From Candidatus Zambryskiibacteriota bacterium (GTDB lineage: Bacteria; Patescibacteriota; Minisyncoccia; Phycocordibacterales; DATDWN01), in the NCBI GenBank assembly GCA_026394775.1, contig JAPLZY010000008.1, positions 1 to 51,366 of the forward strand: a stretch of DNA of 51,366 bases, written 5' to 3'. This document shows, piece by piece, positions 1 to 51,366 of this stretch. The notes beneath the pieces are model-generated. The model worked only from the letters and a program-made list of their open reading frames with translations, did not search any database and was not told where the DNA came from. Positions within the stretch are counted from its first letter, which is position 1. Each line of letters starts with the position of its first letter. Made by a program: the position numbers and the translations under genes.

Positions 1-75
1 GGTAACTGGTCTATCGTAGAGAGATACGTCAAGAACCAAGGGAAACACAATGAAAAGACGCTTACATTGTGGTAA
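1..75 (+). CDS. 3' end of an unidentified gene entering from upstream of the window (...GNWSIVERYVKNQGKHNEKTLTLW, stop TAA 73-75)
   Basis: Frame 1 is open from base 1 to TAA 73-75. A GC-rich hairpin follows at 108-131. Too short to identify. Confidence 0.35.
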   Translation, partial: GNWSIVERYVKNQGKHNEKTLTLW

Positions 76-107
76 CATTGAAATACAAGTGGCATGAGGC
101 ATGCAAT

Positions 108-131
108 ACCCTGCGGTCTCTGCCGCAGGGT
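108..131 (+). terminator. hairpin ACCCTGCGG-tctctg-CCGCAGGGT followed by TGTTTATT
   Basis: Perfect 9-bp GC-rich stem read directly, with a weak T-rich tail. It lies 33 nt after the stop at 73-75. Confidence 0.45.
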
Positions 132-164
132 TGTTTATTAAGTAGGTCAGTGCTCGATGAGGAC

Positions 165-389
165 ATGATGTATGACGATAAGGGCTTTGTCTTAATACGC
201 TTGTATGGCTGGTCCCTTCCACTGATTGAAGAACTTCGCAATACCGTTGACCGTCGTGCGTTCGCCAATGTTCGGGCACTTGCTTTACGATGGAATAAGA
301 TCTATCTGATGGAACAATCAAGGCTTTCCCAGTTAGATGCGTCGGAGGCGAAGGCACACGCTTTACCTAAGCGCGGATCTTATAACTAG
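165..389 (+). CDS. hypothetical small protein (74 aa from ATG 165)
   Basis: Track ORF 69..389 begins at a GTG that overlaps the end of the upstream gene, and it spans the hairpin at 108-131. ATG 165 or 168 after GAGGA is the more plausible start. It ends 10 nt before the methyltransferase start. No recognisable motifs. Confidence 0.25.
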   Translation: MMYDDKGFVLIRLYGWSLPLIEELRNTVDRRAFANVRALALRWNKIYLMEQSRLSQLDASEAKAHALPKRGSYN

Positions 390-399
390 ATTGCATGTT

Positions 400-1125
400 A
401 TGATTAATCGAAGCGGTATGATTCAGAAAACTATTGTCGAGTATAATAATGAACTATCGAGGATTTACGATGAGGTAACAAGTCCAGATGGTTCGTGGAC
501 TGCACCAAGTGAGTGTTTTCGTCTAATACGCCCTCATCTTAATGGCGACATGACAGTGCTTGATCTTGGTATAGGAACGGGTCTTGTTTCAACTAAGATT
601 GCGGAATACGGGTGCAAACTTATTGGGATCGACGCCGCGCCTGAAATGTTGAGTCAAGCAAGGCGGAAACTACCTTCCGCTCTTTTGCTCTGTGCCAACA
701 TTGAGGAACCGTGGCCACTGTCGAAACACACTCACATTGATATGATTGTCGCTGTTGGAGTTCTGGAGTTTGTTCCAAGTCTGGCCAAGGTTTTTATAAC
801 TTCAGGCAAGCATCTTAAGTTAGGTGGGTTGATCTGCTTTACCTACGAAGAACTGCTTCCAAATAGTCCGTTGCAACGACTTCGCCGGTCCCCACGAGGA
901 GCGTTGCTGTATAAGAAAGTGCCTCGACGCTTATCCTTTCCGGTCTTTAGACAGACTTTTGTGGAGGTGAAGCAGGAATTAGAGTTGGCCCACTTTACAA
1001 TTCTTCATCATCATAAGTTTGTCGCATACCACCTAAGAAGAAGTTCGGACAATTGTGTTTTTGATGTAACATATAGAATCGTGCTTGCACAGAGAGTTGG
1101 CCCATCGAACGACAGGGAAGTTTGA
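400..1125 (+). CDS. class I SAM-dependent methyltransferase
   Basis: VLDLGIGTGLVS glycine-rich SAM-binding motif I, followed by LIGIDAAPEML. The in-frame ATG at 400 (MINRSG...) is preferred over the track start 337, which would overlap the upstream ORF. By eye this gene is more GC-rich than the rest of the window. Confidence 0.8.
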   Translation: MINRSGMIQKTIVEYNNELSRIYDEVTSPDGSWTAPSECFRLIRPHLNGDMTVLDLGIGTGLVSTKIAEYGCKLIGIDAAPEMLSQARRKLPSALLLCANIEEPWPLSKHTHIDMIVAVGVLEFVPSLAKVFITSGKHLKLGGLICFTYEELLPNSPLQRLRRSPRGALLYKKVPRRLSFPVFRQTFVEVKQELELAHFTILHHHKFVAYHLRRSSDNCVFDVTYRIVLAQRVGPSNDREV

Positions 1126-1495
1126 TTAGAGAGTATCGCTGAATTTTTATCGATTGTGTTTTGACGGTTCCAACTCCGCTCCTACCGTCTCCCATTATTT
1201 TTTTCTTGGAACAATCCTAAAACTTCATCAGAAAGCTCCTCGCGACCACTCTCGATCTCAGAAAACCCTTGTAGTTCCAACAAAAGTTGGTTCCAAGAAG
1301 AGGGGTGAAGGGGCACAAGAAATCGCCGGAAGGCGATTTTTGTGTCCAGGAAGAAAATCTCTGTTAGAGATTTTCGTGAGGATTTGAAAAGCTGAGCGGG
1401 CACCCAGTCAGCAGACTGGGTCGCGAGCTGCGGACACGACTAAAATTTTCGACGGAAAATTTTAAGTTGCGGACTAGTCCTCTCCCGTGCACAAG

Positions 1496-1519
1496 AAAAA
1501 CCCCTTAAAGCGGTTTTTT
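1496..1519 (-). terminator. intrinsic terminator of the M16 peptidase gene
   Basis: On the minus strand it reads AAAAAACCGC-tttaa-GGGGTTTTT followed by CTT. It sits immediately after the stop at 1525. Confidence 0.6.
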
Positions 1520-1524
1520 CTTCC

Positions 1525-2865
1525 CTAATCCTTCCTCGAAGGCAATACCACCTCAGTCACTATATATTTTTTATCAAATAAATAGACCCCTGCATTTTGC
1601 ATCTCTTCAAATGTCATCGTTTCTCGGTTTGAAAGCGCTTCACTTAAGGTCTTGATTTTCTGTATCCGTACAAGTTCACTTGTGGCAGTTTGAGCAATAT
1701 CATCTGAATCATGTTCTTGTGCTCGCAGTTGTTCCAGGTTTGTTTTCTTCACCTGCTCAAATCGATTTTTATAGTTTTCTGTGTGGAGAATTGTATGTAT
1801 TTCCGCATCAATAGTTTCCTTCACTACATTGAGATGTTCTTCGGAAGTTTTAATATCAATACCAAAGTTTATATAATCAGAGCTTCTTCGAGTTGAAACG
1901 TGCACACCGTAACACAAGGCTTTCTCGTCACGGAGTCTTTCGTGCAGAATGTCTTGGAGTAATGCCCCAAATGCTTTTTCGTGTTCTCGTTTAAATAACG
2001 GCAAGTCTTTGAGTGCAGAAATACTAATTTCGACTTGTTCTTTAATAAGTCCGATTTCGTCAGCAATTTTTGTGATTTCAGTCAAAAGGGGAGTAGGTAT
2101 ATTTTCTAGTAAAGGAGGTTTTTGTGCTGCAACAGGTGTATCGCTGAATATCTTTTTAAAGAGTTGAATTGAGGTATCGTCAATGTTTCCTGTGATAACA
2201 ATATTCATGTTGTCTGTATGATAGTTGTCTTTGTGCCATGTACGTATATCTTGAGCGCTAATTAAAGCTACAGTTTCAGGCCACCCAAGTGCACTTGAGA
2301 CACGGGAAAGTGAATGACCAGGAAATACTTTGCCCGTAAATTCTCGAATATACGCAAGGAGTTTTTCATTTTGAAAATATCCCCACGCTTCTTGAGTGAT
2401 TACTTTTCTTTCATGTTCCACGTCTTCATCTCGAAGAAGAGGAAAGAAAACCTGCTCTTTCATGAGAGTGAGTACTCTCTTAAGTTTTTCAGGAAGGCAC
2501 TTGAGGTGGTATGCGGTGTTGTAATGACTTGTGTATGCATTCCAGCTTCCTAAGGTTTCGGTCTTTCTCCACTCATGAGTTGCTTTACGGTCAGGAAGTG
2601 ATGGTGAACCGTCAAAAATCATGTGTTCAAGAAAGTGAGAAAGACCTTCTTTTCCGACAGGGTCATGGAAAGCTCCTGTGTTAAATGAAATGTATATATG
2701 AATACAGGGTGCCCACGGTAGGTTTTTGTAGTAAATAGGAACTGAGCCCACTTCAGTTTTTGAAAAGTTGTATGGATCAAATGCAAGTTGGGCTGAAGTA
2801 TTCATGAGTTGAGTATATGCCGAAAGCGTGAGGTCGAGCAAGAGGGTGAGTAAAATATTATCCAC
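1525..2865 (-). CDS. M16 (pitrilysin/insulinase) family zinc peptidase
   Basis: GLSHFLEHMIFDG contains the inverted zinc motif HxxEH. The 446-aa length is typical of the family. Confidence 0.85.
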   Translation of the reverse strand: MDNILLTLLLDLTLSAYTQLMNTSAQLAFDPYNFSKTEVGSVPIYYKNLPWAPCIHIYISFNTGAFHDPVGKEGLSHFLEHMIFDGSPSLPDRKATHEWRKTETLGSWNAYTSHYNTAYHLKCLPEKLKRVLTLMKEQVFFPLLRDEDVEHERKVITQEAWGYFQNEKLLAYIREFTGKVFPGHSLSRVSSALGWPETVALISAQDIRTWHKDNYHTDNMNIVITGNIDDTSIQLFKKIFSDTPVAAQKPPLLENIPTPLLTEITKIADEIGLIKEQVEISISALKDLPLFKREHEKAFGALLQDILHERLRDEKALCYGVHVSTRRSSDYINFGIDIKTSEEHLNVVKETIDAEIHTILHTENYKNRFEQVKKTNLEQLRAQEHDSDDIAQTATSELVRIQKIKTLSEALSNRETMTFEEMQNAGVYLFDKKYIVTEVVLPSRKD

Positions 2866-2911
2866 AAACTTAATTATTTATGTCACATAAAAGAAGTGAT
2901 AAAATTAATTA

Positions 2912-3421
2912 ATGGCAATGGTAACTTGTGAATTTTGTAATAAAGAGTTTAAAAAGAAAGATTCTCAAATAAATTTGAGTTCGAGAAATTTTTGTTCAAA
3001 ATCTTGTTGTCAGCAGGGTAATAAAAAAGGAAAGATTGTTGAGTGCTTTACTTGTAAGACTAACATCTATAAGTCTTTAAAAGATATAAATAGCTCAAAG
3101 AGTAAAAACTATTTTTGTAGCCGGATTTGTTCAAGTGTTTGGATTGGAAAAGAACATCGAGGATCAAATCATCCAAACTGGACTACAGGGTAAAGCTCTT
3201 ACAAAACTTCCATGAAGAGAGAGGGTTTATTGCAGAAATGTTTTTTATGCGAAGAGAAGGATGAGAGAGTGCTTGCTGTTCACCATATTGATGAAAATAG
3301 AAAAAATAATAATATAAAGAACTTAATTGGCCTTTGTCATAATTGTCATTTTCTTATTCATCATCATAAAGATGAAATAAATAAGTTTAGTTTCAAACTT
3401 AAAAAATATGCCATCAGTTAA
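2912..3421 (+). pseudogene. HNH endonuclease paralog interrupted by one in-frame TAA (3191-3193)
   Basis: Track ORFs 2912..3193 and 3212..3421 share one frame and are separated only by that TAA. Joined, they are colinear with the downstream paralog: CxxC/CxxC zinc-ribbon pairs, then WTTG*SSYK against WKGGVSTYR, then LAVHHIDENRKNNNIKNLIGLCHNCH. Confidence 0.6.
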
Positions 3422-3911
3422 ATGCAAAATTTGTAATTCTGATTTTTACCCACGACCTTCCAATGTAAGGAATGGGTGGGGTATATACTGCTCCTTGGAT
3501 TGTAAATATATTGGTGCACAGGTCAAAACACAACTAAATTGCTCAGTGTGTGGAATAGTGGTTTTTAAAACGCAGACTCAGGTGAAGAGGTCAAAAAGTG
3601 GGGAGTATTTTTGTGGTAAGTTCTGTCAAACTAAATGGAGAAATGTAGAATTTAGTGGAGAAAAGCATGCAGGTTGGAAAGGTGGTGTTTCAACATATCG
3701 AGATATTTTGCTAGAAAACAAAAAAATACCCGAATGTGGTATCTGTAAAAGAAAAGACTTTAGAATTCTTGCTGTGCATCATGTCGATGAAAATCACGCA
3801 AATAATAATATAGAGAATTTGGTATGGCTTTGCCACAATTGCCATTACCTGGTACATCATGATAATGTAGAAAAGCAGAAGTTTTTAAGGTGGCGACCGA
3901 AGACTTCTTAG
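3408..3911 (+). CDS. HNH endonuclease with N-terminal zinc-ribbon repeats
   Basis: ILAVHHVDENHANNNIENLVWLCHNCHYLVHH is an HNH motif. Two CxxC...CxxxC modules lie upstream of it. The start overlaps the end of the broken paralog by 14 nt. Confidence 0.8.
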   Translation: MPSVKCKICNSDFYPRPSNVRNGWGIYCSLDCKYIGAQVKTQLNCSVCGIVVFKTQTQVKRSKSGEYFCGKFCQTKWRNVEFSGEKHAGWKGGVSTYRDILLENKKIPECGICKRKDFRILAVHHVDENHANNNIENLVWLCHNCHYLVHHDNVEKQKFLRWRPKTS

Positions 3912-3914
3912 TAT

Positions 3915-3990
3915 GGTGGCCATCGTTCAACGGCCAGGACTTTGCTTTGTGGAAGCAAAAATGAGGGTTCGATTCCCTCTGGTCACCCCA
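3915..3990 (+). tRNA. tRNA-His (anticodon GTG) with encoded G-1 and CCA
   Basis: Cloverleaf folded by hand. Acceptor stem GTGGCCA/TGGTCAC (one G-U pair). D arm GTTC...GGAC. Anticodon arm TTGCT-ttGTGga-AGCAA. T arm GAGGG-TTCGATT-CCCTC. An extra 5' G at 3915 opposes discriminator C, and CCA is at 3988-3990. Confidence 0.9.
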
Positions 3991-4025
3991 CACAACATAA
4001 AATAAGTTATGTCAAATACTAAAAA

Positions 4026-4049
4026 ATCCCTACTACATAGGGATTTTTT
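4026..4049 (+). terminator. intrinsic terminator after tRNA-His
   Basis: ATCCCTA-ctaca-TAGGGAT followed by TTTTT. Confidence 0.6.
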
Positions 4050-4075
4050 AGTTCTATCTTGATATACTTTTAGTT

Positions 4076-5026
4076 ATGGAGGAAAATATCAAAAAATACT
4101 TTAATAAACAGGGGTTGGGAGGAGTGTTGAAAATAGAAGAATTAGCGGATGGAAGTAGCAACAATCATTTAAACTATAAAATCAAGACTGCTCAAGGTGT
4201 GTTTGTTGCTCGAATAAAAAAATCGGGTGATTTATTAAGTTACTCAAATTTGGCAGACGAATACACAATACTTAAATTGATAGAGAAATATAACATTGGA
4301 CCAAAAGTTTTTCGTGTAGATTTGGAGAATTTTAATACACCTATTTTGATTGAGGAATTTATTGAGGGTAAAATGTTTACTGATGTTCAGGATGCTTCTG
4401 AAGAAATGTTTGAAAAGAGTCTCAATGTGCTGGTAGAAACGAGTAAAATAAATATTGGTTTCGACGAATTTCCTTTTAAGTCTACTTATCAGACATATCA
4501 AGTGCACTCTAAAGTGTGGGCAATGTGTTTAGATGACATTGAAAAATCCTTGGGCTCTGATTATTTTATTATTAATAAATTTAAAGCCGTAATTAAATCA
4601 GCTCAAGATATTCTGGAGAAGAAAGAGGGTTTGCTTGAGGCTGTCCCTAAAGAGTTTATTTATAATGATATTCATCCTGGAAATATTTTCTGGGTGCCTG
4701 CAGAAAATAGAATAAAATTTATTGATTGGCAGAAGGTAAGTTTGGGTGATCCTGTGTTTATGGTTGCTCTATTTGCAAGACGTTTCGGTCATTTGTGGAA
4801 AATGGAAAGCAAAGAATTTGCTGCTAAAGTACTTAATTTCTATAAAAGTAAAAAAGAGATTGAAAATATTGAAGAGTTATTTTTTGCCCGCATATTGGAA
4901 CGAGCAGTATCCGATATGATATGGAGTGTTTGGGCAGATATAAAGAGAGGGGTTCCAATAAAAATTACTAATATTGATGAAAATAAATATTTTAGTGAAG
5001 TAAAAGAGTTGATCTTGGAAATGTAA
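4076..5026 (+). CDS. aminoglycoside/choline-kinase-type phosphotransferase (APH family)
   Basis: YNDIHPGNIFW catalytic loop and FIDWQKVSLGDP (the IDW..GDP motif) of the APH/ChoK kinase fold. Confidence 0.75.
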   Translation: MEENIKKYFNKQGLGGVLKIEELADGSSNNHLNYKIKTAQGVFVARIKKSGDLLSYSNLADEYTILKLIEKYNIGPKVFRVDLENFNTPILIEEFIEGKMFTDVQDASEEMFEKSLNVLVETSKINIGFDEFPFKSTYQTYQVHSKVWAMCLDDIEKSLGSDYFIINKFKAVIKSAQDILEKKEGLLEAVPKEFIYNDIHPGNIFWVPAENRIKFIDWQKVSLGDPVFMVALFARRFGHLWKMESKEFAAKVLNFYKSKKEIENIEELFFARILERAVSDMIWSVWADIKRGVPIKITNIDENKYFSEVKELILEM

Positions 5027-5027
5027 T

Positions 5028-5378
5028 TTATTTCCCCAACTCCTTCCCATACCGCTCCATCTCCTTTACTAGGGTTTTTAGGCCGCTTCCTTTTTTGGTG
5101 AGCGAATACTCCACTCGGGGAGGGCGTTCGTTGAACTCAGTGCGAACAATAATTTCCTGTTCCTCAAGATATTTGAGTTTTTTTGTGATAGTGCGCGAGC
5201 TGATACCGCTTAAAGATTCCGTTAGTTCACCAAATCGACGAGGTTTTTTGAGGAGGTCTCGGATAATAAGTAGTGTGCACGAGTCACCGACAAGGTCGGC
5301 CACTTTGGCGATAGGGCAGGTGGTGCAGAGATGTGTGCGCTGGGATTCTGTTTTTAACATATACACAGTATATAACAC
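5028..5378 (-). CDS. HxlR-family winged-helix transcriptional regulator
   Basis: CPIAKVADLVGDSCTLLIIRDLLKKPRRFGEL...PPRVEYSLTKKG is the typical HxlR signature. The track start is a GTG. The in-frame ATG at 5360 is an alternative start. Confidence 0.8.
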   Translation of the reverse strand: MLYTVYMLKTESQRTHLCTTCPIAKVADLVGDSCTLLIIRDLLKKPRRFGELTESLSGISSRTITKKLKYLEEQEIIVRTEFNERPPRVEYSLTKKGSGLKTLVKEMERYGKELGK

Positions 5379-5396
5379 TTTACTTTGTAAAGTAAA
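5379..5396. promoter_or_regulatory. candidate HxlR operator, inverted repeat TTTACTTT-gt-AAAGTAAA
   Basis: 8-bp perfect inverted repeat read in the divergent hxlR / FMN-reductase intergenic region. Confidence 0.35.
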
Positions 5397-5435
5397 AGAC
5401 TTACAATAATAATATTAATCATAAAAAATAAAACT

Positions 5436-5969
5436 ATGAAAAAAATTCTTGCCATTTCAGGAAGTCTTCGAGAAAAGTCTTTCAATACAGGACTCACTAA
5501 AGCGTTACATGCACTTGTGTCAGAAGGGGTGACAGTAGAGCATGCGGTAATATCATCTTTGCCATTTTTTAATCAAGATATCGAGTCTGCGTTTCCAGAG
5601 GAAGCAACTGTTCTTAAGAATCAAATAGAAGCAGCAGATGCAATTGTATTTGCAACTCCTGAGTACAACCGTTCGATTCCTGGGGTACTTAAAAATGCCA
5701 TTGACTGGGCTTCACGACCGTGGGGCAAAAATTCATTTGCAAAGAAACCAGTTCTTATCATGGGTGCATCTGTTGGACCGATCGCTACAGCGGTGGCACA
5801 GCAAGAGCTCAAGAAAATTATGCTCTATCTCGATGCAAAAGTGGTTGGTCAGCCGGAGCTCTATATCGGTACTGCAGGAGATAAATTTAACGAAGCGGGA
5901 GAGCTTACAGACGAAAATACAAAAGAGCATATTAAAAAAGGTCTTGAGGTGCTTGTGTCGTTGGTATAA
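5436..5969 (+). CDS. NAD(P)H-dependent FMN reductase family oxidoreductase
   Basis: ILAISGSLREKSFN at the N-terminus and ATPEYNRSIPGVLKNAIDW match the FMN_red family. It is divergent from an HxlR regulator, which is a common pairing. Confidence 0.8.
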   Translation: MKKILAISGSLREKSFNTGLTKALHALVSEGVTVEHAVISSLPFFNQDIESAFPEEATVLKNQIEAADAIVFATPEYNRSIPGVLKNAIDWASRPWGKNSFAKKPVLIMGASVGPIATAVAQQELKKIMLYLDAKVVGQPELYIGTAGDKFNEAGELTDENTKEHIKKGLEVLVSLV

Positions 5970-6015
5970 GGTGGAAGGTGTATACTAACGAGAGTTACAT
6001 ATAATCTTTACATCT

Positions 6016-6528
6016 ATGAACATTCATCCATTTTTTGTCCATTTTCCAATCGCTCTACTTACACTCTATGGGGTCATGGAGATTGTATGGTCAAAGGTAT
6101 TAAAACGTGAGTTGTGGTGGCTAAATTCAAAGGCTTTACTGCTTACATGCGGAGTACTTGGCGGTTTTGCTGCGCTGCAAACAGGTGAAATAGCAGAGGG
6201 TTTACGTGAAAGAGGGAGTCAGTTGATTGAAACTCATTCTTTTTATGCCACAGTGAGTGTGTGGATATTTGTTGCGTTGTTGGTAGGTTATATTGTGTTC
6301 TATGTAGAAAAATATACAGCAAGTTCAGAAGAACAGAGTTTTATTAAAAAAATCACTACGGTTTTAAAACCTATAGGTAGGTTGATCATGTGGGGAGCCC
6401 CGGTACTTGCCTGTGTGGGTATTATCACACTTATAATTACGGGTGCGCTCGGTGGAGCTATTGTATATGGGCCAGACACAGATCCTATTGTGCACTTTGT
6501 GTACAATGCGTTTGTTGGTTTGCAGTAA
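6016..6528 (+). CDS. DUF2231-type integral membrane protein
   Basis: N-terminal HPFFVHFPIALL motif and four or five hydrophobic spans. Confidence 0.6.
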   Translation: MNIHPFFVHFPIALLTLYGVMEIVWSKVLKRELWWLNSKALLLTCGVLGGFAALQTGEIAEGLRERGSQLIETHSFYATVSVWIFVALLVGYIVFYVEKYTASSEEQSFIKKITTVLKPIGRLIMWGAPVLACVGIITLIITGALGGAIVYGPDTDPIVHFVYNAFVGLQ

Positions 6529-6568
6529 ATTATGTAAAGTAAACTATTAATTTAATTATAATAAAAAC

Positions 6569-7057
6569 ATGTATACACGAGAACAATTTTGGAAATCAGT
6601 TTCAAACGAAGTGCGAATTATCAAACACCTTGCTACTAAGATCCCAGAAGGGCAAGAGAGCTATAAACCTTCAGAGTCTCAGCGAAGCACTCTTGAGTTG
6701 TTGCAATACCTCAGTGCAACAGGAGCATCAACTTTCAAAGTGATGGTAACCGAAGATGCAAAATCTTCCGCGGAGTACATGGCTCTAAGAGAGTCAGTGA
6801 CAATTTCTAATTTCGCAGAAAGAATGGACCTTCAAGAAAAAGATATGAAAGAAATGTTTGAGAAAATGACTGATGAAGATTTTACAAAAGAATTTGATTA
6901 TTATGGAATGCGCACAAAAGCAGAGCATTTGGTAGAAGGTGTACTTAAAACTTTTGCAGCATATCGAATGCAACTTTTCTTGTACGTAAAAGCATGTGGC
7001 GCATATGTGTCGACTATGGATGTGTGGGTTGGTGTAGATACACCGCCGAAGCAGTAA
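6569..7057 (+). CDS. hypothetical protein (helical, possibly DinB-like)
   Basis: A clean ORF with no competing frame. The functional assignment is weak. Confidence 0.5.
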   Translation: MYTREQFWKSVSNEVRIIKHLATKIPEGQESYKPSESQRSTLELLQYLSATGASTFKVMVTEDAKSSAEYMALRESVTISNFAERMDLQEKDMKEMFEKMTDEDFTKEFDYYGMRTKAEHLVEGVLKTFAAYRMQLFLYVKACGAYVSTMDVWVGVDTPPKQ

Positions 7058-7073
7058 AATCACTCTATTAAAT

Positions 7074-8816
7074 ATGAACTTATTGAGAGACTATCTAAAA
7101 AAATATTGGAAACTATGCGTCGGAGTGTTAGTACTTGCTGCTATCAATCAGATTTTTACTCTGATTGATCCGTTGATTTTTCGACATATCATAGACGATT
7201 ACGCTACCAATTACAGTGCTTATACAGTCAATGAATTTTTTCTTGGAGTTTCAAAGCTACTTCTTTTGGGTGTAGGAGCTGCTTTTGTTTCGCGAGTTGC
7301 CAAAAATTTCCAGGATTATTTTCTCAACGAAGTGACTCAAAAAATAGGTGCAGAGCTTTACAGTAGTGGAGTAAAACACTCACTTGCATTACCTTTTGTC
7401 GTATTTGAAGATCAGAGAAGTGGAGAAACTCTTGGAATCTTGCAAAAAGTTCGCAGTGATGTAGAAAAGTTTATTGCATCATCGATCAACATCACCTTTG
7501 TCTCACTCATCGGTTTTATATTTGTCACAGTTTATGCAATAACAATTTATTGGGGTATTGCAGTTGTCTACGCGGCTACCGTTCCTGTTATTGGGGGACT
7601 CAGTTATTTCCTCACTAAAAAAGTAAAAGTGATTCAGCAAGAAATTGTCCGCGAGACAACTGCGCTTGCAGGATCAACTACGGAGTCGCTTCGCAATATT
7701 GAACTTGTAAAAAGCCTTGGACTAGTCGATCAGGAAATCGGGAGATTAAACACTACTACCGAAAAGATTCTTGCTTTGGAGCTCAAAAAGCTCCGTTACC
7801 TTCGCAGTGTAAGTTTTATTCAAGGTACCTGTATTAATTTTCTCCGAACGGCAATACTGTTCTTCATGCTGTATTTGATTTTTATCGGAACGATTACATT
7901 CGGTCAGTTTTTCTCCCTCTTTATCTATTCATTCTTTGTATTTGGCCCACTTCAAGAACTTGGAAATGTACTCAATACATACCGAGAGGTAGAGGTGTCG
8001 CTAAAAAAGTATACTGATATTTTAGATATTCCAGTAGAAGTAGTGCCGGAAAATCCGCATCAGATCAAGTTGCTTGAAAAAATTGCATTTCAAAATGTTA
8101 CCTTTATCTATCCAACGGGGACAGAGCCTGCAGTTTCTGATATATCATTTGAAGCAAAAATAGGTGAGACTATTGCATTTGTTGGTCCATCCGGCTCAGG
8201 TAAAACCAGTCTCGTAAAACTTTTAGCAGGATTGTATCTGCCGAAAGAAGGACAAGTTTTTTATAATGCCATAGGAAACACCAAGGTAGATATGCAAAGC
8301 ATTCGCGAGCAGATCGGCTTTGTCACGCAGGACACTCAATTGTTTGCGGGGACGATTCGTGAAAACTTATTATTTGTAAGTCCTGGAGCATCAGATGAAG
8401 AGTGTCTGGATGCTTTGAGAAAAAGTGCCTGCGATGACTTGCTCCTTCGCGGTGGAAAAGGACTCGATACCCCTATTGGTGAAGGTGGAGTAAAAGTGTC
8501 TGGTGGAGAAAAACAGAGACTTTCAATAGCTCGAGCGCTCCTTCGTAAACCCAAGCTTCTTATTTTTGATGAAGCAACATCTGCACTCGACTCGATTACT
8601 GAAGAAGAGATTACATCTACCATCCGTGATGTGACGGAAAACAGCTCGCACATCACAGTACTGATCGCTCATCGACTTTCTACTGTCATGCATGCCGATC
8701 GGATTTATGTACTAGAAAAGGGAAAAATTATCGAGACAGGTTCACACGATGAGCTCTTACACGAAAAAGGGCTGTATAGTGCAATGTGGAGAGAGCAGAT
8801 AGGGGAAAGACAGTAA
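7074..8816 (+). CDS. ABC exporter, fused permease/ATPase (MsbA-like)
   Basis: N-terminal six-helix transmembrane domain. Walker A GPSGSGKTS, signature VSGGEKQR, Walker B LLIFDEATSALD. Confidence 0.9.
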   Translation: MNLLRDYLKKYWKLCVGVLVLAAINQIFTLIDPLIFRHIIDDYATNYSAYTVNEFFLGVSKLLLLGVGAAFVSRVAKNFQDYFLNEVTQKIGAELYSSGVKHSLALPFVVFEDQRSGETLGILQKVRSDVEKFIASSINITFVSLIGFIFVTVYAITIYWGIAVVYAATVPVIGGLSYFLTKKVKVIQQEIVRETTALAGSTTESLRNIELVKSLGLVDQEIGRLNTTTEKILALELKKLRYLRSVSFIQGTCINFLRTAILFFMLYLIFIGTITFGQFFSLFIYSFFVFGPLQELGNVLNTYREVEVSLKKYTDILDIPVEVVPENPHQIKLLEKIAFQNVTFIYPTGTEPAVSDISFEAKIGETIAFVGPSGSGKTSLVKLLAGLYLPKEGQVFYNAIGNTKVDMQSIREQIGFVTQDTQLFAGTIRENLLFVSPGASDEECLDALRKSACDDLLLRGGKGLDTPIGEGGVKVSGGEKQRLSIARALLRKPKLLIFDEATSALDSITEEEITSTIRDVTENSSHITVLIAHRLSTVMHADRIYVLEKGKIIETGSHDELLHEKGLYSAMWREQIGERQ

Positions 8817-8842
8817 ACAATATGATATGATTTGAGTATCAT

Positions 8843-9409
8843 ATGAAAGAGGTCATTAAAAACCCATACACAAATCTTGAGCGCGACCTGCTCTTTATTT
8901 GTATCTCAGTATTTTTTGCTATTGGCATTGTGCGTTTTGGTGTAGTGAATGATTTGGTTTCAAGAATAGATGAATTAAAAATTGTCGGCAGTTTTATTGC
9001 AGGTTTTTTCTTTACTTCTGCATTTACTATTGCTCCCGCAGCTATCGCTCTAGCTGAAATTTCCCAAAGCACATCTCCTTTTCTAGTAGCATTTTGGGGA
9101 GCGTGCGGTTCTCTTGTGGGGGATTTGGTGATTTTTCTCTTTATTCGTGACAGATTTGCAGATGATGTGATGGAGGTTCTTCATACATTTAAAAATGAAA
9201 AGAAAATTAGTAATTTTTTCAAAAAAGGTTTTTTCAGGTGGCTTTCTCCTGTTCTTGCTGCCATCATCATAGCCTCACCTTTTCCTGATGAATTTGCTAT
9301 TGCACTTATGGGTATTTCAAAAGTACGAATGTCCTTGTTTATCCCTATTTGTTTTGTAATGAGTTTTTTTGGTATTTTAATAGTTGCGCTAATTTCAGGC
9401 GCTCTGTAA
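8843..9409 (+). CDS. integral membrane protein, function unknown
   Basis: Multiple hydrophobic spans. No diagnostic motif recognised. Confidence 0.5.
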   Translation: MKEVIKNPYTNLERDLLFICISVFFAIGIVRFGVVNDLVSRIDELKIVGSFIAGFFFTSAFTIAPAAIALAEISQSTSPFLVAFWGACGSLVGDLVIFLFIRDRFADDVMEVLHTFKNEKKISNFFKKGFFRWLSPVLAAIIIASPFPDEFAIALMGISKVRMSLFIPICFVMSFFGILIVALISGAL

Positions 9410-9423
9410 TATTTTGATATACT

Positions 9424-10779
9424 ATGACTACAAACAGATCTCCATGGATTCATCAGCTTACTCGTACAGACCCTTTTCCGTCTTTGCATACTGACATTAA
9501 AACAGACGTAACTATAGTTGGGGGAGGGATCGCTGGCGTGGCCACCGCCTTTTTCTTGCTTACTGAGACAGATAAAAATGTTGTGCTCGTAGAAGCACAA
9601 CAAATAGCTCGAGGTGCAACAGGGCATAATGCGGGCCAGGTTGTCAGTTATTTTGAGCGCTCGTTTGCAGATATTGTCTCCGAATTTGGATTGGAATATG
9701 CAGGTGCTGCTCAAAAATCAATTGAAGATTCTTGGGTTTTGCTTGACCAAATGTATACAAAAGCAGGTCTGACAATTCCACTCTCTAGATTTTTGGGACA
9801 CGCAGGATTCTCTTCTTATGAGCAAGTGATTAGTCATCTGAAAGATAGTGCATGTCGAGAAAAAGCAGGGCTGTCTCTAGAGTCTTTTCGGATTTCAAAC
9901 AGAGCTGCGTATGTTCAAAAAATTCCACAAGAATACTCTCATCTCTATGAATGTGTAGAACATGATGTCATCATGTCTTTACTGGAAACAAAAGATCCGA
10001 GTTTTAGTGCGGTGTTGTCGTATCAGAAAGGTTGTCTTAATAGCGCACTTTTTTCTGACGAATCAATTGTGTATTTAAAAAATACGTACCCAGAGCGTTT
10101 TTCAGTATATGAAAATACTGCAATTTTAAAAGTTGTACTAAAAAAAGACCATGCTTTGTTAGATGCGGGGGTTGCAACAATAGATACGGGAAAAGTAGTT
10201 TTGTGTACAAACGGTTTTGAGACGCTGACTATTTTTAATGAATCTGGTCTCGATATCGATACACAATTCCATCATGATGTGAAAGGAACTATCGGCTATA
10301 TGTCAGGGTATCTTGAGCCGATGAATAAGCCCCCAACTGCAATTAGTTATTTTACAAACCCTGATGCATCTACACTTGACCCGTATTTTTACCTTACCCG
10401 AAGGCAATACGAATACGAACAAGGTTCAGTGCACAATCTCATATCTGTGGGAGGTCCAGAGGTGTCGCTCGATGACAAAAAATCATACTCACGAGATTTG
10501 TTGTATCCCGAGTCTGAACAAAAAAATATCGATACCTTTATCAAAACTATATACGAAACAGATCCAAATCGAGAAATAGATTATAAGTTTACATGGCATG
10601 GACTCATGGGCTATACCCCAAACCTTATTCGAAGAATCGGTTTTGAACCAAAAAATAAGGTTTTAATGTATAATTTAGGATGTAATGGTGTTGGTATTTT
10701 GCCGTCCGTGTTTGGAGGAAAACGAATAGCTGATTTATTAAATGGTGACACGAGTACAACAATATTTGATCCACAATAA
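9424..10779 (+). CDS. FAD-dependent oxidoreductase (DAO family)
   Basis: VTIVGGGIAGVATAFFL is a Rossmann GxGxxG dinucleotide-binding motif at the N-terminus. The 451-aa length fits the family. Confidence 0.75.
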   Translation: MTTNRSPWIHQLTRTDPFPSLHTDIKTDVTIVGGGIAGVATAFFLLTETDKNVVLVEAQQIARGATGHNAGQVVSYFERSFADIVSEFGLEYAGAAQKSIEDSWVLLDQMYTKAGLTIPLSRFLGHAGFSSYEQVISHLKDSACREKAGLSLESFRISNRAAYVQKIPQEYSHLYECVEHDVIMSLLETKDPSFSAVLSYQKGCLNSALFSDESIVYLKNTYPERFSVYENTAILKVVLKKDHALLDAGVATIDTGKVVLCTNGFETLTIFNESGLDIDTQFHHDVKGTIGYMSGYLEPMNKPPTAISYFTNPDASTLDPYFYLTRRQYEYEQGSVHNLISVGGPEVSLDDKKSYSRDLLYPESEQKNIDTFIKTIYETDPNREIDYKFTWHGLMGYTPNLIRRIGFEPKNKVLMYNLGCNGVGILPSVFGGKRIADLLNGDTSTTIFDPQ

Positions 10780-10782
10780 TAT

Positions 10783-11805
10783 ATGATTAATCGAAGTAAA
10801 GTTGAAATAATTTTCTTTTCAGTCTTGTTTGGGGCGGTACTCGTGCTCACTTTTTTTGTGTTTAAACCTTTTTTTACAACACTTTTTCTTGCGGCAACAT
10901 TTGCAATAGTGCTTTTTCCACTCTATCAATACATCCTTAAACTTTTTAAAGGGCGGGAAATTGTAAGTGTTCTCACAACTATTTTTATAGGCCTTGTGTT
11001 TGTCATACTTCCCGTTGTGTTTTTGGGACAAGAAGCTTTTGAGCAAGCGCGAAGTCTCTATGTAAAATTCTCTACAAACAATATTAGTGAATTTGACTAC
11101 GTGGCGCGTTTAATTGAAGAGCCAATTCAAAAATTTGTCCCGGATTTTTCTATCGATGTCGATCAGTATATTAGACTTTCTTTAGGTTGGGTAACAGATA
11201 ATTTTAAAGACGTCCTCTTCGGTACACTCACTGTCGTTGTTGACGTTTTTCTTATCATACTCGCACTTTTCTTTTTCCTTAAAGACGGAAAGAGGTTTGT
11301 TCAGAGGCTTACAGAGCTTTCACCGCTCCATGATGCATATGACAGAGAACTTTTGGAAAAAACAGCAAATACTATAACAACGGTTGTAAAAGGCACTCTC
11401 CTTATTGCGCTTGTACAGGGTGTTCTTGCGGGAATCGGACTTGCTATTTTTGGTGTGCCAAACGCGGTGTTGTGGGGAGCGCTCGCGGCTTTGTGTGCGT
11501 TTGTGCCGGGACTCGGTACTGCTATTGTTATTATTCCTTCCGTTATCTACCTTTTTGTTATTGGAAATATTCCATTTGCTATTGGGCTATCAGCGTGGGG
11601 GATGATATTGGTAGGTATGATCGACAATGTGCTTGGACCGTATCTCTATAAGCGCGGCACACGACTTCACTCGCTTGTTGTGCTGTTTGCAGTGCTCGGT
11701 GGTATCTCTTTCTTTGGACCAGAAGGTGTTCTTTTGGGGCCTGTCATTGCAAGTCTTTTTATTTCCCTGATTCATATTTACGAAAAAATGGTAATTGCAA
11801 AATAA
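10783..11805 (+). CDS. AI-2E family transporter (PerM/UPF0118)
   Basis: Polytopic membrane protein with FFFLKDGKRF and the C-terminal conserved region FVPGLGTAIV...IDNVLGP. Confidence 0.8.
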   Translation: MINRSKVEIIFFSVLFGAVLVLTFFVFKPFFTTLFLAATFAIVLFPLYQYILKLFKGREIVSVLTTIFIGLVFVILPVVFLGQEAFEQARSLYVKFSTNNISEFDYVARLIEEPIQKFVPDFSIDVDQYIRLSLGWVTDNFKDVLFGTLTVVVDVFLIILALFFFLKDGKRFVQRLTELSPLHDAYDRELLEKTANTITTVVKGTLLIALVQGVLAGIGLAIFGVPNAVLWGALAALCAFVPGLGTAIVIIPSVIYLFVIGNIPFAIGLSAWGMILVGMIDNVLGPYLYKRGTRLHSLVVLFAVLGGISFFGPEGVLLGPVIASLFISLIHIYEKMVIAK

Positions 11806-13152
11806 ATGAGTGTTGATCAGCGAAGAATACGGTCTCTCAATAACGGTGAGTATAAAGAAGGGTTGGTTTTGTATTGGATGAATCGAGATATGCGTATTGT
11901 AGATAACTGGGCTTTTATTCGAGCAGAAGAGTTGGCAGAAATGCACGGCGCTCCTCTGCATGTAGTATATAATCTCGTCCCGAATTTCTTGGGAGGAGGT
12001 TCTCGTCAGTTGGATTTTAAAATACAAGCTCTCAAAGAGCTCATGCTTCTCGCTAAAGAAAAAAATATTTCGTTTACTGTAACCACTGACCCTATTGATG
12101 TGTATGTGGAGCGTGTGGTTAAAAGTGAGGGGGTAGGTTTTCTGGTAACTGACTTTTCACCACTCAAGATTTCTAGAGAGTGGCTTGATGCTCTGAATAA
12201 AAAAATACATATTCCATTTGAAGAGGTGGATGCGCATAATATTGTGCCATGCTTTTTTGTTTCGCAAAAGCAAGAGTTTGCAGCCTATACATTGCGACCA
12301 AAAATAGAAAAAGTTTTAAGTGAGTTTTTGATTGAGTTTCCAAAAAAGCAGTATGTGTATCCGAGACAAGATGCATCAGTAAAAGATATTGATTATGAAT
12401 TGCTTTTGAAAAATATTTCGGTAACACAAAACAGCCAATCTCCACTTGAAATCAAAGGAGGAGCATCTGTTGCAAAAAAAGTACTGCATACATTTATAAA
12501 AGAAAAGCTCGAAGAGTACGATACGGGTCGCAACGATCCCACACAAGATTTCCAATCAGGTTTGTCACCCTACTTGCATTATGGAAATATTTCCGCCCAA
12601 CGTGTGGCTCTGGAAGTAGAAAAATCAGATGCACCGAGAGTGGCAAAAGATGCTTTTCTAGAAGAGCTCATTGTTCGCAAAGAACTTTCTGATAACTTTT
12701 GTTTATATAATACAGAGTATGATTCGGTAAGAGGTTTTCCAAACTGGAGTAAACTATCTCTTGATTCGACACGAAATGATCTGCGAGATTATGTGTATAC
12801 ACAGGAAGAGTTTGAGTTGGGAGCGACCCATGACCCTCTATGGAACGCAGCGCAGACTCAGATGGTAAGGGAAGGTAAAATGCATGGCTATATGCGCATG
12901 TATTGGGCAAAGAAAATACTGGAATGGACAGAGAGTCCTGAAGATGCAATGCGCATAGCGATTTATTTAAATGATACATACGAGCTCGACGGAAGAGATC
13001 CAAATGGATATGCGGGTATTGCATGGTCTATTGGTGGCGTGCATGACCGTGCATGGTTTAAGCGCCCAGTATATGGGCAGGTGAGATATATGAATGCCAA
13101 TGGTGCAGCAAAGAAATTTGACGTTGATGCTTATATAAAAAAATACAGCTAG
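11806..13152 (+). CDS. phr: class II deoxyribodipyrimidine (CPD) photolyase
   Basis: Colinear over its whole length with class II photolyases as I recall them, for example the Methanosarcina enzyme. Shared stretches include VLYWMNRDMR..DNWA, VTDFSPL, EVDAHNIVPC, GKMHGYMRMYWAKKILEW and RDPNGYAGIAWSIGGVHDRAW. Confidence 0.9.
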   Translation: MSVDQRRIRSLNNGEYKEGLVLYWMNRDMRIVDNWAFIRAEELAEMHGAPLHVVYNLVPNFLGGGSRQLDFKIQALKELMLLAKEKNISFTVTTDPIDVYVERVVKSEGVGFLVTDFSPLKISREWLDALNKKIHIPFEEVDAHNIVPCFFVSQKQEFAAYTLRPKIEKVLSEFLIEFPKKQYVYPRQDASVKDIDYELLLKNISVTQNSQSPLEIKGGASVAKKVLHTFIKEKLEEYDTGRNDPTQDFQSGLSPYLHYGNISAQRVALEVEKSDAPRVAKDAFLEELIVRKELSDNFCLYNTEYDSVRGFPNWSKLSLDSTRNDLRDYVYTQEEFELGATHDPLWNAAQTQMVREGKMHGYMRMYWAKKILEWTESPEDAMRIAIYLNDTYELDGRDPNGYAGIAWSIGGVHDRAWFKRPVYGQVRYMNANGAAKKFDVDAYIKKYS

Positions 13153-13228
13153 TTTTGTTCGTGTACAGTCACAATACCTTATTGTATTATAAAGAGATAT
13201 ATAAATAGTATTTGATTACTTTACCTAA

Positions 13229-13717
13229 ATGAATAAAAAAATTATTTACATCCTGATTTTTATTTTTCTGATTGGAGGATTTTTGTATTCATATATATCT
13301 CGCATCAGCAAACCAATGGTTGTAGAAAATGTTTTGGAGAAAGAAGTGCTCGTATCTGTTTCTGCCACATCAACACAGGAGGGCGGGTTTAAAAAGACAG
13401 TAAAAAAAACAGTAGCGCAGAGTAGCTCGTCGCCAAGCAATGTAGAAAATATGTACGTGGTTACCTATACAGAAAATGGTTTCAAACCAAGTGAAATCAA
13501 AATCCCTCGTGGCGCAACAATACGTTTTGTAAATAAAACAAACACCTCAATGAGGATCTTTGCAAATGATAATGCAAAGCCTCCATTTTCTGACCTCAAT
13601 CAACCAAAAGCACTAGGGAAAAATGGTGAGTACACCTTTAATTTTGTATACAGTGGTGTGTGGGCATACTACAACTCACTTGATGCAAAACATACGGGGA
13701 GTATAGTCGTGTATTAA
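13229..13717 (+). CDS. membrane-anchored cupredoxin-like domain protein
   Basis: N-terminal transmembrane helix, a Ser-rich linker, then a beta-rich domain ending ...HTGSIVVY, like the cupredoxin_1/EfeO-type fold. No Cys copper ligand is visible. Confidence 0.5.
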   Translation: MNKKIIYILIFIFLIGGFLYSYISRISKPMVVENVLEKEVLVSVSATSTQEGGFKKTVKKTVAQSSSSPSNVENMYVVTYTENGFKPSEIKIPRGATIRFVNKTNTSMRIFANDNAKPPFSDLNQPKALGKNGEYTFNFVYSGVWAYYNSLDAKHTGSIVVY

Positions 13718-13727
13718 TATTTTTTTT

Positions 13728-14252
13728 ATGACATCACAATACAAAACTCATTTTGAAACAAAAGTATACCAGACTAAATATCGTGTTCACTTTATTCGAA
13801 TCACCGAAGACATAGAAGCTGTGATAGAGCGTTCGGGGGTGTCAGAGGGAAGTGTTGTGGTCCAAACACACCATACGACCGCAAGCTTATGGGTCAACGA
13901 AGATGAAAAAAACCTCATTGGTCCTTCAGAAGAAATGGGCTATACCGCAGACCTTCGAAAAATTCTTGATAGTTTTGCAAGTCCAATGCTCGACTATGGG
14001 CATAATGATATTGCCCATGCAGAAAACAAAGGAGGCAAAAGAAATACTCATCTGTGCGAGCCAGATGAACACGGTGTAATACATGAATGTGTTAATGGAC
14101 ATGCACATGCTCAGGCAATGGTGCTTCAGTCTTCAATCACTCTCATTGTTCATGAAGGGAAGTTGTGTAAAGGAAAATGGCAACAGGTTATGCTCGTAGA
14201 GCTCGACCACGATAGGAAGCGGACAGTGTCTTTTATGGTTCAAGGGGTTTAG
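13728..14252 (+). CDS. YjbQ/UPF0047 family protein (secondary thiamine-phosphate synthase-like)
   Basis: VVVQTHHTTASLWVNEDE and the C-terminal GKWQQVMLVELD...R match the YjbQ family pattern. It carries an internal insertion. Confidence 0.7.
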   Translation: MTSQYKTHFETKVYQTKYRVHFIRITEDIEAVIERSGVSEGSVVVQTHHTTASLWVNEDEKNLIGPSEEMGYTADLRKILDSFASPMLDYGHNDIAHAENKGGKRNTHLCEPDEHGVIHECVNGHAHAQAMVLQSSITLIVHEGKLCKGKWQQVMLVELDHDRKRTVSFMVQGV

Positions 14253-14269
14253 TTGACTCTTGTTGTTAA

Positions 14270-14419
14270 ATGGGGCATTCTTGTGTAAGAATGCTTAAAA
14301 TTATATTCAGTCCCTTCGTTTTTGTGCTTTTTTGTCTTCTGGGATTTGCTCTCGCAATGGGGGCGGAAATCCATGTCAGAGACTCAATTAAAAATTTTAA
14401 CAAACGGGAGGCTGCATGA
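14270..14419 (+). CDS. possible small membrane peptide (49 aa; below the track cutoff)
   Basis: Hand translation gives MGHSCVRMLKIIFSPFVFVLFCLLGFALAMGAEIHVRDSIKNFNKREAA with one hydrophobic helix. The stop overlaps a terminator hairpin. Confidence 0.25.
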   Translation: MGHSCVRMLKIIFSPFVFVLFCLLGFALAMGAEIHVRDSIKNFNKREAA

Positions 14420-14436
14420 AAATGCAAGCCTCTTTT
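14408..14436 (+). terminator. intrinsic terminator
   Basis: GAGGCTGCAT-gaaa-ATGCAAGCCTC (one bulge) followed by TTTT. Confidence 0.5.
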
Positions 14437-14459
14437 GGTTTATATGGTATAAATAAAGT

Positions 14460-15344
14460 ATGACAATTCTTATTACACACAAAGAAGAGGGTTATGAGCT
14501 TTTGGACTCAGGAGACGGAGAAAAACTCGAACGCTTTGGGGAGGTGGTTTTGGTACGACCTGACCCAGAAGTGCTCTGGAAAAAAACACAGAGTGACGAG
14601 GTGTGGAATACTGCTCATGCGCATTTTAAGAAAGGTGATAAGGGTGCAAAATGGCAGATACATAAAGATATCCCTATGCACTGGACTGCTCTTGTTGGCG
14701 GAGTTACTATGGTCTGTAAGATTGGAAATAATAAACATGTAGGAGTGTTTCCAGAGCAGGTTGCTCAGTGGGAGTGGATGAAGGATAGAATCTTGAAGTC
14801 AGAAGCAAAAAGTAAGAATGAGACTATAAAAGTACTCAATCTTTTTGCCTATACAGGAGGAGCGAGTATGGCTTTGGCGAGTGCTGGAGTAGAAGTGACT
14901 CATGTAGATGCATCCAAAGCTTCTATCACCTGGGCACATGAAAACAAAAAGAGTGCAGGGTTAGAAAAAGCAGAAATACGCTTTATGCTCGATGATGTCC
15001 GCAAGTTTGTGGAGCGAGATATAAAAAGAGGGGTGACCTATGATGCAATCTTGATGGATCCACCGGTGTATGGCAGGGGAACAAAAAAGCAGTCCAAAGA
15101 CCAGATGTGGCATATTGACGACGACCTACTCCCACTCCTTGAGCGTTCTTTGAAGCTTCTCTCAAAAGATCCGCTTTTTGTGGTGGTGACCGGATATGCT
15201 TCTGAATATTCACATCTTTCATACGCTAATGCGCTGTTGGGTGTACTGCCTCATGCAACTATTGAGTCGGGGGAACTGGCGATTGAAGAATCAGGATCTA
15301 AAAGACTTCTCCCTGCAGGTATTTTTGCACGAGCTACTTTTTAA
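14460..15344 (+). CDS. class I SAM-dependent (RlmI/PF10672-like) methyltransferase
   Basis: NLFAYTGGASMALASAGVEVTHVDASK and ILMDPPVYGRG (the DPP motif) are characteristic of the RlmI-type rRNA m5C methyltransferase catalytic domain. Confidence 0.7.
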   Translation: MTILITHKEEGYELLDSGDGEKLERFGEVVLVRPDPEVLWKKTQSDEVWNTAHAHFKKGDKGAKWQIHKDIPMHWTALVGGVTMVCKIGNNKHVGVFPEQVAQWEWMKDRILKSEAKSKNETIKVLNLFAYTGGASMALASAGVEVTHVDASKASITWAHENKKSAGLEKAEIRFMLDDVRKFVERDIKRGVTYDAILMDPPVYGRGTKKQSKDQMWHIDDDLLPLLERSLKLLSKDPLFVVVTGYASEYSHLSYANALLGVLPHATIESGELAIEESGSKRLLPAGIFARATF

Positions 15345-15347
15345 ATT

Positions 15348-15382
15348 AAAAAAAGCGCGTAGCCGACGAGGGTCGGCTACGC
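15348..15382 (-). terminator. intrinsic terminator oriented for minus-strand transcription
   Basis: Perfect 11-bp stem GCGTAGCCGAC-gagg-GTCGGCTACGC. The U-tract exists only on the minus strand (A7 at 15348-15354 on the plus strand). Confidence 0.55.
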
Positions 15383-15588
15383 GGATTCGGGTGGATTACT
15401 TAACCTAGAGCCACTCATCTTCTAGGTGCGGCCCAGTCTTTGGAGGGCGTTCATTTTCAACTTTCGGTGGAGGAGGGGTGGTTTTTTGAGCAGTCTCCAG
15501 CTGCTCATTTTGTTGAGGTGTTGAGGTGTGCATATGTCTTTCCATATCCTATCTAGCCGAGATGCAAGAGTCAAGTTATACTGTGTGT

Positions 15589-16131
15589 ATGAATACATTC
15601 GATGTTGCAGTTTTTGATTTTTTTCACTCCATTGCAAATCCTTTTTTAACCTATAGCTTTTATACTGCTACATGGTTTTTTAATGCGATACCTGCAACAT
15701 TTCTTTTTCTTCTCGCATCTTTTTTTATCTGCATGTGGGGTACGAGGAAATCTCTCACTGAATTTTGGGGAGCTATTGGATTTTCGTATGCACTCGTATG
15801 GGCAATAAAAGTATGGGTGAACTTTCCTCGTCCTGAGCTTGGTATTATCACTGCATTTGGCCCGAGCTTTCCTTCAGCACACACCGCCCTGGCGACCACT
15901 TTTTTCTTTTTCTTTTTGCGGTTTATGCGTCATGAGAAAAACATATTTCGCCGATGGGTTCATATTTTGTTTTGTGTGCTTTCTCCAGTTGTTGTAGGGA
16001 TGAGTCGACTTTATCTCGGTGTGCACTGGTTTTCCGATGTTCTTGCTGGGTTTACAATTGGTGTACTTGCGCTTATAGTTTCTGATTATATATGGAAGAA
16101 ATTTCACACCCACGTATTCTCTCTGGATTAG
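15589..16131 (+). CDS. PAP2-family phosphatase (undecaprenyl-diphosphatase-like)
   Basis: PAP2 motifs KVWVNFPRP, PSFPSAHTA and SRLYLGVHWFSDV. The in-frame ATG at 15589 is preferred over the track start 15526. Confidence 0.75.
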   Translation: MNTFDVAVFDFFHSIANPFLTYSFYTATWFFNAIPATFLFLLASFFICMWGTRKSLTEFWGAIGFSYALVWAIKVWVNFPRPELGIITAFGPSFPSAHTALATTFFFFFLRFMRHEKNIFRRWVHILFCVLSPVVVGMSRLYLGVHWFSDVLAGFTIGVLALIVSDYIWKKFHTHVFSLD

Positions 16132-16946
16132 TCGTACGAGACGCGATCCGTGAAAAACTTGCTTCACAGGTGAGTACTTTTTTAACGCCGCCCACTCTTA
16201 TGATTATTCAAGTGGGAGATAGGGAGGATTCTAATACGTATATTAGGGAGAAAATAAATTTTGGAGCATCGATCGGTATGGAAGTAAAAGTAAAGAAACT
16301 TAAAGAGACGATAACAGAAGCTGAGTTAGAAGAAGAAATACATGTTCACAATACTGACACATCTGTCACGGGTATTATAGTCCAGCTACCACTGCCAGTT
16401 CATATATCTAAACATATACTCGAGCATATCAAACCACTCAAAGATGTTGATTGTTTGACTGCTTACCACGAAGAAAGGTTAAAAAACGGAGATGTGCGTT
16501 CTGCGCCGGCGACTGCTCGTGCAATACGTACTCTTTTAGAGTATTACACTATACCAGTGGCTTCTCGGCACATTGTGATTGTAGGAAGATCTCGTTTGGT
16601 GGGAGGCCCTACAGCTACACTCCTGCGACTTTCTGGGGCAAAGGTCTCAGTGATACATCGACAAACAGAAAACCCGAAAGCAATCAGTCAGAGTGCCGAT
16701 GTGCTTGTTGTGGCCTGTGGTGTACCTCAATTGATAACCGAAGAGTGGATCAATCCGAGTCTGCATACTGTAGTGGTAGATGTTGGCATACATCGCACAG
16801 AGACGGGTCTTGTGGGGGATGTTGATTTTGACAGAGTCAAAGGTTCTGTCTCTGCAATTTCTCCAGTGCCGGGTGGGGTAGGGCCTCTTACCGTAGCTTC
16901 TCTTTTTGAACACCTTGTCAGTACCCATGTTCAAAGCCTTGTATAG
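16092..16946 (+). CDS. folD: bifunctional methylenetetrahydrofolate dehydrogenase/cyclohydrolase
   Basis: GIIVQLPLP, VIVGRSRLVGGP and PVPGGVGPLTVA are FolD motifs. The gene overlaps the PAP2 gene by 40 nt. Confidence 0.9.
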   Translation: MEEISHPRILSGLVVRDAIREKLASQVSTFLTPPTLMIIQVGDREDSNTYIREKINFGASIGMEVKVKKLKETITEAELEEEIHVHNTDTSVTGIIVQLPLPVHISKHILEHIKPLKDVDCLTAYHEERLKNGDVRSAPATARAIRTLLEYYTIPVASRHIVIVGRSRLVGGPTATLLRLSGAKVSVIHRQTENPKAISQSADVLVVACGVPQLITEEWINPSLHTVVVDVGIHRTETGLVGDVDFDRVKGSVSAISPVPGGVGPLTVASLFEHLVSTHVQSLV

Positions 16947-16987
16947 GTGTGCTATACTAGACGGGTTATTCATTAAATAGAAAATAC

Positions 16988-17791
16988 ATGGACACACTAT
17001 TTGACTCAACTGATAAAAAGAAGGTTATAAAATATGTACTTGTTTTTGTTGTTATACTCTCTGTATTTGTGGGTATGAAAACACTCAATGCACTTAAAGA
17101 GTATTCATATATTGGAAAAAATATTCCTGCAATGAATGTTGTTTCAGTAACAGGAAAAGGGGAGGTTTATGCTAAACCTGACATAGCCTCTTTTACCTAC
17201 ACAGTTCTTGAAGAAGGTAAGGCAGCAGGAGAAGCACAGGATAAGGCTACTAAAAAAAGCAATCTAGTGATTGATGCTTTGAAGAAAGCAGATATTGAAG
17301 AAAAAGATATCAAGACTGTTTCGTACAATATAAATCCAAAATACGAATACACGGGTGGTGTATGTACACAGTATTCATGTCCTCCAAGTAAGTCTGTAAT
17401 CTCTGGATACGAAGTCTCACAATCAATAGAAGTAAAAGTGCGAAATATTGAAAAGGCGGGGGACATGCTCGCACTCGTGGGAGGCCTCAATGTTTCAAAT
17501 GTCTCAGGATTGAATTTTGTAGTTGATGATATGGAAGGGCTTAAGGCCGAAATTCGAAAACAAGCAATTATTGACGCAAAAGAAAAAGCTAAAGTTCTTT
17601 CAAAAGAACTTGGAGTAAAATTTGACGGTATTGTGAGTTTCTATGAATCGAGCGATGAAATCTACCCAATGCCAATGATGGCAAATGCAGCATACGGAAT
17701 GGCTATGGATTCAATGAAAGTTGCACCAAGTCTTCCGGCTGGAGAAAACAAACTGACTACTCAGGTGACTATCACCTATGCAGTTAAGTAG
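16988..17791 (+). CDS. SIMPL/DUF541 domain protein (periplasmic immunogenic protein-like)
   Basis: N-terminal anchor followed by the SIMPL-family pattern: VTGKGEV...KPD, GYEVSQSIEVKVRN and AIIDAKEKAKVLSKELGV. Confidence 0.7.
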   Translation: MDTLFDSTDKKKVIKYVLVFVVILSVFVGMKTLNALKEYSYIGKNIPAMNVVSVTGKGEVYAKPDIASFTYTVLEEGKAAGEAQDKATKKSNLVIDALKKADIEEKDIKTVSYNINPKYEYTGGVCTQYSCPPSKSVISGYEVSQSIEVKVRNIEKAGDMLALVGGLNVSNVSGLNFVVDDMEGLKAEIRKQAIIDAKEKAKVLSKELGVKFDGIVSFYESSDEIYPMPMMANAAYGMAMDSMKVAPSLPAGENKLTTQVTITYAVK

Positions 17792-17824
17792 TTAAAACTA
17801 CTAAATCCGGTAAACTCCAAAAAA

Positions 17825-17848
17825 ACGCCTCAGTTGAGGCGTTTTTTT
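17825..17848 (+). terminator. intrinsic terminator
   Basis: ACGCCTC-agtt-GAGGCGT flanked by an A-run and T7. Confidence 0.75.
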
Positions 17849-17863
17849 GATTATGTAAAAATA

Positions 17864-17892
17864 TTGACTGATTGTGTAATAAAGAGTATTAT
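17864..17892 (+). promoter_or_regulatory. sigma70-type promoter TTGACT-N17-TATTAT upstream of secE
   Basis: -35 element at 17864-17869 and -10 element at 17887-17892, with a 17-nt spacer counted by hand. Confidence 0.55.
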
Positions 17893-17937
17893 ATATTCAT
17901 TAGTCGGCCCCAGCAGGGCTTTTTTCAAACAAAATTT

Positions 17938-18117
17938 ATGAGCTTTATACAATACCTCAAAGAGACACAAGTGGAACTTAAACATGTTACCTGGCCAACA
18001 CGCAGTCAGACAATGGTATTTACTATCGTTGTTATACTCGTTTCATTTGGTGTAGCATATTTCCTCGGGCTTTTTGATTTTATCTTCAGTTTGGTATTAG
18101 AAAAATTCGTCCTCTAG
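17938..18117 (+). CDS. secE: preprotein translocase subunit SecE
   Basis: 59-aa protein: KETQVELKHVTWPTRSQT followed by a single transmembrane helix. It lies directly upstream of nusG-rplK. ATG 17938 is preferred over track start 17872. Confidence 0.85.
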   Translation: MSFIQYLKETQVELKHVTWPTRSQTMVFTIVVILVSFGVAYFLGLFDFIFSLVLEKFVL

Positions 18118-18120
18118 GTA

Positions 18121-18233
18121 AACATACGAATATACAAATAGTCAAATGATGCGAATGGTTACGAATTAGAAAGTACTAAAAGCATTCATTCGTAACTATT
18201 CGTAGATTCGAATTATTCGTTAATTCGTATATT
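18121..18233. repeat. TACGAA/TTCGTA-rich palindromic intercistronic element, copy 1 (full length)
   Basis: Fills the secE-nusG gap. Ends are ACATACGAATAT ... AATTCGTATATT. The internal arms GCGAATGGTTACGAAT and ATTCGTAACTATTCGT are complementary. Roughly three-quarters identical by eye to 41738-41847. Confidence 0.7.
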
Positions 18234-18240
18234 AAATTTT

Positions 18241-18786
18241 ATGTCAAAACAACAAATAGGTGAAGGTCGCAATTGGTATGTGATCCATACATATGCAGGA
18301 TATGAAAATGCAGTGCAGAGAAATCTCAAACAGCGTATTGAGTCTTTAGCGATGGAGGACAAGATTTTCGATGTAGTGGTTCCTGTTGAAAAGAAAATCA
18401 AAATCAAAGCAGGGAAGAGAGTGGAAGAAGAAGAAAAGATCTACCCTGGATATGTACTCGTAGATATGGTGGTAACAGACGACTCGTGGTATGTCGTGCG
18501 AAATACTCCTCGTGTGACTGGTTTCGTCGGTTCAGGGGTGTTTCCAGTGCCGATAGACAAAAAAGAAGTGGATGCACTCTTTGCTCGTATGAATGCTCAT
18601 ACAACTAAGCACAAGATAGACTTGGCTTCTGGAGATATGGTCTCTATTGTAGATGGACCGTTTAAAGACCTTGAAGGTAAGGTCTCAGAGGTGGATGAAG
18701 AGAGAGGAAAGGTTAAAGTTCTTGTTGCTATGTTTGGACGCGAAACACCGGTAGAACTAGACTTTTTACAAGTAAGAAAGTCCTAG
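18241..18786 (+). CDS. nusG: transcription termination/antitermination factor NusG
   Basis: NWYVIHTYAGYENAV (NGN domain) and the C-terminal KOW region GDMVSIVDGPFKDLEGKV. Conserved secE-nusG-rplK context. Confidence 0.95.
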   Translation: MSKQQIGEGRNWYVIHTYAGYENAVQRNLKQRIESLAMEDKIFDVVVPVEKKIKIKAGKRVEEEEKIYPGYVLVDMVVTDDSWYVVRNTPRVTGFVGSGVFPVPIDKKEVDALFARMNAHTTKHKIDLASGDMVSIVDGPFKDLEGKVSEVDEERGKVKVLVAMFGRETPVELDFLQVRKS

Positions 18787-18826
18787 AAGAAAGATTAAGG
18801 ATTAAAGATTAATGAATGGTACAATC

Positions 18827-18855
18827 TTGACTCTTACGTATTTTTACACTATTAT
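18827..18855 (+). promoter_or_regulatory. sigma70-type promoter TTGACT-N17-TATTAT upstream of rplK
   Basis: -35 element at 18827-18832 and -10 element at 18850-18855. The hexamers and spacing are identical to the secE promoter. Confidence 0.5.
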
Positions 18856-18888
18856 TCCTAAATCATTGATCATTAATCCATTTATATT

Positions 18889-19311
18889 ATGGCTAAAAAA
18901 ATAACAAAAAAACTAAAACTCGTCATTCCTGCGGGTAAAGCGAATCCGGCTCCTCCAGTAGGTCCGGCTCTCGGTCAGGCAGGTGTGGCTATCGGTGAAT
19001 TCGTAAAGCAATTTAACGATGCAACGGCAAAGATGATGGGAGATATCGTGCCTGTAGAAATTACAGTGTATGAAGACCGAACATTTACTTTTGTACTTAA
19101 GACCCCTCCAGCATCAAGTCTTATACTCAAAGCCCTTGGAAAAGAGAAAGGTTCAGGTAAAAATGCTACTGCAAAGATCGGTACTCTTACAAAAGATCAG
19201 CTTAAAGAAATTGCAGAAAAGAAAATGGTTGATCTCAATGCTCACGATGTGGAAGCGGCGATGAAGATTATCGCTGGATCTGCACGATCTATGGGCGTTG
19301 AAGTGCGCTAA
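18889..19311 (+). CDS. rplK: 50S ribosomal protein L11
   Basis: [24 protein letters not shown] is the canonical L11 N-terminus. Confidence 0.97.
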
Positions 19312-19436
19312 CGCACTTCAACGAGCCGGAAGCTGGCTGAGGCGGGCCCGCGCAACTTTTCACTAGAAAAGTATGTGTGGGTTGACGTGAAATAACTAGA
19401 CTTTCATATTTCGATTCTGCTATACTACTCAAACAA

Positions 19437-19461
19437 AAGGCGCGCCTCCGGGTGTGCCTTT
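19437..19461 (+). terminator. intrinsic terminator downstream of rplK
   Basis: AAGGCGCGCC-tccg-GGTGTGCCTT (two G-U pairs) followed by TTGTATTTG. Confidence 0.55.
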
Positions 19462-19519
19462 TGTATTTGTGTTTTTATGATTGAATTGGTAGGCTTTGTT
19501 TAGATAAGGAGAAATTGAA

Positions 19520-20128
19520 ATGATATTGACGGTTGACCTTCGTCCTGATTGGAAAGAGCTTCATATGCTTACGGCAATTAAAGCGGGTACCCGTACCTCG
19601 TGTTTAAAACGAGGTGTTGGGGCTGTTTTAGTAAGAAATAAAAGAGAGATTGTGTCAGGGTACAATGGGGCTCCTTCCGGAATGGAAAATTGTCTTATTG
19701 ATTTAAAGGAATGTTTTTATGAACGTCTCGCATGGGAAGATAGTCAAAAAGGTCACGGGCCTTTTGAGTTATTAAAAGAAGCTCGGAAAATATTCTGTAT
19801 TGCACGGCATGCTGAGGCGAATGCGATTCAGCAGTGTCTCGATACAGGAGTCTCTCCAAAGGCGGCTACATTATTTGTCACCAACTTTCCGTGTCCTCGA
19901 TGTGTCATTGAGTACATTATCCCAAATAAATTAGCGGGAGTTATTGTATGGAAAGACTACTTAGCAAATCCATTACTCACTGAAGATGAGCTCACAATGA
20001 GCGTGAGACTTCTCCGGGGTGCAAAGGTATCTGTAGAAAAAATGGATTTCCCTGAGAAGCGAATTCGGGAAATCATGGAGATGCATTTTTCGGTCGGAGA
20101 TAAAACAAAATATGTTTTTCAACCCTAG
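19520..20128 (+). CDS. deoxycytidylate (dCMP) deaminase, DCTD/T4-like long form
   Basis: RPDWKELHM...A..AGTRTSC, GYNGAPSG, and the zinc ligands HAEANAI and PCPRC. AAGGAG lies 8 nt upstream of the ATG. Confidence 0.85.
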   Translation: MILTVDLRPDWKELHMLTAIKAGTRTSCLKRGVGAVLVRNKREIVSGYNGAPSGMENCLIDLKECFYERLAWEDSQKGHGPFELLKEARKIFCIARHAEANAIQQCLDTGVSPKAATLFVTNFPCPRCVIEYIIPNKLAGVIVWKDYLANPLLTEDELTMSVRLLRGAKVSVEKMDFPEKRIREIMEMHFSVGDKTKYVFQP

Positions 20129-20131
20129 TGA

Positions 20132-20164
20132 CTGGGTGGCTTCACTGCCACCTGGTTATTTTTT
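20132..20164 (+). terminator. intrinsic terminator after the dCMP deaminase gene
   Basis: CTGGGTGGC-ttcact-GCCACCTGG (core GGTGGC/GCCACC) followed by TTATTTTTT. Confidence 0.5.
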
Positions 20165-20197
20165 ATATATCTGATAGGATGGTTTTTAGAGGTGAGT

Positions 20198-20764
20198 ATG
20201 AAAATTGGTCTTGATTTTGACGGAGTCATTGCTGACTCCCTTGCAGCAAAAGTTACTGCTGCACGTGAAATGTTTGCGGTTTCAATTCCTCCAGACCTTT
20301 GTGAGCGTAAGCTCATTATGCAACATCAGTTGCTTACTGAGGAACAGTATGATGAGGTGAATAGGAGGGTATTCAGTGGGCGTGGAGTTGCCATTGAGGA
20401 AATACATCAAGCCTGTCTGTACATTCAAATCTTGCAGGCGCATCGGTATAATATTCGAGTTGTGACGAGCAGATCCAACTCTGATCGTACTCTGGCGTGT
20501 GCGTTAGAGTGGCTTCGGGTAAAAAACCAAACTTTAAAAGTTTCTGGTGTTGGATACAAAAAATCCAAGGTCGATGCGTGTCGCGGGCTTGATGTTTTTG
20601 TTGATGATGATTTAGAAAAGCTCGTACCTCTCGTTGGTACGGTGAACCATTTGCTTCTTTTTTCATCGCCAACCAATCGAGACCATGAAATGCCATCAGG
20701 TATTCATCGTGTAGACAATTGGTGGGAACTTTACAACTATATCCGGGAAGGAGGATTTCGATGA
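20198..20764 (+). CDS. HAD-superfamily 5'(3')-deoxyribonucleotidase-like (NT5C-type) protein
   Basis: MKIGLDFDGVIADS carries the HAD motif I DxDGV at the extreme N-terminus, and VFVDDD is a motif IV candidate. The track start 20192 is a GTG two codons upstream. Confidence 0.6.
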   Translation: MKIGLDFDGVIADSLAAKVTAAREMFAVSIPPDLCERKLIMQHQLLTEEQYDEVNRRVFSGRGVAIEEIHQACLYIQILQAHRYNIRVVTSRSNSDRTLACALEWLRVKNQTLKVSGVGYKKSKVDACRGLDVFVDDDLEKLVPLVGTVNHLLLFSSPTNRDHEMPSGIHRVDNWWELYNYIREGGFR

Positions 20765-21393
20765 TTGACATTATTCACTACCAAGTGTTGCCTGAAGGAG
20801 AGTTTCTTGCTCGCCTTAAGGAGACTCGTCTCAAAGGTTTTGGGCAACCACTTGTATATAAGAACAGTGCTTTGGTTATCAAGGAGCAGGTTAATCCTGA
20901 TGTCTTGGTGCCAGCTCAACTGTATGTACTCAAAGGGCAGGTGAAAATTGTTCTAGACCTTGCGGATGCTTTCGAGCATCGAGGTGTGAATGTTTTCGCA
21001 CTGACTGGCGCTTTGCTCTTTTGGTTGGGTGGGTCCGATCCTGATAAGGATCCTCCTATTCCGTTTCTCCCGCCGGTGATTGAGGAATCTCGTGAGCCAG
21101 ATGGGCGAGTAGTTCAACTCATAAACGACGGTATGCATCGGATCGCCGCCGCTCGCCGGTTAGGAAGGAACATCAACATCGTCCATATTTCTAATGTTCC
21201 TCAAGAGTATCCTTACTATGCATATGCACTGGAAGGAGGTTTTTCTCAGGTTACAGAAATCGATGAAATCACCGAAGGTTTCAAAAAGAAAAACTATCGA
21301 GACCCTGAGAACTATAAAGCTCTTTTTCGGGTTTTCACTGGAGTCTTTCCTGGAGTTCAGGCAGACCGGCCACCGATTCGTGCAAAAGTATAA
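20761..21393 (+). CDS. ParB N-terminal/sulfiredoxin-like domain protein, function unknown
   Basis: VVQLINDGMHRIAAARRLG matches the ParB-like DGxHR...A....G box. ATG 20761 overlaps the upstream stop (ATGA) and is preceded by GGAAGGAGGA. The track start 20719 is less likely. Confidence 0.55.
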   Translation: MIDIIHYQVLPEGEFLARLKETRLKGFGQPLVYKNSALVIKEQVNPDVLVPAQLYVLKGQVKIVLDLADAFEHRGVNVFALTGALLFWLGGSDPDKDPPIPFLPPVIEESREPDGRVVQLINDGMHRIAAARRLGRNINIVHISNVPQEYPYYAYALEGGFSQVTEIDEITEGFKKKNYRDPENYKALFRVFTGVFPGVQADRPPIRAKV

Positions 21394-21398
21394 AAAAC

Positions 21399-21430
21399 GG
21401 GGAGTTGTTGATATTCAACAGCTCCCTTTT
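21399..21430 (+). terminator. intrinsic terminator
   Basis: GGGAGTTGTTGA-tat-TCAACAGCTCCC (12 bp with one G-U pair) followed by TTTT. Confidence 0.65.
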
Positions 21431-21488
21431 GTTATATCTATAAAAGTGGTATAACGAACCAGGAAAGTTTTTTGATAAGGAGCTCAAC

Positions 21489-22985
21489 ATGCGCTTTGAA
21501 GCGTTGTATTACAAAGAACGACTGACTGTGATCAATCCTTCAGGAGATGTTGCGGTTGTTACACTTTGGTCACTAACGGATTCTGCGGTTAAGATTTTAG
21601 AAGCGGCAGGTATTGATCTGACACCTGAGACTTCACGGGTGGCTGTAATTAGCAACCTGTACGGCAATGGTTTACCTCATATGCTCCGGGCTCTTCTATG
21701 GAACCCACAAATTCAGCATATCGTGGTATTTGGTTCAAACCTATCTGGCTCAAAGGAATGGTTAGTTAATTTCTTTGAGCACGGATTGGAAAATTTTGAA
21801 TTCTTGGGTTCTCCGGCATTTCGTATTCGAAATACTGATCGGGTGATTGATGGAGAGGTACAATTAAGTTATTTTTTGCATCCTCCTTCGATCACTACGT
21901 TTGGAAAACTTACTGATTCAGAAACACAGTCATGTTTGCAAGAATTTTTTGCAGGCTTGCCGGGCTTTGTAGAGAGAAAATTCGAAAGAGTTGCACCTCC
22001 ACAAGTCCCTGAACCTCAGGTGACACGATTTCCATCAGACCCATCGGCTCATATGATTGTACGCGGGACACCAATGGAAGCATGGGCGGAACTCGTATTT
22101 CGTTTGTATCGGTTTGGGTATCGCAATAAAGTAGCAAAGAAAGGAGCGCTCGAAGAACGTGTAGAGCTTCTCGACATGAAAGTTGTAATCAATAATCCTG
22201 TTGAGGAATCTGCTGAAATTCTTGGGCAATATGGATTTGAATTGGAGAAGTTTCGCGGTTACCAGCTGCGAATCCTTGATCCAGTTAAGCCACACGGACT
22301 CCAGTATTCCTACGGTAATCTCTTAAGGGGACACTTTCAGTATCAAGGTGAGATAGTTGATTCGTTGGCTGTGGTTGCTCGGAGGTTGAAAGTTGATCCA
22401 CATTCTCGACATGAATATGTTGCCTTGTGGGACAATGGACCTCATTTGGTTACCGGTCGAGGATGTCCGTGTTTTGTCTCTGCTTTCTTTCGATTTTTTG
22501 AAGGGAAGTTACATATGACTGCGACTTTCCGTACTCACAACGCGATGGATGCGTGGCCGGAGAATTTATACGGACTCATCGCCATTTTACGTTTTGTTGC
22601 GGAACATGCCGGTATGGAAACTGGCTCAATCACCGTGTTCAGTCATTCGATCAGTATTGATCCTTCTGCTCTCGAAAAAGCAAAAAAAATTGCAGAAGGA
22701 AAAAAGACGGATGATATCGTCAATCCTGAGACTGCTAAGGTTGAGCTTCGGCTTGATCCAGGTGGGGAGTATACAGTCACTTTTGATTCGGAAACTTTTG
22801 AACTTGTAGTTGAGCATTCGTTTGGTGGCATGAAGCTTGGTGAGTATCGTGGAAAAACAGCAGAGCAAATTGAACAACAGCTTGCTTGTGATGGTTCGAT
22901 CTTGCTTATCTCTCATGCTTTGTATGTTGGACGGCAGCTTGCTCGCAAAGAAATAGAAATGAAAGCTGCACGCTTAAAAAAGTAG
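21489..22985 (+). CDS. thymidylate-synthase-superfamily protein fused to an N-terminal MtrA-like domain and a C-terminal extension
   Basis: The core GRGCPCFVSAFFRFFEGKLHMTATFRTHNAMDAWPENLYGLIAI...GSITVFSHSISID is colinear with the ThyA active-site region (PC, GKL, R-x-x-D/N, P-x-N). The N-terminus reads GDVAVVTLWS...NLYGNG...NPQIQHIVVFGSNLSG. AAGGAG lies 7 nt upstream of the ATG. Confidence 0.6.
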   Translation: MRFEALYYKERLTVINPSGDVAVVTLWSLTDSAVKILEAAGIDLTPETSRVAVISNLYGNGLPHMLRALLWNPQIQHIVVFGSNLSGSKEWLVNFFEHGLENFEFLGSPAFRIRNTDRVIDGEVQLSYFLHPPSITTFGKLTDSETQSCLQEFFAGLPGFVERKFERVAPPQVPEPQVTRFPSDPSAHMIVRGTPMEAWAELVFRLYRFGYRNKVAKKGALEERVELLDMKVVINNPVEESAEILGQYGFELEKFRGYQLRILDPVKPHGLQYSYGNLLRGHFQYQGEIVDSLAVVARRLKVDPHSRHEYVALWDNGPHLVTGRGCPCFVSAFFRFFEGKLHMTATFRTHNAMDAWPENLYGLIAILRFVAEHAGMETGSITVFSHSISIDPSALEKAKKIAEGKKTDDIVNPETAKVELRLDPGGEYTVTFDSETFELVVEHSFGGMKLGEYRGKTAEQIEQQLACDGSILLISHALYVGRQLARKEIEMKAARLKK

Positions 22986-23000
22986 TAATCTCAGTTTGTC

Positions 23001-23036
23001 AGAGCCTCGTGGTAGCACCATGGGGCTCTTTTTTTA
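23001..23036 (+). terminator. intrinsic terminator
   Basis: AGAGCCTC-13 nt-GGGGCTCT followed by T7. It lies inside the 5' extension of the track argS ORF, which argues for the ATG at 23063. Confidence 0.6.
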
Positions 23037-23062
23037 TGCCTAAAAAATGCTATTATGACCTC

Positions 23063-24754
23063 ATGACTCTCCAAAATACAATCAAACAGTGGATTGCTAC
23101 TACTCTCTCTATCGACGACGATGTGACTTTGGAATACCCGGGGGATGCCTCTCACGGGGATTTTGCTACCAATATCGCCCTTATCTACGCAAAGCAGTCG
23201 GGGAAAAACCCACGAGAACTTGCTGATGAATTTGTAACCAAGCTTAATGCGGTATTAGAACATTTTGATTTCTTTGAAAGTATTACAGTAGCAGGTCCCG
23301 GCTTTATCAACTTTAAACTCAGGCCAAAAGTTTTTAGTGCGGTAGTGGAGAAAATAAATACATCGGGTGAAAAATTTGGAAACCATACGAGACTTTCAGG
23401 GCAGCGGGTTGTAGTCGAGTACACACAACCAAATCCGTTTAAAGAATTTCATATCGGGCACCTCATGAATAATATTATCGGCGAGTCGATCTCTCGACTT
23501 TTTGAGGCACATGGTACAGAGGTTATACGTTCGACATATCATGGAGATGTGGGATTGCACGTAGCAAAAGCTATTTGGGGGCTTCAGAGTATGGAAGTAG
23601 GGACTCTTGTAAACGCACAGGTTTTGGGAAAAGCATATGCAACAGGAGCAAAACTTTTTGAAACAAATGAAGATGTAAAAAAAGAAATTGTCGCACTCAA
23701 CAAACTTATCTACGATCGGTCAGACCCTGATGTAAATGCGCTCTATGATGTGGGAAGAGAAGTGTCTCTCCGATACTTCGAAGATTTATATAAACGCCTT
23801 GGAAGTGAGTTTGATTTTCATTTTTATGAAAGCGAAACAGCGCCTATTGGTAAAGCGCTTGTGGAGGAATATCTCGAAACAGGAGTGTTTGAAAAAAGTG
23901 AGGGCGCGGTGATCTATCGAGGTGAGAAGTTTGGCCTGCACAGTAGAGTGTTTTTGACATCTGAAAATCTCTCAACATATGAAGCAAAAGAGCTTGGCTG
24001 TATCGCTCTAAAAAAAGAAAAAATCGGAGAGTTTGATATGTCGGTGACTATTACTGCAAATGAACAAAATGCTTTTTTTACAGTGGTTGAAAAAGCGGCT
24101 GAAGAAGTATTTCCTGACCTTTCTGCAAGACTCCTTCATCTCTCGCACGGCATGATGAAGTTGCCGACAGGGAAAATGTCTTCTCGTACAGGGGACGTTA
24201 TTACTGCTGAAGCTATGATTGAAACAGTAAAAGATGCTGCTCGAATGAAAATTAAAGAAGGTGTACTTTCTCATGCGCAGCGAGAAGATATTGCAGAGAA
24301 GGTGGCGCTCGCTGCATTGCGTTTTGCTGTACTTCGGCAATCAATCGGTGGGGATATTATTTTTGATGTAAACAAAGCACTTTCTCTTGAAGGGGATTCT
24401 GGTCCTTACTTGCAATATGCTTCGGTGCGAGCGTCTACGCTTATTAAAAAAGCAGATGGAATCATTGAGGCTTCGTCTGTGTTGCCGGCGGATTGGGAGA
24501 CTACTCATATCGAACGCTTGCTCCAGCGGTATCCGCGTATCATCGACCGTGCGGGGCGAGAGTATGCTCCGCATTATCTCGTAACATACCTCACTGAGCT
24601 TGCAGGAGCTTTCAATTCATTTTATGCGTCACATAAGATTATTGACGCTTCTGACGCTACCTCTGCTTATCGTCTTTCAATCACAAAAGCGTTTGTGGAT
24701 GTGATGACATCTGGATTACACATGTTAGGTATTGAAATTCCAAGTGAAATGTAA
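23063..24754 (+). CDS. argS: arginyl-tRNA synthetase
   Basis: EYTQPNPFKEFHIGHLMNN (HIGH motif), a central MSSRTG motif and a C-terminal DALR-type anticodon-binding domain. Confidence 0.95.
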   Translation: MTLQNTIKQWIATTLSIDDDVTLEYPGDASHGDFATNIALIYAKQSGKNPRELADEFVTKLNAVLEHFDFFESITVAGPGFINFKLRPKVFSAVVEKINTSGEKFGNHTRLSGQRVVVEYTQPNPFKEFHIGHLMNNIIGESISRLFEAHGTEVIRSTYHGDVGLHVAKAIWGLQSMEVGTLVNAQVLGKAYATGAKLFETNEDVKKEIVALNKLIYDRSDPDVNALYDVGREVSLRYFEDLYKRLGSEFDFHFYESETAPIGKALVEEYLETGVFEKSEGAVIYRGEKFGLHSRVFLTSENLSTYEAKELGCIALKKEKIGEFDMSVTITANEQNAFFTVVEKAAEEVFPDLSARLLHLSHGMMKLPTGKMSSRTGDVITAEAMIETVKDAARMKIKEGVLSHAQREDIAEKVALAALRFAVLRQSIGGDIIFDVNKALSLEGDSGPYLQYASVRASTLIKKADGIIEASSVLPADWETTHIERLLQRYPRIIDRAGREYAPHYLVTYLTELAGAFNSFYASHKIIDASDATSAYRLSITKAFVDVMTSGLHMLGIEIPSEM

Positions 24755-24839
24755 TTTTGATGGTCCCCATCTAAGATGAATACGATTCTTTATAAAAAGG
24801 AGTGAAAATGATAGTATGGGCTAATAAGAACATAACAGA

Positions 24840-27800
24840 ATGGCAGAAGAGAAAGACAAACAACTAAAAAGCGAAACTGCATTACGAGAAGAAGCGATTC
24901 TCGATTTTTGGCAAAAAGAAAAAATCTTTGAAAAGACACTTGAAAAGGAGTCACCTCAAGGGGAGTATGTATTTTACGAAGGTCCTCCGACTGCCAATGC
25001 AAAGCCTGCACTTCATCACCTTGAAGCACGAGCGTTTAAGGATATTATTCCGCGTTTTAAAACAATGCAGGGTTTTCATGTAGAGCGTAAAGGAGGGTGG
25101 GATACTCATGGTCTTCCAGTGGAACTGCAGATAGAAAAAAAGCTTGGCCTAAAGTCAAAAAAAGATATTGAAAGCTACGGCATCGAAGCCTTCAACAAAC
25201 AATGTAAAGACAGTGTGTTTGAATATATTGGTGATTGGGAAAAATTTACTGACCGTATTGGATATTGGGTGGACAAAAAGAATGCGTATTTTACGTTCAA
25301 TCCAGGGTACATGGAGTCAGTGTGGAATATAGTAAAGACCGTAGATGAAAAGAAACTTCTCTACAAAGACTACAAGGTGCTTCCGTGGTGTCCGCGTTGT
25401 GGAACTGCGCTTTCAAGTCACGAGCTCGCTCAAGGTTATGAGGAGGATAAAGATCTCTCGGTAACAGCAAAGTTTAAGATCGTCGGTGAAGACAATACCT
25501 ATCTTTTAGCATGGACTACAACCCCGTGGACACTACCAGGGAATGTTGCTTTGGCTGTAGGGAAGGATATTGAATATGTGAAAATTAAAGTCAGTGACGA
25601 ATATTTAATTCTTGCAAAATCAAGAGTTTCTGTTGTACCGACTGAGTATGTAGTAGTGGCTGAAATTAAGGGTGTTAACCTTGTAGGTTTAGAATACGAA
25701 CCTCTTTTCCCGTACCTCACCGATAAATTTACAGACAAAAACCCAGAAGCGTTTGAGAAAGCATACAAAGTATATGCTGCGGATTTTGTGAACACGACAG
25801 ATGGAACAGGGACTGTACACACTGCAGTCATGTACGGACAAGACGATTTTGAACTAGGGACTCAGGTAGGTCTTCCTAAATTCCACCTTGTAAAAGAAGA
25901 CGGACACTTTTTGGATGATATGCCTCTCCATTTAGGAGATAGTAAAAAAGATCTTTCGGGGCGCTATGTAAAAGAAGTAGATGAAAAAGGGAAGCCGACT
26001 GTAGCTGTGGATATTATTGACGATCTTAAAAAAAGAAATTTGTTTTTCAGTCAGGAAAACATAAAACACTCATACCCGCATTGTTGGCGATGTAAAACAG
26101 CACTTATCTACTATGCGCGTGACTCGTGGTATATCCGCATGTCTTCTCTTCGAAAAGAACTCATGGCAGAAAATGAAGATATTCACTGGGAACCAAAACA
26201 TATAAAAGAAGGTCGCTTTGGTGAGTGGCTCCGAGAGATCAAAGACTGGGCTATTTCTCGTGAGCGATACTGGGGTACACCGTTACCTATCTGGACCAAT
26301 TCACAAGGAGACTATCGGGTAGTTGGGAGTGTTGACGAACTTCGAAAGCTCACGAAAAAATCTGGTAACAGGTATTTTGTGATGCGCCACGGACAAACAG
26401 AAGGAAATGTAAAACAAATTTGGAGTACAGATAGTGAATTCCTTGATCCGTTGACCGAAAAAGGGCGAGAGCAGGTACACGCATCGGCACAAAAGATAAC
26501 AGAAAAAATAGATCTTATCGTCGCATCACCGTTTCCACGCACACAAGAGACTGCACGATTGACTGCGGAGATTCTCGGTATACCGGAAGACCAGATTGTC
26601 ACTGATCCGCATATTGGAGAATGGAATGTTGGCACAGAGTTTAATGGAAAAGGTATCGAAGATTTTTTTGCAATTAGAAACAAAGGTACAAACCGATTTA
26701 CGTTTAAAACAGGAGACGGAGAGTCGTATGCAGATGTGTGTACACGAGCAGGAAAGTTTCTCTATTCACTTGAAGAAAAATATCAAGGAAAAAATATCCT
26801 TATCGTGTCTCATGGTGCTCCATCACGCGCAATGGCTTTTATTGCAGATGGTTTTTCTCATGACAAAGCGCCGTTGCATATGAGGACATTTAAAAACTTT
26901 GACAATGCAGAAGTGCGAGAAATTAATTTTGTACCGCTTCCGCATAATCAAAATTATGAAATCGATTTGCATCGACCGTATATCGACGAAGCGGTACTTA
27001 TTGATGAAAAAGGTGAGTCACTAACTCGTGTAAAAGAAGTGATGGATGTGTGGTTTGACTCGGGTTCTATGCCTTTTGCTCAGGTCAATTATCCTTTTGC
27101 GCAGGAAGATTTGCTCTACCCAGCTGACTTTATTTCAGAAGCTATCGACCAGACTCGAGGATGGTTCTACACTTTGCATGCTATCGGCGTGCTGATGGGT
27201 AAAGGCAAGGCATATAAAAACGTAATATGTCTCGGACATATTCTCGACGCCGAAGGAAAGAAGATGTCTAAATCAATTGGAAATATTGTAAATCCAAATG
27301 AGATGATGGATCTCTATGGTGTTGATGCACTCCGTCTGTGGATGTATAGCGTCAATCAACCAGGAGATTCAAAGAACTTTGATGTGTCGACCGTAGATGA
27401 AATAATCAAAAAGGTATTCAACCCAACTCGAAATATTTTGGCATTTTATGAGCTCTATGCAGACGATGAGTCTAAAGCGTTTAAGGGGCAATCATCACAT
27501 GTGCTTGACCGATGGATTGTAGGTGAGCTTCATATGCTTATACGCGAGGGAACAAAGTCGCTCGAACAATATCAGATATTTGAAGCTGCTCGACGTATCA
27601 GAGATTTTATCAATGATTTTTCTACATGGTATGTGAGACGTTCACGCGATCGTTTTAAGTCTGACAATATACAAGAAAAAAATGAAGCACTTGCAACCAC
27701 TCGCTTTGTTCTTGTTGAACTGATGAAGTATATGGCGCCGTTTACTCCATTTTTTGCTGAGGATATTTACCGCACACTCAAGACTTCTTCTGATCCAGAA

Positions 27801-28319
27801 AGTGTTCATTTGACTACTTGGCCTACTGCAGAGGCTGTGGACGAAACACTTCTCGCTGATATGCGTAAAGTTCGAGAGGTGGTTTCAATTGCACTTCAGG
27901 TGCGTTCAAAAGCAAATATAAAAGTACGACAACCACTCGCATCTTTGGTTATACAGGAAGATCTTAGTGACGAGCTTCGGGCAATTATTGCAGATGAGGT
28001 AAATGTAAAAGAGGTTGTTTCTGATACAACTATGATAATAGCGCTTGAGCTTGATACGGCACTCACACCCGACCTGATCGAAGAGGGAATCGCTCGAGAT
28101 ATTATCCGAGCTATTCAAGATGCCCGTAAGAAAGAAAATCTTACACCAAATCAAACAATTACACTCTCACTTTCAGGGATCGGATCTGAATTTTTGAATC
28201 GTTGGGGCGAGATGATACAAAAACCGACAGGAGTTAAAAGTGTAGAAATTGTGGACACAAAAGGTGCGCACACAGTCGAACTCGAAACGCTATCTATTTC
28301 GTTTACACTCGGGTATTAA
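24840..28319 (+). CDS. ileS: isoleucyl-tRNA synthetase (type 2) with an inserted histidine-phosphatase domain
   Basis: FYEGPPTANAKPALHH, the editing-domain motif TTTPWTLPGN, RYWGTPLPIW, DLHRPYID, VWFDSGSMP and KMSKS (GKKMSKSIGN). At 1159 aa it is long because of the insertion at 26361-26963. Confidence 0.95.
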   Translation: MAEEKDKQLKSETALREEAILDFWQKEKIFEKTLEKESPQGEYVFYEGPPTANAKPALHHLEARAFKDIIPRFKTMQGFHVERKGGWDTHGLPVELQIEKKLGLKSKKDIESYGIEAFNKQCKDSVFEYIGDWEKFTDRIGYWVDKKNAYFTFNPGYMESVWNIVKTVDEKKLLYKDYKVLPWCPRCGTALSSHELAQGYEEDKDLSVTAKFKIVGEDNTYLLAWTTTPWTLPGNVALAVGKDIEYVKIKVSDEYLILAKSRVSVVPTEYVVVAEIKGVNLVGLEYEPLFPYLTDKFTDKNPEAFEKAYKVYAADFVNTTDGTGTVHTAVMYGQDDFELGTQVGLPKFHLVKEDGHFLDDMPLHLGDSKKDLSGRYVKEVDEKGKPTVAVDIIDDLKKRNLFFSQENIKHSYPHCWRCKTALIYYARDSWYIRMSSLRKELMAENEDIHWEPKHIKEGRFGEWLREIKDWAISRERYWGTPLPIWTNSQGDYRVVGSVDELRKLTKKSGNRYFVMRHGQTEGNVKQIWSTDSEFLDPLTEKGREQVHASAQKITEKIDLIVASPFPRTQETARLTAEILGIPEDQIVTDPHIGEWNVGTEFNGKGIEDFFAIRNKGTNRFTFKTGDGESYADVCTRAGKFLYSLEEKYQGKNILIVSHGAPSRAMAFIADGFSHDKAPLHMRTFKNFDNAEVREINFVPLPHNQNYEIDLHRPYIDEAVLIDEKGESLTRVKEVMDVWFDSGSMPFAQVNYPFAQEDLLYPADFISEAIDQTRGWFYTLHAIGVLMGKGKAYKNVICLGHILDAEGKKMSKSIGNIVNPNEMMDLYGVDALRLWMYSVNQPGDSKNFDVSTVDEIIKKVFNPTRNILAFYELYADDESKAFKGQSSHVLDRWIVGELHMLIREGTKSLEQYQIFEAARRIRDFINDFSTWYVRRSRDRFKSDNIQEKNEALATTRFVLVELMKYMAPFTPFFAEDIYRTLKTSSDPESVHLTTWPTAEAVDETLLADMRKVREVVSIALQVRSKANIKVRQPLASLVIQEDLSDELRAIIADEVNVKEVVSDTTMIIALELDTALTPDLIEEGIARDIIRAIQDARKKENLTPNQTITLSLSGIGSEFLNRWGEMIQKPTGVKSVEIVDTKGAHTVELETLSISFTLGY
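26361..26963 (+). other. in-frame histidine phosphatase (phosphoglycerate-mutase superfamily) domain inserted into IleRS
   Basis: FVMRHGQTEGN (RHG at 26385-26393), LTEKGREQ, SPFPRTQETA, GDGESY and ILIVSHGAP (His codon 26811-26813). It lies between the IleRS segments ...PLPIW...ELRKL... and DLHRPYID. No stop or frame change at either junction. Confidence 0.8.
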
Positions 28320-28328
28320 CTCTCTGCT

Positions 28329-28907
28329 ATGGCTCACTATATGTACACGACGGATGCGCTTATAGTCAAACGTATTCCGTATGACACCAATGTTTCGTAT
28401 TTACTTTATACCAAAGAACTTGGTCTTATTAGTGCTCTTGCAACAGGGGTTCGAAAAAGTGAATCAAAACTCAGATATGGTTTGCAAGAGTATTCTTTTT
28501 CGCAGGTATCTTTGGTTAAAGGTAGGCATGTGTGGCGTCTGACAGGTGTTAACTTGCGGACAAATTTCTATTTTGACACAGAGTCAAACAAGGCCAAACA
28601 TGTCATCGCTCGTATATGTGCACAGATAGTGCGTCTTGTTGCAGGGGAAGAAAAAGATGAACAGCTTTTTTCTGTTATAACACAAGGGCTCGACGCGCTT
28701 TCGAAGACGACAGAAGAGGATGTGGCTTTACTTGAAATACTTTTGTTACTTCGGATACTGTATAAACTCGGGTATGTGTCGGCGACAGAGTTGGAAATGT
28801 TTGTGGGGAATGATGAATATACTAAAGATATGTTAGAAAAAGTGCGTACCTCGCAGGCATCTTTGCTTGCCCATGTAAACAGAGGACTGAAAGAAAGCCA
28901 ATTGTAA
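28329..28907 (+). CDS. recO: DNA repair protein RecO (short form)
   Basis: N-terminal OB-fold pattern: TDALIVKRIPYDTNVSYLLYTKELGLISALATGVRKSESKLR...L. The length and helical C-terminus fit compact RecO proteins. Confidence 0.6.
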   Translation: MAHYMYTTDALIVKRIPYDTNVSYLLYTKELGLISALATGVRKSESKLRYGLQEYSFSQVSLVKGRHVWRLTGVNLRTNFYFDTESNKAKHVIARICAQIVRLVAGEEKDEQLFSVITQGLDALSKTTEEDVALLEILLLLRILYKLGYVSATELEMFVGNDEYTKDMLEKVRTSQASLLAHVNRGLKESQL

Positions 28908-28908
28908 A

Positions 28909-29028
28909 AATACGAATATACGAATAATGCACAACTACGAATGAATTCATCCTGATCCGATACGTTCGTATCGAACGGATTTAGGATTCGTAGCTATTCG
29001 TAAGTTTTCCATTCGAATATTCGTATAT
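28909..29028. repeat. TACGAA/TTCGTA-rich palindromic intercistronic element, copy 2 (divergent full length)
   Basis: Begins AATACGAATATACGAATAA and ends CATTCGAATATTCGTATAT. Has a central hairpin around GATCCGATACG/CGTATCGAACGGAT. Lies between recO and the next gene. Confidence 0.6.
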
Positions 29029-29056
29029 CTATTTAAGATAATGTTATAATGAATCC

Positions 29057-30934
29057 ATGAATATGGAAAATGATAAAATAGAACAGCTAAAAAGAAAACT
29101 GTATTCTCGTGGAGGTTTTACACCGAAAACATCTCGTTTTCAAATGAGCCGAGAGGACTCAAATGTAAAAGATAATTGGGAAGGAAATACAGAGCTTCAT
29201 TTAAATGCAGAGAGTGGGGGCACACACCCTTTTCTAAAAAAGTTTCTTATCGGAGCTGTACTTTTTTTTGTAGTTGCTCTAGGGCTGGCGGCATATGTGT
29301 TTACCGGTGGTATGAATGAAGTTTCTTCTGCTAATGTTGATATCGGGATCCTTGGTCCAGCGAGTGTTGCGTCAGGTGAGCAAGTTGACCTTGGGATATC
29401 AATTGTAAATAAAAATTCTACACGGCTTGAAAATGTTGTGCTTTCTATAGAATATCCAGAAGGAACAAAACAAAATGAAAATGATGCAGAGCCTTTGAAG
29501 CGAACGAGTGAAAACATGGGTCAGATAGATAAAGGCTCGGTGCGTGACAGCACAGCCAAATTTATCTTGTTTGGGGACAAGGGTGTGGTTAAAACGCTCA
29601 CCTTTAAAATCGAGTATACGGTGACTGGCTCAAATGCGCGATTCACCAAGGAGAAAAAATACGATGTAATGATCGGCTCTTCTCCGTTGCTTGTAAACGT
29701 AAGCGCACCACAAGAGATCAACTCCGGACAACTTTTCGGACTTCAGGTTACCGTCACGTCAAATTCAGGCGCGCTTCTTAAAGACGTGCTCGTAAAAGTA
29801 GAGTACCCATATGGTTTTACCTATGTAGACTCTTCTCTTGAACCGGAGCGAGATAAGCAGACATGGAATATTGGCGATTTAAAAAATGGCGAGAAAAAAG
29901 TCTTTACCGTACAAGGAAAAATTGTGGCGCAGGATAATGAAGAAAGAACATTTCGATTTGTCGTCGGGACACTTGCCTTAGGAGGAGAGGTGGACACAGT
30001 ACTCGGTACAGCCATGCCGACACTTCTGGTAAGAAAGCCTTTTTTCAATGCAGATTTTGTCTTGGCTGGTGAAAGCTCTGAGATTGTGAGCGTGAGTCCA
30101 CGGAGCCGTATATCAGGAGCGATTACGATCACCAACTCACTCGCCGATGCACTTTCAAATGTATCAGTTGAGGTAAAAATGTCTGGTTCTGCATTAAATA
30201 AAACAGGAGTGCGGGTCAACGATGGTGGCTTCTACCAGTCAAACCAAAATACAATCGTATGGGATAGAAATTCAAGACAAAATCTGGAAATTATTCGGCC
30301 AGGAGAAAAAGTGGGAGTAAATTTTGATTTAGATAATTTCATTGTCTCAAATACAGATAAAAACCCAGAAGTTTCTTTTGATGTTACTTTGAAGGGTGTA
30401 CGTGCTCTCTCTGGTGGTGGGGTAGACAATGTTACATCTACATTTACTAAAAAACTTCGCTTCCTCACAGGACTTTCTTTAGGGGCAAAAACACTTCGCA
30501 GTGGAGTGATCTCAAACATTGGTCCAGTACCACCACAGAGAGAAGTTTCTTCTACATATACAGTAGAGTGGACACTTTCAAATACAAACAATGATGCAGG
30601 TAATACTCAGGTAACAACCGTACTTCCTGTGTATGTAGAATGGACTGGTGCGGTCTCACCTACAACAGAAAGTATTAGTTACAATCCTGATACACGTACG
30701 GTCACATGGAATGCAGGTACGATACCTGCTCGTGCAGGCTACAGCACATCGCCAAAGAAAGTATTTTTTCAGGTAAAGCTTAACCCAAGCGCTTCTCAAG
30801 TAGGCATAGCCCCGGCTTTGACGGGAACTATCAGTACGTTTGCTAAAGATATGTTTGCGGATAAGACATTTACTGTAGAAACAAATGCTGTGACCTCCAA
30901 CACTTCCGACGGCTTTTCGGGCACAGTTCAGTAA
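29057..30934 (+). CDS. large membrane-anchored protein with repeated beta-sandwich-like regions, function unknown
   Basis: A cytoplasmic N-terminus of about 60 aa, one transmembrane helix (FLIGAVLFFVVALGLAAYVF), then about 540 aa of beta-rich sequence. Confidence 0.6.
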   Translation: MNMENDKIEQLKRKLYSRGGFTPKTSRFQMSREDSNVKDNWEGNTELHLNAESGGTHPFLKKFLIGAVLFFVVALGLAAYVFTGGMNEVSSANVDIGILGPASVASGEQVDLGISIVNKNSTRLENVVLSIEYPEGTKQNENDAEPLKRTSENMGQIDKGSVRDSTAKFILFGDKGVVKTLTFKIEYTVTGSNARFTKEKKYDVMIGSSPLLVNVSAPQEINSGQLFGLQVTVTSNSGALLKDVLVKVEYPYGFTYVDSSLEPERDKQTWNIGDLKNGEKKVFTVQGKIVAQDNEERTFRFVVGTLALGGEVDTVLGTAMPTLLVRKPFFNADFVLAGESSEIVSVSPRSRISGAITITNSLADALSNVSVEVKMSGSALNKTGVRVNDGGFYQSNQNTIVWDRNSRQNLEIIRPGEKVGVNFDLDNFIVSNTDKNPEVSFDVTLKGVRALSGGGVDNVTSTFTKKLRFLTGLSLGAKTLRSGVISNIGPVPPQREVSSTYTVEWTLSNTNNDAGNTQVTTVLPVYVEWTGAVSPTTESISYNPDTRTVTWNAGTIPARAGYSTSPKKVFFQVKLNPSASQVGIAPALTGTISTFAKDMFADKTFTVETNAVTSNTSDGFSGTVQ

Positions 30935-30973
30935 AGTTGATTGTCGAGACTATTTAATATACTATTTGAAATC

Positions 30974-32362
30974 ATGGCAGAAAAAAACCAAGAACTGATG
31001 GAAAAGATTGTATCCCTCTGTAAAAGACGAGGGTTTGTTTTTCCTGGGTCTGAAATCTACGGAGGACTCGCCGGTACATTTGACTATGGACCGCTTGGTG
31101 TTGCGCTCCGCAACAATATAAAAGCGCTTTGGTGGAAACGCTTTGTAACTGACCGAGAAGACATGTACGGCATGGATGCCGCTATTTTGATGAATCAAAA
31201 TGCATGGAAAGCATCGGGACACGTGGGTGGTTTCAACGATCCACTTGTTGAAGATTTGAAAACTAAAAAAAGATATCGAGCAGATCATTTGCTTGAAGAT
31301 GTAGGAGTTGACGTAAAAGGCCTTACTGTGGGAGGTATGGATAGTTTGATAAAAGAAAAGGGAATCAAAAGTCCAGAAGGAAATCCGCTTGGTGATGTGC
31401 GTCAGTTTAATATGATGTTTAAAACTCACTTTGGTGCCACCGAAGGTGAGGACTCTATCACATATCTTCGTCCTGAAACGGCTGGAGGTATGTTTGTAAA
31501 CTTTAAAAATATTCAAGACTCATTTCATCCAAAACTTCCATTTGGTATGGCACAGATCGGTAAAGCGTTCCGCAATGAAATCGCACCTCGAGATTTTATT
31601 TTCCGTCTCCGTGAACTCGAACAAATGGAAATCGAATATTTTGTTGATCCAAGAGACCCAGTGAAAGTAGATCAAATATTCAACGAATGGTTTGATGAAC
31701 AAGTGGCCTTTTTGAAAGATCTTGGCCTTCCAGAATCAAAGATCCATAAACTCGAAGTTCCTGAAGCTGACCGAGCTCACTACTCAAAGAGAAGTGTTGA
31801 TACAGAGTTTGATTTTGCCATCGGTCAGAAAGAACTTCTTGGTCTGGCATATCGTACAGACTTTGATCTCAATGCGCACGCAAGTGCTTCTGGGGCTGAT
31901 CTTTCATACTATGACGAAGAAACAAAGGAGAGAGTAGTACCTCACTGCATCGAGCCTACATTTGGTGTGGACCGAGTATTGCTCGCAGTCCTCTCATCAG
32001 CATATACAGAAGATGAACTAGGGGGAGAGACACGAACATACCTAAAATTTGCTCCAAAGGTTGCTCCGGTAATAGTGGCAGTTTCTCCACTTTTGAAAAA
32101 CAAACCAGAGCTTGTATCTCTCGCACGAGAAGTGTTTGTGCAACTCAAGAAAAAATTTGGCCGCGTAAGCTTCGATGACAATGGAAATATTGGAAAGCGA
32201 TACCGAAGACAAGATGAGATAGGTACGAAATGGTGTGTAGTGATTGATTTCGATACACTCGAGCAAAAAACAGGAGTAACAGTACGTGACCGAGATACTG
32301 GAGAGCAAACACGCATGCAGGTCCCAGAACTCATTGCGTACATCGAAGAAAAGTTACAGTAA
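30974..32362 (+). CDS. glyQS: glycyl-tRNA synthetase (homodimeric class II type)
   Basis: MEKIVSLCKRRGFVFPGSEIYGGLAGTFDYGPLG, with class II motifs FRNEIAPRDFIFRLREL and a C-terminal anticodon-binding domain. ATG 30974 is preferred over the track start 30941. Confidence 0.95.
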   Translation: MAEKNQELMEKIVSLCKRRGFVFPGSEIYGGLAGTFDYGPLGVALRNNIKALWWKRFVTDREDMYGMDAAILMNQNAWKASGHVGGFNDPLVEDLKTKKRYRADHLLEDVGVDVKGLTVGGMDSLIKEKGIKSPEGNPLGDVRQFNMMFKTHFGATEGEDSITYLRPETAGGMFVNFKNIQDSFHPKLPFGMAQIGKAFRNEIAPRDFIFRLRELEQMEIEYFVDPRDPVKVDQIFNEWFDEQVAFLKDLGLPESKIHKLEVPEADRAHYSKRSVDTEFDFAIGQKELLGLAYRTDFDLNAHASASGADLSYYDEETKERVVPHCIEPTFGVDRVLLAVLSSAYTEDELGGETRTYLKFAPKVAPVIVAVSPLLKNKPELVSLAREVFVQLKKKFGRVSFDDNGNIGKRYRRQDEIGTKWCVVIDFDTLEQKTGVTVRDRDTGEQTRMQVPELIAYIEEKLQ

Positions 32363-32390
32363 ATTTTCAATTTTAAATATTCATAGAAAT

Positions 32391-33092
32391 ATGGAAAATG
32401 ATGAAGATGTGGAAAATAGAGCGAAGGAATTTATAAAGCAAAATAAATCCCACATTATACAAAAGTTTGCAAACAATGCATCTCATATACCTGTAGCAAA
32501 GCCCATTTCTCTCTTCATGGCAGGTTCGCCTGGAGCAGGGAAAACCGAAGTTTCAAGAAGTTTGATAAAAGAATTTGAAAGCATGCCTATACTTATTGAT
32601 GCTGATGAAATTAGAAAAGAATGCCCAGGTTACATTGGTATAAACGCGCATCTCTTTCAAAAAGCCGCAACAAAAGGAATAAGTATTTTATTGGATCACG
32701 CGCTTGATAATAAATTAAACTTTATTCTTGATGGTACGTTTGCATATGCAGATCCAGTTCAAAATATTCAAAGATCAATCGACCACGACAGGTTGGTTGA
32801 ATTATGGTTTATCTATCAAAGACCGGAGCTCGCTTGGGAATTTACAAAAGCTCGAGAAGTGATTGAATCAAGAAGAGTGGGTAAAGAAAAATTTATTGAA
32901 ACATTCTTGAAATCAAGAGACAATGCAATTCAAGCAAAAAGACACTTTGATAAAGTTCTAGAATTAAACTTGTTGATCAAAGATATCGATAATACAGGAG
33001 GAGAGCTCAGATTAAATATATCCGCCGACGAACTTGACCGGTATCTAGGGAATGGCTATACTGAAGATGAACTTAAAAATCTACTCAAATGA
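32391..33092 (+). CDS. zeta-toxin-family P-loop kinase
   Basis: FMAGSPGAGKTEVS (Walker A) followed by ILIDADEIRKECPGY and ILDGTFAY, which is the zeta_toxin family layout. ATG 32391 is preferred because the track start 32286 overlaps glyQS. Confidence 0.7.
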   Translation: MENDEDVENRAKEFIKQNKSHIIQKFANNASHIPVAKPISLFMAGSPGAGKTEVSRSLIKEFESMPILIDADEIRKECPGYIGINAHLFQKAATKGISILLDHALDNKLNFILDGTFAYADPVQNIQRSIDHDRLVELWFIYQRPELAWEFTKAREVIESRRVGKEKFIETFLKSRDNAIQAKRHFDKVLELNLLIKDIDNTGGELRLNISADELDRYLGNGYTEDELKNLLK

Positions 33093-33277
33093 TTACAACA
33101 TTAAAGAAGCTATTTACTCGAAAAAGCCCTGAAATTAAAGAAAAGAATGACTTTTCTGAGTTTTTTTTGCATGCCAAATCAAAAGATAAAGCTAAGGTAA
33201 TTCGACGAGTGCTTAAGGAAGCAAGTGATGAACAGAGGGCTTTAATGAAAAAATATAGAGAAGCAAAAACCGCCTAA
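33089..33277 (+). CDS. small Lys/Glu-rich helical protein, translationally coupled to the zeta-like gene
   Basis: The ATGA overlap at 33089-33092 couples it to the upstream stop. 62 aa with no recognised motif. Confidence 0.45.
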   Translation: MITTLKKLFTRKSPEIKEKNDFSEFFLHAKSKDKAKVIRRVLKEASDEQRALMKKYREAKTA

Positions 33278-33402
33278 TGGGGGGGTTTTGGTGCTAAGGC
33301 TTTGCCACGGCAGAAAGTGCCCTCAATAAGGGCTTTCTCTGCTGTGGCGAAAGCTAAATAAAAAACAGCATAAGGGCACGATGTGCCAAGGAGATGAAGA
33401 CG

Positions 33403-34044
33403 ATGTCTTCACTTTACACGATTGGACAGATGTATGAATTAGCGACCGCTTTTGAACAAGATGGTTATACGCCAGAAATGCTCAAGAGTCTTGTGTCAGG
33501 GGGTCGACTGCGAGCTCTCAAAGGAGTGCTCGAAGGGAACGCTCAGATTGTCACCACCTCAACCAGGGTGGCGCAAAAGAAGGTTGAACCGAAGAGTTTC
33601 ATCATCAAACGTGGCGATTTTAACCCTGCCGAATTTATTGGAACAGGCTGGAGCATCATCATGAAGGAGACAGACGCGCGTTCCACTGCTCTTATTGAAC
33701 TGGATCTGAACAAGATCCAACAGGTTACGATGTTGAAAGAAGGCGAGTTGTCCATCAAAGGTGAAGAGAAACTCAAACGTCTGAAGGAGTCGGAAAACAT
33801 CCGTTTGGATGCCGATATCTTCCTTGCACTCTGGAGGAACCAATATCTCATCCCTGAAAGCTGGAAGCAAAAGGTGGACGGGAATACTCGCTACATTTTC
33901 TTTGACGGCACAGTCCTTCGGGACTCAGTCGGCTACCGCTATGTCCTGTACTTGTGCTGGTTCGGCGGTGCGTGGTACTGGCGCGTGCGCTGGCTCGACC
34001 TTGTCTGGGGCGCCGACGGCCCGTCTGCTGTTCTCGTAAGTTAG
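33403..34044 (+). CDS. DGR target (variable) protein with C-terminal variable region
   Basis: The C-terminus GYRYVLYLCWFGGAWYWRVRWLDLVWGADGPSAVLVS is encoded by the VR. The AAGGAG at 33388-33393 is correctly spaced for ATG 33403. The track start 33394 abuts the SD. Confidence 0.85.
   Translation: MSSLYTIGQMYELATAFEQDGYTPEMLKSLVSGGRLRALKGVLEGNAQIVTTSTRVAQKKVEPKSFIIKRGDFNPAEFIGTGWSIIMKETDARSTALIELDLNKIQQVTMLKEGELSIKGEEKLKRLKESENIRLDADIFLALWRNQYLIPESWKQKVDGNTRYIFFDGTVLRDSVGYRYVLYLCWFGGAWYWRVRWLDLVWGADGPSAVLVS
33914..34036 (+). repeat. DGR variable repeat (VR)
   Basis: 123 bp aligned base by base to 34374-34496 at a constant offset of 460. There are 22 mismatches, and every one lies opposite a TR adenine. 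Confidence 0.9.
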
Positions 34045-34094
34045 TACTTGGGCTTTGGTCACTTGGATCTTTTGATCCTTGGATTTTAGCTCTT

Positions 34095-34121
34095 AATCCG
34101 GCGCCTTGGCGCCGGATTTTT
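34095..34121 (+). terminator. GC-rich hairpin/terminator downstream of VR
   Basis: AATCCGGCGCC-tt-GGCGCCGGATT (11-bp perfect stem) followed by TTT. Confidence 0.65.
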
Positions 34122-34278
34122 CTATACAAAAAATTAAGATATACTGAAGGGTGGTTGTAGGTGAATATCGGTACACATTTACGGATGGGTGCCACCGAAT
34201 CCAGTATCCATGCATTGAGAATATTTTAGACTACGGTTTCAAATAGAGTGGTGCATGTAGACACTTCAAAAAATGAAG

Positions 34279-34307
34279 TTACTTGGTATAAAGTGTTACG
34301 GTATTAT
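34279..34307 (+). promoter_or_regulatory. candidate promoter for the TR transcript (TTACTT-N17-TATTAT)
   Basis: Same -10 hexamer and spacing as the secE and rplK promoters. It lies about 65 nt upstream of the TR. Confidence 0.3.
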
Positions 34308-34373
34308 GATACCGAATAAAATACAGTCTCAAAATTTTTCAAGGGACAGTGGTACAGAAAGCACTTTATACAT

Positions 34374-34496
34374 TCCTTCGGAACTCAGACGACAACCGCT
34401 ATGTCCTGTACTTGTACTGGAACGACGGTGCGTGGAACTGGAACGTGAACTGGCTCGACAATGACTGGAACGCCAACAACCCATCTGCTGTTCTCG
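34374..34496 (+). repeat. DGR template repeat (TR)
   Basis: Adenine-rich with AAC codons. It is the invariant partner of the VR. Track ORF 34349..34591 across it is not considered coding. Confidence 0.9.
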
Positions 34497-34523
34497 CAAC
34501 TCGCTTAATTTCTCTCCCAACTT

Positions 34524-34853
34524 TCAGTTCGGAGAGTTTTGTTTTACAAGCTGGCCATACCAGCCACCAAGCTGTTTTCCTGCTTCGGTGAGAGGTTCTG
34601 AAAGTGCAATATATTTTTTCGTATCAAGGGCTTTGATTTCCCAGAGCATATAGAGGAGGAATTTTGCAGTATCGAGTGAGATGATGGCTTTTTTCACAAA
34701 TGGCTGTTTCTCCTGTTTTTCAAGAAAACTTGCAACGAGGATACTTTCAATAGCTTGAATGAAGTATTTATCTATTGTTTGAGCTAAAGTGTAACGGGAA
34801 GTTTTGGGGAATGTGGAGGTATAGCTTTGCCAGAGTATGTAGACACTTTTCAT
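34524..34853 (-). CDS. avd: DGR accessory variability determinant (Avd; four-helix-bundle / 23S-IVS-protein family)
   Basis: SVYILWQSYTSTFPKTSRYTLAQTIDKYFIQAIESIL...LDTAKFLLYMLWEIKALDTKKY..L...L.EAGKQLGGW matches the Avd/IVS four-helix-bundle pattern. ATG at 34853; the track start 34862 is a TTG. Confidence 0.8.
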   Translation of the reverse strand: MKSVYILWQSYTSTFPKTSRYTLAQTIDKYFIQAIESILVASFLEKQEKQPFVKKAIISLDTAKFLLYMLWEIKALDTKKYIALSEPLTEAGKQLGGWYGQLVKQNSPN

Positions 34854-34878
34854 TTTTTCCAATACAGGGAGCAGTTTC

Positions 34879-34887
34879 GGGGGGGGG
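34879..34887. repeat. G9 homopolymer in the avd/RT divergent promoter region
   Basis: Counted directly: the GG at the end of gcagtttcGG followed by GGGGGGG before cat. Confidence 0.9.
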
Positions 34888-34931
34888 CATGTTGTGAGGG
34901 GAATTTTGTGTCATAATTTCACTATTGTATC

Positions 34932-35918
34932 ATGTTGCCTAACAAAATTTCTTTTGAAGAAATAATTTCTGTTGAAAATCTTCTTTCTGCCTGGAAGGAA
35001 TTTTTAGTGGGCAAAAAGAATAGAAAGGATGTGCAAGAATTTCAGTTGCGTATGATGGATAGTGTTTTGTTACTCCATAGCGATCTAAAAAATAAGACAT
35101 ATGTTCATGGAGGCTACCAAGCATTCTCTATTAATGATCCGAAGCCTCGGAATATCCACAAAGCATTTGTAGGAGACCGTCTGTTGCATCATGCTTTGTA
35201 TCGAGTGTTATATCCGTATTTTGATAAGAAATTTATACATGACTCATATTCGTGCAGGGTAAGGAAAGGAACCCACAAAGCACTTGATCGTTTTAATACT
35301 TTTGCGAGAAAAGTGTCAAAAAATAACACACAAACCTGCTGGGTGCTCAAATGTGATGTGAGAAAGTTTTTTGCTTCGATTGACCAGGTTGTATTGCTTG
35401 AGATATTAAGAAAGCATATTGATGATACCGACACTTTGTGGCTACTGGAAAGACTGGTAGAAAGCTTTGACTCAGGAAAACAAGGGGTTGGATTGCCACT
35501 CGGTAATTTAACTTCTCAGCTTCTCGTAAATATTTATATGAATGAGTTTGATCAGTACATGAAGCATATTATTAAAGAAAAGTATTACATTCGATATGCT
35601 GATGATTTTGTTATCTTGAATGCTGACAAAAAGCATCTTGAAAAACTTACTGTATCCATATCTGATTTTTTGAATGAGAAACTAAAGTTGACACTGCATC
35701 CGAATAAAGTGTTTATTAAAACGTTTGCTTCAGGGGTTGATTTTCTAGGGTGGATTCATTTTCCATATCGTCGAATAATACGCACCGTAACGAAAAAGAG
35801 AATGTTTAAAAAACTTTCTGTTCCTGACCCAAAAAAAGAAACTATTGATTCGTATAAAGGTCTGCTCGGGTGGGGAAATGCGTATGAATTGATACAAAAA
35901 ATAGATAAAATATCATAA
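34932..35918 (+). CDS. DGR-type reverse transcriptase
   Basis: RT motifs: NIHKAFVGDRLLHHAL, SYSCRVRKGTH, LKCDVRKFFASID, GLPLGNLTSQLLVNIYMNEFD (the DGR-typical GNLTSQ) and IRYADDFVI (YxDD). Confidence 0.9.
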   Translation: MLPNKISFEEIISVENLLSAWKEFLVGKKNRKDVQEFQLRMMDSVLLLHSDLKNKTYVHGGYQAFSINDPKPRNIHKAFVGDRLLHHALYRVLYPYFDKKFIHDSYSCRVRKGTHKALDRFNTFARKVSKNNTQTCWVLKCDVRKFFASIDQVVLLEILRKHIDDTDTLWLLERLVESFDSGKQGVGLPLGNLTSQLLVNIYMNEFDQYMKHIIKEKYYIRYADDFVILNADKKHLEKLTVSISDFLNEKLKLTLHPNKVFIKTFASGVDFLGWIHFPYRRIIRTVTKKRMFKKLSVPDPKKETIDSYKGLLGWGNAYELIQKIDKIS

Positions 35919-36000
35919 AAATACGACACAAAAACAGGTTAAAAACAAGGGCTTTTGTATTTGAGGGATGCGTGATATATTCACCCTGATTTTGAATCCA

Positions 36001-36048
36001 GCATTCATCCGTAGCTATTCGCAAGATTCGTATAATGTTCGTATTATT
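36001..36048. repeat. TTCGTA-rich element, copy 3 (right half only)
   Basis: GCATTCATCCGTAGCTATTCGCAAGATTCGTATAATGTTCGTATTATT parallels the right arm of copy 1 and abuts ATG 36049. Confidence 0.5.
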
Positions 36049-37320
36049 ATGAAATTCACCCAAAAAAAGCTTAAAACCGGTATCAAAGTGATGCTTGCAC
36101 CTATGAAAGACTCGTTGTCTACTACGGTCTTTGTGATGGTCCATACGGGCTCTAAATACGAAACAAAGGGGAATAATGGTATATCTCATTTTATCGAGCA
36201 TATGTGTTTCAAGGGCACAACCAAGCGTCCGACCGCTATGGATATTTCAAAAGCACTCGATGAGATTGGTTCTCAGTACAATGCATTCACATCTCAAGAA
36301 TTTACTGGCTACTACGCAAAAGCACATCCAAAAAATATTGATATATTGATTGATGTGATTTCTGATATTTATTTAAACTCAACATTTGATGCAAAAGAAT
36401 TGCAGAAAGAAAAAGGAGTGATTATTGAAGAGATCAATATGTATGAAGATATGCCACACAAGCAAGTGCAGGATGTCTTTTCTCTTGCTATGTACGGAGA
36501 CCAGCCTGCAGGGTGGTCTATTTTGGGTACGAAAGAAAATATTAAAAAAATGTCCGCGAAGGATCTGGAGAAATATTGGAAAAGTCACTACGTGGCAAGT
36601 GCTACCACAGTACTCGTAACAGGAAATTTTGATACGCGCACGATTACACAGAAACTCCAAAAAGCATTTGAGGGTATTTCTCGAAGTGCAAAGATGAAAA
36701 AACGACCGGTGGTAGAACCACAAAACCGACCAAAGATCTTGGTTAAACATAAAAAAACAGACCAAGCACATTTTGCTTTGGGAGTACGCTCTTACGCAGG
36801 TAAACACAAACTCGCACCCGCTCTCAAGGTGCTCGACGCTATCTTGGGTGGGGGTATGAGCTCTCGGCTTTTTCAGAAACTTCGTGAGGAGATGGGGGTG
36901 GGGTATTACCTACGTACTATGATCGATGAATACACAGACCATGGGTATTTTTCTGTTTCTTTGGGTGTTGATAAGGATCGAGCGGTGGAAGTAACAAAAG
37001 CTATTATTCACGAATGTGAACTTTTGAAATCAGAAAAAGTAGGAGCATCTGAGCTCAACAAAGCAAAAGAATATTTGATTGGAAACACTATACTTTCTCT
37101 GGAGTCTTCAGATGCTATGGCAGAGTATTTTGCGATTCAAGACATTACTGGAGAGGAGATCACGACACCTGAAGGTTTGATTAAAAAGATCAGAAAGGTA
37201 ACTGCAGAAGATGTACAAAAGGCTGCTCGAGAAATATTTGTAAATGACCGACTGGTTTTGAGTGCAGTAGGGCCGATGAAAGAGAGTTTGGCACTTAAAA
37301 AAGCTTTGCGGTTTGGCTAG
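36049..37320 (+). CDS. M16 family zinc peptidase (second copy)
   Basis: GISHFIEHMCFKGT carries the HxxEH motif. ATG 36049 is preferred because track start 35968 would read through the repeat element. Confidence 0.85.
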   Translation: MKFTQKKLKTGIKVMLAPMKDSLSTTVFVMVHTGSKYETKGNNGISHFIEHMCFKGTTKRPTAMDISKALDEIGSQYNAFTSQEFTGYYAKAHPKNIDILIDVISDIYLNSTFDAKELQKEKGVIIEEINMYEDMPHKQVQDVFSLAMYGDQPAGWSILGTKENIKKMSAKDLEKYWKSHYVASATTVLVTGNFDTRTITQKLQKAFEGISRSAKMKKRPVVEPQNRPKILVKHKKTDQAHFALGVRSYAGKHKLAPALKVLDAILGGGMSSRLFQKLREEMGVGYYLRTMIDEYTDHGYFSVSLGVDKDRAVEVTKAIIHECELLKSEKVGASELNKAKEYLIGNTILSLESSDAMAEYFAIQDITGEEITTPEGLIKKIRKVTAEDVQKAAREIFVNDRLVLSAVGPMKESLALKKALRFG

Positions 37321-37377
37321 ATTTGAGACGTGGTTTTGTTTTTGGATTCACGCTACTCTTCATGGTACTATACACGT

Positions 37378-38460
37378 ATGGAGCAAACATCTCATACAAT
37401 ACATATTGGGGCAGGTACAATCATTAAAACCATATTAGTGGTTTGTCTTTTTTATATCCTCTATATCCTTAAAGACTTGGTATTGGTGGTGCTCATGTCT
37501 ATCGTTATCGCATCGTCTATAGAGCCTATGACAAAGTGGTTTGTTGACCACAAAATCCCACGACTTCTTGGAGTGATTTTTATCTATCTCACTCTTGCCT
37601 CTATACTCGCATTTTCTGTTTTTTACCTTCTCCTCCCGCTTCTTTCTGAGTCGACAAGTGTGCTTAAGACTTTACCTTCATATCTCACATCGCACAATGT
37701 AGAAGCAACACTTTCTTCGAGTGGTTTTCTTGGCGAACAATCTTCTTTATTAAACGGAATTGAAAATACGATCAATGTGCAGGAAGTGGTGGCAAGTTTA
37801 AATGCGGTGATTGACGGTTTTTCAACAGGAGCATTTAATACGATAGCTTATGTTTTTGGTGGAGTACTTTCTTTTGTGCTCATGGTTGTACTCTCTTTTT
37901 ATCTGTCTGTTGATGAAAACGGAGTAGGGAAGTTTTTGCGGATCATCACCCCACTTAAACATGAAAAATACGTACTTGATTTGTGGAGACGAGCGCAAAG
38001 TAAGATTGGTCTATGGATGCAGGGACAACTTATTCTTGCGATCATTATCGCAATGCTTGTGTATCTAGGACTGACACTTCTCAATGTACCCAACGCTTTA
38101 CTTCTTGCATTTTTGGCAGGACTTTTTGAGATTATTCCTCTCTTTGGACCGATTCTTGCGGCTATTCCTGCAGTTATGATAGCTTTTGTATCATCGGGAG
38201 GTATTTCACTGGCTGTTGTGGTGATCGGTCTTTACGTTATTATTCACCAGTTTGAAAACCATCTGATCTACCCACTTGTGGTAAAAAAGGTCACTGGAGT
38301 TTCACCTATTGTCTCTATCGTCGCCCTGGTTGCAGGTTGGGAGCTTGCTGGTTTCCTTGGTCTTATCATCGCTGTACCTTTTGCGGCTGTGTGTATGGAA
38401 TTTTTTGATGATGTAGAGCGAAACAAGATCGCACAAATTGAGGCGAATAAAAGTAACTAA
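37378..38460 (+). CDS. AI-2E family transporter (second copy)
   Basis: Polytopic membrane protein with the same C-terminal conserved region (IIPLFGPILAAIP...FENHLIYP) as 10783..11805. ATG 37378 is preferred over GTG 37330. Confidence 0.8.
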   Translation: MEQTSHTIHIGAGTIIKTILVVCLFYILYILKDLVLVVLMSIVIASSIEPMTKWFVDHKIPRLLGVIFIYLTLASILAFSVFYLLLPLLSESTSVLKTLPSYLTSHNVEATLSSSGFLGEQSSLLNGIENTINVQEVVASLNAVIDGFSTGAFNTIAYVFGGVLSFVLMVVLSFYLSVDENGVGKFLRIITPLKHEKYVLDLWRRAQSKIGLWMQGQLILAIIIAMLVYLGLTLLNVPNALLLAFLAGLFEIIPLFGPILAAIPAVMIAFVSSGGISLAVVVIGLYVIIHQFENHLIYPLVVKKVTGVSPIVSIVALVAGWELAGFLGLIIAVPFAAVCMEFFDDVERNKIAQIEANKSN

Positions 38461-38466
38461 CTGTAT

Positions 38467-39894
38467 ATGTCAAAGACTTTTTATATTACGACCCCTATAT
38501 TTTACCCCAATGCAAAACTGCATATGGGACATGCTTATACTGTCACGTTATGTGACATTATTTGTCGCGCGCAAAAAATCCAAGGTAAAGAAGGATATTT
38601 GTTGACTGGTGCAGATGAAAATACGGGGAAGATTCTTAAAGTTGTTGAGGAGCAAGGTCAGAGTGTTGAAGAGTATCTCAGCCAGGTTACCGAGAATTTT
38701 AAAGATCTCTATAGTAAGCTCGGGATTTCATATAATCAGTTTATTAAAACATCTGACAAAGAAAAGCATTGGCCTGGTGCGCAAGCCCTGTGGAAAAAAC
38801 TAGTTGATGCAGGCGACATTTACAAAGCGTCGTATACTGGTCTGTACTGTGTAGGTTGTGAGACTTTCTATACAGAAAAAGATTTAGCCGATGGTAAATG
38901 CCCAGTGCACCTGACTGCGCCAGAACAAATAAAAGAAGAAAACTATTTTTTTAGACTTTCAAAATACACGCAAGTCATTAAAGAAAAGATAGAGTCAGAT
39001 GAGCTTCTGGTTCTTCCTCAGACCCGAAAAAATGAAATACTCGCATTACTTGAAAGAGGGCTCGAAGATATAAGTTTTTCTCGACCTGTTAAAAATGTGC
39101 CTCACGGAATACCTGTTCCTGGTGATAACTCCCAGGTTATTTATGTGTGGTGCGATGCATTAGTGAATTATATTTCTGCGCTTGGGTATGGGCGTGATGA
39201 TGAATTATTTCAAAAATTTTGGCCCGCGGATGTGCATGTGGTGGGGAAAGATATTTTGCGTTTCCATGCTGCTATTTGGCCCGCAATGCTTCTTTCGGCA
39301 GGTATTTCGCTCCCAAAAAGTTTGTTAGTTCATGGCCTCATCACTTCAGGTGGACATAAAATGTCAAAGAGCTTGGGTAATGTAATTGATCCGTACGAAC
39401 TCATAGAAGAATATGGCTATGAAGCTGTACGATATTACTTGGCTCGAGAAGTGAGTCCGTTTGAAGATGGAGACATGACCACGGAACGTTTCAAAGAAAG
39501 TTACAATGCAAATCTTGCAAATGGTATAGGAAACCTAACTTCTCGTATTATGAAAATGGCTCAAGATAATCTTGATGCACCTATTGTTATTACAGAAGAA
39601 AAGAATATGTCAGAATATTTTGCTTTGTATGATACATATGAAATTAGTAAAGCAGGGGATTACGTGTGGAATGAAATAAAATTTCTGGATCAGTATATTC
39701 AGGAACACCAGCCGTTTAAACTTATTAAGACAGATAAAGAAGCAGGACAGAAGATGATTTCTGATTTAGTAGCGCGACTACACAGAGTCGCTTTGATGCT
39801 CGCACCAATTCTACCTGAAACCTCAGAAAAAATTAAAACCCTCATTAAAGAAAACAAGGTTCCAGAGACACAGCTTTTTGTGCGTAAGGATTAG
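38467..39894 (+). CDS. metG: methionyl-tRNA synthetase (short form)
   Basis: ITTPIFYPNAKLHMGHAYT (HIGH motif), a CxxC zinc knuckle and KMSKSLGN. Confidence 0.95.
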   Translation: MSKTFYITTPIFYPNAKLHMGHAYTVTLCDIICRAQKIQGKEGYLLTGADENTGKILKVVEEQGQSVEEYLSQVTENFKDLYSKLGISYNQFIKTSDKEKHWPGAQALWKKLVDAGDIYKASYTGLYCVGCETFYTEKDLADGKCPVHLTAPEQIKEENYFFRLSKYTQVIKEKIESDELLVLPQTRKNEILALLERGLEDISFSRPVKNVPHGIPVPGDNSQVIYVWCDALVNYISALGYGRDDELFQKFWPADVHVVGKDILRFHAAIWPAMLLSAGISLPKSLLVHGLITSGGHKMSKSLGNVIDPYELIEEYGYEAVRYYLAREVSPFEDGDMTTERFKESYNANLANGIGNLTSRIMKMAQDNLDAPIVITEEKNMSEYFALYDTYEISKAGDYVWNEIKFLDQYIQEHQPFKLIKTDKEAGQKMISDLVARLHRVALMLAPILPETSEKIKTLIKENKVPETQLFVRKD

Positions 39895-39937
39895 CATTAT
39901 TCGTATTTATTCGTAAGTATTTAATTCGTATATTCGT
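39895..39937. repeat. TTCGTA-rich element, copy 4 (right half only)
   Basis: CATTATTCGTATTTATTCGTAAGTATTTAATTCGTATATTCGT fills the whole metG-tatD gap and abuts ATG 39938. Confidence 0.5.
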
Positions 39938-40738
39938 ATGTTTAACTATATCGACATACACTCCCACCTTTATTTCAAAGATTTTGATTTTGATAGAGAA
40001 GAGGTGATTGCCCGCATGAAAAATGCGGATATTGCTACGATTTCTATTGGTACGTGTCTTCAGACTTCGAGACAATCGGTGGGTTTGGCACACATCCATT
40101 CTAATATTTTTGCTTGTGTAGGAATGCACCCTGGTGATGTGGTGGATGCGGTTGTGCCACCGGAAATTGATGAACTAGCTCTTGATCCTAAGGTAGTCGC
40201 TATTGGTGAATGTGGTTTTGATTATTTCAGAATCGGAGAAAATGGAGAGGAGATTAAAAAATCTCAGAAAAAAGTTTTTGAGCATCAAATAGAACTAGCG
40301 CTGAAAGTAGAGAAGCCACTTATGCTGCATTGTCGCTCAAGTAAGGGAAGTCAGGATGCATATCACGATACACTTGAAATATTGGAAAGTTACTATAAAG
40401 AACAAGGAGGTAATTTGCGTGGCAATGCACATTTTTTTGCAGGGGATATAGGTGTGCTAAAAAGATTTTTAGATATTGGATTTACTGTCTCTTTTACCGG
40501 GGTTATCACTTTTACCCACGACTACGACGATGCGGTCAGATATGCCCCCCTTGAGTCGCTTCATGCTGAGACTGACGCCCCGTTTGTCGCTCCTGTGCCC
40601 CACAGAGGTGGCCGAAACAGCCCTGAATACGTCCCTCATGTGGTTTCTGCACTAGCCCGAATCAAAGAAGAAGATGAGGAAATAGTCAAAAAGACCCTTA
40701 TTTCTAACGCCAGAAGGCTTTTTGCGCTCCCTTTGTAG
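39938..40738 (+). CDS. tatD: TatD-family metal-dependent hydrolase
   Basis: IDIHSHL at the N-terminus, GECGFDY, LMLHCR and ETDAPF match the TatD motifs. Confidence 0.9.
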   Translation: MFNYIDIHSHLYFKDFDFDREEVIARMKNADIATISIGTCLQTSRQSVGLAHIHSNIFACVGMHPGDVVDAVVPPEIDELALDPKVVAIGECGFDYFRIGENGEEIKKSQKKVFEHQIELALKVEKPLMLHCRSSKGSQDAYHDTLEILESYYKEQGGNLRGNAHFFAGDIGVLKRFLDIGFTVSFTGVITFTHDYDDAVRYAPLESLHAETDAPFVAPVPHRGGRNSPEYVPHVVSALARIKEEDEEIVKKTLISNARRLFALPL

Positions 40739-40777
40739 ACCTTGCTTTTCTGAAAGAGGTGTGATAATCTTTGACTC

Positions 40778-41278
40778 ATGGAAAAAGAGAACGCAACACC
40801 CCTAAAAATAGCAAGCAAAACCGATACATCAAAGATCTATGAGCTCGGTTATATTTTGGTATCATCACTCCCAGATGAAAAGATTGTCGATGAAGTAAGT
40901 GTGCTCAAAGACCTTCTTTCAGCAAACGGTGGAGATATTATCTCAAGCGAAGACCCTATTTTGATTGACCTCGCATACCCAATGCTTAAAGTAGTATCCG
41001 CACAAAGACAGAAATATTCTCGAGGATACTTTGGATGGGTTAAGTTTGAAGGGGAGCCAGACTCATTGACTGCAATCAAAAAAGTTCTTGATCTTTCACA
41101 CACAATGCTCCGATATATGATAGTAAAGACAGTTCGAGAAAACACTCTCTTAAACGGTAAAATGGTCCTTCGCCAGGAAGAAAGAGAAGAAGTTGCTCTC
41201 GAAGATGCTGGTGAAGAAGCACCAATTGAATCTGGAGAAGTTCTTGATAAGACCATCGATGATCTTGTAATCGCATAA
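40778..41278 (+). CDS. rpsF: 30S ribosomal protein S6 with acidic C-terminal extension
   Basis: YELGYIL... is an S6-like N-terminus, with GYFGWVKFEG. Conserved rpsF-ssb-rpsR order. Confidence 0.85.
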   Translation: MEKENATPLKIASKTDTSKIYELGYILVSSLPDEKIVDEVSVLKDLLSANGGDIISSEDPILIDLAYPMLKVVSAQRQKYSRGYFGWVKFEGEPDSLTAIKKVLDLSHTMLRYMIVKTVRENTLLNGKMVLRQEEREEVALEDAGEEAPIESGEVLDKTIDDLVIA

Positions 41279-41281
41279 TCT

Positions 41282-41734
41282 ATGTATCTAAACCAAGCAA
41301 TCGTCATAGGTAACCTCACTCGTGATCCAGAGTTTAAGGCATTGCCGTCTGGTATTACAGTGACCAGTTTCTCTGTAGCGACAAACCGAGTATGGAAAGA
41401 TAAAAATGGTGCAAAGCAAGAGAGTGCCGACTATCACAACATTGTATTGTTTGGACGTCAGGCGGAGATTGCAAACCAGTATTTGAAAAAAGGAGCTTCA
41501 GTGTTGATAGAAGGAAGAATGCAGACACGAAGTTGGGACGATGCTGGAGGTAAGAAAAACTACCGAACAGAAATCATCGCCGATCGAATGCAGTTTGGTC
41601 CACGGACTGGAGGAGCACCAATGCCACAGTCAGGTCCCTCAGCCTCGCAGGCAGCACCAGAGCAGGGTTCAAAGGCTCTTGATACGATAGAGTATCCGGA
41701 AGAAGAAATTAACCCTGAAGACATCCCATTTTAG
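41282..41734 (+). CDS. ssb: single-stranded DNA-binding protein
   Basis: NQAIVIGNLTRDPE OB-fold start, and an acidic tail ending DIPF. Confidence 0.95.
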   Translation: MYLNQAIVIGNLTRDPEFKALPSGITVTSFSVATNRVWKDKNGAKQESADYHNIVLFGRQAEIANQYLKKGASVLIEGRMQTRSWDDAGGKKNYRTEIIADRMQFGPRTGGAPMPQSGPSASQAAPEQGSKALDTIEYPEEEINPEDIPF

Positions 41735-41737
41735 TTA

Positions 41738-41847
41738 AACATACGAATATGCGAATGTACGAATGATGCAAATGGTTACGAATAAAAAACCAAAGACATT
41801 CATTCGGAGACATTCGTAGATTCGGATTATTAGTTAATTCGTATATT
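41738..41847. repeat. TACGAA/TTCGTA-rich palindromic intercistronic element, copy 5 (full length)
   Basis: AACATACGAATATGCGAATGTACGAATGATGCAAATGGTTACGAAT ... ATTCGTAGATTCGGATTATTAGTTAATTCGTATATT. Closest relative of copy 1. Fills the ssb-rpsR gap. Confidence 0.7.
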
Positions 41848-41853
41848 TATTTC

Positions 41854-42051
41854 ATGAAGTGTTACTTTACTCAAAACAACATAGTGCATATTGACTACAA
41901 AGATGTAGATTTGCTCAAGAAATTCCTCAACCCGCATGCGCGAATGATTTCACGTAAGCGAACAGGTACCACTGCAAAAAACCAGCGAAACCTTGCCGAG
42001 GCTATAAAGCGGGCGAGAGTGATGGGACTACTTCCTTTCGTTTCTAGATAA
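41854..42051 (+). CDS. rpsR: 30S ribosomal protein S18
   Basis: [43 protein letters not shown] is the canonical S18 sequence pattern. Confidence 0.95.
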
Positions 42052-42184
42052 AAGAACTTTGGTCTTTTTCACCAATCTCATCGGCTAAAATCTGAAAATG
42101 GTCCTCAACATACGACATGTATGTCTCCGGTCCCTTCCCAGATTTTATCCGCGACCTCGGTAAAAAATCCCCAAAGCTCTAATT

Positions 42185-42206
42185 AAAAACCCCTTACAGG
42201 GTTTTT
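42185..42206. terminator. bidirectional terminator between rpsR (+) and efp (-)
   Basis: AAAAACCC-cttaca-GGGTTTTT, with A/T runs on both sides. Confidence 0.6.
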
Positions 42207-42213
42207 ATTTTAC

Positions 42214-42792
42214 CTAGAAACTATTTCCAACACGTTCTGAGTACTCTCCAGTATCAGTATTGATACGAATGATCTCTCCTTCTTTAATAAACATCGGTAC
42301 AAAGACAGTAGCACCTGTTTCTACAGTCACGCTCTTTGTGGCTCCCTGAGCTGTATTTCCTTTGGTTGCATCCTGTGCCTCTGTTACCTTAAGCTCTACT
42401 TTTACGGGCATTTTGACACCAATAATCTTTTCCTTGAACAAGAGAAGGGAAATGATAGCATTTGTTTTCATAAACTTTGCTCCAATACCAATCATTTCTT
42501 CTTCAATCTTAAACCGCTTTGAAGGGTCGTTGATTTCACAAAACCAAAATTCACCTTTGTTTGCAAAGAGAAATTTTACGTCTTTTTTGTCAATCTCTGC
42601 TTCTTCTACCTTTTCAGATACATGGAAAGACTGTTCAGTCATTTTGCCTGAAATGAGGTTTTTAAGCTTGGTTGCATTGACCGGTTTTCGCTGTTGTTTT
42701 CGAAACACATGCGAGTCAATAACCTCGTAGGGAGTACCATCGAGGACAATAAATTTTCGTTCTACGATTTCGTTGTATTCAAGCATTGCCAT
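42214..42792 (-). CDS. efp: elongation factor P
   Basis: FIVLDGTPYEVIDSHVFRKQQRKPVNATKLKNLISGK and the C-terminal ETGATVFVPMFI. Confidence 0.95.
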   Translation of the reverse strand: MAMLEYNEIVERKFIVLDGTPYEVIDSHVFRKQQRKPVNATKLKNLISGKMTEQSFHVSEKVEEAEIDKKDVKFLFANKGEFWFCEINDPSKRFKIEEEMIGIGAKFMKTNAIISLLLFKEKIIGVKMPVKVELKVTEAQDATKGNTAQGATKSVTVETGATVFVPMFIKEGEIIRINTDTGEYSERVGNSF

Positions 42793-42868
42793 ATAAAGTG
42801 TATGTATTTAAAGTATAACAGACTGTATAACCTTGCGATTATAGCGTATTTTAGGCTTCAAGGAAAGT

Positions 42869-42900
42869 AAAAAGCCTTATCTGTACAGATAAGGCTTTTT
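42869..42900. terminator. palindromic terminator downstream of recA
   Basis: AAAAAGCCTTATCTG-ta-CAGATAAGGCTTTTT is a perfect stem with symmetric A/T runs. Confidence 0.75.
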
Positions 42901-42902
42901 GA

Positions 42903-43985
42903 TTACTCATCAGATGGAGCACTGTCTTCATCTTGGTCACCTCCAACGGGGGTAGGGACTACAGAGCCATTGTTTTTAGCCAAGCCCTCACGGATTTCTT
43001 TGAGCACCTTGTCTGCTAGTTTTGGGTTCTCACGCAAAAACTGTCGTGTTGCGTCGTATCCTCGACCGAGCTTTTCATCTCCATAAGCATAGCTTGTTCC
43101 TGATTTTGTAATTATTTTCATTTTCTCACCGAGAGCAATAATTTCTCCTTCACGAGAAATACCTTCGTTGTACATCAGGTCAAATTCGGTTTGTTTGAAA
43201 GGGGCTGCAACTTTGTTTTTTACTACTTTCACGCGGATACGTCCACCCATAATCTCTTCACCTTTTTTGATCTGGGCAATACGGCGAATGTCGATACGTA
43301 CAGAAGTGTAAAATTTAAGAGCCTTTCCTCCTGGAGTGGTCTCAGGGTTTCCAAACATCACACCGATTTGCATGCGGATTTGGTTGATAAAGATCACCAC
43401 TGTCTTAGACTTTGCTACAATTGCGGTCAGTTTACGAAGAGCTTGTGACATAAGACGTGCTTGCTTACCCACGTGATGTGCCCCCATATCTCCCTCAATC
43501 TCATCGCGAGGGGTGAGTGCTGCTACAGAGTCTATAACAATCACATCCATCTTACCTGATCGAACAAGGGATTCGACAATCTCAAGTGCTTGTTCGCCGT
43601 TGTCTGGTTGAGAAATAAGAAGTTGGTTTATGTTTACACCAAGTCTTTGTGCGTATTCAGGATCCATCGAATGCTCCGCATCGATAAAGGCACAGATGCC
43701 ACCCATCTTTTGAGCCTCGGCTACTATATGTAGAGAGAGGGTAGTCTTACCTGAAGATTCAGGTCCAAATATTTCTATAATACGTCCACGAGGAATACCT
43801 CCTACACCAAGTGCCGCATCGAGACCTATTGATCCTGTCGGGATAGCATTTACATCTACATGAGGTTTGTCTCCCAGCATCATGATAGAGTCTTCACCAA
43901 ATTTTGTTCGTATTTCTCGGAGTGTATCTGCTACGCCAGCGTCGCTACCTTTTGCTACCTTTTCTTTCTTTGGTTTTTTTTGCAT
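42903..43985 (-). CDS. recA: recombinase RecA
   Basis: [17 protein letters not shown] (Walker A), [20 protein letters not shown]. Confidence 0.98.
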
Positions 43986-43999
43986 ATAAGTCGTTCTGA

Positions 44000-44353
44000 T
44001 TATAACTCTTTATAAATAATTTCTATTTTTCTTTCTACGTGCGCTCCAAATTTATCTTCTGCCTGCAGCTTTATTATATTATAGCCCGGCAAGAGGAGCA
44101 ATGAGTCTTTAAAGTTACCCAACTTGTCTGTATAGAGAGGTCGGTCGTTTAAACGAAGTACGCTTGTGTTCTTTGCCACACCTTTGATCTCGATGAGTGG
44201 GGTAGTGTATGTTGCTCCGTTTAAAGGAGAGGAGAGGTTGATAACGGGACCTCTCAGTATTTTTTGTGCTTGAAATCCACTGTATCCAACAACAACAAGA
44301 ACAAGCAAGACGAGTGAGTAGAATTTTATATAATACGTACCGTTTTTTTTCAT
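44000..44353 (-). CDS. small membrane-anchored protein, function unknown
   Basis: N-terminal transmembrane helix followed by a beta-rich domain of about 85 aa. Tightly packed between ftsK and recA. Confidence 0.5.
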
Positions 44354-44359
44354 GAGGGA

Positions 44360-46543
44360 CTATACAGTAGGGTCTGCTTCTCCTGTTTTTACGAGTACAT
44401 CACGAGCTTTTGCTCCGGATCCTGGTCCAATAACCTGTTTTTCTTCAAGACTATCGATGAGTCGTGCGGCTCGAGCGTATCCGATACCGAGCTTTCTTTG
44501 GAGGTACGATGTGGATGCTTTCCCGGTTTCAATAACGATAGAGCGGGCTTCTTCGTATAGGTCGTCATCATCTTCTCCACCTTCGTCTCCAAGTGTTGCT
44601 TCAAAAATAGAATTTTTACCCTCTTGGGATTTTCCAGACAAATCTATTTCATTTGGAAGTTCGAGTGCGTAGTTGTCGGCAAGATATTTTACTACACCTT
44701 TTAGCTCATTTTCTGAAATATATGCAGACTGGATACGCTGAGGTTGAGACATTTCACCTGAAAGGTAGAGCATATCTCCTGCACCAAGAAGTTTTTCCGC
44801 ACCAGACATGTCGAGTATAGTACGAGAGTCGATCTGAGAAGCTACCTGAAGCGCGAGTCGAGTCGGAACGTTGGCTTTGATCAGTCCAGTAATAACATTA
44901 ACCGATGGACGCTGAGTCGAGAGGATGAGGTGAATACCGACCGCTCGGGACATCTGAGCGAGACGTACAATACCAGCTTCAAGCTCTCGTGGGTAGGCTT
45001 GCATAATATCTGCCAACTCGTCAATTACCACTACTATATAAGGCATTGTCTCCACAGGAGTACTTTCTTCTTTACTGTTCCGTGCTTTTTTGAGTGCTGG
45101 CTCGACAATATTTTTATGATACGATTTTATGTTCTGGAGAGATACACCTTGGAGAATGTCGTACCGACGATCCATTTCTTTTGCTGCCCATTTGAGTGCG
45201 AGGATTGCTTTTTTTGCATCTGTGATTACGGGAGTGAGTAAATGTGGGATTTTGTTATACAAAGTGAGTTCCACACGTTTTGGATCCACCATAATAAACT
45301 TGAGGCTGTCTGGGGAGTTTCTGTAAAGAAGAGAGGTGATTACTGCATGAATAGTAACAGACTTACCAGAGCCAGTAGCACCTGCAATAAGCATATGAGG
45401 GGCCTTTGCAAGGTTTGCAAAATAAGACATACCAGAGATACCTTTACCAAGGCAGATCATGAGAGGGTCATCAGAATTTTGAAACTCAGGTGTTCCAAGA
45501 AGAGAACCCATTCCCACTGTTGTTTTGGTGGTGTTAGGGATCTCAATACCCACCAGAGACTTACCAGGAATAGGTGCTTCGATACGTAAAGGGTGGGCTG
45601 CGAGTGCGAGTGAGAGGTCATTTTGAAGACCTAAAATACGTGAGAGCTTTACGCCTTCGGCAGGTTTAAGGGCGTAGCGTGTGATCGATGGTCCGACAGA
45701 AACCTCGTCCATTTCTACATTGATACCAAAGTTTGCAAGCGTTCGCTTGATGATGTTTGAATTTGCTTTAATATCTCCAACTCCTGGCTTGCCCCGATCT
45801 TTTTCAAGAAGGGTAAGTGGGGGAGGAACAAACTCTTTTCCAGAGAGTGAAAGAAAACTTCCCGCAAGATCAAAATCCTTCTTTTCGTCAGTGTCAGATT
45901 TTTTTGTAGATGCCTTTGATTCATCTTTTTTCGCATCATCGAGGTTTGCCTGAGCAATAGCTTGGGCAGTAGCTGGTGCGAGGATAGGTTCAGTATCAAG
46001 TGACGCATCAACAAGAACCTCCTTCTTTCTAAAGAGCGATGAAAAATGTAGCTTGAGTGGAATATCAAACATAACCAAAAAAGATATCACTACAAATGCG
46101 ATAAGAATAATGATAGAAGCGTAGAGGTCAAAAAGTGAAAGGAGTGGGGAAGAGATTAGGTTGCCGACTACACCACCCTTTCCTCCAAGCCCACCTGATG
46201 ATGTAAAAATATTGAGGAGTGCAAGTGCAGAACAGAAGAAAAGTAAACCTCCGATACTGTGTGTAAGAGCGAGCTTTTTTTTAAGTGAATTAAAAAAAGA
46301 AATACAGAGAATAAGAAAGAGGAGAGGAAGGAGCCAGTAACCGTATCCAAAAAGATTTTTTAAAAAATCATAGGTCCAAAGTCCCACTTTACCCCCACTT
46401 GAAAAACCAGCGAGTGTGAAAAAAGTTGCGAGCACAAAAAAGAGAACTGCAATAATACCCTGTAGTGTTTCTTCTTGTAGATAGGTGAATAAGCTGTTCT
46501 CAGAGTCTTCCTTTTTTTCTTCGAGTTTTTTCTTGCGTCCCAT
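44360..46543 (-). CDS. ftsK: DNA translocase FtsK/SpoIIIE
   Basis: N-terminal transmembrane helices, a linker, an ATPase with GATGSGKSV (Walker A) and VVVIDELADIM (Walker B), and a C-terminal gamma winged helix ASTSYLQRKLGIGYARAARLID. Confidence 0.95.
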   Translation of the reverse strand: MGRKKKLEEKKEDSENSLFTYLQEETLQGIIAVLFFVLATFFTLAGFSSGGKVGLWTYDFLKNLFGYGYWLLPLLFLILCISFFNSLKKKLALTHSIGGLLFFCSALALLNIFTSSGGLGGKGGVVGNLISSPLLSLFDLYASIIILIAFVVISFLVMFDIPLKLHFSSLFRKKEVLVDASLDTEPILAPATAQAIAQANLDDAKKDESKASTKKSDTDEKKDFDLAGSFLSLSGKEFVPPPLTLLEKDRGKPGVGDIKANSNIIKRTLANFGINVEMDEVSVGPSITRYALKPAEGVKLSRILGLQNDLSLALAAHPLRIEAPIPGKSLVGIEIPNTTKTTVGMGSLLGTPEFQNSDDPLMICLGKGISGMSYFANLAKAPHMLIAGATGSGKSVTIHAVITSLLYRNSPDSLKFIMVDPKRVELTLYNKIPHLLTPVITDAKKAILALKWAAKEMDRRYDILQGVSLQNIKSYHKNIVEPALKKARNSKEESTPVETMPYIVVVIDELADIMQAYPRELEAGIVRLAQMSRAVGIHLILSTQRPSVNVITGLIKANVPTRLALQVASQIDSRTILDMSGAEKLLGAGDMLYLSGEMSQPQRIQSAYISENELKGVVKYLADNYALELPNEIDLSGKSQEGKNSIFEATLGDEGGEDDDDLYEEARSIVIETGKASTSYLQRKLGIGYARAARLIDSLEEKQVIGPGSGAKARDVLVKTGEADPTV

Positions 46544-46797
46544 TTTTTTAAAATTTTACTTATTATAGCACAAAAGAAATATTGAGATGTGTAGAAACAT
46601 GTAGAAATACGAGGTGAGAAGTAAGAAGTTTGAGATAAGAAGAATAGAGGCATAAACTCAATGATTCTATATCTCTTGTTTCATATCTCTACCCTAGTGT
46701 ATAATGGACATGTACTTGATAGAATAAAAGACATGTGGTATTATATAAGACAACAAAAGACTTCTAAAAATTGTCTCTGAAACAAAATAAAAAACTA

Positions 46798-47619
46798 ATG
46801 GACAATCAAGGTCATAAAAAAGACATAGTGCCTACAGACAGCAGCCAAAACCAGGCAGCTCATTCTTCGAATAACAATAGCCCTATTGATTATTTCTCCC
46901 AAGACCAGTCTTTTGTCTTTGTGTATAAAAAGACAGAAAAGCTCGCTACTGCACTTTACATGGTCACCAATCTTTTTGGGGATGCGGAGCCTATGAAGTG
47001 GACATTGCGTATCAAGGTCTCGCATCTATTGTCTTTTATAATTGGTTTTAAAGAAATACTTGAATCAAGAGAACATGAGTTTTCAAATGAAGTAAAAACA
47101 AAAGTCCTTGAAATAGTGTCGCTCCTAGAAGTGGCCTCACGTTCAGGACTCGTTTCTCCGATGAATTTTTCTATACTTAAAACAGAGTTCATGAACCTCG
47201 TAGAGGCACTTTCTTCTTTCAAAAAAGAAATAACTACAGGTACACGTTTCTCACTACCGCAAACATTCTTTGACGTTGCTTTAAACAAAGAAGTAGAAAA
47301 GGACACTTCGGGTGGTATGCAAACCTTTAACACACCATCACCCCGGTCTTTTGATAAAAGACAAAGCAATGCTGTAAAAGACAACCTGTCTTTTACAGAT
47401 ACTCCAGAAAACAAAGATTCATTTAAAAAGACAAATCGTCAATCAATCATAATCAATTTACTAAAGAAAAAGAAAGACCTTACTATCAAAGATATCGCTC
47501 AGGTTATACGAGATTGTAGTGAAAAAACAATACAAAGAGAGCTCATTGCTTTGATACAGATCGGTGTCCTTAAGAAGGTGGGTGAGCGACGGTGGAGCAA
47601 ATATTCTCTTGTCGAGTAG
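46798..47619 (+). CDS. hypothetical protein with C-terminal winged-helix DNA-binding domain
   Basis: The C-terminus NRQSIIINLLKKKKDLTIKDIAQVIRDCSEKTIQRELIALIQIGVLKKVGERRWSKY resembles a DeoR/MarR-type wHTH domain. ATG 46798 is preferred over TTG 46771. Confidence 0.5.
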   Translation: MDNQGHKKDIVPTDSSQNQAAHSSNNNSPIDYFSQDQSFVFVYKKTEKLATALYMVTNLFGDAEPMKWTLRIKVSHLLSFIIGFKEILESREHEFSNEVKTKVLEIVSLLEVASRSGLVSPMNFSILKTEFMNLVEALSSFKKEITTGTRFSLPQTFFDVALNKEVEKDTSGGMQTFNTPSPRSFDKRQSNAVKDNLSFTDTPENKDSFKKTNRQSIIINLLKKKKDLTIKDIAQVIRDCSEKTIQRELIALIQIGVLKKVGERRWSKYSLVE

Positions 47620-48345
47620 AAATCTAAAAAAAAGATTTTGGTTTGAAAATAGGCTTCATTGTTCTTATCTCGCGTCCTTCTATTTTATTTCGTATCCCTA
47701 TTGAAAATATTGACTTTCGGACCCCTTTTGTGAGATACTTGGAGCTGTGGGTTTTGTGCTATTTAGCCCTTGTTTTAAAGGGTCAATACACAAGTTATCC
47801 ACAAAATTATTTTGTTGGGATGACCTCTCACATATATAATTGTTTTAATAAGTAGACATTCATTTCTAGCAGATGTTTAGAAGTGCGTTATACTTATATT
47901 TCAGATACAGACAGTCACTCGGCACGAACAGATCATTGACAACTTAATAGAAAATTATTTTAGGACTTTTTTAAAAAGTTCTCATTTCCGTATATCAGAA
48001 TTTATCCCGCCTTTATCTGCATAACAGATATTCAGACTAAACATCGCAAACTATCTTTTCAGTTTGTGTCGGTCTGTACACCAGCTGCCACCATGTGGTT
48101 GGTCGTACAAATATAAACTGAAGAGATTAGTTGAGTTGAGCACATGCCTTACAAAGGTGTGCGACTCGGTTCACAAATTATTTTAACAAGCAATCGGTGA
48201 ATAAATAAATTTTATTTATTCGATCCGGGTGAAGTTAAAATACAGGTAGTCCTTTATTAAGTTATTATCATCGGTTCGTGATTCATGTCCTTACTATTTT
48301 ATTAGTAACAAGTGAGGGGTGATCACATTTACAAAAAACGAATAT

Positions 48346-51300
48346 ATGACAGCACAATCAACGTTCGCAAAACTTGTTGCTGGGTTCGCAGGATTCGCAA
48401 TGGTATTTTCATTTGTAGCAACTCCGGTTACTGCATCTGCTCTTACATCTGCGGAACTACAGGCTCAGATCAACATGTTGCAGGCACAGCTTTCATCTCT
48501 TGGAGGTGCAAGCTCAACTGGATACACATTTAACACAAATTTGACAATGGGAAGTAAAGGTACTGATGTAATGAACCTCCAGAAGGTTTTGAACATGAGT
48601 GCTGATACAAAAGTTGCATCATCAGGTGCTGGTTCTCCAGGAATGGAAACATCAACATTTGGTCCAGCTACTCGATCTGCAGTGATTAAGTTCCAGACTA
48701 AATACGGCATCAGCCCAGCAGCTGGTTTCGTAGGAGCTATCACACGAGCAAAGCTTAATACTATGAGTGGTTCAGTTGTGACTACACCAACAACACCAAC
48801 TACTCCTGGTACAAACCCACAGGGTGGAGCTTTGACAGTTTCAATGGCATCACAGCCTGCGAACTCTCTTGCACCTCAGTCAGCTTCTCGAATTCCATTT
48901 ACAACTCTTACGCTTACAGCAGGTTCATCTGACGTAACTGTTAACTCTATTACTGTAGAGCGATCAGGTCTCGCACAGAACTCTGTATTTGCAGGAGTAG
49001 TACTTTTGAATTCAAACGGAATGCAGATTGGTGTTGCTAAGACTCTCAACTCAAACAACCAGGCAATGGTTGGTGAGGCATGGGTGATCAAAGCAGGAAC
49101 ATCTCAGACTGTTACAGTTGCCGGTAATATGGCAGCAAACTTGAGTGCACTCGCAGGACAGGTTGTTGGTCTTAATGTTGTAGCGATTAACACATCAGCT
49201 ACAGTATCAGGATCACTTCCTATCATGGGTGCTCAGCACACAGTGAACGCTACACTCTCATTGGGTGCAGCTACACTTGCGATCTCATCATTTGATCCAA
49301 ACTCAGCTCAGTCAAAAGAAATCGGTACAACAGCATACAAATTTGCTGGTATCCGAGTAACTGCTGGTTCAGCTGAAAAAGTAAAGCTTAACTCTATCCG
49401 ATTCAATCAGGTAGGTTCAGCATCATCTAACGACCTTACAAACGTAATGGTTTACGTAGATGGAACATCTTACAACACAGTAGTTTCTTCAGACGGTAAA
49501 TACTACTCTGCAGTATTCCCAGGTGGTATCTCAATTGACAAAGGTTTCTCAAAAGACATCTATGTTCAGGGTGATATCATTGGTTCAAACACAGCAGGAC
49601 GAACTGTACAGTTCGATATCAATCGAGCAACAGACATCTACCTTACTGGTGAGACATACATGTACGGTATAACACCTACAGCTGGAACAACAGGTTCAGT
49701 AACAACTGCATCTCAGTTCACAACAGGAACACCATTCTTCGATGGTTCACTTGTTACAGTAACAGGTGGTTCAGTAACAACTATCCAGAAGGCAACTTCT
49801 GTTGCTGCAGCAAACGTTGCAGTAAATGTACCTAACCAGGTACTTGGTGGATTCCAGACAGACTTCAAGGGTGAAGCTATCGCGGTACAAAACATGGTGT
49901 TTACAGTATCTACAACAACAGGTAACACATTCGGTTTGACAAACGTAACAATCGTTGATGCAAACGGAGCGGTAGTTGCAGGTCCAGTAGATCAGGTTGG
50001 AACATCACTTTCATTTAGTGATACAGTTACATTCCCAGTTGGAGTGCGAACATACACATTGAAAGGAAAGCTTGCTTCAGCAACACCTAACAATACAACA
50101 TTTACAGTTGCGTCAACTCCATCTTCACAGTGGACAAACATCACAGGACAGACAACAGGTAACACTGTAAGTCTTTCAGGTGCTGGTATCTTCACAATGA
50201 ACACAATGACAGTTAAGGCAGCTTCACTTGCAGTAAGTGTTTCAGCTACACCTTCAGCTCAGTCAATTGTGGCTGGTGGTCAGGGTATTACATTTGCTAA
50301 CTTCCAGTTTGATGCGTCACAGTCAGGTGAAGATGTACGATTCTCATCACTTGCTTTGACAAACACAGGTGGAAACACAGGTGCAACATCATGTCAGTTG
50401 TTTGATGGTGCTACAGCTTTGAACACAGGTTCAAACGTTGTAACTACATCAGCAGCTACAAATACATTTACACTTGATTCACAGCTTGTTGTTGCGAAAG
50501 GAACAGTCAAGACTTTGACACTTAAGTGTAATGTAACTTCAGCCGCTAGTGGTACATTCCAGTGGGGTATTACAGGAATACAGATCGGTAACATTGCAGT
50601 TTCTGGAGTAACATCTTCAAACTCAATTGTTGCTACTGGTTCTACAGGAGCTGGTCAGACTATGACAGTTGGAACAGGATCACTCGTAGTATCTACAGAT
50701 TCATCTAGCCCTTCATACACTGTTGTGGCATCTGGTTCTACAGGAAATACTGCAGGTGTATTCAAATTCCGAGCTACAAATGAAGCAGTTAACCTAAACC
50801 GAGTTTCTTTGAGACTTACTTCAGGTTCTGCATCTGACCTTGTACAAGTTTCTATCTGGGACGGTGCAACACAAGTTGGTACAGCAGTATTTACTGGTAA
50901 CAGTGCATTCGCTACATCAACATTTGCAACTTCAGTAGTACTTCCAAAGGATACAGACAAGACTTTGACAGTAAAAGTTGACCTAGGTATGGTTGGAACA
51001 TCACAGCCAGCATCACAAGGATCACTTATCAGAGTTGACTTCAATGGTTCTGACGCTACAGGTACTCAGGGAACAGGAGTAGGTTCTGGTAACACAATCA
51101 ACGCAACTGGTTCTACATCAGTAGCAGGTGTACGATTGTTCAAATCATTCCCTACACTCGCTCTTGATACTCTTGGTTCAACAGGACTCGCAGACGGACG
51201 ACTTATTCGTTACAAGGTAACTGCTAATGCAAATGGATCTATTGGAATCTCTTCAATGAAATTCTCAGTAGCTACTACTTCAGCAACAGTTACTAACGTA

Positions 51301-51366
51301 GCATTGTACGCCTTTACAGACGCTTCATACTCTTCTCCAGTTTCTGGACAAGGTACAAGTGGTCAG
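48346..51366 (+). CDS. large secreted surface protein (partial, runs off the window) with a signal peptide, a PG_binding_1 domain and a long Thr/Ser/Gly/Val/Ala-rich beta region; S-layer-like
   Basis: I spot-translated 20-22 codon stretches at 48841, 49501, 50401 and 51301 in this frame and met no stop. The track, which appears to list only stop-terminated ORFs, shows no plus-strand ORF here. The frame was not read in full. The protein starts MTAQSTFAKLVAGFAGFAMVFSFVATPVTASA (signal peptide). GSKGTDVMNLQKVLN...GPATRSAVIKFQTKYGISPAAGFVGAITRAKL is a peptidoglycan-binding domain, followed by a TTPTTPTTPG linker. Confidence 0.85.
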   Translation, partial: MTAQSTFAKLVAGFAGFAMVFSFVATPVTASALTSAELQAQINMLQAQLSSLGGASSTGYTFNTNLTMGSKGTDVMNLQKVLNMSADTKVASSGAGSPGMETSTFGPATRSAVIKFQTKYGISPAAGFVGAITRAKLNTMSGSVVTTPTTPTTPGTNPQGGALTVSMASQPANSLAPQSASRIPFTTLTLTAGSSDVTVNSITVERSGLAQNSVFAGVVLLNSNGMQIGVAKTLNSNNQAMVGEAWVIKAGTSQTVTVAGNMAANLSALAGQVVGLNVVAINTSATVSGSLPIMGAQHTVNATLSLGAATLAISSFDPNSAQSKEIGTTAYKFAGIRVTAGSAEKVKLNSIRFNQVGSASSNDLTNVMVYVDGTSYNTVVSSDGKYYSAVFPGGISIDKGFSKDIYVQGDIIGSNTAGRTVQFDINRATDIYLTGETYMYGITPTAGTTGSVTTASQFTTGTPFFDGSLVTVTGGSVTTIQKATSVAAANVAVNVPNQVLGGFQTDFKGEAIAVQNMVFTVSTTTGNTFGLTNVTIVDANGAVVAGPVDQVGTSLSFSDTVTFPVGVRTYTLKGKLASATPNNTTFTVASTPSSQWTNITGQTTGNTVSLSGAGIFTMNTMTVKAASLAVSVSATPSAQSIVAGGQGITFANFQFDASQSGEDVRFSSLALTNTGGNTGATSCQLFDGATALNTGSNVVTTSAATNTFTLDSQLVVAKGTVKTLTLKCNVTSAASGTFQWGITGIQIGNIAVSGVTSSNSIVATGSTGAGQTMTVGTGSLVVSTDSSSPSYTVVASGSTGNTAGVFKFRATNEAVNLNRVSLRLTSGSASDLVQVSIWDGATQVGTAVFTGNSAFATSTFATSVVLPKDTDKTLTVKVDLGMVGTSQPASQGSLIRVDFNGSDATGTQGTGVGSGNTINATGSTSVAGVRLFKSFPTLALDTLGSTGLADGRLIRYKVTANANGSIGISSMKFSVATTSATVTNVALYAFTDASYSSPVSGQGTSGQ

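Follow-up and report, generated by a model that had tools for sequence, protein, structure and literature searches.

The isoleucyl-tRNA synthetase (IleRS) encoded by the window, the 51,366-nt stretch of DNA analyzed here, contains a complete branch-1 histidine phosphatase (HP) domain inserted in frame within its catalytic core, and we regard this nested anatomy as practically certain. The ileS product would thus be a bifunctional polypeptide combining a type-2 IleRS with a compact histidine phosphatase that is predicted to be catalytically competent. Beyond the observed anatomy, conservation, fold, gene order and recurrent insertion, we infer both that the phosphatase is active and that it is functionally coupled to the synthetase, and we give this combined reading a probability of roughly 0.6. 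The locations of the gene, its neighbors and the elements discussed below are collected in Table 1; neither a further ileS nor a further phosphatase gene was found in the window.

Table 1. Position of the ileS gene, its flanking genes and its functional elements in the window.
Feature	Position	Strand	Details and basis
argS (ArgRS, 581 aa), conserved upstream neighbor	23009..24754	+	Pfam tRNA-synt_1d, DALR_1, Arg_tRNA_synt_N
ileS, type-2 isoleucyl-tRNA synthetase with phosphatase insert	24840..28319	+	1159 aa plus stop; single unbroken ORF
Class I signature, non-canonical ALHH, aa 57-60	25008..25019	+	Motif inspection
CP1 editing core, intact: WTTTPWTLPGN (aa 225-235) and GTGTVHTAVMYGQDD (aa 322-336)	25512..25847	+	Motif match
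IleRS pre-insert segment: WAISRERYWGTPLPIW, first zinc-knuckle half TNSQGD (cysteines lost), VGSVDELRKLTKK	26247..26360	+	Alignment to 1ile and 8c8w
Branch-1 HP insert, aa 508-698 (191 aa)	26361..26933	+	PF00300, model, Foldseek, dN/dS
R516-H517-G518 (RHG), phosphate-binding Arg and predicted nucleophilic His	26385..26393	+	Conservation
R567 in SPFPRT (aa 563-568), second phosphate-binding Arg	26538..26540	+	Invariant
E594, predicted general acid, in D-x-R/H-L/I-G-E motif	26619..26621	+	99% conserved
H658 in SHG, second catalytic His	26811..26813	+	Invariant
IleRS post-insert segment: PLPHNQNYEIDLHRPYID, second zinc-knuckle half IDEKGE (cysteines lost), DVWFDSG	26934..27065	+	Alignment to T. 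thermophilus
KMSKS loop, aa 808-812	27261..27275	+	Motif match
recO-like gene, conserved downstream neighbor	28329..28907	+	Pfam RecO_N, RecO_C

The synthetase portion of the protein is an isoleucyl-tRNA synthetase by its equivalog score (879 bits against a cut-off of 621.4 for NCBIfam ileS, TIGR00392, with the match split in two around the insert), its class I signature, its KMSKS loop and its CP1 editing motifs. Its closest PDB relatives are IleRS2 8c8w and Thermus thermophilus 1ile, and a Foldseek search with the AlphaFold2 model of the full 1159-aa protein (pLDDT 87.3, pTM 0.79) returned only IleRS structures (E 1.7e-86 to IleRS2). The editing motif pattern WTTTPWT / GTGxVHxA...D is present, and most positions of both CP1 motifs are invariant or at least 90% conserved in an alignment of 74 sequences. 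The initial annotation had described the synthetase motifs as intact, which holds for KMSKS and the editing motifs, whereas its “HIGH-like region” is a non-canonical ALHH signature of the kind found in the hyper-resistant subgroup of type-2 enzymes, as in the ALHH enzyme of D. radiodurans. The A/GXHH form of the signature is functional in IleRS2 and is tied to mupirocin hyper-resistance (PMC10485003). Once the insert is deleted, the window IleRS is collinear with the type-2 enzymes (P. megaterium IleRS2, 8c8u-8c9d; T. thermophilus, 1ile) and shares their domain set, including the C-terminal DUF5915 region, but it differs from them by 191 additional residues at the tip of the zinc-knuckle hairpin and by the replacement of all four zinc cysteines. 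The CxxC...CxxC knuckle, which IleRS membership does not require, is accordingly absent.

The insert sits between WGTPLPIW, which ends at residue 485, and DVWFDSG (residues 736-742; DVWYDSG in T. thermophilus), in a hairpin that we equate with CP3. Relative to P. megaterium IleRS2 (8c8w), query residues 503 to 703 correspond to chain residues 476 to 481, and a protein from which the insert was removed in silico aligns to residues 406-582 of T. thermophilus IleRS without a gap at the junction (E 7.7e-57). These alignments against the Thermus and Priestia enzymes bound the insertion and refine the limits first proposed for it, 26361-26963: the start stands, but the domain ends at 26933 (residue 698 rather than 708), the ~10 residues past this point (PLPHNQNYEI) belonging to the native linker of IleRS; the discrepancy is trivial. 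Downstream of the insert, P701, D709, H711 and P713 are invariant in ortholog alignments, and DLHRPYID lies within residues 699-716. All of the motifs quoted in the initial annotation, including RHG, SPFPRT, GDGESY (residues 625-630), IVSHGAP (residues 655-661) and DLHRPYID, occur where it had placed them, and its statement that the junctions show no stop, frameshift or composition break is borne out by the single ORF and by a GC content of 0.39-0.45 throughout.

A technical or post-translational origin of this architecture, as a chimeric assembly, a frameshifted gene or an intein or other mobile element removed from the mature protein, is extremely improbable. Some database entries (P0013, P0019, P0042 and P0062) are fragmentary or frameshifted inside the HP domain, on long contigs, and the H702-N703 pair recalls the C-terminal “HN” of inteins. 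Misassembly, which had been raised as a concern from the outset, is nonetheless excluded because independent projects have recovered the same in-frame architecture, in no fewer than 80 species-level genomes and no fewer than 120 protein clusters. As for an intein, the insert has a complete histidine phosphatase fold rather than a HINT fold and the junctions lack a Cys/Ser nucleophile pattern; moreover, H702-N703 is followed by Q/E, and PLP...HRPY is native IleRS linker that is present in Thermus too.

The insert is assigned to the branch-1 superfamily by its profile score, its catalytic residue set and its phosphoglycerate-mutase-like α/β fold. Within the whole protein, Pfam His_Phos_1 (PF00300) matches residues 513-696 over profile positions 2-180 of 194 (E 2.6e-29), with a score of 102.7 bits in context and 107.8 bits for the domain alone (E 7.1e-31) against a cut-off of 21.7, so that the proposal of a complete HP domain between two intact IleRS flanks passes the profile search recommended for it. 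Modeled alone, the domain folds with high confidence (pLDDT 94.2, pTM 0.91), and Foldseek places it with probability 1.00 and a best TM-score of 0.79 among the small-molecule phosphomonoesterases iPSP1, GpgP, CobC and PhoE.

Conservation of the catalytic residues, on which the initial annotation had made its reading depend, is pronounced. In 193 fused sequences R516 and H517 are 100% and G518 99% conserved, and N523 and S563 are likewise invariant, within a domain whose overall pairwise identity is just 42%. Across 186 HP domains from all architectures, the Arg and His of RHG occur in every alignable copy and the catalytic set is kept, with rare substitutions such as Glu to Ala in one ValRS copy. 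E594 aligns with the RLRE glutamate of the free-standing family, and motif comparison suggests that it is the catalytic Glu, equivalent to the RLRE glutamate of PhoE-type enzymes. In the predicted chemistry, H517 would attack a phosphomonoester to form a phospho-histidine intermediate, while R516, R567 and H658 would grip the phosphate and E594 would act as the acid/base. Because the catalytic residues are invariant or 99% conserved and the dN/dS of the domain is low (~0.05-0.2), we reject the reading of the insert as a degenerate or pseudo-enzyme. The cap region (residues 595-627) is poorly conserved, and for this reason the domain does not readily suggest one strict small-molecule substrate.

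The HP insert shares its fold with the small branch-1 phosphatases PhoE/YhfR (1ebb, 1h2e), iPSP1 (4ij5/4ij6, the phosphoserine phosphatase of H. thermophilus), CobC (6nru, 6e4b, an α-ribazole phosphatase), the mycobacterial GpgP Rv2419c (4pz9) and TIGAR. Superposition gives TM-scores of 0.70-0.79 and rmsd values of 2.4-3.2 Å over proteins of similar size (~190-210 aa), and the RHG...R...E...H catalytic set is common to all. PhoE, iPSP1 and CobC are also closest by sequence, yet the insert is only 22-25% identical to these enzymes and is nested in a synthetase rather than free-standing. It belongs to none of the curated phosphatase families compared. It falls short of the phosphoglycerate mutase models (dPGM_arch, 64 against 225; GpmB, 43 against 261; pgm_1, 16.5 against 81.7), and at 191 aa it lacks the length (~230-250 aa) and C-terminal tail of the mutases, as the chain re-enters IleRS after the last strand. 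It also scores below the models for CobC (62.2 against a cut-off of 162.9), PspA (52.3 against 350) and SixA (28.1 against 74.5). The top NCBIfam phosphatase match, at 79 bits (E 3.5e-22), is the bifunctional RNase H/acid phosphatase NF005567 of the Rv2228c/SCO2299 type, in which a nucleic-acid enzyme is fused to a CobC-like phosphatase whose physiological role is unclear. That fusion, however, is end to end and involves another partner enzyme, and the nested window insert lies far below its cut-off of 326.

Extra modules on synthetases have precedents of other kinds. A curated IleRS family, NF040702 (ileS_w_GNAT), carries an additional catalytic domain, but this is an N-acetyltransferase, a different enzyme class, and the window protein, which has no GNAT domain, scores 299 against a cut-off of 1999; the sole relative with both HP and GNAT domains (P0350, 218 bits) is likewise outside the family. 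The known class Ia insertions (CP1 editing, CP2/CP3, and the leucine-specific and ZN domains of LeuRS) are also nested in the Rossmann fold and leave it undisturbed, but they bind or hydrolyze aminoacyl-tRNA or position the KMSKS loop, and none is a phosphatase. The name CP3 has been applied to a class Ia synthetase insertion in PMC11685878.

The insertion is widespread in IleRS of the candidate phyla radiation (CPR), as a survey suggested at the outset has now found. The flank-insert-flank arrangement is in frame in 80 of the 80 best loci from GTDB species representatives (49-85% identity), and PF00133 and PF00300 co-occur in all 120 of the 120 best full-length homologs (57-83% identity). After clustering at 50% identity, 86 of 141 representative clusters are IleRS or IleRS fragments with an HP domain. 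Some IleRS hold two HP copies, either in tandem in the same loop or with the second at another site near residues 875-887. Of 50 fused IleRS, 38 have lost the zinc cysteines, which 44-45 of 45 uninserted enzymes retain. In a neighbor-joining tree, 44 of 54 fused IleRS fall in one clade and some of the others interleave with uninserted IleRS; the trees of IleRS and of the HP domain are too poorly resolved to give the number or direction of insertion events. Thousands of such fused sequences are already in public databases, unremarked, many of them under the PGAP name “class I tRNA ligase family protein”; the fusion has no curated family of its own. In keeping with the earlier impression that no such synthetase had been described, we found no account of an aminoacyl-tRNA synthetase fused to a histidine phosphatase in the full-text literature searchable without subscription, and recent IleRS surveys are silent on it.

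The closest free-standing relatives of the insert are genes of 187-221 aa located between argS and an uninserted ileS. All five free-standing homologs examined lie directly upstream of ileS. In a metagenome scan of 80 free-standing HP loci, retrieved with six closer sequences as query, an uninserted ileS starts within ~120 nt of the phosphatase gene in 58 of 71 informative loci and lies within 3 kb in another 10, and argS is upstream in 72 of 72. By comparison, each fused locus scanned holds a single HP region, with no further copy upstream, and argS precedes ileS in just 31 of 75 assessable cases. The recO-like gene downstream of the window ileS is also present at locus L086 and at many free-standing-phosphatase loci. 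The argS-hp-ileS order was drawn from one phosphatase subfamily (43-100% identity) and may in part be due to common descent instead of selection.

Such a neighborhood offers a simple route to the fusion. A housekeeping phosphatase upstream of ileS may have been copied into a tolerant surface loop by chance, so that the association would mean no more than co-expression or, in the extreme form, the HP domain would serve mainly as a structural stand-in for the zinc knuckle. Local capture is mechanistically easy where the donor gene is directly upstream, and the missing zinc cysteines hint at a structural role. Large insertions are tolerated in CPR proteins, and one relative even bears a transposase-like domain. 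Essentially all HP copies, however, retain their catalytic residues, which argues against a purely structural role, and the linker residues N510, P701, H702 and N703 are highly conserved. Capture from an adjoining gene also fits poorly with independent insertions at the second IleRS site and in ValRS. In Peregrinibacteria/Gracilibacteria, the homologous loop of ValRS holds one to four HP copies in 73 of 121 clusters, yet no free phosphatase gene adjoined valS in two loci with uninserted ValRS, and the valS locus of one inserted ValRS was uninformative. Because the argS-hp-ileS order is conserved, insertion has occurred repeatedly and ValRS provides a parallel, the idea of a moonlighting activity retained by chance fusion is weakened, and we consider chance capture rather unlikely.

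We instead favor a selected association of the phosphatase with the synthetase, on three independent grounds: the argS-hp-ileS order where the phosphatase is free-standing, recurrent insertion that involves several sites and copies, and the use of the same loop of ValRS in a different CPR class. The HP module would then represent a small Patescibacteria-specific phosphatase family that acts as a dedicated partner of class Ia synthetases: encoded by a separate gene between argS and ileS in sister lineages, taken into IleRS in this lineage, often in place of the zinc site, and placed in the same loop of ValRS in Peregrinibacteria/Gracilibacteria. Most likely, the domain would remove phosphate from a small phosphorylated compound or a nucleotide-like end linked to the aminoacylation cycle, with two candidate substrates: a phosphorylated nucleotide that would compete for the ATP/adenylate site, and a tRNA whose 3′ end carries a phosphate. 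Counting against coupling, the fold neighbors act on metabolites and not on RNA or protein. For any single substrate the odds are low, at best about one in five.

If the coupled phosphatase clears nucleotides or by-products near the ATP/adenylate site, it may relieve inhibition or tune synthetase activity, with 3′-phosphorylated adenosine nucleotides, an alarmone-type compound or AMP as example substrates. Its closest relatives by sequence and by fold use small phosphomonoesters as substrates, among them the nucleotide-like α-ribazole-5′-phosphate (CobC), and PhoE has a broad substrate range. In the T. thermophilus alignment, the hairpin that carries the insert runs straight into the strand that bears the Ile-pocket Trp of DVW, presumably W518 in T. 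thermophilus numbering. No evidence singles out one compound, however; a diffusible substrate gives no clear need for tethering, for multiple copies or for specificity to IleRS and ValRS, and an indiscriminate nucleotide phosphatase beside the ATP site would be costly. We view this role as a tentative option with the odds against it.

The HP domain may instead serve in tRNA 3′-end healing or immunity. A nuclease may leave, or a RelA/SpoT-type toxin may add, a 3′(2′)-phosphate or pyrophosphate at A76, and its removal by the HP domain would enable the synthetase to charge the tRNA again. The module is tethered solely to charging enzymes (IleRS, ValRS and the argS-ileS gene slot), it occurs at several insertion sites and in up to four copies, a number also hard to reconcile with chance capture, and a variable cap around an invariant core fits a substrate that is presented by the synthetase. 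A functional analog is the E. coli CCA-adding enzyme, whose built-in HD-domain phosphatase/phosphodiesterase serves tRNA 3′-end repair, although that domain has an unrelated, metal-dependent fold and a different host enzyme. Charge gives an ambiguous hint as to RNA binding: free-standing HP forms are basic (mean pI 8.8), but the fused domain is slightly acidic. All close fold neighbors are metabolite phosphatases, we know of no histidine phosphatase family member that acts on RNA ends, and damage at A76 would not be confined to tRNA-Ile or tRNA-Val. Toxins that pyrophosphorylate the CCA end of tRNA and block charging have been reported (bioRxiv 10.1101/2021.04.30.441581). Weighing these points, we judge tRNA end healing unlikely.

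Less likely still is a protein phosphatase that would reverse an inhibitory phosphorylation of the synthetase, for example in the KMSKS loop, or of another translation factor. HipA-type kinases phosphorylate the KMSKS loop of GltX/TrpS, and the histidine phosphatase superfamily includes the protein phosphatases SixA, Sts and PGAM5. The insert lies ~110 residues upstream of KMSKS in sequence and has a weak match to SixA (E 1.6e-6, below cut-off), but its closest fold and sequence relatives are other than the protein-phosphatase members. Neither the window nor the conserved ileS neighborhood showed a kinase gene, which also counts against this role, and IleRS and ValRS are not known to be targets of any kinase.

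Few enzymes have been studied as thoroughly as the aminoacyl-tRNA synthetases, and idiosyncratic insertions in them usually mark editing, tRNA handling or regulation; the histidine phosphatase class has, to our knowledge, never been linked to translation. A complete second enzyme housed within the catalytic core of IleRS in much of Patescibacteria points to an undescribed phosphatase-synthetase partnership and raises the question of which phosphorylated molecule needs handling at a class Ia synthetase in ultra-small, host-dependent bacteria. Should the substrate prove to be the tRNA end, the HP domain would add a third catalytic site to a class Ia synthetase, with the first RNA-end substrate of the histidine phosphatase superfamily, and IleRS, together with ValRS in other CPR lineages, would restore the charging of tRNAs that nucleases or CCA-phosphorylating toxins had inactivated. 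More broadly, the answer may reveal a new quality control or repair step in tRNA charging, a means of defense against toxins that target tRNA, or a regulatory input of a new kind.

The ileS reading frame of the window encodes a single protein of 1159 residues without an internal stop or frameshift, and GC content is even (0.39-0.45) across both junctions of the insert; every motif that the initial annotation quoted was found in place. The NCBIfam model TIGR00392 (cut-off 621) gives 879 bits, its match divided into two stretches near residue 513, and the Pfam domains of the synthetase are tRNA-synt_1, Anticodon_1 and DUF5915. It is a type-2 enzyme: among solved proteins, P. megaterium IleRS2 (771 bits) and T. 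thermophilus IleRS (738 bits) match best, IleRS1 enzymes reach about 300 bits, and Foldseek superposes a full-length AlphaFold model (pLDDT 87.3, pTM 0.79) on IleRS2 and on yeast IleRS (E 1.7e-86). The synthetase is otherwise intact, with editing-domain motifs and KMSKS present and a class I signature in non-canonical form, ALHH, in which positions one and three are exchanged relative to the canonical signature. Relatives carry ALHH, GIHH or GVHH as well as canonical HYGH, and the same ALHH confers a millimolar Ki for mupirocin on D. radiodurans IleRS2 (PMC10485003). The host enzyme belongs to the A/GXHH subgroup of type-2 IleRS.

Features of the window (nucleotide positions)
Feature	Position	Strand	Detail
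498-aa protein	21489-22985	+	partial thymidylate-synthase match, aa 271-399; C-terminal PterinBD-DUF4346
argS	23009-24754		aminoacyl-tRNA synthetase gene
ileS ORF	24840-28319	+	
Class I signature	25008-25019		aa 57-60
Former zinc-knuckle sites	26295-26312 and 27000-27017		
Insert proper	26361-26933	+	S508-V698, 191 aa
Class II synthetase	30941-32362		with HGTP_anticodon
Reverse transcriptase	34932-35918	+	328 aa; Pfam RVT_1, E 9e-22
Short MetRS-like class I enzyme	38467-39894		475 aa

His_Phos_1 (PF00300) matches between the two halves of tRNA-synt_1, at residues 513-696 (E 2.6e-29), over nearly the whole profile (positions 2-180 of 194). Alignment defines the insertion closely: from residue 503 to 703 of the window protein, the 8c8w chain advances only from 476 to 481, and when residues 508-702 are deleted in silico the remainder aligns to T. 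thermophilus IleRS 406-582 (E 7.7e-57) with a gapless junction, where ...VGSVDELRKLTKK is followed directly by NQNYEIDLHRPYID.... Because PLP...HRPY belongs to the native IleRS, the insert proper ends at V698. It occupies the tip of what in Thermus (CxxC...CxC) and Priestia (CxxC...CxxC) is a zinc-binding hairpin; the window enzyme has TNSQGD and IDEKGE at these sites and has therefore lost all four cysteines. We take this hairpin to be the 'CP3' of class Ia enzymes, and by the Thermus numbering the next strand (DVW) carries the isoleucine-pocket Trp, W518 in Thermus. 'CP3' has been applied as a name to IleRS (PMC11685878). Linker residues N510, Y512, F697, P701, H702 and N703 are nearly invariant among 193 aligned sequences, which, together with the high pTM, suggests that the attachment of the phosphatase is fixed rather than floppy.

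The same architecture recurs far beyond this contig. When one genome from each GTDB species was scanned, the best 80 loci (49-85% identity) all spanned flank, insert and flank in a single reading frame; their labels are of Parcubacteria/Paceibacteria type (Nomura-, Zambryski-, Taylorbacteria, Minisyncoccia), with several labelled Saccharibacteria, probably loosely. PF00133 and PF00300 occur together in all of the best 120 full-length homologues (1108-1184 aa, 57-83% identical), drawn from NCBI, JGI, ENA and Logan, and when 1.84 billion representative proteins were searched exhaustively with only the insert as query, 603 clusters emerged at E<=1e-10, the best 141 of which include 86 of IleRS, or fragments of it, with the phosphatase domain. 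This in-frame recurrence across species genomes and protein sources rules out misassembly and shows the insertion to be widespread in CPR. Five homologues on contigs of 26-122 kb (P0013, P0019, P0042, P0062, P0038) are annotated in pieces, broken or frameshifted inside the phosphatase domain; such calls could be sequencing errors, pseudogenes or truly split genes.

Conservation centers on the active site. R516, H517, N523, S563, R567 and H658 are invariant in the 193 sequences, G518 and E594 are 99% conserved, and E628 and R636 at least 98%, so that the catalytic residues pointed out in the initial annotation are kept in orthologues. Pairwise identity is only 42% in the phosphatase domain versus about 70% in the Rossmann core, and Nei-Gojobori dN/dS of the insert (0.05-0.2 in the closest pairs) is near or somewhat above that of the core, values that are rough as dS is near-saturated. 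Nested in a complete IleRS lies a phosphatase that is itself complete and conserved, with an active site that looks competent, and the domain is probably catalytically active.

Modelled alone, the domain folds as an intact histidine phosphatase (pLDDT 94.2, pTM 0.91). The nearest solved proteins by sequence are PhoE/YhfR (E 6e-11), the H. thermophilus phosphoserine phosphatase iPSP1 and CobC, and by fold iPSP1 (TM 0.79), mycobacterial GpgP, TIGAR, CobC, Rv3214, a riboflavin-pathway phosphatase and PhoE; the fold neighbours, at 22-25% identity, are phosphomonoesterases of about 200 residues with small-molecule substrates. The domain belongs to branch 1 of the histidine-phosphatase superfamily, with every testable defining feature present. 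Identity as dPGM, CobC, PspA, GpmB or SixA was rejected, each NCBIfam equivalog scoring far under its cut-off, as was a mutase, whose extra length the domain lacks; its best NCBIfam phosphatase match, an RNase H/acid-phosphatase fusion (NF005567), is sub-threshold. The substrate cap (residues 595-627) is the least conserved region. The insert is a generic phosphatase-type member without an assignable substrate, outside every characterised subfamily. The candidate substrate that we rank first, at a probability of about 0.22, would be found near the ATP/adenylate site: a phosphorylated nucleotide or a small by-product. Ranked third, and doubtful, is the tRNA 3' end carrying a phosphate or pyrophosphate; a phosphoprotein, ranked fourth, is very improbable.

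Gene order ties the phosphatase to IleRS where the two are separate. The closest free-standing relatives (P0053, P0054, P0072, P0094, P0116) are Patescibacteria proteins of 187-221 residues, about 33-39% identical to the insert; ileS lies directly downstream in all five and argS precedes in four. At locus L081, argS (580 aa), the phosphatase gene (189 aa) and an uninserted ileS (977 aa) are separated by gaps of 2 and 3 nt. This subfamily, when used to scan metagenomes, hit 80 loci (43-100% identity), 71 of them informative for ileS: an uninserted ileS starts within about 120 nt of the phosphatase end in 58 and within 3 kb in another 10, and none lies within at least 1.5 kb in 3. argS is upstream in 72 of 72 assessable loci. 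Extra genes (0.7-2.8 kb) separate phosphatase and ileS in about 10 of the 71 (L101, L109, L111, L124, L135, L140, L141, L147, L156, L159); a PaaX_M-like 179-aa protein at L086 is an example of such a gene. The window order, argS, fused ileS, recO, DUF11 protein, matches that of the free-standing relatives, and each of 80 fused loci has one phosphatase region, with none upstream. Given these gene orders, the same small phosphatase is encoded tightly beside ileS in some genomes and built into the synthetase in others. The four zinc cysteines are kept in 44-45 of 45 uninserted IleRS with a phosphatase gene upstream (loci L092-L171) and lost in 38 of 50 fused IleRS. Second in our ranking, and unlikely, is an unrelated housekeeping phosphatase that local recombination captured and that may stabilise the former zinc hairpin. 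We infer that phosphatase function is coupled to the synthetase and not accidental.

Such tethering is seen again at further sites and in ValRS, the sister enzyme. Two IleRS (P0296, P0279) carry tandem copies in the same loop, and three of 1379-1419 aa (P0262, P0306, P0345) a second copy near window residues 875-887, where the catalytic body joins the anticodon-binding domain. In Peregrinibacteria/Gracilibacteria the carrier is ValRS, not IleRS (P0358, P0382-P0495): 73 of 121 top clusters have 1-4 copies, about 18 residues past WGxPxP and about 18 ahead of DxWFSS, in a loop that is the homologue of the one used in IleRS; in some, an additional copy lies upstream of WGxPxP. A Nomurabacteria-labelled ValRS cluster of the same set has no phosphatase domain, and at two loci with uninserted ValRS no free phosphatase gene was seen beside valS. 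Nearly all of 186 domains, in every architecture, keep the catalytic set, the exceptions being one ValRS copy with E to A and occasional changes of E to D or of N to Q, I, H or A. In neighbor-joining trees 44 of 54 fused IleRS form one clade, with a few fused and tandem forms mixed among uninserted ones; more than one transition between the two states is possible. Related free-standing proteins of 405-432 aa (P0315, P0324, P0327, P0334, P0337, P0340, P0349, P0363, P0364, P0374, P0377) consist of two tandem phosphatase domains, both catalytically intact. The IleRS-like P0350 (1066 aa), whose gene may be decayed or chimeric, lacks most of the IleRS C-terminus; it joins an IS200/RAYT-like tyrosine transposase domain in its N-terminal half (residues 326-472) to a phosphatase (680-854) and, C-terminally, a GNAT acetyltransferase.

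A 17-kb part of the window (23009-39894) contains four genes for aminoacyl-tRNA synthetases. The reverse transcriptase, among housekeeping genes, could be of retron, DGR or group II intron type. The 498-aa protein adjoins a dCMP deaminase, an NT5C-type nucleotidase and a ParB-CE protein (19520-21393), and together these form a small nucleotide-salvage cluster.

In line with the initial annotation, which was aware of no described aminoacyl-tRNA synthetase with such an insertion, full-text literature searching found no account of a synthetase-phosphatase fusion, and recent evolutionary studies covering IleRS as a whole refer to neither a phosphatase nor CPR. The RNase H/acid-phosphatase fusion is one known analogy; a curated IleRS-with-GNAT family, to which the window protein does not belong, is another, and the CCA-adding enzyme, which carries an HD phosphatase, offers a further analogy. 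The fusion sequences have been public for years as 'isoleucine--tRNA ligase', 'class I tRNA ligase family protein' or 'hypothetical protein'. Apparently undescribed, IleRS-phosphatase is a real and widespread synthetase with an extra, nested catalytic domain.

Follow-up and report, generated by a model that had tools for sequence, protein, structure and literature searches.

To our knowledge, all that is known biochemically and structurally of reverse transcription in diversity-generating retroelements (DGRs) comes from one phage element, in which the essential RNA is located on the 3' side of the template. This prototype, the DGR of Bordetella phage BPP-1 (mtd-avd-TR-brt), varies the tip of a tail fibre. 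It has all its genes on one strand, and 3' of its template repeat (TR) it carries a spacer RNA (Sp, about 140 nt) with an Avd-binding stem-loop, the primer A56, a stop duplex, a thumb ring and a bRT-binding stem. The accessory protein Avd has the form of a four-helix bundle and assembles into pentamers. DGRs are also reportedly abundant in CPR genomes. Those described from Patescibacteria/CPR (B3 of Wu et al. 2018, PMC5758913; RT clade 2 of Roux et al. 2021, PMC8144416) are cellular, chromosomal elements with a small target that has no signal peptide, transmembrane (TM) segment or known domain, and with a variable repeat (VR) that cannot be assigned by sequence to the classic C-type-lectin classes. 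The B3 layout, with a reversed avd between TR and the reverse transcriptase (RT) gene, makes up 90% of the CPR set of Wu et al. 2018 (PMC5758913), while Roux et al. 2021 (PMC8144416) found Patescibacteria among the groups significantly enriched in DGRs and targets free of signal peptides and TM segments to be the norm in Patescibacteria clade 2.

The window, by which we mean the whole stretch of DNA analysed (51,366 nt, Candidatus Zambryskiibacteriota bacterium, GCA_026394775.1, JAPLZY010000008.1), very probably contains at 33394-35918 a complete chromosomal DGR of the Patescibacteria (CPR) clade in the TR-(avd)-RT layout, the leader-TR RNA mechanism proposed below included. Its gene content and order are identical to those of the CPR elements just described, with which it shares their other properties as well, and the coordinates and strands of its parts, in a Patescibacteria host, give the B3 architecture, a TR upstream of a reverse avd followed by a forward RT:

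33394-34044, + strand: target (variable protein) gene, longest ORF, 216 aa from the first ATG
33914-34036, + strand: VR, an ungapped match to the TR; the hypervariable columns of the target family alignment coincide with its A-templated codons
34024-34044, + strand: IMH-like VR end, TCTGCTGTTCTCG common to the TR, then TAAGTTAG (stop codon included) against CAACTCGC in the TR
34045-34094, no strand assigned: conserved DNA segment 3' of the VR, with a consensus in 24-26 cassettes; candidate target-recognition element
34095-34123, + strand: intrinsic terminator of the target gene from a terminator scan (10-bp GC-rich stem, loop TTGG, T-run)
34374-34496, + strand: TR, with 9 AAC, 1 AAT, 5 GAC and 3 TAY codons
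34524-34862, - strand: avd accessory gene, 112 aa from TTG or 109 aa from ATG at 34853
34932-35918, + strand: DGR reverse transcriptase, 328 aa, with LGNLTSQ (L190-Q196), YADD (D224, D225) and D142

About 30 Patescibacteria genome loci are arranged as target(+)-TR(+)-avd(-)-RT(+), and in 26 of them the spacing is tightly conserved. The reversed avd, at first considered an anomaly, is ruled out as such by Wu et al. 2018 (PMC5758913), in whose data B3 is the CPR norm. Because this type of DGR is already known to be common in CPR bacteria, the class is ordinary and the element is a further member of a known CPR type, with nothing new in it as a DGR. The first-pass annotation had also judged the class not novel, and the abundance of DGRs in CPR for which it cited Paul et al. 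2017 (Nat Microbiol) agrees with Wu et al. 2018 (PMC5758913) and Roux et al. 2021 (PMC8144416). Its description of the element as a DGR with an adenine-specific TR/VR pair, a DGR-type RT and Avd holds, each of these components having been tested and found present alongside an IMH/IMH*-like divergence of sequence; the Avd-like gene and the RT complete the element as it said, but the minus-strand position of avd and a structured RNA upstream of the TR had been overlooked.

The repeat pair and the target protein

A programmatic alignment of VR and TR runs without gaps over 123 bp at an offset of 460 and reproduces the 22 A-only differences counted earlier: every one of the 22 mismatches is a TR adenine that stands as G (12), T (7) or C (3) in the VR, so that 22 of 30 TR adenines and 0 of 93 non-A sites are changed in the VR (hypergeometric P = 5.1e-18), and all changes except one (21/22) affect the first or second base of a target codon. 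The peptides quoted in the first-pass annotation are correct. The pair was recovered independently by a repeat search, and in 26 related cassettes 447 of 478 TR/VR mismatches occur at TR adenines. The 18 variable codons of the TR allow about 3.8e16 protein variants, a stop codon is impossible by any A-substitution, and the end of the VR is 8 nt from the target stop codon. The suggested search for remote VRs, made on both strands of the 51-kb window with the TR adenines masked, yielded no second or remote VR for this TR. Remote second targets are seen in some relatives (L016/L009).

The homology ends, just as had been noticed before, with TR CAAC against VR TAAG after the common GC-rich TCTGCTGTTCTCG, in the manner of IMH*/IMH. 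The pattern of CTCGCAAG-TTAG in the VR against CTCGCAAC-TC in the TR is kept in 24 cassettes, and by analogy with BPP-1 the two repeat ends would function as IMH and IMH*. The C/T mismatch at 34497 (TR)/34037 (VR) is lineage-specific, being common only to the window and its closest relative, L005; the other relatives have CTCGCAAG in the VR against CTCGCAAC in the TR at this site. Within the conserved segment downstream of the VR the window has a short inverted repeat (34065-34078), but RNAalifold gave no consensus hairpin there across 24 cassettes, and for this reason we claim no structure for this flank; no more than about 34% of DGRs possess a GC-rich inverted repeat downstream of the IMH (Wu et al. 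2018, PMC5758913). Relatives carry a hairpin and T-run equivalent to the terminator after the target gene.

The length of 213 aa given earlier for the target corresponds to a start at 33403, whereas the longest ORF starts at 33394; a third start, at 33430, yields 204 aa and is also used by gene callers. The N-terminal ~65 aa are variable and poorly modelled, while the C-terminal domain of ~150 aa, which ends in the VR, is conserved and was modelled by AF2 with a pLDDT of about 97 (residues 68-216). The family to which the protein belongs is very large (at least 294 clusters at the 90% identity level and 2,903 representative clusters at 50%). The window protein gave no Pfam, NCBIfam, PDB sequence or PDB profile match, a Pfam search on 58 family members returned nothing significant, and hhalign against Mtd was negative. 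A C-type-lectin-like fold had been expected. The model is confident and the top Foldseek matches are C-type lectin variants (Bd2740, 8oks; BDCA2; rhodocetin), but these are non-significant, with a probability of 0.23 or less, and no match in PDB or BFVD had E < 0.4. As in the DGR proteins with this fold (Mtd, TvpA, archaeal AvpA), the VR lies at the extreme C-terminus and conserved aromatic/glycine scaffold residues alternate with variable positions, and the predicted order of elements (strand, two helices, four or five VR-bearing strands) would be lectin-like; unlike them, the target has no secretion signal, and no significant sequence, profile or fold match links it to them. The lack of a signal peptide or TM segment, already noticed in the first reading, is borne out by a KD19 maximum of 0.76, and the target is apparently a small cytoplasmic protein. 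In one member of the family the protein is joined to an AAA_5 ATPase, a fusion suggestive of a role inside the cell.

Reverse transcriptase and Avd

The closest relative of the RT in a PDB similarity search is BPP-1 bRT (8ub7, E = 2.7e-41), with group II and retron-type RTs at 1e-18 or weaker, and its identity to Brt is 30% end to end (E = 4e-49). The bRT residues K29, F66, R74, I76, D138, I181, G182, Q187, D215 and D216 correspond to K28, F65, R73, I75, D142, L190, G191, Q196, D224 and D225 of our RT; in bRT, R74 and I181 promote A-mutagenesis (PMC7826257). The GNLTSQ and YADD motifs pointed out in the first-pass annotation are both there, the former as LGNLTSQ, and [I/V/L]GxxxSQ is the signature of DGR RTs where group II RTs have QGxxxSP (PMC7826257). 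That the RT came from another retroelement (a group II intron, a retron or a defence RT) and the repeat pair is a chance-diverged duplication is scarcely conceivable. Such an origin could draw on a generic RVT_1 match and on weak matches to the group II, retron St85 and Drt3a models, which remain below their cut-offs (138/300, 64/235 and 76/200 bits); it is refuted by the confinement of 22/22 repeat differences to adenines (P = 5e-18), by bRT being the best structural-database relative with the other RT classes at least 23 orders of magnitude weaker, by the LGxxxSQ motif and by the adjoining Avd, and the Rfam searches found no group II intron or retron RNA family.

The avd gene is convergent with the TR and divergent from the RT gene. 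Its product matches NCBIfam DivGenRetAVD (E = 6.5e-14) and Pfam bAvd (E = 6e-8), in both cases below the curated cut-offs, its homologues all carry PF22296 under the name 'four helix bundle protein', and pairwise or profile comparison with BPP-1 Avd finds similarity confined to the last helix. The AF2 model (pLDDT 91.8) has four helices and matches BPP-1 Avd 4dwl and the 8ub7 Avd chains with a Foldseek TM of 0.81-0.85 and probability 1.00. Because of this structural superposition on BPP-1 Avd we take the question of identity as settled: judged by its model, the minus-strand ORF is Avd.

A structured leader RNA 5' of the template repeat

The RNA part of the element lies between the target gene and the TR and extends, by pairing, to the 3' flank of the latter:

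34139-34144, + strand: -10-like promoter box TATACT, predicted, for the leader-TR RNA
34151-34371, + strand: structured leader RNA identified by covariation, ~220 nt, directly 5' of the TR
34153-34202, + strand: leader helix P1 of the model
34209-34257, + strand: leader helix P2 of the model
34271-34279, + strand: AAAUGAAGU within the A-rich linker between P2 and P3 of the model
34286-34297 / 34360-34371, + strand: P3 closing helix, enclosing two small hairpins
34497-34511, + strand: IMH*-like CAACTC followed by GCTTAATTT (34503-34511; consensus NCTTCATTT), complement to leader AAAUGAAGU; candidate primer-binding site
34512-34545, + strand: 3' hairpin with a covarying stem (CTCTCC 34512-34517 / GGAGAG 34531-34536) and U-run TTTTGTTTT (34537-34545)

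The leader fold has 55 pairs, 39 of them with double compensatory changes; 97.5% of cells are paired, against 34-53% when the pairing is slid, and 0 of 500 shuffles did as well. The fold is rich in G-U pairs and for that reason specific to the + strand. In 51 of 79 leaders a TAnAAT-like hexamer ends 4-5 nt upstream of the point where the leader model begins, and transcription of the leader-TR RNA probably starts near this -10 box. The TR/VR homology starts 2 nt after P3 in the window and at -2 to +4 nt in 24/24 cassettes.

The covariance model (R1) scores 231 bits on the window leader, the sole copy in the window, and matched about 58 further metagenome loci. There avd(-) follows in 27/34 and RT(+) in 26/34, while the target family of the window precedes in only 12/37; the leader is tied to the cassette, not to any target, and recurs with unrelated targets. 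It is absent from Rfam 15, from Wu et al. 2018 (PMC5758913) and from Roux et al. 2021 (PMC8144416), and neither paper speaks of a promoter or terminator of its own. A published cross-taxon survey inspected only 40 nt upstream of the TR.

Structured RNAs beside bacterial RT genes have been described as motifs RT-1 to RT-19, RT-10 being the BPP-1 Sp (Weinberg et al. 2017, main text, PMC5737381). At gathering threshold, Rfam found only tRNAs and one group I intron in the window and 18 relatives; at a permissive threshold there was, apart from noise, only RT-16 at half its cut-off, and 0/38 related loci reached the thresholds of the RT motifs. In an IMG/VR motif scan 10 of 11 matches were chance. 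Over its entire length the RT-16 model (RF03019) aligns with the 3' half of the leader (34264-34380), and the topology is the same: in each, a hairpin whose loop is A-rich precedes a long helix that closes around inner hairpins, and single-stranded AUAAAAUACAG and AAG..GGU motifs are common to both. By this topology the two may be distantly related. The score, however, is 25 bits where the gathering score is 50, and P1 and P2 are without RT-16 counterpart. The main text of Weinberg et al. 2017 (PMC5737381) gives RT-16 no function and no DGR link.

On the other side of the TR, the 9-bp duplex between the leader and the 3' flank is paired in 92.6% of cells, against 42-64% when slid, with two pairs double-changed and 0 of 500 shuffles as good, and in most of 51 further loci the flank motif follows the leader at a distance of 100-139 nt. 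In the window 8 of 9 positions pair, with one internal G-A mismatch; the duplex is mostly invariant, and the pair at its end does not form in leaders that end with C. An all-against-all search of the full RNA for covarying long-range helices left only this duplex, long-range pairings to the U-run being ruled out as G-U/A-U promiscuity. A local hairpin ACUUC/GAAGU was no better than shuffles; the weak RT-16 alignment places the candidate primer (GAAG) strand in a local hairpin instead. The 3' hairpin and U-run, which overlap the last avd codons on the opposite strand, resemble a terminator and may in addition correspond to the Avd-binding stem-loop of BPP-1. In 20/21 avd genes the residues KQN are spelled AAA-CAA-AAC, where 0.15 would be expected (P about 7e-16, without correction for shared ancestry), and because this spelling is near-fixed the U-run is under constraint at the nucleotide level.

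Proposed mechanism and state of the element

We propose a + strand transcript of ~395 nt with a promoter to itself (-10 box, 34139-34144). It would consist of the leader (34151-34371), the TR (34374-34496) and a short tail ending in the hairpin and U-run (34512-34545), which overlaps the end of the oppositely oriented avd; both transcript ends are those predicted from these signals. RT (34932-35918) and Avd (34524-34862, minus) would copy the TR into cDNA, misincorporating opposite template adenines, and the target gene would receive the cDNA at its 3' end in place of the VR (33914-34036). Up to 18 codons (about 4e16 variants) could in this way be rewritten in a small, apparently cytoplasmic protein with its scaffold left intact.

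With BPP-1 the element shares adenine-specific TR-to-VR transfer, an AAC-rich stop-proof TR, IMH/IMH*-like divergence of the repeat ends, an RT of 328 aa with conserved catalytic and A-mutagenesis residues, and a four-helix-bundle Avd. It differs in that avd is inverted, that the leader covariance model has no match to BPP-1, that the target has no detectable relation to Mtd, and above all that only a hairpin and a U-run follow the TR while a large structured domain precedes it. Since avd lies inverted right after the TR, Patescibacteria DGRs cannot use the BPP-1 arrangement. By analogy with the phage element, the leader may be the platform that binds RT-Avd; its AAAUGAAG strand would pair with CUUCAUUU 3' of the TR and prime cDNA synthesis, and the P3 helix abutting the TR would stop it, so that primer strand and stop helix, located 3' of the TR in BPP-1, would here come from the leader. 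The order of elements in BPP-1 Sp 53-81 is matched 5' of the TR: primer strand (AAAUGAAG-N), short linker, P3 stop-helix strand, small hairpin and A-rich single strand. We put forward tentatively, as somewhat short of probable, that the leader is the BPP-1 spacer RNA counterpart moved 5' of the template, a circularly permuted DGR RNA of a design generic to Patescibacteria DGRs. If so, the TR would form a loop bounded by a helix on the 5' edge and, immediately beyond the 3' edge, by a duplex.

The leader could instead be a regulatory or stabilising 5' element, riboswitch-like or protein-binding, with priming from RNA 3' of the hairpin and antisense to avd, as in BPP-1. This we consider unlikely, even though the BPP-1 elements are all 3' of the TR, Handa et al. 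report putative Avd-binding stem-loops just 3' of the TR in CPR DGRs too, the covariation of the primer duplex is limited and the RT-16-like alignment pairs the GAAG strand locally. Against these points, only about 45 nt separate the TR from the nucleotide-constrained U-run, the sequence past it is accounted for by avd coding, and no covarying helix joins leader or TR to that region; the leader, moreover, travels with the cassette and not with the target, and its closing helix stands exactly at the 5' edge of the template.

The first-pass annotation called the element apparently active, for which the support is indirect and comes from the relatives. Four independent assemblies (several runs, identical over up to 7 kb, VR included) show 0 differences in the VR, being consensus sequences in which minority variants are invisible, and there are no VR variants in the 90% protein cluster. 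The VRs of the window and L005 differ at 15/30 shared A-sites and 0/95 non-A sites; L008 and L011, with identical TR and upstream gene, differ at 19/31 A-sites and 0/95 non-A sites; and in L020 and L021, where the RT is reduced to a fragment, the VRs are identical. The clade is active, because close relatives differ only at A-sites. We find it quite improbable that this DGR is a fossil whose A-specific divergence records past activity and whose target is no longer diversified in the source organism. The invariance just described would suit such a state, as would the C>T at 34037, a non-A change in the GC-rich IMH-like VR segment that relatives keep identical to the TR and one that could weaken homing, and decayed relatives do exist (RT fragments in L020/L021, L037, L075 and L080; a stop codon in the avd of L024). 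Yet RT, Avd, TR, leader and 3' hairpin are all intact here, the leader scores as high as that of any relative, and homing must have continued after the C>T arose, because L005 shares it and still differs from the window at A-sites and no others.

The leader may explain how CPR-type DGRs start copying, and the ~395-nt RNA offers a concrete and mutable construct for studying the priming and stopping of their cDNA. With the covariance model of the leader such cassettes can be found without recourse to proteins. The target family, with about 2,900 representative clusters, no secretion signal and one AAA+ ATPase fusion, bears on whether proteins inside the cell are diversified by the DGRs of CPR bacteria.

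The cassette, its repeats and its relatives

The first-pass annotation described a complete DGR of a class known from CPR genomes, and this reading stands. The parts of the cassette, all of which are intact in the window, are as follows.

33394-34044, + strand: target gene
33914-34036: variable repeat (VR)
34151-34371, + strand: leader
34374-34496: template repeat (TR)
34524-34862, - strand: avd
34932-35918, + strand: reverse transcriptase (RT) gene

The repeat pair is exactly as originally described. Programmatic alignment at an offset of 460 matches VR to TR without gaps and with 22 differences (12 A>G, 7 A>T and 3 A>C), all at TR adenines; among the TR positions, 22 of 30 adenines and 0 of 93 non-adenines are changed (P = 5e-18). 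All but one of the changes (21/22) affect the first or second base of a target codon, and an independent repeat finder recovered the same pair. The composition of the TR (9 AAC, 1 AAT, 5 GAC and 3 TAY codons) yields 18 variable codons and about 3.8e16 proteins, with no path to a stop codon. Remote VRs for this TR had been envisaged, but a scan with its adenines masked found no further copy on either strand of the 51-kb window. The C/T difference at 34497/34037, read in the annotation as the beginning of IMH-type divergence, is specific to the window lineage and the related locus L005, the other cassettes having CTCGCAAG in the VR and CTCGCAAC in the TR.

In a scan limited to one genome per species, the target family turned up at 79 loci, mostly in Patescibacteria MAGs. 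About 30 of them are full target(+)-TR(+)-avd(-)-RT(+) cassettes of the same order and orientation, 26 of which are tightly spaced (VR to TR 300–440 nt, TR to avd stop about 28 nt, avd start to RT start usually 55–110 nt) and have 447 of their 478 TR/VR mismatches at TR adenines. Architecture B3, TR-(avd)-RT with avd reversed, makes up 90% of the CPR set of Wu et al. (PMC5758913), and the window DGR is a typical member of this known Patescibacteria clade. Its neighbours are housekeeping genes (glycyl- and methionyl-tRNA synthetases, M16 peptidase, AI-2E permease), the downstream ones being the same in the closest relative; the DGR is therefore chromosomal. At about 50 of the 79 loci the family member has no RT within 4 kb, and at least 10 of these loci still have the leader. 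Locus L016, on contig CAZDPS010000001.1 about 9 kb away from the L009 cassette, encodes another family member. Its VR equals the L009 TR at 85 of 87 non-A positions, with 14 of 30 A positions changed; it is a remote second target of that TR.

Whether the element is active, as had been suggested, can be approached from two sides. No VR turnover was seen among four assemblies from different runs, which are identical over up to 7 kb including the VR, and the 90% protein cluster of the target contains no VR variants; consensus assemblies, however, hide minority VR alleles. Among close relatives the picture is different. The TRs of the window and L005 are identical at 125 of 130 positions. Between their VRs, 15 of 30 shared A-sites are changed, but none of 95 shared non-A sites. 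Similarly, loci L008 and L011, whose TRs and upstream genes are identical, show VR differences at 19 of 31 A-sites and none outside the A-sites. Such differences restricted to A-sites indicate that the clade is active on short time scales, and either the window lineage or L005 has rewritten its VR since the two split. Decaying cassettes were also observed, with RT fragments beside intact-looking targets and TRs (L020/L021, L037, L075 and L080); L020 and L021, both with the RT cut to a fragment, have VRs identical to each other, unlike the active relatives.

Several contigs with a Patescibacteria-type target or cassette were found in MAG bins labelled as non-CPR: Nitrospira sp. (L008), Gammaproteobacteria (L034/L035/L052), Hanamia (L054) and Syntrophobacteraceae (L067). 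L008 equals L011, from a different MAG, over the TR and 300 nt upstream of the VR. These assignments look like binning errors rather than horizontal transfer. At locus L047 a group I intron match at the Rfam threshold (55.2 bits; 2433-2642, - strand) lies upstream of the DGR cassette and ~1 kb from a tRNA gene (3601-3675). In the window, a Zeta_toxin-family P-loop kinase gene (32286-33277 region, E = 3.6e-31) directly precedes the target, and its stop codon is overlapped by a 62-aa ORF (33089-33277) with no family match. The identical assemblies contain the same pair, which might be a toxin-antitoxin-like module, but gene calling gave no zeta toxin in the short interval before the target at L005 and L006. 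Between 300 and 41734 the + strand encodes almost all long window ORFs, and from 42214 onwards the - strand encodes them. Cumulative GC skew climbs steadily as far as about 42 kb and is flat or falling beyond. The stretch at about 41700-42900 is a strand-switch point, possibly a replication landmark.

The RT, Avd and target proteins

The assignment of the RT to the DGR type was borne out. Its Pfam match is only generic, and its NCBIfam matches (group II, retron and Drt models) fall far short of the cut-offs. The best relative of solved structure is 8ub7 chain A (E = 2.7e-41), every other RT class scoring 1e-18 or weaker; we identify 8ub7 as the Bordetella phage DGR ribonucleoprotein because of its description and because its numbering matches the bRT residues of Handa et al. 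Compared directly with Brt (bRT) of the prototype phage BPP-1, as given in the genome record, the RT has 30% identity end to end (E = 4e-49) and the same length of 328 aa. The catalytic aspartates, the fingertip residues and the DGR signature [I/V/L]GxxxSQ (here LGNLTSQ) are all kept, and R73 and L190 are the counterparts of bRT R74 and I181, which were shown to promote adenine mutagenesis (PMC7826257).

The Avd-like protein does not reach the curated cut-offs of the Avd models and resembles BPP-1 Avd by sequence in the last helix only; its database relatives all have the bAvd-like Pfam domain and the NCBI name four helix bundle proteins. An AlphaFold model built on these relatives has four helices and a pLDDT of 91.8. 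It matches BPP-1 Avd on superposition (TM 0.81–0.85, probability 1.00), and this predicted structure settles the assignment as Avd. The identity proposed for the gene was therefore right, while its strand had to be corrected to minus.

The target ORF was reported as 213 aa; its longest version starts at 33394 and encodes 216 aa. It has no match in Pfam, NCBIfam or the PDB sequence set. One search gave 294 family clusters at 90% identity and an exhaustive one 2,903 representative clusters at 50%; source names, where given, are nearly all Patescibacteria. The C-terminal ~150 residues form the conserved unit, and the N-terminal ~65 are variable and poorly modelled. The family alignment keeps the scaffold R-YVL-L-W--G-W-W---WL---W----PSAVLAS, and the hypervariable columns between are exactly the codons templated by TR adenines. 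In agreement with the initial description, no hydrophobic N-terminus or TM-like segment was seen, as is likewise the case for Patescibacteria clade-2 targets (Roux et al., PMC8144416). An intracellular role of the family is hinted at by the protein P0231 (651 aa), which joins an N-terminal AAA_5 (MoxR/midasin-type) ATPase domain to a family VR domain at its end. Another fusion ending in this VR domain, P0250 (367 aa), has a weak MopE-like metal-binding motif.

The C-type lectin fold that had been expected for the target was not confirmed. The model is confident for residues 68–216, and its two best fold matches, neither significant, are Bd2740, with more lectin domains further down the list; no match to the PDB or to viral structures has E < 0.4, and the comparison with the profile of Mtd, the BPP-1 target, was negative. 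We lean towards a lectin-like fold.

A structured leader RNA

The VR-TR interval is ~330 nt long and more than a spacer, a feature that the first-pass annotation did not include. After the target terminator (34095-34123), the ~220 nt adjoining the TR are conserved as nucleotides in cassettes whose proteins share only 50–65% identity. In a 24-cassette alignment this leader folds into three helical domains (P1, P2 and P3) with 55 pairs, 39 of them showing compensatory double changes. Standard pairs are formed in 97.5% of cells, against 34–53% with partners slid by 1–3 columns, and none of 500 shuffles reaches the observed covariation. Because many of the conserved pairs are G-U, the fold is specific to the + strand, where the template adenines also lie.

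A -10-like hexamer (TATACT at 34139-34144 in the window) ends 4–5 nt before the model start in 51 of 79 leaders, and the P3 closing helix (34286-34297 / 34360-34371) ends 2 nt before the TR/VR homology, a gap of -2 to +4 nt in 24/24 cassettes. On the 3' side of the TR there follow a conserved CTCGCAAC-TC-NCTTCATTT, a covarying hairpin and TTTTGTTTT. The U-run extends over the final avd codons of the opposite strand. There, 20 of 21 genes encode KQN as AAA-CAA-AAC, despite AAC being the minority codon for Asn (binomial P about 7e-16, shared ancestry not corrected for); the U-run is therefore constrained as nucleic acid. The avd of locus L024, another decaying cassette, has an in-frame stop in this KQN region, and the U-run there is TTTTATTTT. 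We read leader, TR and tail as an independent transcription unit of about 395 nt, both ends of which we infer. Lineage-specific insertions of 25–80 nt in six leaders (L018, L021, L024, L028, L029 and L047) fall in the P1 loop, P2 loop, A-rich linker and P3a loop (columns 38–62, 119–199, 233–279 and 319–344 of the leader alignment A2), which agrees with solvent-exposed loops; some are hairpins, and a similar CAGTAGGT..CTGAAT insert is common to L024, L029 and L047.

The leader covariance model scores 231 bits at 34151-34376, with no second leader in the window and no match in BPP-1. A metagenome scan with a 17-nt leader motif gave > 120 loci, 80 of them listed, and among the matches listed about 58 have a full-length leader by the model. 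Counting only loci with enough sequence, the leader is followed at fixed distances by avd(-) in 27/34 and by RT(+) in 26/34. Only 12 of 37 metagenome loci have the window's target family before the leader, and only 2 of 55 have a TR similar to that of the window; the leader goes with the cassette and not with this target family. Of 11 motif matches in IMG/VR, 10 are due to chance and one is a real leader (L090, IMGVR_UViG_3300042876_001093, 10828-11054, 213 bits), followed by avd(-) and RT(+). This contig may belong to a Patescibacteria phage with a DGR of this type, or it may be cellular and misclassified as viral.

None of 38 related loci reaches Rfam thresholds. The one resemblance is that of the leader's 3' half, which aligns to the full length of RT-16 (RF03019) with the same topology, at 25 bits against a cut-off of 50. 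Weinberg et al. (PMC5737381) place RT motifs near RT genes, RT-10 being in the BPP-1 spacer, and speculate that others serve other DGRs. The leader has no Rfam 15 entry, and we found no description of it in the accessible literature.

Proposed priming and stopping of reverse transcription

In BPP-1, cDNA synthesis needs 20 nt upstream of the TR and 140 nt downstream, the spacer RNA Sp. Sp 53–56 pairs with TR 118–121 and primes from the A56 2'-OH; two nt later, Sp 59–70 pairs with the segment just upstream of the TR to form the stop duplex, and a short stem-loop, adenosines, the thumb ring and the bRT-binding stem follow. An Avd-binding stem-loop lies directly 3' of the TR (all Handa et al.). 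The survey of other DGRs in the same work covered only 40 nt upstream and 100 nt downstream of the TR. In contrast to BPP-1, the window clade has only about 45 nt between TR and U-run, and an order comparable to that of Sp is found in the leader: AAAUGAAG-N (34271-34279), six nt, the P3 strand that pairs with the segment just upstream of the TR, a small hairpin and an A-rich single strand. Moreover, AAAUGAAGU is the reverse complement of the consensus ACUUCAUUU 3' of the TR. The candidate duplex strands in the window are:

34271-34278: AAAUGAAG, leader
34504-34511: CUUCAUUU, 3' of the TR

This 9-bp duplex is 92.6% paired over 24 cassettes, against 42–64% when slid, with double changes at two positions and a score that no shuffle reaches. 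In most of 51 further loci, whose TRs are unrelated, the NCTTCATTT motif recurs at 100–139 nt beyond the leader. The duplex is, however, mostly invariant, its terminal pair fails in leaders ending in C, and the window has one internal G-A mismatch. The competing local hairpin of the candidate primer strand is favoured by the RT-16-like alignment and did no better than shuffles.

The leader order, the duplex pairing and the recurrence of NCTTCATTT lead us to propose, tentatively and with slightly less than even confidence, that the leader is a permuted counterpart of Sp. The strand supplying both the stop helix and the primer duplex would sit 5' of the TR and not 3' of it. The template would be looped out, with the stop helix at its 5' edge and the primer duplex just past its 3' edge, so that the permuted RNA would build the three-dimensional arrangement known from BPP-1. 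The 3' hairpin may act both as Avd-binding stem-loop and as terminator. The leader offers a defined construct for testing how Patescibacteria DGRs prime and stop reverse transcription.
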